Source: Nemertoderma westbladi (taxonomy: Eukaryota > Animalia > Xenacoelomorpha). From it: DNA of 48,684 nt. Location: positions 1 to 48,684 of the forward strand of contig JAUCBJ010004280.1 in assembly GCA_032718475.1 (NCBI GenBank). Direction: 5' to 3'. The position numbers were made by a program, and so were the translations under genes. Every line of letters begins with the position of its first letter. Position 1 is the stretch's first letter. A model generated the notes under the pieces. It saw only the letters and a program-made list of their open reading frames with translations. It ran no database searches and was not told where the DNA came from. Shown here one piece after another: positions 1 through 48,684 of this stretch.

Positions 1-1100
1 GAATAATGGTGCAAATAATAATTTCACTGGACCATTTCTTGTGTCATTTTTGGGAGCACGAAAAGTGCTAGTAAATTTTTATTTGAAAATATTAAATACC
101 AGGTTTTGCGATTAGAAACTTCCTTTATTTAGGTTTTCGCATATGCTGAGTTCAATGGTGACATTCACAAAGACGTTGCATTGTGTCTAGCACCTTATTT
201 TTGGGTGCGGTGCGGCACGAAAATTACAAGTAGCAGAAATTTTGGAATTTATTTGGTCACGGATCTGTGGGTTAGAAAGGTATATAACAGGGTTTCGCAT
301 ATGCTGAGTTCATTGGTGACAATCTTAAACTCGTTGCATTGAGTCTAGCACCTGATTTTTGGGTGCGGTGCGGCACGAAAATTACATGAGTTAGTCAGAA
401 ATTTTGCAGTCCGCAGGCAAACATGCTAGGGTGCAAAAAAGTACAATTTCACACATCCGAGTAAGTCCAAAACATGTTTCATTGTAATCAGCACCCAAAA
501 ATACCCCTTCTTACATAAAATTTATGTCGATTTGATGTTGTTACAAAATGAAATTTTTTCATTACCAGCACTTTTCGTGCAACATGCGGGTGCAAAAAAG
601 TACAATTTCACACATCCGAGTAAGTCCAAAACATGTTTCATTGTAATCAGCACCCAAAAATACCCCTTCTTACATAAAATTTATGTCGATTTGATGTTGT
701 TACAAAATGAAATTTTTTCATTACCAGCACTTTTCGTGCAACATGCTGGGTGCAAAAAAGTAACAATTTCACACATCCGAGTAAGTCCAAAACATAATTC
801 ATTGTAATCAGCACCCCAAAAAACCTTATTAGGCAGTCAATAGTATAGATATCTTAATCTAAAAAAATTTCGATTTTTTTTCAGACACTATGAAAAAAAG
901 GGGGGCACCCACCGAAAAGTAGCAATCCGTTGAAAATAAAAATAGTGCCAAAAGGTGCGCCGATAAAAGTTAGGAAAAGTCAAGAAATTTGCGTATCTCA
1001 TTTTTAGTGCTTCTATGTTTGTAATCGATTTTTGATAGGGGGGGGGGGGGGGGGGGGGTTCATATGAACCCCCCCCCCCCCCCGGGACTGAAACGGTTAA
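1..1100 (-). mobile_element. End of a non-autonomous TTAA-flanked DNA transposon (piggyBac-like) with ~160-bp internal duplications
   Basis: The reverse complement begins TTAA CCGTTTCAGTCCCGG-poly(G)...AAATTTCTTGACTTTTCCTAA, matching the terminus at 30127 (TTAA CCCTATTTGGCCCGG-poly(G)...AAATTTCGTGACTTTTCCTAA). Internal repeats at ~135/~293 and ~421/~581/~741. Confidence 0.6.
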
Positions 1101-1703
1101 GGTGGACATCGCAAAAATCGTATCCGATTTTTCAAACTGCTGTAAAAACTTTCAAAATAACTGCATTTTAGATTCTGTATCAAACTATGCCCTGAAAAAT
1201 TATTATTGGCTTTACGAATTTATAGTTTGTCTAGGTTAATGATACTAAAAGTAGCAACATTTTGGCGCTTAGCCGTGGACCTAGGCATGGACCGTGGACA
1301 TTTTTATGTTTCCGACTATTGAATAAAAATTACATATTTTTTGTGTATAAAATGTAATACGCATGATTGTAAGTGGAAATCACTCAACTTTAACAACCAA
1401 AGCTATAACAAACGACCTGGGCTAAAAAGCACATGATTTATGACTGAAATTATTACTACATTTAACTCATGAAGTCTTTTTTTACCTTTTGTCTTTGACA
1501 ATTTATCTTTGTATAAGACGTAGCCTAGTACCACGATTAGTAACTATATAGTTACTAATATAAGTTACTATTAATTCTTCATCGTTGTTATGAGTTTATC
1601 AGGCATGTTTCTACGGAGCTCCTAAAAGGACAGGAAATCCTCGTTTGTTTTTTACTGCATCTCAATATAATGAGATCGCGGAAATTTTCACTAAGATAAG
1701 AAA

Positions 1704-2148
1704 ACAAGAATGGGGCACCGTATACAAGAATGGGGCACCGTATACAAGAATGGGGCACCGTATACAAGAATGGGGCACCGTATACAAGAATGGGGCACCG
1801 TATGCAAGAATGGGGCACCGTATACAAGAATGGGGCACCGTATACAAGAATGGGGCACCGTATACAAGAATTGGGCACCGTATACAAGAATGGGGCACCG
1901 TATACAAGAATGGGGCACCGTATGCAAGAATGGGGCACCGTATACAAGAATGGGGCACCGTATACAAGAATGGGGCACCGTATACAAGAATGGGGCCCCG
2001 TATAAAAGAATGGGGCACCGTATACAAGAATGGGGCACCGTATACAAGAATGGGGCGCCGTATACAAGAATGGGGCACCGTATACAAAAATGGGGCACCG
2101 TATACAAAAATGGGGCACCGTATACAAGAATGGGGCACCGTATACAAG
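1704..2148. repeat. Minisatellite, 20-bp unit TATACAAGAATGGGGCACCG, ~22 copies
   Basis: Directly visible 20-bp periodicity. Confidence 0.97.
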
Positions 2149-2676
2149 GAGGAAACTAAGAGGAAACTTTGTTCTGGTCGCCTAATTTTATGATTATATA
2201 TTTTATTATACCTAAAATGCAAATATTCTTCTTTTGATTTGAGCGTTATGATGTGTATCATTGATTTTTCTTAGTTATTAAAATTTAAATGAGAGCCCTA
2301 CGCGATTTTCTTCAACTAATATAGCACGTATTGTACGCTAACAGGCGTTATTAACCTAATATTACTTGAGCTATCAATGTATGGGTTGGCAAACCATTGC
2401 ACAGTATCCACAAAAGGATATTCATTCTTCATTGTTCAAACTGCTAAAAATACTCCTAGTACCAAAAGTTGATTTAATCGTTCCATTTCATTTGAATATG
2501 ATCATATTTCATTTCCTGATAAAAAGCTGGCCATGCAAGGAATCCAAATATGTAAAACATAGAAATTGGGCGATGAATTCACTGAGATATGGGCGATATT
2601 TCGATTTAATTAATAGAGATTCGAACTCGAGAAGATTTCAAGTTCGTTATTAATTTAATTTGGTGGATTTTAATAG

Positions 2677-2800
2677 GCGAGTTTGATGAGCTAAATATTA
2701 CTGTGGAGGTCCACGAAACTTGGGTGAATGTCTCGTGGCCCAAGTGGCAGACTAAAGATCAAAGACGACTGCTTCAATTCCTAGCGTCCTACCAAGAAGC
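2677..2800 (+). CDS. InR: InR exon, start of FnIII-1 ([42 protein letters not shown])
   Basis: tag acceptor at 2674-2676 and gtaagt donor at 2801. Resembles the INSR segment CENELL...LLGFMLFYKEA. Phases 1/2. Confidence 0.9.
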
Positions 2801-5800
2801 GTAAGTCAGAAACATTTGGTATAATAGTCGAATTATTACATTAATACTTATTAACATGTTTACAACTATAGGTTTGCAGAGAAGAGGAAGTGAGTTTGTT
2901 TTGTTTCACGGGAGTCCAATTTTCACTGAGTCTAGTGTTCACTGAGTCCAATGTTTACGGCTTCAATGTCCACTGAGTCCAATGTTCATTGAATCCAATG
3001 TTCACTGAGTCCAATGTTCAATGAGTCCAATGTCCACTGAGTCCAGTGTTCGCTGAGTCTAGTGTTCACTGAGTCCAATGTTCGCTGAGTTCAATATTTA
3101 CTGAGTTCAATGTTCACTGAATCCAATGTTCACTGAGTCCAACCACTGAGTCCAATGTTCACTGAGTCCAGTGTTCACTGAGTCCAATGTTCACTGAGTT
3201 CAATGTTCACTTATGCTACTGATCACTGAGTCCACTGTTCACTCAGTCCACAGTTCACTGAGTCCAATGTTTACTGAGTCCAATGTTTACTGAGTCCAAT
3301 GTTTACTGAGTCCAATGTGTACTGAGTCCACAGTTCATTGAGTCCAATGTTCACTGAGTCCAATGTTTAATGAGTCCAATGTGTACTGAGTCCACAGTTC
3401 ATTGATTCCAATGTTCACTGAGTCCAATGTTCACTGAGTCCAGTGTTCACTGACTCCAATGTACACTGAGTTCAATGTTCACTGAGTCCAATGTTCACTG
3501 AGTCCAATGTTCACTGAGTCCAATGTTCACTGAGTCCAATGTTCACTGAGTCCAATGTTCACTGAGTCCAATGTTCACTGAATCCAATATTCACTGAGTC
3601 CAATGTTCAATGAGTCCAATGTCCACTGAGTCCAATGTTCACTGAGTCCAATGTTCACTGAGTTCAATGTTCACTTAGTCCAATGTTCACTGAGTCCAAT
3701 GTAGTCCAATGTTCACTTAGTCCAATGTTCACTGAGTCAAATGTTCACTGAGTCCAATGTTCACTGAATCCAATGTTCACTGAGTCCACTGTTCACTGAG
3801 TCCAAAGTTCACTGAGTCCAATGTTCACTGAGTTCAATGTTCACTTAGTCCAATGTTCACTGAGTCCAATGTTCACTGAGCCCAATGTCCACTGAGTCCA
3901 ATGTTCACTGAGTCCAATGTTCACTGAGTCCAATGTTCACTTAGTCCAATGTCCACTGAGTCCAATGTTCACTGAGTCGAATGTTCACTCAGTCCAATGT
4001 TCACTTAGTCCAACCACTGAGTCCAATGTTCACTGAGTCTAATCACTGAGTTCAATGTTCACTTAGTCCAATGTTCACTGAGTCCAATGTAGTCCAATGT
4101 TCACTTAGTCCAATGTTCACTTAGTCCAATGTTCACTGAGTCAAATGTTCACTGAGTCCACTGTTCACTGAGTCCAAAGTTCACTGAGTCCAATGTTCAC
4201 TGAGTTCAATGTTCACTTAGTCCAATGTTCACTGAGTCCAATGTTCACTGAGTCCAATGTTCACTGAGTCTAATGTTCACTGAGTCCAATGTTCACTGAG
4301 TCCAATGTCCACTTAGCCCAATATTTTCACTGATTCCATGATGTCTCACCCACTTGTATAGCTGAACTATTGCTGAGAACCATTAGTAACCGGCTACATC
4401 TTTATATGTAAATTTATCCGTTCGTTACAATATTGTTTTTATAGACCCTCTCACAATATCACAGAGTTCTACGGAGAAGACGCATGTGGTGGGTCGAATT
4501 GGCAGACCATAGATGTGGATGCGAAGGAAAGCTCAGTTGTTATAAAGAATCTTCTTTCCTTCAAACAATACGCGGTCTTTATTAAAGGCTTTATTGTCAG
4601 TGGTCATGATGAGAAGTCAGCCAAAAGCAACATCACTTACTTTAAAACCCTTAACGCTAGTAAGTATACGATGAATTCTATAAACAGATACAAACAACTT
4701 TATGTTAAGTAACATTTGTAGAGTATCAATAATGTATATGGAAATTATGAACTCTACAGCTGGATGCTTGTTTGTTTTTTGTTTAGTTTGGAAGTCTTAT
4801 TGTTTCCCTTTATACAATAATAATTATTAATTGGTAATTTTTAAACCGGTTGTTAAATTTTAAATCTGATTTTATAAGCTCAGAAATTATCCAGCAGATA
4901 GCAGAATACTTGTGGCTGTGGGGTTATTATTGGATACTATTTTGCGACCTTATCTGACATGTTCTGATTTGATCAGCCTGATCAGAGACTGAGTATTTAC
5001 GAGTGCTGCAGCCAGGCTTCGCCTTGCGGTACGACAATGTCTGACTCAAGATACTCACTAATACTCCGCTGCAGTACTGCTTACTGCTATTAATTAATTA
5101 ACTATATTGCTTTGTGTTTCTCTATTTCTGCACTTATTTAGCTGACCGGTATTGTGTCTTCACAATATTATAATTTTCAACGTATTAATAATAATTATTG
5201 TTCTTGAATATAATACATATATTTTTATGTGTCTATGCAGCTCCAACAATACCCCGAGATCTGATAACTAATGCCCTTTCATCTCAATCTCTAATGTTGC
5301 GTTGGAAGGAGCCACTTTTTGCCAACGGGGTTATTCTCAGTTATATTATACAGTGGAAAAAAGTGGAATTTGATGAGAAATTGTTCAACACAAGGAATTA
5401 CTGCGACGACAGTTAGTTTGTTATTAGTTACTTAATTAATTGTCCTTTATATATTATTTTATTTATGATGTTTCTTCGTTAAGGTTATCCAGTTGTTTAT
5501 TATGTCTGTCTTCCAACAACAAGGTCATGCGTTCGACGAGACACGAAAAATGGAATTTTATTTATTTTTAAATTACAAGAAATAGTTTATGATGTTTTAG
5601 CATCATTAATGGCTTATTATGTGTAAATTCGAAAAATTTTCAAAATAGCACCACATTTTAATTTCTCGAATTTGGTACTTTTCAATTCGAATTTACAGAA
5701 CTAAAATATTCCCAATTTGATGCTGGTCCGTTACTGAATCGCTAATTTAAATGTTTTTCTATGAATTTCTAAATTTCAAAAAAGTTTAAATTCGAAATTT

Positions 5801-8800
5801 GGATACGAGGCTTTTTTTCCTACAGCATTCATTAACCTATGTTGTGGCCGAATTTATTACTTAGAAAAAGCTTGAATATTCCGATATTTTGATTAGTGCA
5901 TGTATAGTCGAATTTTAAGAACATCATAAAAATTGCCGTTTCTGGTTAGGGGATGTTGGCTGAGATACTCGAGTAATTGCTAATATCTCGCCAACTGTTG
6001 ATAGACATGTCGTACCTTATTGGCTAACTCGGTTGGGTAGTTGGGTAGACTGTTTACTCATAATTGACAGCGAATGAACGTCACAGGGTTCCAGGTATCA
6101 GATTGGCTATATTTTTACAGTATTACACATATAGTTAAATACTAAACCGTTAATAATACGAATATGATAAAGTATTATTTAATTTATAAATTATAAATAT
6201 TAATCAAATCGAAAGACAGTAATAATTCATATTGATGTCATTTATAAATACCAACGTGCGATATCCTCGTAGGCCACGCCACGGTTGGAAATCGGCAGCG
6301 TCGTCAGGTTCGTATCTTGAGAAACTCTATAGTTTTATATTTGAAGATGTTGGTATTATATTTTCTTTAATTTTATTTGGTAGTGCACTCCACAGTTTTA
6401 TAAGGCCATAGGCTTTCGTGGCCGTATTTATTCTTAGTTTTGAGTTTATATTAATTATGTTTTTAGTATGGCGGGTTTAATAAAATTTCAAATTTTGATA
6501 GAAAAGGTTTTAACTGGCTCAGATAGGTTGTGCAAATTTATCAGTACAGTAAACCAAAATATGATCTCCTGTAATTCCATTGCGGTATAATATCTCTTTT
6601 ATTCGTTTCCCAAAAATAATTCGTAATCATATTATAATTCAAAAATAATTCGTTATCGTGTTGTAGACTAATATAATTATTGATCCCATTAATTATTATG
6701 GTATTTTAAATATATATATTATATATATATATTATGTATATTAATTTTGTTTTTTGTGGTAATTGTCCTGTTAGTTATTGAGGGTAGACAATATACTGGA
6801 TTGTATTAATTATGTGTATCGAATAATGGTAGAAGATTATACTATTTCGGGTATGTTGGTTGTGTATATGCGACATGCGTGAAAAGTAGCCATATCTATT
6901 TCCGGTATGTTGGTTGTGTATATGCGTGAAAAGTAGTCATATCTATTTCCGGTATGTTGGTTGTGTATATGCGTGAAAAGTAGTCATATCTATTTCCGGT
7001 ATGTTGGTTGTGTATATGCGTGAAAAGTAGTCATATCTATTTCCGGTATGTTGGTTGTGTATATGCGTGAAAAGTAGCCATATCTATTTCCGGTATGTTG
7101 GTTGTGTATATGCGTGAAAAGTAGTCATATCTATTTCCGGTATGTTGGTTGTGTATATGCGTGAAAAGTAGTCATATCTATTTCCGGTATGTTGGTTGTG
7201 TATATGCGTGAAAAGTAGCCATATCTATTTCCGGTATGTTGGTTGTGTATATGCGTGAAAAGTAGCCATATCTATTTCCGGTATGTTGGTTGTGTATATG
7301 CGTGAAAAGTAGCCATATCTATTTCCGGTATGTTGGTTGTGTATATGCGTGAAAAGTAGTCATATCTATTTCCGGTATGTTGGTTGTGTATATGCGTGAA
7401 AAGTAGCCATATCTATTTCCGGTATGTTGGTTGTGTATATGCGTGAAAAGTAGCCATATCTATTTCCGGTATGTTGGTTGTGTATATGCGTGAAAAGTAG
7501 CCATATCTATTTCCGGTATGTTGGTTGTGTATATGCGTGAAAAGTAGCCATATCTATTTCCGGTATGTTGGTTGTGTATATGCGTGAAAAGTAGCCATAT
7601 CTATTTCCGGTATGTTGGTTGTGTATATGCGTGAAAAGTAGTCATATCTATTTCCGGTATGTTGGTTGTGTATATGCGTGAAAAGTAGTCATATCTATTT
7701 CCGGTATGTTGGTTGTGTATATGCGTGAAAAGTAGTCATATCTATTTCCGGTATGTTGGTTGTGTATATGCGTGAAAAGTAGTCATATCTATTTCCGGTA
7801 TGTTGGTTGTGTATATGCGTGAAAAGTAGTCATATCTATTTCCGGTATGTTGGTTGTGTATATGCGTGAAAAGTAGTCATATCTATTTCCGGTATGTTGG
7901 TTGTGTATATGCGTGAAAAGTAGTCATATCTATTTCGGGTATGTTGGTTGTGTATATGCGTGAAAAGTAGTCATATCCTTTACCGTTAGGCAGGGTAATG
8001 TTAATGTTATGTTTTCTATTTTTACTCGTTACCCACTATCGTTTGTCAGTTAGCTAGTTCTAAATTGAGGTATTCTTAATAAGATGTTGAATGGAATACT
8101 AACTACGTACATTTTTTTTCAATAACAACTTTGCATTTTTAGAGAAACCTTCCCCGAAAGCCAGGGATCATATTCTAGAAGAGGAAGTAACCACGTCAAC
8201 CAAACCCCCACGACGTGTTGGTCCTGACGACGAAGAATGTTGCCGGTGCAGCACAAGAGATTACGAAGCTCTCGCCAGAGAGTCCTTGGAGAAGATGATA
8301 TTCGAAGATACGCTAAATAATTATATTTTTGTTAAAAGGTCAGTTTTGTTTGTTCTTTCGCGCTGAGTAGTAACCTAAGTGATGGCTGTATCCCACCTAG
8401 AACTATTATTACACAATGCATCGATTCTGTTTTCTTTCTTTAGTCGCTTAAAACCGCATTTCTCGCTTTAACCAAATTTTTCCCACACATCAATTGCGAC
8501 GCTCGGATTTTATCTGATTTTTCTAGTGAGTTTGGCTGTTTTCACATATTGTGAAAGATAAATAGAAGTCCAGTCGTTTTGAGTAAAATAAAGTAAGTAA
8601 ATAATTTAGTGAAGCAGTGTGGTAATGAGTCGATCGTTGTAAGTAAAGTTCCACTGATTGAGTTTATAAGATTTCTGTTATCCCATAGCGATTCTTCCAC
8701 ACGCGCTCAGCGCCTCACGCGCTTCGTCTCAAACCGTAACGGGTAAGCCAAAGTGAAACCACTGACTCATTTCCATTTCACATTCTTTCCCGCACACAAT

Positions 8801-11800
8801 GACTGACATTAATTTCATTTACTAATTAATTTAATTTGATACCGATGGATGATATTTTATTTGTAAGATGGAATGTATTTAAGCGAGTTTGGCCGTGGTT
8901 GTTATGAATTATTTTTATTGGAATCTGGTAGTTGTGTTGTATATTTTAATGTACACAACGTTTAAACCAATGTGTTCGAATATTTTTATACGAACGATAA
9001 AAACTACCCAGTTAACATATCTGTAACAATTCATAGATGGTACTATTCATTCAGTTGGATTAGTTTTTGTAAATTGTGATAATTTTTGGTTCGTGTGCTG
9101 TTAAATATGGCTGTGGTGGCCCTATGTGCCCTCCGTACTGTTGGATATGGTTGTTACCGTATGTGCCCTCCGTACTGTTGGATATGGTTGTTACCGTATG
9201 TGCCCTCCGTACTGTTGGATATGGTTGTTACCGTATGTGCCCTGCCCTCCGTACTGTTGGATATGGTTGTTACCGTATGTGCCCTGCCCTCCGTACTGTT
9301 GGATATGGTTGTTACCGTATGTGCCCTGCCCTCCGTACTGTTGGATATGGTTGTTACCGTATGTGCCCTGCCCTCCGTACTGTTGGATATGGTTGTTACC
9401 GTATGTGCCCTGCCCTCCGTACTGTTGGATATGGTTGTTACCGTATGTTCCCTCCGTACTGTTGGATATGGTTGTTACAGTATGTGCCCTGCCCTCCGTA
9501 CTGTTGGATATGGTTGTTACCCTATGTGCCCTCCGTACTGTTGGATATGGTTGTTACCGTATGTGCCCTCCGTACTGTTGGATATGGTTGTTACCGTATG
9601 TGCCCTGCCCTCCGCACTGTTGGATATGGTTGTTACCGTATGTGCCCTGCCCTCCGTACTGTTGGATATGGTTGTTACCGTATGTGCCCTCCGTACTGTT
9701 GGATATGGTTGTTACCGTATGTGCCCTCCGTACTGTTGGATATGGTTGTTACCGTATGTGCCCTCCGTACTGTTGGATATGGTTGTTACCCTATGTGCCC
9801 TCCGTACTGTTGGATATGGTTGTTACCGTATGTGCCCTCCGTACTGTTGGATATGGTTGTTACCGTATGTGCCCTGCCCTCCGTACTGTTGGATATGGTT
9901 GTTACCGTATGTGCCCTCCGTACTGTTGGATATGGTTGTTACCCTATGTGCCCTCCGTACTGTTGGATATGGTTGTTACCGTATGTGCCCTCCGTACTGT
10001 TGGATATGGTTGTTACCGTATGTGCCCTACCCTCCGCACTGTTGGATATGGTTGTTACCGTATGTGCCCTGCCCTCCGTACTGTTGGATATGGTTGTTAC
10101 CGTATGTGCCCTCCGTACTGTTGGATATGGTTGTTACCGTATGTGCCCTGCCCTCCGTACTGTTGGATATGGTTGTTACCGTATGTGCCCTGCCCTCCGT
10201 ACTGTTGGATATGGTTGTTACCGTATGTGCCCTGCCCTCCGTACTGTTGGATATGGTTGTTACCGTATGTGCCCTGCCCTCCGTACTGTTGGATATGGTT
10301 GTTACCGTATGTGCCCTGCCCTCCGTACTGTTGGATATGGTTGTTACCGTATGTGCCCTCCGTACTGTTGGATATGGTTGTTACCGTATGTGCCCTGCCC
10401 TCCGTACTGTTGGATATGGTTGTTACCGTATGTGCCCTGCCCTCCGTACTGCTGGATATGGTTGTTACCGTATGTGCCCTCCGTACTGTTGGATATGGTT
10501 GTTACCGTATGTGCCCTGCCCTCCGTACTGTTGGATATGGTTGTTACCGTATGTGCCCTCCGTACTGTTGGATATGGTTGTTACCGTATGTGCCCTGCCC
10601 TCCGTACTGTTGGATATGGTTGTTACCGTATGTGCCCTGCCCTCCGTACTGCTGGATATGGTTGTTACCGTATGTGCCCTGCCCTCCGTACTGTTGGATA
10701 TGGTTGTTACCGTATGTGCCCTGCCCTCCGTACTGTTGGATATGGTTGTTACCGTATGTGCCCTGCCCTCCGTGTTGTTGGATATGGTTGTTACCGTATG
10801 TGCCCTGCCCTCCGTACTGTTCGATATGGTTGTTACCGTATGTGCCCTGCCCTCCGCACTGTTGGATATGGTTGTTACCGTATGTGCCCTGCCCTCCGTA
10901 CTGTTGGATATGGTTGTTACCGTATGTGCCCTGCCCTCCGTACTGTTGGATATGGTTGTTACCGTATGTTCCCTCCGTACTGTTGGATATGGTTGTTACC
11001 GTATGTGCCCTGCCCTCCGTACTGTTGGATATGGTTGTTACCGTATGTGCCCTCCGCACTGTTGGATATGGTTGTTACCGTATGTGCCCTCCGTACTGTT
11101 GGATATGGTTGTTACCGTATGTGCCCTGCTCTCCCTACTGTTGGATATGGTTGTTACCGTATGTGCCCTGCCCTCCGTACTGTTGGATATGGTTGTTACC
11201 GTATGTGCCCTGCCCTCCGTACTGTTGGATATGGTTGTTACCGTATGTGCCCTGCCCTCCGTACTGTTGGATATGGTTGTTACCGTATGTGCCCTGCCCT
11301 CCGTATTGTTGGATATGGTTGTTACCGTATGTGCCCTGCCCTCCGTACTGTTGGATATGGTTGTTACCGTATGTGCTTCCGTTGTGCCCATTTTGTAGGC
11401 CTATTATAATTTATTTAACGATATTGTTTGACATAATAAAGCTATCCTAATATTCTGCTGTTTTTCTCGAAGCAATAATAAATTTTTATTGAGGTAATAA
11501 ATTGCAAAGTATTTTGTATTTCACTAAAACCGTATTGAACCGTATTCATTTTTCAATGTGATGCATTATTTTCTCCAAATTCATTAGACCAAATTTGTTG
11601 GATGATTGAATGTGGGGAAATGAGTCATGTGGTTGGTATCACATTGGAGCAAAATATATACGGCTATTACCGTTCGGCGTGGGGGTGTTTTCAAACACCA
11701 ACGGCATGTTTATGTGACACCAAGTTTAGCCTTGACTTTGATTGTTTGACAGCGAATAAAGGCAAACATCCATTATTAACATTCGAAACATTTATCGAAG

Positions 11801-14800
11801 TAGGTAGGGTAAGCTCACGTTACCTCATATCCAGAATTAGAATATAAATATATGTTATGAAAGTAATCGTTTTACTAAGACGATGTGGCATACAGTAGAG
11901 TACATCAATTACTTTTAACTTGAAAGCACTGGACAAATATTAGTCTAATAGTATATTACGTTAATGTAAAGACAGCCACCCTTTTCTACACACACCCGCA
12001 ACCACCCACCCTCATTTCCTCCTAATTTTTCCACAAATCCATATCATATTCATATTGCATGCTGTTGGAACCGGGGCACTCTTAAGTCTAAATTTTAGAT
12101 CAAAAACCTTTCTTTCCAGATCCTTTTTTTTTTATACAAATCCCCGCCAATATTGCACACAATTTCCCTACAGCTTTATTAGTAGCCCTTATGGATACTG
12201 CAGTTAACTTAGCTTATAGGTAATTTTGATGTGATTCCATGTCACTGTCACAAAACATTTAATAATGAGGTTGGTGCTAGGTGCATTAAAATAAAAATCG
12301 ATTAGGTGATTTTGGCTGAATGAGTGGTTTTAAGTACCTTCCTATTATTATAAGTTTTGTTGGGCACAGCTTTGCAAAGTCGTCAATGACGTCCAGGTGG
12401 TATCGAACTGGTGACTTCCGGGTTGGAAGTCTTACGCTCTAACCATTCAGCTGGTTCGGCTCAGGTAAAAGGTACTGCCCGACAAAAGTTTAAATTAAAG
12501 GCCGCCTTAAGTATGGCCTTGGCCTATGACTTTATGTAAAGACCTCTTAAGTTTAGTTATCCAATTGTTTTTAAGGACTAACCAGACTCTGTCCAGATGT
12601 TCTCAATAGACTTTCCTTCGAATAATTTAATTATTAATTTTTACATCGGCAGTTGATATCAACTTGTATCTTATTAGTCGTCCGTGACGTCACTTTCTCT
12701 GCAAGCATTGCTTCTTTTTGAAATAAATAAAATCATGCGTAATGTTTGAGCGACTTAAAACTCATTTCAATAGATAACATCATATAATATTAACATTAAC
12801 ATAATATAACCAACCACATCACCAAAGATTTTTAATTATGGATTTTCACACCACAATTTTCTGGTGTATATTTCCACATGTGGCAAACTCATTTAGCACA
12901 TTATTGTGAGAGGAGTTCTGTATTAAATGTACATTTACATTTATACGTTTATATTATATGTACATTTATTATATGTACATATTAATGTACATTTATATTA
13001 ATTCGATTTTATCCTTGTAACTACTGCTACTTAGTAACCTACGACCGGTTGACAGGATTGACAAGGGATACTGAAACTATAAAATATATTATTGGAAAGA
13101 AACTGTAATTCAGACTCTATCCCAAACATACAACGTTTTCGATCTCCTGCTCTGTTTCTGTTTTTGAATTGTACTTAGATATTGACTGGGTTAAGGAGAA
13201 ATTAAGTCTCCCCTCAGGCAGGCATTGTCGTAGTCATGGGAGAGAGAGTGGAGCCCCCCCCCCAAATTAAGAAAAAGTTAAAAATAAAAGGGAAATTTGG
13301 GACAGCTAGCCGATGATGGCTATCGGGTGTATTTGTACCTGACAGTGAGGGACTTTCGGACTCTCATTTGAATTCCGGAATTTGGTACATTTTGGTGACT
13401 AAATAAACTCGTAGTTGAGCGAGTACATAGTGTCAGTGGCGTAGCCACGGGGTATTAATGGGGGGGGGGGGGGGGGGGGCACTCCACCCCCCTCCCCCTT
13501 TCAACCTGCTTACCCCTACACCTCATGCAGGAAGGAAGTCTGATATTTTATATTGTTAAACAAGAGTTTTAAAAAAATATTTCCTCGTATTATATTTTTC
13601 TCAAAACCCCCACCCCCCCTCCCTCTCCTTACGCTACTGTAAGATTACTTGAGAAATGTGTAAACTAATCCCATCCTGATACCGAGATGGAAATTATCCG
13701 TACTTTTCGTGATTTATTTTTCTCCTATCCCATTTTATATGCCTTATAACTAAACATAAATGAACATTCTTTAAACTCCATACTTGACTTCTAAAATTCA
13801 TTTTAGAATTATTCACAAAATCTGGTTCTATTCATAGCTATTCTACCCGATCGGCAGCCCGAGGTGACTACTATATTCAAACTGTAAGGCTCTCTTCATC
13901 TCAACGCTCTTTGAGCTTCCAGGGCCCTCAAATTTGGAATATCATTCCTTCGGACATTAGGTCTTCAAAAACAAAAACAATCTTTTCTAAAAAATTAAAA
14001 CAATATCTGTTAGCCTCTATCTGATTAACTCTATTTTATTTTTATTTGTTTTTTATTGAATTTTTTTTTCCCTTATGAAATGCAATTATAATGCACAAAA
14101 TTTTAAAATTTATCAATTTTATATGTGTTAGTTTGCCTGCGTTGGTGCATGGACCTGACCCGTCGTGTGTTATCGATTGCTTGTGTGATGTGAATAAAAA
14201 ACGTCAGCAAGTTCTAAATTGGTAAAATTCTGAATCTAGTATAAACTGAACCCTCACTCTCCTCCCCCCCCCCCCCCCCCCCCCCTCCCCCCCAAGTTAC
14301 TCTCCCCCATGTCCACAACACCCCCACACTCCACTATTTCCAGCATCTGGATACTAGCACTACTAGCTATGCTATTGCTATAGTATCCAGTGCAATGTTT
14401 TTTTCAATGTTAGTATGTTAGTTATATCATTTACTTTATGTATGTGCATTGTACATATTTTATGGAAGTAATGGAAAGGAAATTAAAAATAAATTGAAAT
14501 TGAAATTGACTTGATAATATACGACTTGATACTCCAAGTCGTAATACCACTTTATAAGATTGCAGTGGTACCGTCTCCTCTCCTGGAATCCTTGATGACG
14601 CTCGGATTCTATAACGCTACGGACTGTAGTCTTATAAAGTGCTGTATTATAAGACTTGAGTTGAACACTGTTTTTTTTTATAAAAGGTAATAAGAATTTC
14701 AATAAGAAATTAAACTTTTAAAATATTTTTTATTGTTTATGTTTTTTCGTAAATTATAGTCTTCCTTATATTTGTTTTTAATCATTTTAATATAATTGCA

Positions 14801-17800
14801 TAGTTTTTAATAAATATATATTGTAGTCTGTTAAACGTTTTTAGGCTATTTCATTCCTACCTGTTAGTTTTTTAATAAAAATTGTAAATCCCTGAATACC
14901 GATACCTCTGGAGATGATCATTTTATATTATTTATATTATATGAGTTTTCTCGATTTTACAACACTAATATTATAATATATTCCCCATGAAATTTTTTTT
15001 TATATATCCCCAATGGTTCCCGTACCGCGTTGTTTCTATATCCCCAATGGTTCCCGTACCGCGTTGTTTCTATATCCCCAATGGTTCCAGTACCGCGTTG
15101 TTTCTATATCTCCAATGGTTCCAGTACCGCGTTGTTTCTATATCCCCAATGGTTCCCGTACCGCGTTGTTTCTATATCTCCAATGGTTCCAGTACCGCGT
15201 TGTTTCTATATCCCCAATGGTTCCAGTACCGCGTTGTTTCTATATCTCCAATGGTTCCAGTACCGCGTTGTTTCTATATCCCCAATGGTTCCAGTACCGC
15301 GTTGTTTCTATATCCCCAATGGTTCCAGTACCGCGTTGTTTCTATATCCCCAATGGTTCCCGTACCGCGTTGTTTCTATATCCCCAATGGTTCCCGTACC
15401 GCGTTGTTTCTATATCCCCAATGGTTCCAGTACCGCGTTGTTTCTATATCTCCAATGGTTCCAGTACCGCGTTGTTTCTATATCCCCAATGGTTCCCGTA
15501 CCGCGTTGTTTCTATATCCCCAATGGTTCCCGTACCGCGTTGTTTCTATATCCCCAATGGTTCCCGTACCGCGTTGTTTCTATATCCCCAATTGTTCCCG
15601 TACCGCGTTGTTTCTATATCCCCAATGGTTCCCGTACCGCGTTGTTTCTATATCCCCAATGGTTCCCGTACCGCGTTGTTTCTATATCCCCAATGGTTCC
15701 AGTACCGCGTTGTTTCTATATCCCCAATGGTTCCCGTACCGCGTTGTTTCATGGGCAGAGGGATTGCGCTGGAACTTGGCATGTGCGTATAACTTTAACC
15801 AGCGGTCGTTATAGGCCACTTTTCGAAAAGTTTAATTCACGTTCGGTACCGGTACTGGGTACCGGTACGTCAGTAGGCCTATACCGGTACCAGTACGCCA
15901 GTAGGCCTAATCCGGTAGCGGGAAATACCGGGTAACATGCCTCGGGTATTGCGTGCTAGTATTTTATATAAAAACCTATTGGATATAGTTTTTTCATTAA
16001 CTAGTATAATTAATTATTATAGTAATAAAAATCATTATTTAAGTGAAAATTTGTTTAATTATCATAGTTACTGGACCCTTTTATATGTCAACACAATGTA
16101 CCAAATTCCAAGAGTATTTATTTTTTATAATTTCTGAATTAAGCCATTATTCTGAGTTGCGAATATACCGATATCTATGTCATTAAAGACATCTTATCGT
16201 CAGCGCTGAAACCTGTCCAAATCATAACAACTCCTAGCTGATTATCGCCAGCACTCAAACTTCTCCAGTCTCCACACCATTACAACTCTAAATATTTGTA
16301 TTTTCCATAAAACTAGTAGAAAACAATCACTGTAATTATAGATCCTATATTTTTGTAAATATTAACTTTCATTATGTATTTCCCTGGATTGTTTAAATGT
16401 TTTCTTTATTCTTTTTTACCTTTCTGGTTTTTAGGGCTGCTATTTTTCTGACACTCAAGTGTACATTCTTTATTGAATTTCGCGTTTTCTAGGTGTTTTG
16501 GTGACAAGATATTCGCTGGGTTTATTATTACTTGAATTATAATTATAATTATACAATTTTAACTAATATTTGAGTTATAGCAATATTTTATATATACATT
16601 AAATGAACAGATACAGCATAGGTCAATTACATATAATAACATTTATTTTCAAATTATAGTATAAAATATTACAAGTAGGAAAGTGTAGTTGCACGGTAGC
16701 ACGATGTGTAGTTACAACGTGGCACAATGTGTAGTGCTCGGTGGCACATAGTGTTGGTGAACGGAGGCTCAAAGTGTAGTTGCACGGTGGCTCAAAGTGT
16801 AGTTACACGGTGGCTCGGAATGTAGTTGCACAAACTGTAGTTGAACGATGACACAATGTGTAGTTGCACAGTGGCACAAACTGTAGTGGAACGGTGGCAG
16901 AAAGTTAGTTGCACGGTGGCACAACGTGTAGTTATGTGATGGAAAAAGTGTAATTCAATGGAGGCACACAGTGAAGTTACACAGTGGCACATAGTGTAGT
17001 TGCACAATGTGTAGTTGAACGGTGACACAATGTGTAGTTGCACGGTGGCACAAACTGTAGTGGAACGGTGGTAATATGTATTGTTGCACGGTGTCACAAT
17101 GTGTAGTTGCACAGTGGCACAAACTGTAGTGGAACGGTGGCAGAAAGTGCAGTTACATGGTGGCACAACGTGTAGTTATGTGATGGCAAAAGTGTAATTC
17201 AATGGCACAGTTACACAGTGGCACACAGTGTAGTTGCACAATGTGTAGTTATACGGTGGTACACCGTGTAGTTATGTGATGGCACAAAGTGTAATTTCAC
17301 GGTGACACAAAGTATAGTTGCACGATGACACAAACTGTAGTTGAACTGTGACACAATGTGTTGTTGCACGGTGTCACAAAGTGTAGTTGCACGGTGACAC
17401 AATGTGTAGTTGCACGGTGACACAAACTGTAGTGGAACGGTGGTAATATGTATTGTTGCACGGTGTCACAAAGTGTAATTTCACGGTGACACAAAGTATA
17501 GTTGAACGGTGACACAATGTGTAGTTGCACGGTGGCACAAACTGTAGTGGAACGGTGGTAATATGTATTGTTGCACGGTGTCACAAAGTGTAATTTCACG
17601 GTGACACAAAGTATAGTTGAACGGTGTCACAATGTGTAGTTGCACGGTGACACAAAGTGTAGTTGTATGGTGGCACAACTTGCAGTTGAGCGGTGGCACA
17701 AAGTGTAGTTGAACGGTGGCACAAAGTGTAGTTGTATTGTGGCTCAACTTGCAGTTGAACGGTGGCACAAAGTGTAGTTGAACGGTGGTAATATGTATTG

Positions 17801-20800
17801 TTGCACGGTGTCACAAAGTGTAGTTGCACGGTGACACAAAGTGTAGTTGTATGGTGGCACAACTTTCAGTTGAGCGGTGGCACAAAGTGTAGTTGAACGG
17901 TGGCACAAAGTGTAGTTGCACGGTGACACAAAGTGAAGTTGTATGGTGGCACAACTTGCAGTTAAACGGTGGCTCAAAGTGTAGTTGAACGGTGGTAATA
18001 TGTATTGTTGCACGGTGTCACAAAGTGTAGTTGCACGGTGACACAAAGTATAGTTGCACGATGACACAAACTGTAGTTGAACGGTGACTCAATGTGTAGT
18101 TGCACAGTGGCACAAACTGTAGTGGAACGGTGGCAGAAAGTGTAGTTGCACGGTGGCACAACGTGTAGTTCTGTGATGGCAAAAGTGTAATTCAATGGTG
18201 GCACAAAGTGAAGTTACACAGTGGCACATAGTGTAGTTATACGCTGGTACACCGTGTAGTTATGTGATGGCACAAAGTGTAATTTCACGGTGACACAAAG
18301 TATAGTTGCACGATAACACAAACTGTAGTTGAACTGTGACACAATGTGTAGTTGCACGGTGGCACAAACTTTAGTTGAACGGTGATAAAATGTATTGTTG
18401 CACGGTGTCACAAAGTGTAGTTGCACGGTGACACAAAGTGTAGTTGTATGGTGGCACAACTTGCAGTTGAGCGGTGGCACAAAGTGTAGTTGAACGGTGA
18501 CACAAAGTGTAGTTGTATGGTGGCACAACTTGCAGTTGAACGGTGGCACAAAGTGTAGTTGAACGGCGGCACAAAGTGTAGTTGAACGGTGGCAGAAAGT
18601 GTAGTTGAACGGTGGCACAAAGTGTAGTTGAACGGTGGCAGAAAGTGTAGTTGAAAGGTGGCACAAAGTGTAGTTGAACGGTGGCAGAAAGTGTAGTTGA
18701 ACGGTGGCACAAAGTGTAGTTGAACGGTGGCAGAAAGTGTAGTTGAACGGTGGCACAAAGTGTAGTTGAACGGTGGCAGAAAGTGTAGTTGAACGGTGGC
18801 ACAAAGTGTAGTTGAACGGTGGCAGAAAGTGTAGTTGAACGGTGGCACAAAGTGTAGTTGAACGGTGGCACAAAGTGTAGTTGAACGGTGGCACAAAGTG
18901 TAGTTGAACGGTTTCACAAAGTGTAGTTGAACGGTGGCAGAAAGTGTAGTTGAACGGTGGCACAAAGTGTAGTTGAACGGTGGCACAAAGTGTAGTTGAA
19001 TGGCGGTACAAAGAGTAGTTGAACGGTGGCACAAAGTGTAGTTGAACGGTGGCAGAAAGTGTAGTTGAACGGTGGCACAAAGTGTAGTTGAACGGTGGCA
19101 CAAAGTGTAGTTGTATGGTGGCACAAAGTGTAGTTGTATGGTGGCACAAAGTGTAGTTGTATGGTGGCACAAAGTGTAGTTGTATGGTGGCACAAAGTGT
19201 AGTTGTATGGTGGCACAAAGTGTAGTTGAACGGTGGCACAAAGTGTAGTTGCACGGTGACACAAAGTGTAGTTGTATGGTGGCACAAAGTGTAGTTGTAT
19301 GGTGGCACAAAGTGTAGTTGAACGGTGGCACAAAGTGTAGTTGCACGATGACACAAAGTGTAGTTGTATGGTGGCACAAAGTGTAGTTGTATGGTGGCAC
19401 AAAGTGTAGTTGTATGGTGGCACAAAGTGTAGTTGAACGGCGGCACAAAGTGTAGTTGAATGGCGGTACAAAGTGTAGTTGTATGGTGGCACAAAGTGTA
19501 GTTGAATGGCGGTACAAAGTGTAGTTGAATGGTGGCACAAAGTGTAGTTGAATGGCGGCACAAAGAGTAATTACATTTCTTAGGGAAACTTTCTTTTTAG
19601 TTTTTACTATTGCCAATAAAATTTAGTTATTTTCTCGAATAATTTTTCTTTGACTTGTTGAAATGGCAGTTAATGGCAGTTAATATCTTGTTATAATTTG
19701 TTTACTTTGAAAGTAATCGATATCTTGAAAATTACATTTTGAAATGTCGAAATGTCACATTGATTCCTTTAGATTTGGTTAAGACTAATCACAAGTTTAC
19801 CTTTCAGCAACTTAAAAAAAACACGCGTATTTTTGGCATGAAAGCTGTTTATTTTTTCAAGCAGTATAGATTAGGCAGATTTTGCTCCAAATTAATTAAT
19901 TAGTAACTGTTAGCGCGATTTATTCTGTTAAAGCATTTAGTAAATGTAGTGCTTGCTTTTCCCACAGTGAAGTCTCCTTGGATATGGGTGATGATCATGT
20001 ACTCTTAGAAAATGGTACAATCAATATTAGTGCACCTGAACTAACTACCATACTACCGTCATCGGCGAGGTATTATATACCCATACTAATGAGTCACCGT
20101 TGCATCCACAACACCATAACACACCGCGCTCCTTTATTTAGTGCACTTTATGTTTGTCTTGTATAAACCCACTTATTTTTCGTTATTTATTTTTTGTGTC
20201 GTGTGTAAGTGTATAAAGTTAAACCTTTTTTTCCCCTATGAACAACCCCTCATCTTTATTGCAACCTTTAGTGATTATTTATTCCATTGTTTTTACCCTC
20301 CAATTATAATACTTGTCTTCGTATGTATGTACCCCTCACCCAACCCTGTACCACCGTATGTTAAATTATATATTGTATGAATATATAGTATATATTGTAT
20401 GTATAAATTATATATATATTATATATATTTATATATAATTATATATGTTGGGATTTTTATAATATACACGCAGTAATATTAAATATTTATATATTAAATA
20501 TTTATTTAATATGTGTCCATTAGTTTTCATTTATAACGAAAAGACCCCCCAACACTAGAAAAACTATTATGCAAAATTTGTCTATAATTATTGGATTATT
20601 GTTCGCAAAATATTCATTTAAACTTAGTTTCGGTTTATCCCGTTGGCTTTAAAACGTTGCTCTAGGCGAAAACACTGTTGGTTGCGATTTTATTTAACGC
20701 TTAGGGTTGTCTGCAGTATTATATTTGTTGTTGTTTGAACTTAGTGTAAACAACAATGTACAATTTTTAAAAGCCACTGTTACTTTAAACCGGCAAAACT

Positions 20801-23800
20801 TTAGCAAAAACTTTAAATGTTCATATCTTTTGATTGCGTTAACGAAATTCGTCGATTTTGGGCTTGTTTTATAGCTCTTGATAAACCCAACAACATACTT
20901 TATTTGATATTAATTGATATTAATTATTAGTAATCGTATTTTCATTTGTATTTTTACTGTTTATAGTAGATCCAGTGTAGATTTGGGCGCAACTTTAAAC
21001 GTATACGTTTTTAATACGCAGCTCCAGAGATACCCAAGGCAGACATGTTTTAGTCTTTATATGTTTTGAAGAGACAATGTGAGATAATATAAAAATTAGG
21101 TTCTAGACATAAAACATGGGGTTTGGAAAATATGGGTTTTCTCAAAGAATATTACCGAACTTTGAAGGTTCACTGTTACTGGTAAATTAGATCTAGTGGC
21201 ACAATTACCCATGTTGAAGATAATTTATGGGCTTTGGGTGCTTTCTATAACTAACCAATTGATGTGACCATATCATCTCCTATGGCGAAGCTATTGCCAA
21301 GAATGCGCCACTAATTGAATGCCACCCCAAATTAGATGATTTAACACCAAAATAAATCATTTTGCACTAAATATATTTTTTTGAGCACCAATTCACATTC
21401 CCCAATTTTGAATATCCCTCTTACCAAAAACAATTACTCATCCCCCAAAAACAATTATCATCCTCCAAAAACAATTATTTATCCCCCGAAAACAATTATT
21501 CTATCCCCAAAACAATTATTGATTCCCCAAAAACAATTATTCATCCCCCAAAAATAATTACTTGTCAACCTAAAAAAATTATTATAGCGCCAAATATTTT
21601 AAATTAACTACGCTTTGGCCAGTTGCCATGCTTCAGTTACAATATTCGTACCGATTTGTTTTGGGGGATAATGTATATATTTTGGGCGAAAATGTATTTG
21701 TTTTGGGGGAAAATTAATATATTTTGGGGGAAAATGTATTTGTTTTGGGGGAAAATGTATTTATTTTGGGCGAAAGTGGATTTATTTTGGGCGAAAATGT
21801 ATTTGTTTTGGGCGAAAATGTATTTGTTTTGGGGGAAAATGTATTTGTTTTGGGGGGAAATGTATTTGTTTTGGGGGGAAATGTATTTGTTTTGGGGGAA
21901 AATGTATTTGTTTTGGAAAAAATGTATTTGTTTTGGGAAAATTTGTAATTATTTTGGGGGTTTTGTCATTTATTTTGGTTTGAATAATTGATTTTGGTGT
22001 TGAATAATTGTTTTTGGTGTTGAAAAATTTATTTTGGTGTTTGAATAATTTTTTTGGGGTCACATTATTTAATTTGGTGTAAAATAATTTTTTTTGGTGA
22101 AATTTTCATCAATTTTGGGATGACTTTAATTGGTTGGTAGCCTCAAGAATGTAACACCAACTCCGAAAAAAACATAAAAATGTAGATCGTGAACTCAATT
22201 TTCGAGGTGCTATAAATTTTGGTAACGTTGACGTGTTTATATTGAGTCACCACTATTTTAAATACTTCCAAGGTACTCAACCATGAAATAAATCACATTT
22301 GATAAAAATTGACTGTTTGTTCCACGCCGAGCCTAAACTACTTTTGTAGTCGTTAGACTACAAACTACGTTTGTAGGCCGCGGAAAATGTAGACTTTGGG
22401 AAAACGCACAGAAACATCGCCAAAAGATCTACAAAATTTATAACCAAACTCTAAAATTCAGTTCTATTTCGGAATACGTTTTATTCAAATTCTAAAATTC
22501 AGTTCTATTTCGGAATACGTTTTATTCAAAGTCTAAAATTCAGTTCTATTTCGGAATACGTTTTATTCAAATTCTAAAATTCAGTTCTATTTCGGAATAC
22601 GTTTTATTCAAAGTCTAAAATTCAGTTCTATTTCGGAATACGTTTTATTCAAAGTCTAAAATTCAGTTCTATTTCGGAATACGTTTTATCCAAAGTCTAA
22701 AATTCAGTTCTATTTCGGAATACGTTTTATTCAAAGTCTAAAATTCAGTTCTATTTCGGAATAGGTTTTATTCAAAGTCTAAAATTCAGTTCTATTTCGG
22801 AATACGTTTTATCCAAAGTCTAAAATTCAGTTCTATTTCGGAATACGTTTTATCCAAAGTCTAAAATTCAGTTCTAGTTCGGAATACGTTTTATTCAAAG
22901 TCTAAAATTCAGTTCTATTTCGGAATACGTTTTATTAAAAGTCTAAAATTCAGTTCTATTTCGGAATACGTTTTATTCAAAGTCTAAAATTCAGTTCTAG
23001 TTCGGAATACGTTTTATTCATTCAAAGTCTAAAATTCAGTTCTATTTCGGAATACGTTTTATTCAAAGTCTAAAATTCAGTTCTATTTCGGAATACGTTT
23101 TATTCAAAGTCTAAAATTAAGTTCTATTACGGAATACGTTTTATTCAAAGTCTAAAATTCAGTTCTAGTTCGGAATACGTTTTATTAAAAGTCTAAAATT
23201 CAGTTCTATTTCGGAATACGTTTTATTCAAAGTCTAAAATTCAGTTCTATTTCGGAATACGTTTTATTCAAAGTCTAAAATTCAGTTCTATTTCGGAATA
23301 CGTTTTATTCAAAGTCTAAAATTCAGTTCTATTTCGGAATACGTTTTATTCAAAGTCTAAAATTCAGTTCTATTTCGGAATAGGTTTTATTCAAAGTCTA
23401 AAATTCAGTTCTGTTTCGGAATACGTTTTATTCAAAGTCTAAAATTCAGTTCTATTTCGGAATACGTTTTATTCAAAGTCTAAAATTCAGTTCTATTTCG
23501 GAATAGGTTTTATTCAAAGTCTAAAATTCAGTTCTATTTCGGAATACGTTTTATTCAAAGTCTAAAATTCAGTTCTATTTCGGAATAGGTTTTATTCAAA
23601 GTCTAAAATTCAGTTCTATTTCGGAATACGTTTTATTCAAAGTCTAAAATTCAGTTCTATTTCGGAATACGTTTTATTCAAAGTCTAAAATTCAGTTCTA
23701 TTTCGGAATACGTTTTATTCAAAGTCTAAAATTCAGTTCTATTTCGGAATAGGTTTTATTCAAAGTCTAAAATTCAGTTCTGTTTCGGAATACGTTTTAT

Positions 23801-26800
23801 TCAAAGTCTAAAATTCAGTTCTATTTCGGAATACGTTTTATTCAAAGTCTAAAATTCAGTTCTATTTCGGAATAGGTTTTATTCAAAGTCTAAAATTCAG
23901 TTCTATTTCGGAATACGTTTTATTCAAAGTCTAAAATTCAGTTCTGTTTCGGAATACGTTTTATCCAAAGTCTAAAATTCAGTTCTATTTCGGAATACGT
24001 TTTATTCAAAGTCTAAAATTCAGTTCTATTTCGGAATAGGTTTTATTCAAAGTCTAAAATTCAGTTCTATTTCGGAATACGTTTTATCCAAAGTCTAAAA
24101 TTCAGTTCTATTTCGGAATACGTTTTATCCAAAGTCTAAAATTCAGTTCTAGTTCGGAATACGTTTTATTCAAAGTCTAAAATTCAGTTCTATTTCGGAA
24201 TACGTTTTATTAAAAGTCTAAAATTCAGTTCTATTTCGGAATACGTTTTATTCAAAGTCTAAAATTCAGTTCTAGTTCGGAATACGTTTTATTCATTCAA
24301 AGTCTAAAATTCAGTTCTATTTCGGAATACGTTTTATTCAAAGTCTAAAATTCAGTTCTATTTCGGAATACGTTTTATTCAAAGTCTAAAATTAAGTTCT
24401 ATTACGGAATACGTTTTATTCAAAGTCTAAAATTCAGTTCTAGTTCGGAATACGTTTTATTAAAAGTCTAAAATTCAGTTCTATTTCGGAATACGTTTTA
24501 TTCAAAGTCTAAAATTCAGTTCTATTTCGGAATACGTTTTATTCAAAGTCTAAAATTCAGTTCTATTTCGGAATACGTTTTATTCAAAGTCTAAAATTCA
24601 GTTCTATTTCGGAATACGTTTTATTCAAAGTCTAAAATTCAGTTCTATTTCGGAATAGGTTTTATTCAAAGTCTAAAATTCAGTTCTGTTTCGGAATACG
24701 TTTTATTCAAAGTCTAAAATTCAGTTCTATTTCGGAATATGTTTTATTCAAAGTCTAAAATTCAGTTCTATTTCGGAATAGGTTTTATTCAAAGTCTAAA
24801 ATTCAGTTCTATTTCGGAATACGTTTTATTCAAAGTCTAAAATTCAGTTCTATTTCGGAATAGGTTTTATTCAAAGTCTAAAATTCAGTTCTATTTCGGA
24901 ATACGTTTTATTCAAAGTCTAAAATTCAGTTCTATTTCGGAATACGTTTTATTCAAAGTCTAAAATTCAGTTCTATTTCGGAATACGTTTTATTCAAAGT
25001 CTAAAATTCAGTTCTATTTCGGAATAGGTTTTATTCAAAGTCTAAAATTCAGTTCTGTTTCGGAATACGTTTTATTCAAAGTCTAAAATTCAGTTCTATT
25101 TCGGAATACGTTTTATTCAAAGTCTAAAATTCAGTTCTATTTCGGAATAGGTTTTATTCAAAGTCTAAAATTCAGTTCTATTTCGGAATACGTTTTATTC
25201 AAAGTCTAAAATTCAGTTCTGTTTCGGAATACGTTTTATTCAAAGTCTAAAATTCAGTTCTATTTCGGAATACGTTTTATTCAAAGTCTAAAATTCAGTT
25301 CTATTTCGGAATACGTTTCATTCAAAGTCTAAAATTCAGTTCTATTTCGGAATAGGTTTTATTCAAAGTCTAAAATTCAGTTCTGTTTCGGAATACGTTT
25401 TATTCAAAGTCTAAAATTCAGTTCTATTTCGGAATACGTTTTATTCAAAGTCTAAAATTCAGTTCTATTTCGGAATACGTTTCATTCAAAGTCTAAAATT
25501 CAGTTCTATTTCGGAATACGTTTCATTCAAAGTCTAAAATTCAGTTCTATTTCGGAATAGGTTTTATTCAAAGTCTAAAATTCAGTTCTATTTCGGAATA
25601 CGTTTTATTCAAAGTCTAAAATTCAGTTCTGTTTCGGAATAGGTTTTATTCAAAGTCTAAAATTCAGTTCTATTTCGGAATAGGTTTTATTCAAAGTCTA
25701 AAATTCAGTTCTATTTCGGAATAGGTTTTATTCAAAGTCTAAAATTCAGTTCTGTTTCGGAATACGTTTTATTCAAAGTCTAAAATTCAGTTCTATTTCG
25801 GAATAGGTTTTATTCAAAGTCTAAAATTCAGTTCTATTTCGGAATAGGTTTTATTCAAAGTCTAAAATTCAGTTCTGTTTCGGAATACGTTTTATTCAAA
25901 GTCTAAAATTCAGTTCTATTTCGGAATACGTTTTATTCAAAGTCTAAAATTCAGTTCTATTTCGGAATACGTTTCATTCAAAGTCTAAAATTCAGTTCTA
26001 TTTCGGAATACGTTTTATCCAAAGTCTAAAATTCAGTTCTATTTCGGAATACGTTTTATCCAAAGTCTAAAATTCAGTTCTATTTCGGAATACGTTTTAT
26101 TCAAAGTCTAAAATTCAGTTCTATTTCGGAATACGTTTTATTCAAAGTCTAAAATTCAGTTCTATTTCGGAATACGTTTTATTCAAATTCTAAAATTCAG
26201 TTCTATTTCGGAATACTTTTTATTCAAATTCTAAAATTCAGTTCTATTTCGGAATACGTTTTATTCAAAGTCTAAAATTCAGTTCTATTTCGGAATACTT
26301 TTTATTCAAAGTCTAAAATTCAGTTCTATTTCGGAATACGTTTTATTCAATAATAATAATAATATTCCACGATTTAGGTCTTATTTACTTTTAAATCCAT
26401 TAAATGTAACGATTTTAAACAAACACATGTATAGGGATATGATATAGGTTGTTTCAAAAAAATTAAAACCCTTAAGACAAATTCGATTATTAAGTTTTAA
26501 AAATATAAAACAAATCTCCCTCTATAATAATAAACAACAATTCTAGCTCCTGGTTGGTTGTTTCCAATTTTATATCAACGTTTCCCGGGCTTACTCTATT
26601 TATAATAGTAAAATGTGTTATATAGGTTGTTTTAAAAAATATTTCTTTATCATGGAGTCTATGCAAAACTGGCATAGTTGGTTTTAAAACGATAAATATC
26701 TTAGTTATATGTGGGAGTATGGCCTTCTAAGTGAGTTAATCGGATTCAGAATACATTTTAACATAAACAAATGTAGCAATCTCCATTTCGGCAAAAATGG

Positions 26801-29800
26801 CATATACGTGGTTTCAAAATGAAAGGGACGATATAATGCTTTTGGATGTATTTCTTAGAAAACTATACTATAAACTTAGACGATGAAATACATACAGCGC
26901 GCTTTTTGTTTTAAGAATGTCGCATGTGAAAGGATTGTTTGTATTTTTTAAATCTAATGATAACTGGAACAAAACTGAACACGGACAACGCGGTGAATGA
27001 ATTAATGACGTTTATTATAAATTGTTAATTTTTCGTTCGAAAATACCCAAAAATCTGAAGAAAATGGAGTACTTTTTGCGGGAAACAAGCATCCCATAGG
27101 ATTGCATTTATTTTTTATGTTATAACTCTGAAACAAACGCAGTTTGGAATCTGAGAGTTTTTGACTTTTCTTGAAAATGTATTCTCTTCCTAATAGTGAA
27201 AAGTTTTAAAAAGTAGAAGTTCCTAAAAGTTTTTAAAAATATTTTTTCGAGAACTTTTCGAGTTATAGCACCATTTTTCACCCTACTTTTGGCACTATTT
27301 TGAGACGTTTTTTGAAAATTTCTTTTCATTAAATATGATTTGTAACATCTCTATTTTTGTGTTTTTAACGGTTTTTTTGGTGTTCGCAATTCGAAGGAAT
27401 ACATATAGAATGTGCTAGAAATTTCAAAATTGTTTTTTTCGGCGGGTGCCAATTTTTGGTGCTAGCATAAAAATTTTAATATATGTAAATATTGTAAATT
27501 GTTTTTTACGTAATAGGGGTTTTTTGGGGCCCTGTTTTTGATGGAATACATAATTCACATAAACAATACATAAACGTTTCAATGGAATAAATGAAAATCT
27601 AACGAGACATCTCAAACTTGTACTTTTTGGAAGTGGGAGCTATATTTGGTGCCATCACCAAATTTTGAAATCCATCAAATATATCAATTGTACGGGGCAC
27701 AATTTTGTAAAATAATCTGCTTTAAGATATTCCTACTGTATGTTATTACTTCACTCACGCTTTCTAACTATAATGTAGACAGAGAATTGCTGTAGTAACA
27801 CAACTGTGAAACATAACTTTGACATACGTTTTGTAGACTTTGAATCGATAGTATATCCAAACTCTACGTCAAAATGTAGAATTTGGAATTTATTATCACG
27901 TTCTACATGAAAATTTGTAGACTTTGGGTAAAATTTTAGTTTTTTCTCAATAACTTTCCACAACTTAAATCAATTTAAGTTTTATTAACAGATTCATTTT
28001 CAGCGCAAGAAAAGCTATCGAATGATATAAGATACTCGCCTATATTTGACCAAGTTTGAAATTTTTCATAAAAGATGCGCTTTTTGCCGCTTTAAAGTGA
28101 CAGTGACCAAAATAGTAAAGGAAAAAGCTGTACTTTAAGCACCATAACCAACACATGCAGCGTTTCAACGCCAACGCGAAAAGTATGTGGCTTAGATTTG
28201 TCGAATAATATTGTATATAAAGTGCGCTTTATTGAATATCTGGGTGTATTTCCTAGGGTTGTCACGGAATACCACTTATAATAATAATAAGTTCCATTTG
28301 TTGTATTTCTACATCTTTGTTATATTGAGGATAGAATATAGAATATTTAATTAAATCTTTCAGACATTTTAAAATTTCTGATCCGCATTTATGAGATATA
28401 GATAGAATTCTGAGTTCCTGTGCTCATGTGATGATCGGTAGGAGGTCAAAGATCGACTTACATTTAAATTACATCGACTTACATTTAAATTAATTTATTT
28501 AGAAATGTTATTCCGTGACATCCCTCGTCGTTTCCCTAAAATATTTTTCTAAATCAAATCTGAGTTAATGAAATATCGGTATAATTTCCGTATGAGTTTT
28601 CGTTTGCGAACAGTTCTAAAATATGATTCCGTGACATCCCTACTATTTTCTCTAAGCTCGAATGAGTTTAAATGCTATTCTTCAGGATTCATCATGGTGT
28701 TTTGTATGGCTGATTTAGTCTTGATCTATCGGTGCTTTAAGTCTCATAATATCACATCTGGAGTGAGGTAATATATTTTACTTTGTTGCAAATATAAACA
28801 TCCTCATTTCAAGTTTCAACATATTTTTTTTCCAAAATAGACTTTTGATGTTCATTATATTATTATTTAACCGAAGACAACGCGATCTGATCAGCTATAT
28901 CAGTTACTCACAACATCATGATTATATTCTAAGTTAATAGCGTTTGTTCTACTTGTTTAGAGAATATTGTACGCCGGTCATTTCACTGATATCACCAATC
29001 TCCATTGGATGCTAATATATTTCCTTTGTCGACTAATTCTTGGTTTACATAATTTGACAAAAATTACAATCTAATGAATTTTTATTTGTTGTTCCATAAT
29101 ATTTACATAATTTTGTTTCAGTATCGGCGGAATAGAGAAGAGCGACACTTGGGGTAATATTGGTTCGAATTATCTGAACAAATCAGATCGTGTGCCGTCA
29201 GAGGATATCTCTACATCGACCTCCGGGACCGGATCGGACGATTCGATCGATGGCGACATGCCGCAAGGGAATGTTACCGTAATGACGTGTAAGCATCGGC
29301 AGCTTAAATTACTCACTCGTCTTTGGTTGTTTTTTAGTTTGTTATCCAGGACTTCACTGAATCAGTGAATTTGAGCTAAAAACATATTTTTCATTTGGCT
29401 ATAATAGATAGGGATCGACCTAAAAAACAACATTTGGTAGAATATTATGTAGACACAGTATAATTTTCTTCTTGTTTATCAGATCAAGAGATCCTTCTCA
29501 GTGGTGCCAACATTAGGAAGAGAGGCGAAGGAGTGGGAGTGAACGTTACCTCGGTAGACGGGAACACGACATCGCTCAACATCACCGCTCTCAAGCATTA
29601 TAGCGTATACAAGATTTACGTTTATTCCTGCAATATAGTGAACTGCAGTGTGGTGGCTGCGAGCAGGTTGGGGGAGACCTTACCCAATATCAGTTACGAT
29701 GATGTTAACAATGTGAGTTGTGGAGGAATTACTGGCTTTAAATACTATATTTCACTACGTAGTTATTATTATCCCTGGTATATATACTATATTTCACTAC

Positions 29801-32800
29801 GTAGTTATTATTATTCCTGGTATTTCGCTGGAATGTGTAGTATTATATATTTCACTACTGGGTTTGTATTATGTTTAACACCTATAAGATTTAATCATAA
29901 TTTATTTTACTGTGATAAAGTTCTCCTTTATTTTACAACCCACTTTATTGTCCAGTAAATTTTCGCTGGGAATTGAAATAAATGTATATTTGTTACCTAA
30001 GAAGTAGTTCGAGATGCTTTGTTTGTTCGGAATTGAGGTGCAAGAAATAATTGTATAACCGGAATGTGTATAGGAGCCCAACAAACACATCGTTTAACAC
30101 ATCGTTAACACCTCCCAACACATCGTTTAACCCTATTTGGCCCGGCGGGGGGGAGGGGGAGGGGGGGGGGGGGGGGGGGGGGTGGGGAGTACGAAATTTC
30201 GTGACTTTTCCTAAAATTTTATGGGCTATCCATCAGCGCAAACGCCAATAATCTCCAATATATTTTTCGTTCTAAAAAGTTTTTATGACTCACTAAAATT
30301 TATTTATTTGCGGTATATAGCGGTTTTTTTGGATGCTGATTACGATTATAAGGCACAAATAATACATTCAAGAAAATTTCAGGTAATTTTGAAAGTGTCC
30401 CCGGGGGCTCGAAAAAATCATATATAGTCAAATATGATAATGAAAAATCACCTCCAAATCAAACTGATTGTTTGACCTTAAAGGTTTTTTTGGGATGCTG
30501 ATCACGAATATGACACTGAAATATATCCTACCTTGTTGATTAGGACATATTTAGATATTTGTCAATGTGTGGCACAACAAATACAGGTGGGACAAATTTT
30601 ATAATAAAAAATCATTACCAGGGTCGTTCTCACAAAAAGTGGCCAAACTTTTATGTCAAAATGTCCATGCATTCGCACGGTTATATTTCCAAACGACACA
30701 GATTTAACCCCATGAACCTATATACCAATCGGAAGAGCGGAAATCTGCTCATATTTCAGCAAATTTTCAACAGATTCCATTCACAACCTAGAGAATGACA
30801 CCATTTCAAATATCGAAAATGCATGTTTTTTGAAATGTCACATTGAATTATTTTTAAATATTTGGCTTCTGAGCTAAAGCAATGAAAGCAAAGGTTCCAC
30901 ATACCATACATCAAAATAAAGCAAATTTAATGCTCTTTCACATACTATTGGTGGTTTTCAACCGAAGCTACTCACATTTTATATATTTACTATTTACTAA
31001 CAATTAATTACGCCGTCACTAGGATTTTGTCCACCATGTAACGCTCGTTTTTATGACATGGTTTTTTTATATTTATTCACAACATCTCCAAGTGAGATAT
31101 TTCTAAACGGCGATTTATTTAGCTATCAGCAGGTAAAAAAATTATAAGAATTCGTTCATTAGAACTCGAGCGTTGTGCGAAAACGTAAATCTACATAAAA
31201 TACCGTCATTAGGAATGTCCTCAATGTAACGCTACTTTGAATAGCGATAACTTTTGCTTTACTAATCATATCGACACCATTGAGGGCTCATATGAAAGAG
31301 CAATCGCAGATCTATCGAATCACATATTTGATTTTAATATAGTTTCAAAACAGACTATAGTCAACGCCATGCTAATGAAAAATGTCTTCAATGTCCATCA
31401 TGTAACGCATGTAACGCTGTCACAATCAATAGCGTTACACTTGAGACATGTCCATCATGTAACGTAGTTGGGCCTGAACATACCTAGCAGTACGAGTGGC
31501 GTTTCTTTTTACAAATTAGGCAGTCAGGGTCAAATTAACAATAGTCGATGGTTTCTGGTTTTCAGTATTTAGTATAAACTACTGTAGTAGTAATATTATC
31601 TGTTGTAGTCTGTATTACCTAGCTACCTAAAGGGTTTAGGAAAAGCTCATGAGTTTGTTTACCTTTCTTTATTTCGGTTCTAAAACAGTACTTCTTAAAG
31701 TCAACGTCATGCAATTACAATTGTCAAACGGAATTAAGCGTGTTGTGTCCGGTAAGAACTTCTCGATTGAATTTAGTGATGGTGTTACACGTGAAGGACT
31801 TAGAGATTAAGTTAGTGATGGCGTTACACGTGAAGGACTTAGAGATTAAGTTAGTGATGGCGTTACACGTGAAGGACTTAGAGATTAAGTTAGTGATGGC
31901 GTTACACGTGAAGGACATAGAGATTAAGTTAGTGATGGCGTTACACGTGAAGGACTTAGAGATTAAGTTAGTGATGGCATTACACGTGAAGGACTTAGTT
32001 ACACGTGAAGGACTTAGAGATTACGTTAGTGATGGGATGGCGTTACACGTGAAGGACTTAGAGATTAAGTTAGTGATGGCGTTACACGTGAAGGACTTAG
32101 TTACACGTGAAGGACTTAGAGATTACGTTAGTGATGGGATGGCGTTACACGTGAAGGACTTAGAGATTAAGTTAGTGATGGCGTTACACGTGAAGGACTT
32201 AGAGATTACGTTAGTGATGGGATGGCGTTACACGTGAAGGACTTAGAGATTAAGTTAGTGATGGGATGGCGTTACACGTGAAGGACTTAGAGATTGAGTT
32301 AGTGATGGCGTTACACGTGAAGGACTTAGAGATTGAGTTAGTGATGGCGTTACACGTGAAGGACTTAGAGATTACGTTAGTGATGGGATGGCGTTACACG
32401 TGAAGGACTTAGTTACACGTGAAGGACTTAGAGATTGCGTTAGTGATGGTTTTAAGGATTCCGTTAACTATTTTGTACAATTAGTGTTACAATAGTATGT
32501 ATATTCATATTGTATGGATACAATAATACAAACTAAATAATTTGCTGATTTGAAAAATATTATTTTCAGCCATTGGGTTGATAAATAAATCCGTAAAAAA
32601 CCCGTATAAATATAAAATAAATCCGTACATGACATTAAAGTGACTGTTGAATTTCTGGTATATATTTTAAATGTCAAATCCTGGATACTGATTGGCTAAC
32701 AAGTAGCGTTACATTCGAGACAACGAGTTAGATTGTGGGCGTTTTGTGAAATGAAGGTTGCTGATTGGCTAACAAGTAGCGTTACACCAGGGACAAAATG

Positions 32801-35800
32801 TTACATTGTGGACATTAATTTTTCGCGAATGAAACCTTACGACTTTACTAAAAAAACGGCCCACTAGTGTATTCGAAATCGCCTCATCGAGAGCTCTCGA
32901 AATATGTATATATTTATATGGTTTTGACAAAAAAAAATTTGACAATTTTTTCTCAAAATTTTGGCCACTTTTTGTGAGAACAACCCGCGCCGCCAATCAA
33001 TCTGATTTTATGATGTTAGGCGTTTTCTGGGACGCTAATCATGCATATATGACACTCAAAAATATTGTATCGGATTCATTGATTGCTGATGTGCCAAAGT
33101 GGGACGAAAAATACAAGTATCAAAAATTGGTAATAAATTTGATGGTTACACTAACATAAAATATTTTTGCCAAGTTCTATCGTGATCAGGGACCTCGAAA
33201 ACCAATATAGCTTCTGAAGTATCCAACCAAATTCAATATTTGGCGTTTGAATTTTTGTGCTACTTGTATTTTTCGTCCCACCAGAAAAGCACCAAAAAAC
33301 TAGTTGCGTTACCACGTAAGATTTTTAACGACTTGTATCGTGCTCAGCGACCTTAGAATCCAGTATAGCTTCAGAATTACCCAACCAAATGCGAAATTTA
33401 ATAGTATTAAATTTTTGTACTTATCCTTTTCGTCCTGGTGCACCAGAATCGCACCAAACTTCATGGTTGTATTACCAGAAATATTTCTACTACTTTCAAC
33501 GCTATCAGCGACCTCTAAAATCCATATACCTTCAAAATTATCCATCCAAACCAAACACAATATTTTTGTTTTAAATTGTATCTCGAAAACACTTACACCT
33601 TTTCCTTATCTTCAAACTTGTAATTTTTCAGCCAAAATCTAAAAACTTTCTTTGTAAAAATAGCCCGGGTGTGATTGGGTTAAAACCTTGAAGTTCAATC
33701 CATACAGTGAAACTTAGAAGTGCTCGTATTTAATTGTTATTTGCGTGTATTTTACCTTGAAGAGGAATTATTTTGATTGCGTCGTGCAAGTAGATTTATA
33801 TTTTTTATGTAATACATTAAAGTTTATTTATTACTTTCTAGTTTGGCGTGACGTCAGTTAATAATAGCAACGGTGACGTAGAGCTTTACTGGGCAGCTCC
33901 TGAGTCTCCTAACGGTGTTATTATTTCCTTTACTATCTATTACGCCTACAATGAAACAGACGGGACTCAATCCAACTCAGCTAAAACTCTTTGTATCTCC
34001 TACCCAGAATACGTAGCCAATAAACGTCGTATACTTGTCAGCAATCTAGAGGCTGGCAAACTATACACATTTATGGTTAGTCTGCAAGCCACTTTATTAT
34101 TATAAGATTATGTAGCAATTAAAATATTTCCGGTTGCTAAGGTAAACTTCTTTCATATTCTAATAACTATAAGCTTTGATTTACTATAAATATACTACCT
34201 TTGTGATAATATGAACTGTGATAATGAGTACACACCTAACATAATAATTCGATTACAAACAAGTAGTTATTTTTTTATTCCAACTTTACAATGAGTTCAT
34301 TTTATCATTTGTTCATCAGGTTCGGTCTAAGACGCTTGGAGGTGAAGGCACATGGAGTGAGCCCTTCGAATTGAGGATTCCCGAAGACCCTGGCGACGGC
34401 ATCAACCTACCCGTGGTGGTTGGTTGTTCGGTCGCCGGGGCTCTCGTCTTTATTGTCCTGGTCATCACGGCGGTTCTCCTCTATATTCGCAAACGTTACA
34501 TCGATAAGACTCTACCGAACGGCGTTCTCTACGCCAGCGTCAATCCGGAGTATATGAGTACCGCAGACGTTTACGTTCCCGATAGTTGGGAGGTGCCTCG
34601 CGAAAAGATTAACTTACTCAAGGAATTAGGCACTGGTAGCTTTGGGATGGTCTGGGAAGGTTGGTTTATATAAGTTAGGCACTGTCAGCTTTGGGATGGT
34701 CTGGGAAGGTTGGTTTATATAAGTTAGGCACTGTCAGCTTTGGGATGGTCTGGGAAGGTTGGTTTATATAAGTTAGGCACTGGTAGCTTTGGGATGGTCT
34801 GGGAAGGTTGGTTTATATAAGTTAGGCACTGGTAGCTTTGGGATGGTCTGGGAAGGTTGGTTTATATAAGTTAGGCACTGGTAGCTTTGGGATGGTCTGG
34901 GAAGGTTGGTTTATATAAGTTAGGTACTCATAGCTTTGGGATGGTCTGGGAAGGTTGGTTTATATAAGTTAGGCACCGGTAGCTTTGGGATGGTCTGGGA
35001 AGGTTGGTTTATATAAGTTAGGCACTCATAGCTTTGGGATGGTCTGGGAAGGTTGGTTTATATAAGTTAGGCACTCATAGCTTTGGGATGGTCTGGGAAG
35101 GTTGGTTTACATAAGTTAGGCACTGGTAGCTTTGGGATGGTCTGGGAAGGTTGGTTTATATAAATTAGGCACTGGTAGCTTTGGGATGGTCTGGGAAGGT
35201 TGGTTTATATAAGTTAGGCACTGGTAGCTTTGGGATGGTCTGGGAAGGTTGGTTTATATAAGTTAGGCACTCATAGCTTTGGGATGGTCTGGGAAGGTTG
35301 GTTTACATAAGTTAGGCACTGGTAGCTTTGGGATGGTCTGGGAAGGTTGGTTTATATAAATTAGGCACTGGTAGCTTTGGGATGGTCTGGGAAGGTTGGT
35401 TTATATAAGTTAGGCACTGGTAGCTTTGGGATGGTCTGGGAAGGTTGGTTTATATAAGTTAGGCACTCATAGCTTTGGGATGGTCTGGGAAGGTTGGTTT
35501 ATATAAGTTAGGCACTCATAGCTTTGGGATGGTCTGGGAAGGTTGGTTTATATAAATTAGGCACTGGTAGCTTTGGGATGGTCTGGGAAGGTTGGTTTAT
35601 ATAAGTTAGGCACTCATAGCTTTGGGATGGTCTGGGAAGGTTGGTTTATATAAATTAGGCACTGGTAGCTTTGGGATGGTCTGGGAAGGTTGGTTTATAT
35701 AAGTTAGGCACTCATAGCTTTGGGATGGTCTGGGAAGGTTGGTTTATATAAATTAGGCACTGGTAGCTTTGTGATGGTCTGGGAAGGTTGGTTTATATAA

Positions 35801-38800
35801 GTTAGGCACTGGTAGCTTTGGGATGGTCTGGGAAGGTTGGTTTATATAAGTTAGGCACTCATAGCTTTGGGATGGTCTGGGAAGGTTGGTTTATATAAGT
35901 TAGGCACTGTTAGCTTTGTGATGGTCTGGGAAGGTTGGTTTATATAAGTTAGGCACTCATAGCTTTGGGATGGTCTGGGAAGGTTGGTTTATATAAATTA
36001 GGCACTGGTAGCTTTGGGATGGTCTGGGAAGGTTGGTTTATATAAGTTAGGCACTCATAGCTTTGGGATGGTCTGGGAAGGTTGGTTTATATAAATTAGG
36101 CACTGGTAGCTTTGGGATGGTCTGGGAAGGTTGGTTTATATAAGTTAGGCACTCATAGCTTTGGGATGGTCTGGGAAGGTTGGTTTATATAAATTAGGCA
36201 CTGGTAGCTTTGGGATGGTCTGGGAAGGTTGGTTTATATAAGTTAGGCACTCATAGCTTTGGGATGGTCTGGGAAGGTTGGTTTATATAAGTTAGGCACT
36301 CGTAGCTTTGGGATGGTCTGGGAAGGTTGGTTTATATAAGTTAGGCACTCATAGCTTTGGGATGGTCTGGGAAGGTTGGTTTATATAAGTTAGGCACTGG
36401 TAGCTTTGGGATGGTCTGGGAAGGTTGGTTTATATAAGTTAGGCACTGGTAGCTTTGGGATGGTCTGGGAAGGTTGGTTTATATAAGTTAGGCACTCATA
36501 GCTTTGGGATGGTCTGGGAAGGTTGGTTTATATAAGTTAGGCACTCGTAGCTTTGGGATGGTCTGGGAAGGTTGGTTTATATAAGTTAGGCACTCATAGC
36601 TTTGGGATGGTCTGGGAAGGTTGGTTTATATAAGTTAGGCACTCATAGCTTTGGGATGGTCTGGGAAGGTTGGTTTATATAAGTTAGGCACTGGTAGCTT
36701 TGGGATGGTCTGGGAAGGTTGGTTTATATAAGTTAGGCACTCATAGCTTTGGGATGGTCTGGGAAGGTTGGTTTATATAAGTTAGGCACTCATAGCTTTG
36801 GGATGGTCTGGGAAGGTTGGTTTATATAAGTTAGGCACTCATAGCTTTGGGATGGTCTGGGAAGGTTGGTTTATATAAGTTAGGCACTCATAGCTTTGGG
36901 ATGGTCTGGGAAGGTTGGTTTATATAAGTTAGGCACTCATAGCTTTGGGATGGTCTGGGAAGGTTGGTTTATATAAGTTAGGCACTCATAGCTTTGGGAT
37001 GGTCTGGGAAGGTTGGTTTATATAAGTTAGGCACTCATAGCTTTGGGATGGTCTGGGAAGGTTGGTTTATATAAATTAGGCACTGGTAGCTTTGGGATGG
37101 TCTGGGAAGGTTGGTTTATATAAGTTAGGCACTCATAGCTTTGGGATGGTCTGGGAAGGTTGGTTTATATAAATTAGGCACTGGTAGCTTTGGGATGGTC
37201 TGGGAAGGTTGGTTTATATAAGTTAGGCACTCATAGCTTTGGGATGGTCTGGGAAGGTTGGTTTATATAAGTTAGGCACTCATAGCTTTGGGATGGTCTG
37301 GGAAGGTTGGTTTATATAAGTTAGGCACTCATAGCTTTGGGATGGTCTGGGAAGGTTGGTTTATATAAGTTAGGCACTGGTAGCTTTGGGATGGTCTGGG
37401 AAGGTTGGTTTATATAAGTTAGGCACTGGTAGCTTTGGGATGGTCTGGGAAGGTTGGTTTACATAAGTTAGGCACTGGTAGCTTTGGGATGGTCTGGGAA
37501 GGTTGGTTTATATAAGTTAGGCACTCATAGCTTTGGGATGGTCTGGGAAGGTTGGTTTATATAAGTTAGGCACTGTCAGCTTTGGGATGGTCTGGGAAGG
37601 TTGGTTTATATAAGTTAGGCACTGTCAGCTTTGGGATGGTCTGGGAAGGTTGGTTTATATAAGTTAGGCACTCATAGCTTTGGGATGGTCTGGGAAGGTT
37701 GGTTTATATAAGTTAGGCACTGTCAGCTTTGGGATGGTCTGGGAAGGTTGGTTTATATAAGTTAGGCACTGGTAGCTTTGGGATGGTCTGGGAAGGTTGG
37801 TTTATATAAGTTAGGCACTGGTAGCTTTGGGATGGTCTGGGAAGGTTGGTTTATATAAGTTAGGCACTGTTAGCTTTGGGATGGTCTGGGAAGGTTGGTT
37901 TATATAAGTTAGGCACTCGTAGCTTTGGGATAGTCTGGGGATGTTGGTTTATATAAGTTAGGCACTGGTAGCTTTGGGATGGTCTGGGAAGGTTGGTTTA
38001 TATAAGTTAGGCACTGGTAGCTTTGGGATGGTCTGGGAAGGTTGGTTTATATAAATTAGGCACTGGTAGCTTTGGGATGGTCTGGGGATGTTGGTTTATA
38101 TAAGTTAGGCACTGGTAGCTTTGGGATGGTCTGGGAAGGTTGGTTTATATAAGTTAGGCACTGGTAGCTTTGGGATGGTCTGGGAAGGTTGGTTTATATA
38201 AGTTAGGCACTGGTAGCTTTGGGATGGTCTGGGAAGGTTGGTTTATATAAGTTAGGCACTGGTCGCTTTGGGATGGTCTGGGAAGGTTGGTTTATATAAG
38301 TTAGGCACTGGTAGCTTTGGGATGGTCTGGGAAGGTTGGTTTATATAAGTTAGGCACTCATAGCTTTGGGATGGTCTGGGAAGGTTGGTTTATATAAGTT
38401 AGGCACCGGTAGCTTTGGGATGGTCTGGGAAGGTTGGTTTATATAAGTTAGGCACTCGTAGCTTTGGGATGGTCTGGGAAGGTTGGTTTATATAAGTTAG
38501 GCACTCATAGCTTTGGGATGGTCTGGGAAGGTTGGTTTATATAAGTTAGGCACCGGTAGCTTTGGGATGGTCTGGGAAGGTTGGTTTATATAAGTTAGGC
38601 ACTGGTAGCTTTGGGATGGTCTGGGAAGGTTGGTTTATATAAGTTAGGCACTCATAGCTTTGGGATGGTCTGGGAAGGTTGGTTTATATAAGTTAGGCAC
38701 TCGGTAGCTTTGGGATGGTCTGGGAAGGTTGGTTTATATAAGTTAGGCACTGGTAGCTTTGGGATGGTCTGGGAAGGTTGGTTTATATAAGTTAGGCACT

Positions 38801-41800
38801 GGTAGCTTTGGGATGGTCTGGGAAGGTTGGTTTATATAAGTTAGGCACTGGTAGCTTTGGGATGGTCTGGGAAGGTTGGTTTATATAAGTTAGGCACTGG
38901 TAGCTTTGGGATGGTCTGGGAAGGTTGGTTTATATAAGTTAGGCACTGGTAGCTTTGGGATGGTCTGGGAAGGTTGGTTTATATAAGTTAGGCACTGGTA
39001 GCTTTGGGATGGTCTGGGAAGGTTGGTTTATATAAGTTAGGCACTGGTAGCTTTGGGATGGTCTGGGAAGGTTGGTTTATATAAGTTAGGCACTCGGTAG
39101 CTTTGGGATGGTCTGGGAAGGTTGGTTTATATAAGTTAGGCACTGGTAGCTTTGGGATGGTCTGGGAAGGTTGGTTTATATAAGTTAGGCACTGGTAGCT
39201 TTGGGATGGTCTGGGAAGGTTGGTTTATATAAGTTAGGCACTCATAGCTTTGGGATGGTCTGGGAAGGTTGGTTTATATAAGTTAGGCACTGGTAGCTTT
39301 GGGATGGTCTGGGAAGGTTGGTTTATATAAGTTAGGCACTCATAGCTTTGGGATGGTCTGGGAAGGTTGGTTTATATAAGTTAGGCACTGGTAGCTTTGG
39401 GATGGTCTGGGAAGGTTGGTTTATATAAGTTAGGCACCGGTAGCTTTGGGATGGTCTGGGAAGGTTGGTTTATATAAGTTAGGCACTGGTAGCTTTGGGA
39501 TGGTCTGGGAAGGTTGGTTTATATAAGTTAGGCACTGGTAGCTTTGGGATGGTCTGGGAAGGTTGGTTTATATAAGTTAGGCACTGGTAGCTTTGGGATG
39601 GTCTGGGAAGGTTGGTTTATATAAGTTAGGCACTCATAGCTTTGGGATGGTCTGGGAAGGTTGGTTTATATAAGTTAGGCACTGGTAGCTTTGGGATGGT
39701 CTGGGAAGGTTGGTTTATATAAGTTAGGCACTCGTAGCTTTGGGATGGTCTGGGAAGGTTGGTTTATATAAGTTAGGCACTCATAGCTTTGGGATGGTCT
39801 GGGAAGGTTGGTTTATATAAGTTAGGCACTCGTAGCTTTGGGATGGTCTGGGAAGGTTGGTTTATATAAGTTAGGCACTCATAGCTTTGGGATGGTCTGG
39901 GAAGGTTGGTTTATATAAGTTAGGCACTGGTAGCTTTGGGATGGTCTGGGAAGGTTGGTTTATATAAGTTAGGCACTCATAGCTTTGGGATGGTCTGGGA
40001 AGGTTGGTTTATATAAGTTAGGCACTCGTAGCTTTGGGATGGTCTGGGAAGGTTGGTTTATATAAGTTAGGCACTCGTAGCTTTGGGATGGTCTGGGAAG
40101 GTTGGTTTATATAAGTTAGGCACTGGTAGCTTTGGGATGGTCTGGGAAGGTTGGTTTATATAAGTTAGGCACTGGTAGCTTTGGGATGGTCTGGGAAGGT
40201 TGGTTTATATAAGTTAGGCACTGGTAGCTTTGGGATGGTCTGGGAAGGTTGGTTTATATAAGTTAGGCACTGGTAGCTTTGGGATGGTCTGGGAAGGTTG
40301 GTTTATATAAGTTAGGCACTGGTAGCTTTGGGATGGTCTGGGAAGGTTGGTTTATATAAGTTAGGCACTGGTAGCTTTGGGATGGTCTGGGAAGGTTGGT
40401 TTATATAAGTTAGGCACTGGTAGCTTTGGGATGGTCTGGGAAGGTTGGTTTATATAAGTTAGGCACTGGTAGCTTTGGGATGGTCTGGGAAGGTTGGTTT
40501 ATATAAGTTAGGCACTCATAGCTTTGGGATGGTCTGGGAAGGTTGGTTTATATAAGTTAGGCACTGGTAGCTTTGGGATGGTCTGGGAAGGTTGGTTTAT
40601 ATAAGTTAGGCACTGGTAGCTTTGGGATGGTCTGGGAAGGTTGGTTTATATAAGTTAGGCACTGGTAGCTTTGGGATGGTCTGGGAAGGTTGGTTTATAT
40701 AAGTTAGGCACTGGTAGCTTTGGGATGGTCTGGGAAGGTTGGTTTATATAAGTTAGGCACTGGTAGCTTTGGGATGGTCTGGGAAGGTTGGTTTATATAA
40801 GTTAGGCACTGGTAGCTTTGGGATGGTCTGGGAAGGTTGGTTTATATAAGTTAGGCACTGGTAGCTTTGGGATGGTCTGGGAAGGTTGGTTTATATAAGT
40901 TAGGCACTCATAGCTTTGGGATGGTCTGGGAAGGTTGGTTTATATAAGTTAGGCACTGGTAGCTTTGGGATGGTCTGGGAAGGTTGGTTTATATAAGTTA
41001 GGCACTCATAGCTTTGGGATGGTCTGGGAAGGTTGGTTTATATAAGTTAGGCACTGGTAGCTTTGGGATGGTCTGGGAAGGTTGGTTTATATAAGTTAGG
41101 CACTGGTAGCTTTGGGATGGTCTGGGAAGGTTGGTTTATATAAGTTAGGCACTGGTAGCTTTGGGATGGTCTGGGAAGGTTGGTTTATATAAGTTAGGCA
41201 CTCGTAGCTTTGGGATGGTCTGGGAAGGTTGGTTTATATAAGTTAGGCACTGGTAGCTTTGGGATGGTCTGGGAAGGTTGGTTTATATAAGTTAGGCACT
41301 GGTAGCTTTGGGATGGTCTGGGAAGGTTGGTTTATATAAGTTAGGCACTGTTAGCTTTGGGATGGTCTGGGAAGGTTGGTTTATATAAGTTAGGCACTGG
41401 TAGCTTTGGGATGGTCTGGGAAGGTTGGTTTATATAAGTTAGGCACTCATAGCTTTGGGATGGTCTGGGAAGGTTGGTTTATATAAGTTAGGCACTGGTA
41501 GCTTTGGGATGGTCTGGGAAGGTTGGTTTATATAAGTTAGGCACTCGTAGCTTTGGGATGGTCTGGGAAGGTTGGTTTATATAAGTTAGGCACTCATAGC
41601 TTTGGGATGGTCTGGGAAGGTTGGTTTATATAAGTTAGGCACTGGTAGCTTTGGGATGGTCTGGGAAGGTTGGTTTATATAAGTTAGGCACTGGTAGCTT
41701 TGGGATGGTCTGGGAAGGTTGGTTTATATAAGTTAGGCACTGGTAGCTTTGGGATGGTCTGGGAAGGTTGGTTTATATAAGTTAGGCACTGGTAGCTTTG

Positions 41801-44800
41801 GGATGGTCTGGGAAGGTTGGTTTATATAAGTTAGGCACTGGTAGCTTTGGGATGGTCTGGGAAGGTTGGTTTATATAAGTTAGGCACTGGTAGCTTTGGG
41901 ATGGTCTGGGAAGGTTGGTTTATATAAGTTAGGCACTGGTAGCTTTGGGATGGTCTGGGAAGGTTGGTTTATATAAGTTAGGCACTCATAGCTTTGGGAT
42001 GGTCTGGGAAGGTTGGTTTATATAAGTTAGGCACCGGTAGCTTTGGGATGGTCTGGGAAGGTTGGTTTATATAAGTTAGGCACTGTCAGCTTTGGGATGG
42101 TCTGGGAAGGTTGGTTTATATAAGTTAGGCACCGGTAGCTTTGGGATGGTCTGGGAAGGTTGGTTTATATAAGTTAGGCACTGGTAGCTTTGGGATGGTC
42201 TGGGAAGGTTGGTTTATATAAGTTAGGCACTCATAGCTTTGGGATGGTCTGGGAAGGTTGGTTTATATAAGTTAGGCACTCATAGCTTTGGGATGGTCTG
42301 GGAAGGTTGGTTTATATAAGTTAGGCACTCATAGCTTTGGGATGGTCTGGGAAGGTTGGTTTATATAAGTTAGGCACTGGTAGCTTTGGGATGGTCTGGG
42401 AAGGTTGGTTTATATAAGTTAGGCACTCATAGCTTTGGGATGGTCTGGGAAGGTTGGTTTATATAAGTTAGGCACTGGTAGCTTTGGGATGGTCTGGGAA
42501 GGTTGGTTTATATAAGTTAGGCACTGGTAGCTTTGGGATGGTCTGGGAAGGTTGGTTTATATAAGTTAGGCACTCATAGCTTTGGGATGGTCTGGGAAGG
42601 TTGGTTTATATAAGTTAGGCACTCGTAGCTTTGGGATGGTCTGGGAAGGTTGGTTTATATAAGTTAGGCACTCATAGCTTTGGGATGGTCTGGGAAGGTT
42701 GGTTTATATACGTTAGGCACTGGTAGCTTTGGGATGGTCTGGGAAGGTTGGTTTATATAAGTTAGGCACTCATAGCTTTGGGATGGTCTGGGAAGGTTGG
42801 TTTATATAAGTTAGGCACTCATAGCTTTGGGATGGTCTGGGAAGGTTGGTTTATATAAGTTAGGCACTCGTAGCTTTGGGATGGTCTGGGAAGGTTGGTT
42901 TATATAAGTTAGGCACTGGTAGCTTTGGGATGGTCTGGGAAGGTTGGTTTATATAAGTTAGGCACTGGTAGCTTTTATGATACTATTTCAGGTGTATACC
43001 ATTCTCCCGATAATGAGGTCATCGGCGTTGCCGTCAAAACCGTCAACGAAAATGCATCGGTTCGCGACCGTATCGAATTCCTTAACGAAGCCTCCGTGAT
43101 GAAGTCCTTCGATTGCTATCACGTGGTTAAACTCGTGGGGGTCGTTAGTAAAGGCCAACCCACTCTGGTGGTTATGGAGTTGATGCTCCAAGGCGATCTC
43201 AAAAACTATCTGCGTTCGTTGCGGGATCTCGATTCCGATATTAAACTGAAACTCTCCGTGGCCATCAACTGGTCCGGCCAGATCGCCGATGGGATGGCCT
43301 ACCTCGCCGCCAAGAAGTTTGTCCATCGCGATCTCGCCGCGAGGAACTGCATGGTCGCCGACCAGTTTACCGTGAAGATCGGAGACTTCGGGATGACTCG
43401 GGATATTTACGAGACGGACTATTACCGGAAGGGCGGCAAGGGTTTGCTACCGGTCCGCTGGATGGCCCCCGAGTCCCTCAAGGACGGAGTGTTCGCGTGG
43501 CACAGCGATGTCTGGAGTTACGGCATCGTTCTCTGGGAGATGGCCACCTTGGCTTCCCAACCATACCAGGGACTCAGTAACGAACAGGTTAGTCTGTGTG
43601 GCTTGGCTTCCCAACCATACCAGGGACTCAGTAACGAACAGGTTAGTCTGTGTGGCTTGGCTTCCCAACCATACCAGGGACTCAGTAACGAACAGGTTAG
43701 TCTGTGTGGCTTGGCTTCCCAACCATACCAGGGACTCAGTAACGAACAGGTTAGTCTGTGTGGCTTGGCTTCCCAACCATACCAGGGACTCAGTAACGAA
43801 CAGGTTAGTCTGTGTGGCTTGGCTTCCCAACCATACCAGGGACTCAGTAACGAACAGGTTAGTCTATGTGGCTTGGCTTCCCAACCATACCAGGGACTCA
43901 GTAACGAACAGGTTAGTCTGTGTGGCTTGGCTTCCCAACCATACCAGGGACTCAGTAACGAACAGGTTAGTCTGTGTGGCTTGGCTTCCCAACCATACCA
44001 GGGACTCAGTAACGAACAGGTTAGTCTGTGTGGCTTGGCTTCCCAACCATACCAGGGACTCAGTAACGAACAGGTTAGTCTGTGTGGCTTGGCTTCCCAA
44101 CCATACCAGGGACTCAGTAACGAACAGGTTAGTCTGTGTGGCTTGGCTTCCCAACCATACCAGGGACTCAGTAACGAACAGGTTAGTCTGTGTGGCTTGG
44201 CTTCCCATCCATACCAGGGACTCAGTAACGAACAGGTTAGTCTGTGTGGCTTGGCTTCCCAACCATACCAGGGACTCAGTAACGAACAGGTTAGTCTGTG
44301 TGGCTTGGCTTCCCAACCATACCAGGGACTCAGTAACGAACAGGTTAGTCTGTGTGGCTTGGCTTCCCAACCATACCAGGGACTCAGTAACGAACAGGTT
44401 AGTCTGTGTGGCTTGGCTTCCCAACCATACCAGGGACTCAGTAACGAACAGGTTAGTCTGTGTGGCTTGGCTTCCCAACCATACCAGGGACTCAGTAACG
44501 AACAGGTTAGTCTGTGTGGCTTGGCTTCCCAACCATACCAGGGACTCAGTAACGAACAGGTTAGTCTGTGTGGCTTGGCTTCCCAACCATACCAGGGACT
44601 CAGTAACGAACAGGTTAGTCTGTGTGGCTTGGCTTCCCAACCATACCAGGGACTCAGTAACGAACAGGTTAGTCTGTGTGGCTTGGCTTCCCAACCATAC
44701 CAGGGACTCAGTAACGAACAGGTTAGTCTGTGTGGCTTGGCTTCCCAACCATACCAGGGACTCAGTAACGAACAGGTTAGTCTGTGTGGCTTGGCTTCCC

Positions 44801-46363
44801 AACCATACCAGGGACTCAGTAACGAACATGTTAGTCTGTGTGGCTTGGCTTCCCAACCATACCAGGGACTCAGTAACGAACAGGTTAGTCTGTGTGGCTT
44901 GGCTTCCCAACCATACCAGGGACTCAGTAACGAACAGGTTAGTCTGTGTGGCTTGGCTTCCCAACCATACCAGGGACTCAGTAACGAACAGGTTAGTCTG
45001 TGTGGCTTGGCTTCCCAACCATACCAGGGACTCAGTAACGAACAGGTTAGTCTGTGTGGAAGCCTCTACAGCACACTGTGCCATCTAATTATCTCCACCT
45101 GCTATAATAACCAAATATTGTAGCCAAATATTGAAAACGAGTTCCCTTTTTATACTTTCAATTATTTATCTTTCACACATTGCCTTTCTCGTCCATCTTA
45201 TTGACAATAAATTACACGTCATGTTACAGGTGTTGAAGACGGTTATCGAAGGGAACGTGCTAGAGAAGCCGGATGGCTGCCCTGATCGGCTCTATGACTT
45301 AATGAAACTGTGTTGGAATTACAACGCGAGACAACGTCCAACCTTCATCCGTCTCATAGAAATTCTACTGGGCGATCTCCGTGATAAGTTTATGGAGGTT
45401 TCATACTATTCGACTACGCTGCAGTCGAAACCAACTACAGTTGATAATGAATCTGGATACGGTGCATCAACAGGACGGGGTGCAGGATACGGTAAGTCTA
45501 CAAGACGGGGTGCAGGATACGGTAAGTATACAGGGCGGAGTGCACGGTAAGTCTACAGGACGGGGTGCAGGATTCGGTAAGTCTACAGGACGGGGTGCAG
45601 GATACGGTAAGTATACAGGACGGGGTGCAGGATACGGTAAGTCTACAGGACGGGGTGCAGGATGGTAAGTCTACAGGACGGGGTGCAGGAAACGGTAAGT
45701 CTACAGGACGGGGTGCAGGATACGGTAAGTCTACAGGACGGGGTGCAGGATACGGTAAGTCTACAGGACGGGGTGCATGATAAGGTAAGTCTACAGGACG
45801 GGGTGCAAGATACGGGAAGTCTACAGGACGGGGTACAGGATACGGTAAGTCTACAGGACGGGGTGCAGGATACGGTAAGTCTACAGGACTGGTTGCAGGA
45901 TACGGTAAGTCTACAGGACTGGTTGCAGGATACGGTAAGTCTACAGGACGGAGTGCAGGATACGGTAAGTCGACAGGACGGGGTGCAGGATACGGTAAGT
46001 CTACAGGACTGGTTGCAGGATACGGTAAGTCTACAGGACGGGGTGCAGGATACGGTAAGTGTACAGGACGGGGTGCAGGATACGGTAAGTATACAGGACG
46101 GGGTGCAGGATACGGTAAGTCTATTTAATTATCAGCATATTGCACTCTACTATTAATTGAATTTATTTGTAGGTGATAGCAGTTCAGCTTATAGTGAAGG
46201 GAATGCGGCTCTTCTGAGCCCTAGACGAGTTGAATCCATAGAAAAGGGACCCGGTACCGGTACCCAACCTAAAGGTGTCGACTGTCCGACTGCGGTGGTA
46301 CTGAGTAAGCCATCGGTAGGTCTACGAGTCCCTGGTTTCCCCAGCGATTCCACTAAATGCTAA
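2677..46363 (+). CDS. InR: Insulin/IGF-like peptide receptor tyrosine kinase, 5'-partial, 12 exons: 2677-2800, 4445-4659, 5241-5411, 8143-8338, 19968-20069, 29122-29288, 29483-29712, 33842-34075, 34320-34659, 42992-43587, 45230-45491, 46173-46363
   Basis: Manual splicing gives one continuous frame with GT-AG introns and matching phases. Diagnostic motifs: GEDACG, CCRC...[11 protein letters not shown] (alphaCT), [59 protein letters not shown]. Confidence 0.95.
2911..4335. repeat. Minisatellite, 16-bp unit TTCACTGAGTCCAATG, ~88 copies, moderately diverged
   Basis: Directly visible; fills most of intron 2801-4444. Confidence 0.97.
4445..4659 (+). CDS. InR: InR exon, FnIII-1 ([19 protein letters not shown]...QYAVFIKG...[13 protein letters not shown])
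   Basis: ttttatag acceptor and gtaagt donor at 4660. Contains the conserved DACG..W inter-chain cysteine motif and QYA.F. Confidence 0.93.
5241..5411 (+). CDS. InR: InR exon, FnIII-2a (TPTIPRDL...[20 protein letters not shown]...NYCDD)
   Basis: tgcag acceptor and gttagt donor at 5412. Contains the W..P...NG....Y...W and NYC motifs. Confidence 0.92.
6842..7978. repeat. Minisatellite, 47-bp unit GTATGTTGGTTGTGTATATGCGTGAAAAGTAG(T/C)CATATCTATTTCCG, ~24 copies
   Basis: Period 47 (6905, 6952...), one dimorphic T/C site. Confidence 0.97.
8143..8338 (+). CDS. InR: InR exon, insert domain alpha with CCxC and alphaCT ([35 protein letters not shown])
   Basis: tttttag acceptor and gtcagt donor at 8339. 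The cysteine cluster and FE..L.N..FV helix match alphaCT. Phases 1/2. Confidence 0.92.
9104..11376. repeat. Minisatellite with interspersed 37-bp and 42-bp units (with or without CCCTG): CCCTCCGTACTGTTGGATATGGTTGTTACCGTATGTG
   Basis: Directly visible; explains the ~770-aa ORFs in all three + frames. Confidence 0.97.
12391..12462 (-). mobile_element. tRNA-derived SINE head or tRNA pseudogene (Gly-TCC-like loop)
   Basis: Reverse complement GAGCCGAACCAGCTGAATGGTTAGAGCG...CTTCCAA...CCAGTTCGATACC has A-box and B-box-like motifs, but the acceptor and anticodon stems do not pair. Confidence 0.55.
13434..13639. mobile_element. MITE-like element (~206 bp) with CAGTGGCGTA / TACGCTACTG termini and internal poly(G)/poly(C)
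   Basis: Terminal inverted repeat with 9/10 match, followed by G- and C-runs. No clear TSD. Confidence 0.55.
13800..14200 (+). mobile_element. 5'-truncated non-LTR retrotransposon (CR1/L2-group) 3' end
   Basis: 13812-14024 translates to [70 protein letters not shown], the H.Y.TR...G..WN.LP..I....F...LK..L pattern of L2/CR1-group ORF2 C-termini. A T-rich UTR and AATAAAAA follow at ~14193. Confidence 0.75.
15003..15750. repeat. Minisatellite, 34-bp unit TATATCCCCAATGGTTCC(C/A)GTACCGCGTTGTTTC, ~22 copies
   Basis: Directly visible periodicity. Confidence 0.97.
16680..19570. repeat. Minisatellite, 23-bp unit CACAAAGTGTAGTTGAACGGTGG, ~125 copies, diverged at left and homogeneous at right
   Basis: Directly visible; source of the many minus-strand Cys/His/Thr-rich ORFs. 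Confidence 0.96.
19968..20069 (+). CDS. InR: Candidate InR 102-nt symmetric (phase 2-2) insert-domain exon ([33 protein letters not shown])
   Basis: Strong acceptor cttgcttttcccacag, donor AG|gtatta, open in the required frame, length 3n, NGT and NIS sequons. No homology support available. Confidence 0.6.
21305..22141. mobile_element. Foldback-like element: long imperfect inverted arms made of ~21-bp subrepeats
   Basis: Left arm has CCCCCAAAAACAATTATTCAT-like units; right arm has AATGTATTTGTTTTGGGGGAA units. Outer ends are related as inverted copies (CCACTAATTGAATGCCACCCCAAATTAGATGA versus reverse complement CAACCAATTAAAGTCATCCCAAAATTGATGA). Confidence 0.65.
22449..26350. repeat. Satellite array, 41-bp unit TCTAAAATTCAGTTCTATTTCGGAATACGTTTTATTCAAAG, ~95 copies
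   Basis: Period 41 (22491, 22532...); contains a 1275-bp higher-order duplication. Confidence 0.98.
29122..29288 (+). CDS. InR: InR insert-domain exon, Ser/Thr/Asp-rich ([23 protein letters not shown]...QGNVTVMT)
   Basis: ttttgtttcag acceptor and gtaagc donor at 29289. Phase 2-to-1 is exactly what links the alphaCT exon to the 29483 exon. GC-richer than its flanks. Confidence 0.7.
29483..29712 (+). CDS. InR: InR exon, end of insert and FnIII-2b (NIRKRGEG...[18 protein letters not shown]...CSVVA)
   Basis: cttgtttatcag acceptor and gtgagt donor at 29713. Contains the L.H...Y.I....CN...CS motif. Confidence 0.9.
30131..33679 (+). mobile_element. Non-autonomous piggyBac-like element (TTAA|CCC...GGG|TTAA), ~3.5 kb, carrying the 39-bp array
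   Basis: TTAA at 30127-30130 and 33680-33683. Termini CCCTATTTGGCCCGG versus reverse complement CCCAATCACACCCGG. Recurrent subterminal TTTT(G)GGA(T/C)GCT(G/A)AT(T/C)A motifs at ~30324, 30484 and 33021, inverted near 33340 and 33500. No transposase. Confidence 0.6.
31773..32449. repeat. Minisatellite, 39-bp unit GTTAGTGATGGCGTTACACGTGAAGGACTTAGAGATTAA with 19- and 44-bp variants
   Basis: Directly visible; each unit has CACGTG. Confidence 0.95.
33842..34075 (+). CDS. InR: InR exon, FnIII-3 ([22 protein letters not shown]...LCIS...[11 protein letters not shown])
   Basis: ctttctag acceptor and gttagt donor at 34076. 234 nt, phase 0-0, W..P..PNG.I motif. Confidence 0.92.
34320..34659 (+). CDS. 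InR: InR exon: end of FnIII-3, transmembrane helix, juxtamembrane NPEY, kinase Gly-rich loop ([11 protein letters not shown])
   Basis: catcag acceptor; hydrophobic [25 protein letters not shown] followed by RKR; SVNPEYMS; [13 protein letters not shown]; donor AG|gttggt at 34660. Confidence 0.95.
34626..42975 (+). repeat. Splice-donor-spanning array, 49-bp unit TTAGGCACTGGTAGCTTTGGGATGGTCTGGGAAG|GTTGGTTTATATAAG, 170 full copies plus a partial
   Basis: The first 34 nt of copy 1 are coding ([12 protein letters not shown]). Units start at 34626, 34675... and the last partial starts at 42958 (8332 = 170x49 + two 1-nt insertions). Confidence 0.98.
42992..43587 (+). CDS. InR: InR kinase exon, subdomains II-IX
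   Basis: tatttcag acceptor; [38 protein letters not shown]; first donor CAG|gttagt at 43588. Confidence 0.97.
43549..45060 (+). repeat. Splice-donor-spanning array, 54-bp unit TTGGCTTCCCAACCATACCAGGGACTCAGTAACGAACAG|GTTAGTCTGTGTGGC, 28 copies, stop-free in the kinase frame
   Basis: 1512 = 28x54; first donor 43588, last 45046. Near-perfect copies (I see three substitutions). Confidence 0.98.
45230..45491 (+). CDS. InR: InR kinase C-lobe exon (VLKTVIEG...[13 protein letters not shown]...RPTF...SYY...GAGY)
   Basis: ttacag acceptor; CW....RP.F motif; first strong donor G|gtaagt at 45492. A second in-frame donor lies at 45522. Confidence 0.92.
45470..46123 (+). repeat. Splice-donor-spanning array, 30-bp unit ACAGGACGGGGTGCAGGATACG|GTAAGTCT, ~22 copies
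   Basis: 21 GTAAGT donors from 45492 to 46115 plus one mutated copy (45815); two shortened units (25 and 28 bp). Confidence 0.96.
46173..46363 (+). CDS. InR: InR terminal coding exon ([10 protein letters not shown]...FPSDSTKC*)
   Basis: tttatttgtag acceptor, phase 1 matching the upstream donor, TAA ending at 46363. Confidence 0.8.
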
Positions 46364-46816
46364 AGACAATAGGACGGTCCCCTTTATATCAATATGCCAT
46401 GCCCACCCATATTTTATCCAATCAGTGCAGTTATCGTTGTACGTTACATCAGTCATTGTGGAGTTTCTTGATGTTATTGGTTGTATCGTTTCACTACGAC
46501 GATTTTGATTGGATGTTTCATTATTCGGGGTTATAGGCCCCGATATTGCTACGGAGATAGCGAGGACCGTATTCTTTCATGGCCCATTCCATCTTTAGTA
46601 ATATTAAACTAACATTATTTTAAAACATTTTGTAACTAATTTATCATTTTAATTCATTATGGTAAACTGAGAAGTTACCTTTATAACTTTATGTCCGAGG
46701 CAATCAGTGATGATATTGTATGATTTGTAGAGGTCACTCCAAGGCATTCGTATACTGTGAGCATTGGGTATCCAGGTATCGGTAAACACATACGCAGAAT
46801 CATTTTGCGGGCCCCT

Positions 46817-48684
46817 CAGGTGTTGCAAAAACTAGATAGGAACCCGCGGGTCGCCTCCGTTGTAGCAAAAACTAGATAGGAATCCGCGGGTCGCCTCTGG
46901 TGTAGCAAAAACTAGATAGGAACCCGAGGGTCGCCTCCGGTGTAGCAAAAACTAGATAGGAACCCGCGGGTCTCCTCCGGTGTAGTAAAAACTAGATAGG
47001 AACCCGCGGGTCGCCTCCGGTGTATTAAAAACTAGATAGGAACCCGCGGGTCGCCTCCGGTATAGCAAAAACTAGATAGGAACCCACGGGTCGCCTCCGG
47101 TGTAGCAAAAACTAGATAGGAACCCGCGGGTCTCCTCCGGTGTAGTAAAAACTAGATAGGAACCCGCGGGTCGCCTCCGGTGTATTAAAAACTAGATAGG
47201 AACCCGCGGGTCGCCTCCGGTATAGCAAAAACTAGATAGGAACCCACGGGTCGCCTCCGGTGTAGCAAAAACTAGATAGGAACCCGCGGGTCGCCTCTGG
47301 TGTAGCAAAAACTAGATAGGAACCCGCGGGTCTCCTCCGGTGTAGTAAAAACTAGATAGGAACCCGCGGGTCGCCTCCGGTGTAGCAAAAACTAGTTAGG
47401 AACCCGCGGGTCGCCTCCGGTGTATTAAAAACTAGATAGGAACCCGCGGGTCGCCTCCGGTATAGCAAAAACTAGATAGGAACCCGCGGGTCGCCTCCGG
47501 TGTATTAAAAACTAGATAGGAACCCGCGGGTCGCCTCCGGTATAGCAAAAACTAGATAGGAACCCACGGGTCGCCTCCGGTGTAGCAAAAACTAGATAGG
47601 AACCCGCGGGTCGCCTCTGGTGTAGCAAAAACTAGATCGGAACCCGCGGGTCGCCTCTGGTGTAGCAAAAACTAGTTAGGAACCCGCGGGTCGCCTCTGG
47701 TGTAGCAAAAACTAGATAGGAACCCGCGGGTCTCCTCCGGTGTAGTAAAAACTAGATAGGAACCCGCGGGTCGCCTCCGGTGTATTAAAAACTAGATAGG
47801 AACCCGCGGGTCGCCTCCGGTATAGCAAAAACTAGATAGGAACCCACGGGTCGCCTCCGGTGTAGCAAAAACTAGATAGGAACCCGCGGGTCGCCTCTGG
47901 TGTAGCAAAAACTAGATCGGAACCCGCGGGTCGCCTCTGGTGTAGCAAAAACTAGTTAGGAACCCGCGGGTCGCCTCTGGTGTAGCAAAAACTAGATAGG
48001 TACCCGCGGGTCGCCTCTGGTGTGTAGCAAAAACTAGATAGGAACCCGCGGGTCGCCTCTGGTGTAGCAAAAACTAGATAGGAACCCGCGGGTCGCTTCT
48101 GGTGTAGCAAAAACTAGATGGGAACCCCCGGGTCGCCTCTGGTGTAGCAAAAACTAGATAGGAACCCGCGGGTCGCCTCTGGTGTAGCGAAAACTAGATA
48201 GGAACCCGCGGGTCGCCTCTGGTGTAGCAAAAACTAGATAGGAACCCGCGGGTCGCCTCCGGTGTAGTAAAAACTAGATAGGAACCCGCGGGTCGCCTCC
48301 GGTGTATTAAAAACTAGATAGGAACCCGCGGGTCGCCTCCGGTGTATTAAAAACTAGATAGGAACCCGTGGGTCGCCTCTGGTGTAGCAAAAACTAGATA
48401 GGAACCCGCGGGTCGCCTCCGGTGTAGCAAAAACTAGATAGGAACCCGCGGGTCGCCTCCGGTGTAGCAAAAACTGGATAGGAACCCGCGGGTCGCCTCC
48501 GGTGTAGCAAAAACTAGATAGGAACCCGCGGGTCGCCTCTGGTGTAGCAAAAACTAGATAGGAACCCGCGGGTCGCCTCTGGTGTAGCGAAAACTAGATA
48601 GGAACCCGCGGGTCGCCTCTGGTGTAGTAAAAACTAGATAGGAACCCGCGGGTCGCCTCTGGTGTAGCGAAAACTAGATAGGAA
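46817..48684. repeat. Minisatellite, 40-bp unit AAAACTAGATAGGAACCCGCGGGTCGCCTC(C/T)GGTGTAGCA, at least 46 copies, runs off the window
   Basis: Directly visible 40-bp periodicity downstream of the InR stop codon. Confidence 0.97.

Follow-up and report, generated by a model that had tools for sequence, protein, structure and literature searches.

Can a gene still yield a normal mRNA when the 5' splice sites of its last three introns have each been multiplied into a tandem array, and why should such arrays straddle donors in three consecutive introns? The question is raised by the 48,684-nt stretch of Nemertoderma westbladi DNA analysed here (the window). An earlier note, made from the sequence alone, had offered two answers: a mutational process that favours exon/intron 5' boundaries, or tolerance of the duplicated donors through a strict first-donor rule or recursive splicing. 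The reading that we prefer, with a probability of about 0.7, is that these are three independent donor-spanning minisatellites ('mirages') that arose by ordinary means in a repeat-rich gene and persist as splicing takes the first donor.

The host gene

The window contains the 3' part of an insulin/IGF receptor gene, encoded on the + strand. Twelve exons located between positions 2677 and 46363 and separated throughout by GT..AG introns join into a single frame of 914 codons, whose sole stop is the terminal one. A tblastn search with three hemichordate receptors matched 6–7 of the 12 receptor-gene exons. Exon K2 matched the structures of IGF1R/INSR with an E value of about 1e-95 and showed 74–79% identity to named insulin/IGF receptors, the top matches being hemichordate and vertebrate sequences; no close relative was seen among the best 120 of 1,211 matches. 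The four 3'-terminal exons and the arrays between them are listed in Table 1. The earlier note had placed all three arrays in kinase-region introns, which is correct for the first two, but the third intron sits in the C-terminal tail, behind the kinase domain.

Two other features of the gene deserve mention. Positions 2872–2889 are predicted to form an 18-nt micro-exon, which lies between introns of 71 nt and 1,555 nt and is required for the open frame. The usual donor consensus is GTRAGT, from which this gene deviates in 5 of its 11 donors (at 5412, 8339, 34076, 34660 and 43588) by having a pyrimidine at +3 (GTTAGT in three cases, GTCAGT and GTTGGT).

Structure of the three arrays

Tandem Repeats Finder and parsing of the individual units bore out the description in the earlier note: each of the last three introns opens with a head-to-tail array of the exon end plus donor, with periods of 49, 54 and 30 bp, 91–99% matches and 170, 28 and 22 copies, respectively. 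The donor-side layout of the unit also stood, although its exonic share had been given as 22–39 nt and is corrected here to 22–40 nt. Where the note had spoken of about 220 near-identical donors, we counted 220 donor positions in the three arrays, 219 of which retain the GT.

Table 1. The 3'-terminal exons of the receptor gene and the arrays and unique sequences of its last three introns (positions in the window; a slash marks the exon/intron border)
Feature	Position	Strand	Description	Support
Exon K1	34320..34659	+	Transmembrane helix, juxtamembrane region, kinase start through GxGxxG loop; last 34 nt are the exonic first copy of array A1	tblastn, spliced X3 contig
Array A1	34626..42975	+	49-bp unit (34 exon + 15 intron nt), x170; 18-nt partial unit at end; first donor AAG/GTTGGT, GT at 34660	
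Intron A1, unique 3' remnant	42976..42991	+	16 nt, CAG acceptor at end	Bridged by X1 and X2 contigs
Exon K2	42992..43587	+	Kinase core, 198 codons; last 40 nt are the exonic first copy of A2	
Array A2	43548..45059	+	54-bp unit (40 + 14 nt), x28; in frame, no stops; first donor CAG/GTTAGT, GT at 43588	
Intron A2, unique remainder	45060..45229	+	184 nt from last donor	
Exon K3	45230..45491	+	Kinase end and start of C-terminal tail; last 22 nt are the exonic first copy of A3	
Array A3	about 45470..46122	+	30-bp unit (22 + 8 nt), 22 donor positions; more diverged; first donor ACG/GTAAGT, GT at 45492	
Intron A3, unique remainder	46123..46172	+	58 nt from last donor	Read by X1, X2 and X4 loose ends
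Exon K4	46173..46363	+	Last coding exon, to stop codon	tblastn, X3 contig continues into K4

Measured from their last donors, the three introns are just 49, 184 and 58 nt long, as against full lengths of 8,332, 1,642 and 681 nt; thus, short introns have been inflated by the arrays. The remnant listed in Table 1 is the only unique 3' sequence left in intron A1, where the array has replaced nearly the whole intron. The introns that hold A2 and A3 likely predate their arrays, because they retain unique 3' parts free of array sequence. Intron gain by tandem duplication of an exonic AGGT, in which duplicated exon sequence would supply both ends of the intron, does not fit these unique 3' parts, nor the 15 + 16 nt in intron A1 that are unlike the exon.

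The longest word common to any two of the three units is 4–7 nt on either strand, and no 14-mer of the units was found elsewhere in the window. The amplifications must therefore have been independent, as the earlier note had argued, and a common unit or a mobile element as their source was likewise rejected.

The arrays differ in their internal variation. In A1, variation is concentrated at a single codon, that of the second glycine of the GxGxxG loop, where five codon types occur in runs (GGT in 96 of the 170 units, CAT in 53, CGT in 12, GTC in 6 and GTT in 3). The exonic copy has GGT, and conversion from 74 of the 169 intronic units would alter this glycine. At the other end of the same array (42958–42991), the 18-nt partial unit and the 16 unique nucleotides place the acceptor AG exactly one 49-nt period past the last donor, so that it keeps step with the AG of each unit. 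Either this is a coincidence of about 1 in 49, or in-register conversion or RNA-templated repair has left its mark. No junction microhomology was detected at A2 (the automated count is otherwise confounded by unit variants). A3 includes one 25-nt and one 28-nt unit; its start is placed at 45455 by Tandem Repeats Finder because of a 9-nt look-alike in the exon. This 9-nt exon word recurs 30 nt on, across the donor (45455–45491), a spacing equal to the A3 period, and may have seeded the first misalignment.

The consequences of using a later donor differ as well. In A1, all 169 later donors lead to a premature stop, whereas all 27 later donors of A2 are in frame, each adding 18 aa. In A3, the second donor is in frame (+10 aa) and donors 3–22 lead to a stop. 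The unspliced frame of exon K2 stays open across all 28 A2 units, giving an ORF of 736 codons.

Presence of the arrays in contigs of sequencing runs

Of eight runs, X1–X4 were used, and their contigs were compared with two short stretches that contain the array ends other than the 5' end of A1; X5–X8 carried next to none of the sequence words of these stretches. X1 and X4 are DNA of one sample and study, X2 is DNA of another study. Unit-to-unit junctions were present in DNA contigs of both studies, at depths far above those of the flanks; for A1 they were seen in X1, X2 and X4, and the passage from the 3' end of this array to exon K2 is bridged by contigs of X1 and X2. The unique part of intron A2 has two places at which X1 and X2 alike deviate from the window and two further ones at which X1 alone does. 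As X1 and X2 are thus distinct both from one another and from the window, at least two genotypes carry the arrays.

The depth of the unit contigs relative to flanking contigs was about 80–110 for A1 (X2) and, for A2, 13.5–15 in X2 and 2–6 in X1, and the summed depth bins were 102 and 273 for A1 and 4 and 28 for A3, contig depth in all these cases being a different quantity from copy number. With the same reservation that contig depth does not equal copy number, the depth of A2 and A3 relative to flanks differs about 3- to 7-fold between X1 and X2.

These data leave hardly any room for the idea that an assembly artefact produced the arrays. In its favour, the A2 depth ratios (about 14–15 in X2, 2–6 in X1) fall short of 28, X1, X2 and also X3 are each flagged as a possible source of the window, and no read spans a whole array in the stretches compared, so that the numbers 170, 28 and 22 are unconfirmed. 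On the other hand, an artefact would not account for high-depth unit-to-unit junctions in the DNA of two studies, for the differences between X1, X2 and the window in unique sequence, or for structured unit variants such as the runs of codon types in A1. Given that DNA contigs of two studies contain unit-to-unit junctions, we take the existence of the three arrays as established, their copy numbers being assembled values, with no contig spanning an array.

Which donor is used

Although labelled 'DNA?', run X3 was treated as an RNA assembly because its contigs are spliced at GT..AG. Record 17 (2,617 nt, depth 57.8) runs from unique K1 sequence, where its loose end is located (34614–34625), through one copy of the exon end and a GT..AG joint into K2. 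Record 19 (2,887 nt, depth 96.5) passes from K2 to K3, skipping intron A2 at a GT..AG joint, and then from the first A3 donor into K4 (located at 46175). The spliced contigs thus carry a single exon-end copy at all three array junctions. As splicing from donor n would leave n − 1 extra units, a single copy is the product of the first donor. Hence, in the dominant assembled RNA of this run, the most upstream donor is used at all three introns and the mRNA junctions are normal despite the extra donors, which also answers the question in the earlier note of which copy RNA junctions would reveal. The scope of this result is the contigs of one run, which drop rare variants, from an animal whose arrays may be of another size. 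The exon parts shared with A1 and A2 (34 and 40 nt) are longer than the assembly word, which we take to be 31 letters, so first-donor use at these two introns rests on contig continuity rather than on a single spanning read.

A2 tells us most, being a natural control whose unused donors carry no stop. Because its later donors keep the frame open, their absence from the dominant form cannot be put down to decay of transcripts that contain a stop. X3 depth was 0 at 42946–42971, 43596–43655, 45050–45220 and 45506–45560 (intron and unit junctions), which is not proof of absence. Two further X3 contigs match K2 over only 30–34 nt (43476–43505 and 43314–43347) and then diverge; they probably derive from other tyrosine-kinase transcripts.

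First-donor use bears on the possibility that the arrays are functional, with later donors acting as a length dial (in-frame inserts from A2 and from donor 2 of A3, a stop from A1) or with the copies binding U1 snRNP and tuning receptor output. Such a role might be read into the unit lengths, two of three being multiples of 3, into the open frame across A2, and into the almost invariant donor hexamer with its retained GT. However, near identity is expected of young homogenised arrays, and most unit positions are equally invariant. An 18-aa insert would fall in the kinase C-lobe, the A3 frame is lost from donor 3 on, and the uneven depth of A2 and A3 in X1 and X2 hints at free length change. 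With the dominant spliced contigs using the first donor, we regard a functional role as very unlikely and the arrays as likely harmless.

Recursive splicing, in which each AG/GT unit would act as a zero-length exon and so neutralise the copies, appears remoter still. The units of A1 (AAG/GT) and A2 (CAG/GT) have the appropriate border, but those of A3 (ACG/GT) have no AG. The sequence before the AG is also a poor acceptor: its pyrimidine share is 0.47 in A1 and 0.29 in A2, compared to 0.47–0.82 at the 12 true acceptors of the gene, and its T share is 0.35 and 0.12, compared to 0.35–0.71. Each of the 12 true acceptors ends in CAG or TAG, but the A1 units have AAG. Steps of 49–54 nt would be unnecessary if the first donor simply joins the acceptor. 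Of the two neutralising mechanisms considered in the earlier note, recursive splicing therefore finds no support, as A3 lacks the AG and A1 and A2 lack a T-rich tract before their donors; tolerance through a first-donor rule fits both the spliced X3 contigs and the experiments on human F7, as far as the accessible part of that report describes them (PMC1557585).

Placement of arrays in the window

Counting arrays with a period of at least 16 and at least five copies, we found 15, which cover 26,374 of the 48,684 bases (54%). The 12 others are unrelated to A1–A3. Seven unrelated arrays with periods of 20–42 lie in the 20.8-kb intron at 8339–29121, none of them touching a splice site; in the 23-bp array at 16680–19569, the units towards the 5' end appear to have diverged more than those towards the 3' end. 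A 16-bp array (2912–4322) begins 23 nt past the donor of the micro-exon and does not include this donor, and a 40-bp array with at least 47 copies (46807–48684) starts about 440 nt past the stop codon and continues off the end of the window.

For the chance tests, each array was collapsed to one unit, which left 22,807 nt with 11 donors and 12 acceptors. Uniform placement predicts 0.18 donor-straddling, 0.21 acceptor-straddling and 1.6 wholly exonic arrays, compared to 3, 0 and 0 observed. Over four weightings (GC weighting, exonic and acceptor classes removed), the expected number of donor-straddling arrays was 0.13–0.37 (p 0.0003–0.005). Twelve of the 15 arrays are non-exonic, and none is wholly exonic, compared to 1.6–5.4 expected. 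The window was picked for this pattern after the fact, so these p values hold inside it; a like window would be expected by chance once in about 200–1,400 of similar make-up. Within the window the donor excess is real, which argues against a plain background-plus-survival reading. The three arrays occupying consecutive introns among 11 gives p 0.055.

The statement in the earlier note that all of these arrays straddle a donor and none an acceptor holds as a count, 3:0 in the window. A donor-only polarity does not follow, given a non-significant one-sided p of 0.125 and the acceptor-spanning mirage described for the amphioxus globin gene BflGb6 (PMC3087553). Arrays are found at 3 of the 4 exon ends with a GC content of at least 0.50 and a GGG run, and at 0 of the 7 others; this association, noticed post hoc, suggests that GC-rich, GGG-bearing exon ends serve as a compositional seed for arrays.

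Origin of the arrays

In the preferred reading, 30–54 bp at a GC- and G-rich exon end would first have been duplicated in tandem, in a region prone to arrays. Slippage or unequal exchange would then have lengthened and homogenised the array, as the patchy unit variants and the uneven depth between runs suggest. Splicing connects the most upstream donor with the normal acceptor, as seen in the dominant assembled RNA of one run, which leaves the protein unchanged; the choice probably follows an upstream-first rule like that reported for human F7 (PMC1557585). Selection would remove arrays wholly inside exons and leave the donor-spanning ones. Three arrays in a row would then reflect a high local birth rate, GC-rich exon-end seeds and the choice of the window for its pattern. 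Against this scheme, a pure survival filter cannot push the count above the neutral expectation, and background plus filter does not fully predict three donor arrays without window selection, because the excess survives GC weighting (at most 0.37 expected, p at most 0.005).

The alternative is a preferential birth of arrays at exon/intron borders, and at donors in particular, caused by a lesion coupled to transcription or splicing (R-loop, polymerase pausing, RNA-templated repair), with first-donor use letting them persist. We hold this to be possible but lean clearly against it. The excess of observed over expected arrays, in consecutive introns, is what border-targeted birth would produce, although it comes from a window picked post hoc, the like of which should turn up by chance at the frequency given above, and the ratio of donors to acceptors is not significant. 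A strong sense-strand G skew (0.58 in A1, 0.42 in A3) would favour R-loops, but the skew of A2 is 0.00, purely intronic arrays of the window reach 0.38–0.92, and the canonical four-run G-quadruplex motif was found in none of the three arrays. The 18-nt partial unit of A1 sits exactly 34 nt ahead of the acceptor, the place predicted for a spliced copy that is anchored on the following exon, but a match in register is expected in about 1 of 49 cases and was seen in one array of three. Finally, the mechanism that generates mirages is called unclear in the accessible part of PMC3087553, which leaves room for such a lesion; the same paper describes mirages that span acceptors. The more general proposition, that such arrays arise at splice borders more often than chance, we also consider improbable, to about the same degree or slightly more so.

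Relation to known boundary-spanning repeats

The earlier note had proposed an undescribed system. This does not hold, as the class has been named mirage in amphioxus (PMC3087553; PMC3902484) and five human genes with donor minisatellites appear in the accessible part of PMC1557585. The three arrays are a large and dense new case of this known class. Amphioxus mirages, as the accessible parts of the two papers describe them, occur at 5' and 3' boundaries in the genes for Adh3, the globins BflGb6 and BflGb9, troponin C and PGBD5, are compatible with a normal mRNA, show length instability and are of unclear origin. They have in common with the arrays described here a unit that crosses the exon-intron boundary, a repeated splice signal, a normal mRNA and an invertebrate host gene, and the unit sizes overlap (30–54 bp here, 10–72 bp in amphioxus Adh3). 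The differences lie in copy number (170, 28 and 22, compared to 3–6 in BflGb6) and in the side of the intron, with all three arrays at donors here but amphioxus mirages on both sides (PMC3087553).

In humans, the 37-bp VNTR in intron 7 of F7 was reported to be spliced from its first donor only, and scanning was shown with 50 constructs; donor minisatellites are also described in 6-16, CBS, LMNB2 and PDGF (PMC1557585, accessible part). The first donor alone is used in F7, LMNB2 and PDGF, whereas two further donors are used in 6-16 and CBS. As in the F7-type genes, the first unit here crosses the exon/donor junction and is followed by identical pseudo-donors; splicing takes the donor furthest upstream, including where a later one would preserve the frame. 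The human arrays, as described, have 5–26 copies with one array per gene, whereas here there are three in a single gene, the largest being 8.3 kb; furthermore, scanning in F7 was shown only in mammalian cells, whereas this is an invertebrate gene.

De Grassi and Ciccarelli (2009) described variable internal tandem repeats, located at exon-intron boundaries, from which new introns and alternative transcripts can arise (PMC2812944, accessible part). Such variable repeats share their location with A1–A3; however, they can make introns, whereas A2 and A3 lie inside introns with unique 3' parts of their own (184 and 58 nt). The literature searched, with most subscription papers and supplements outside its coverage, yielded no genome-wide count of such arrays at donors versus acceptors, and the accessible parts of PMC10078293 and bioRxiv 10.64898/2026.09.22.753313 contain no count of boundary-spanning arrays.

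Implications

We see this gene as a useful extreme example, not as a new system. It extends the first-donor behaviour of human F7 (5–9 copies in the accessible part of PMC1557585) to an invertebrate gene with up to 170 copies, and shows a route by which an intron of about 50 nt can reach 8.3 kb. It also sets a trap for gene prediction, the unspliced frame of the kinase exon running through all the A2 units. The finding would matter more if a genome-wide count put array birth at donors above chance. In the boldest version, which we think unlikely, a lesion coupled to splicing or transcription would direct minisatellite birth in this animal to the 5' splice sites of transcribed genes, and a strict first-donor rule (against up to 169 identical competitors over 8.3 kb, with in-frame copies invisible to nonsense-mediated decay) would then permit a more than 100-fold expansion of short introns out of their own exon ends. 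Were such targeted birth true, mirages would form a mutational class of their own and not just be survivors.
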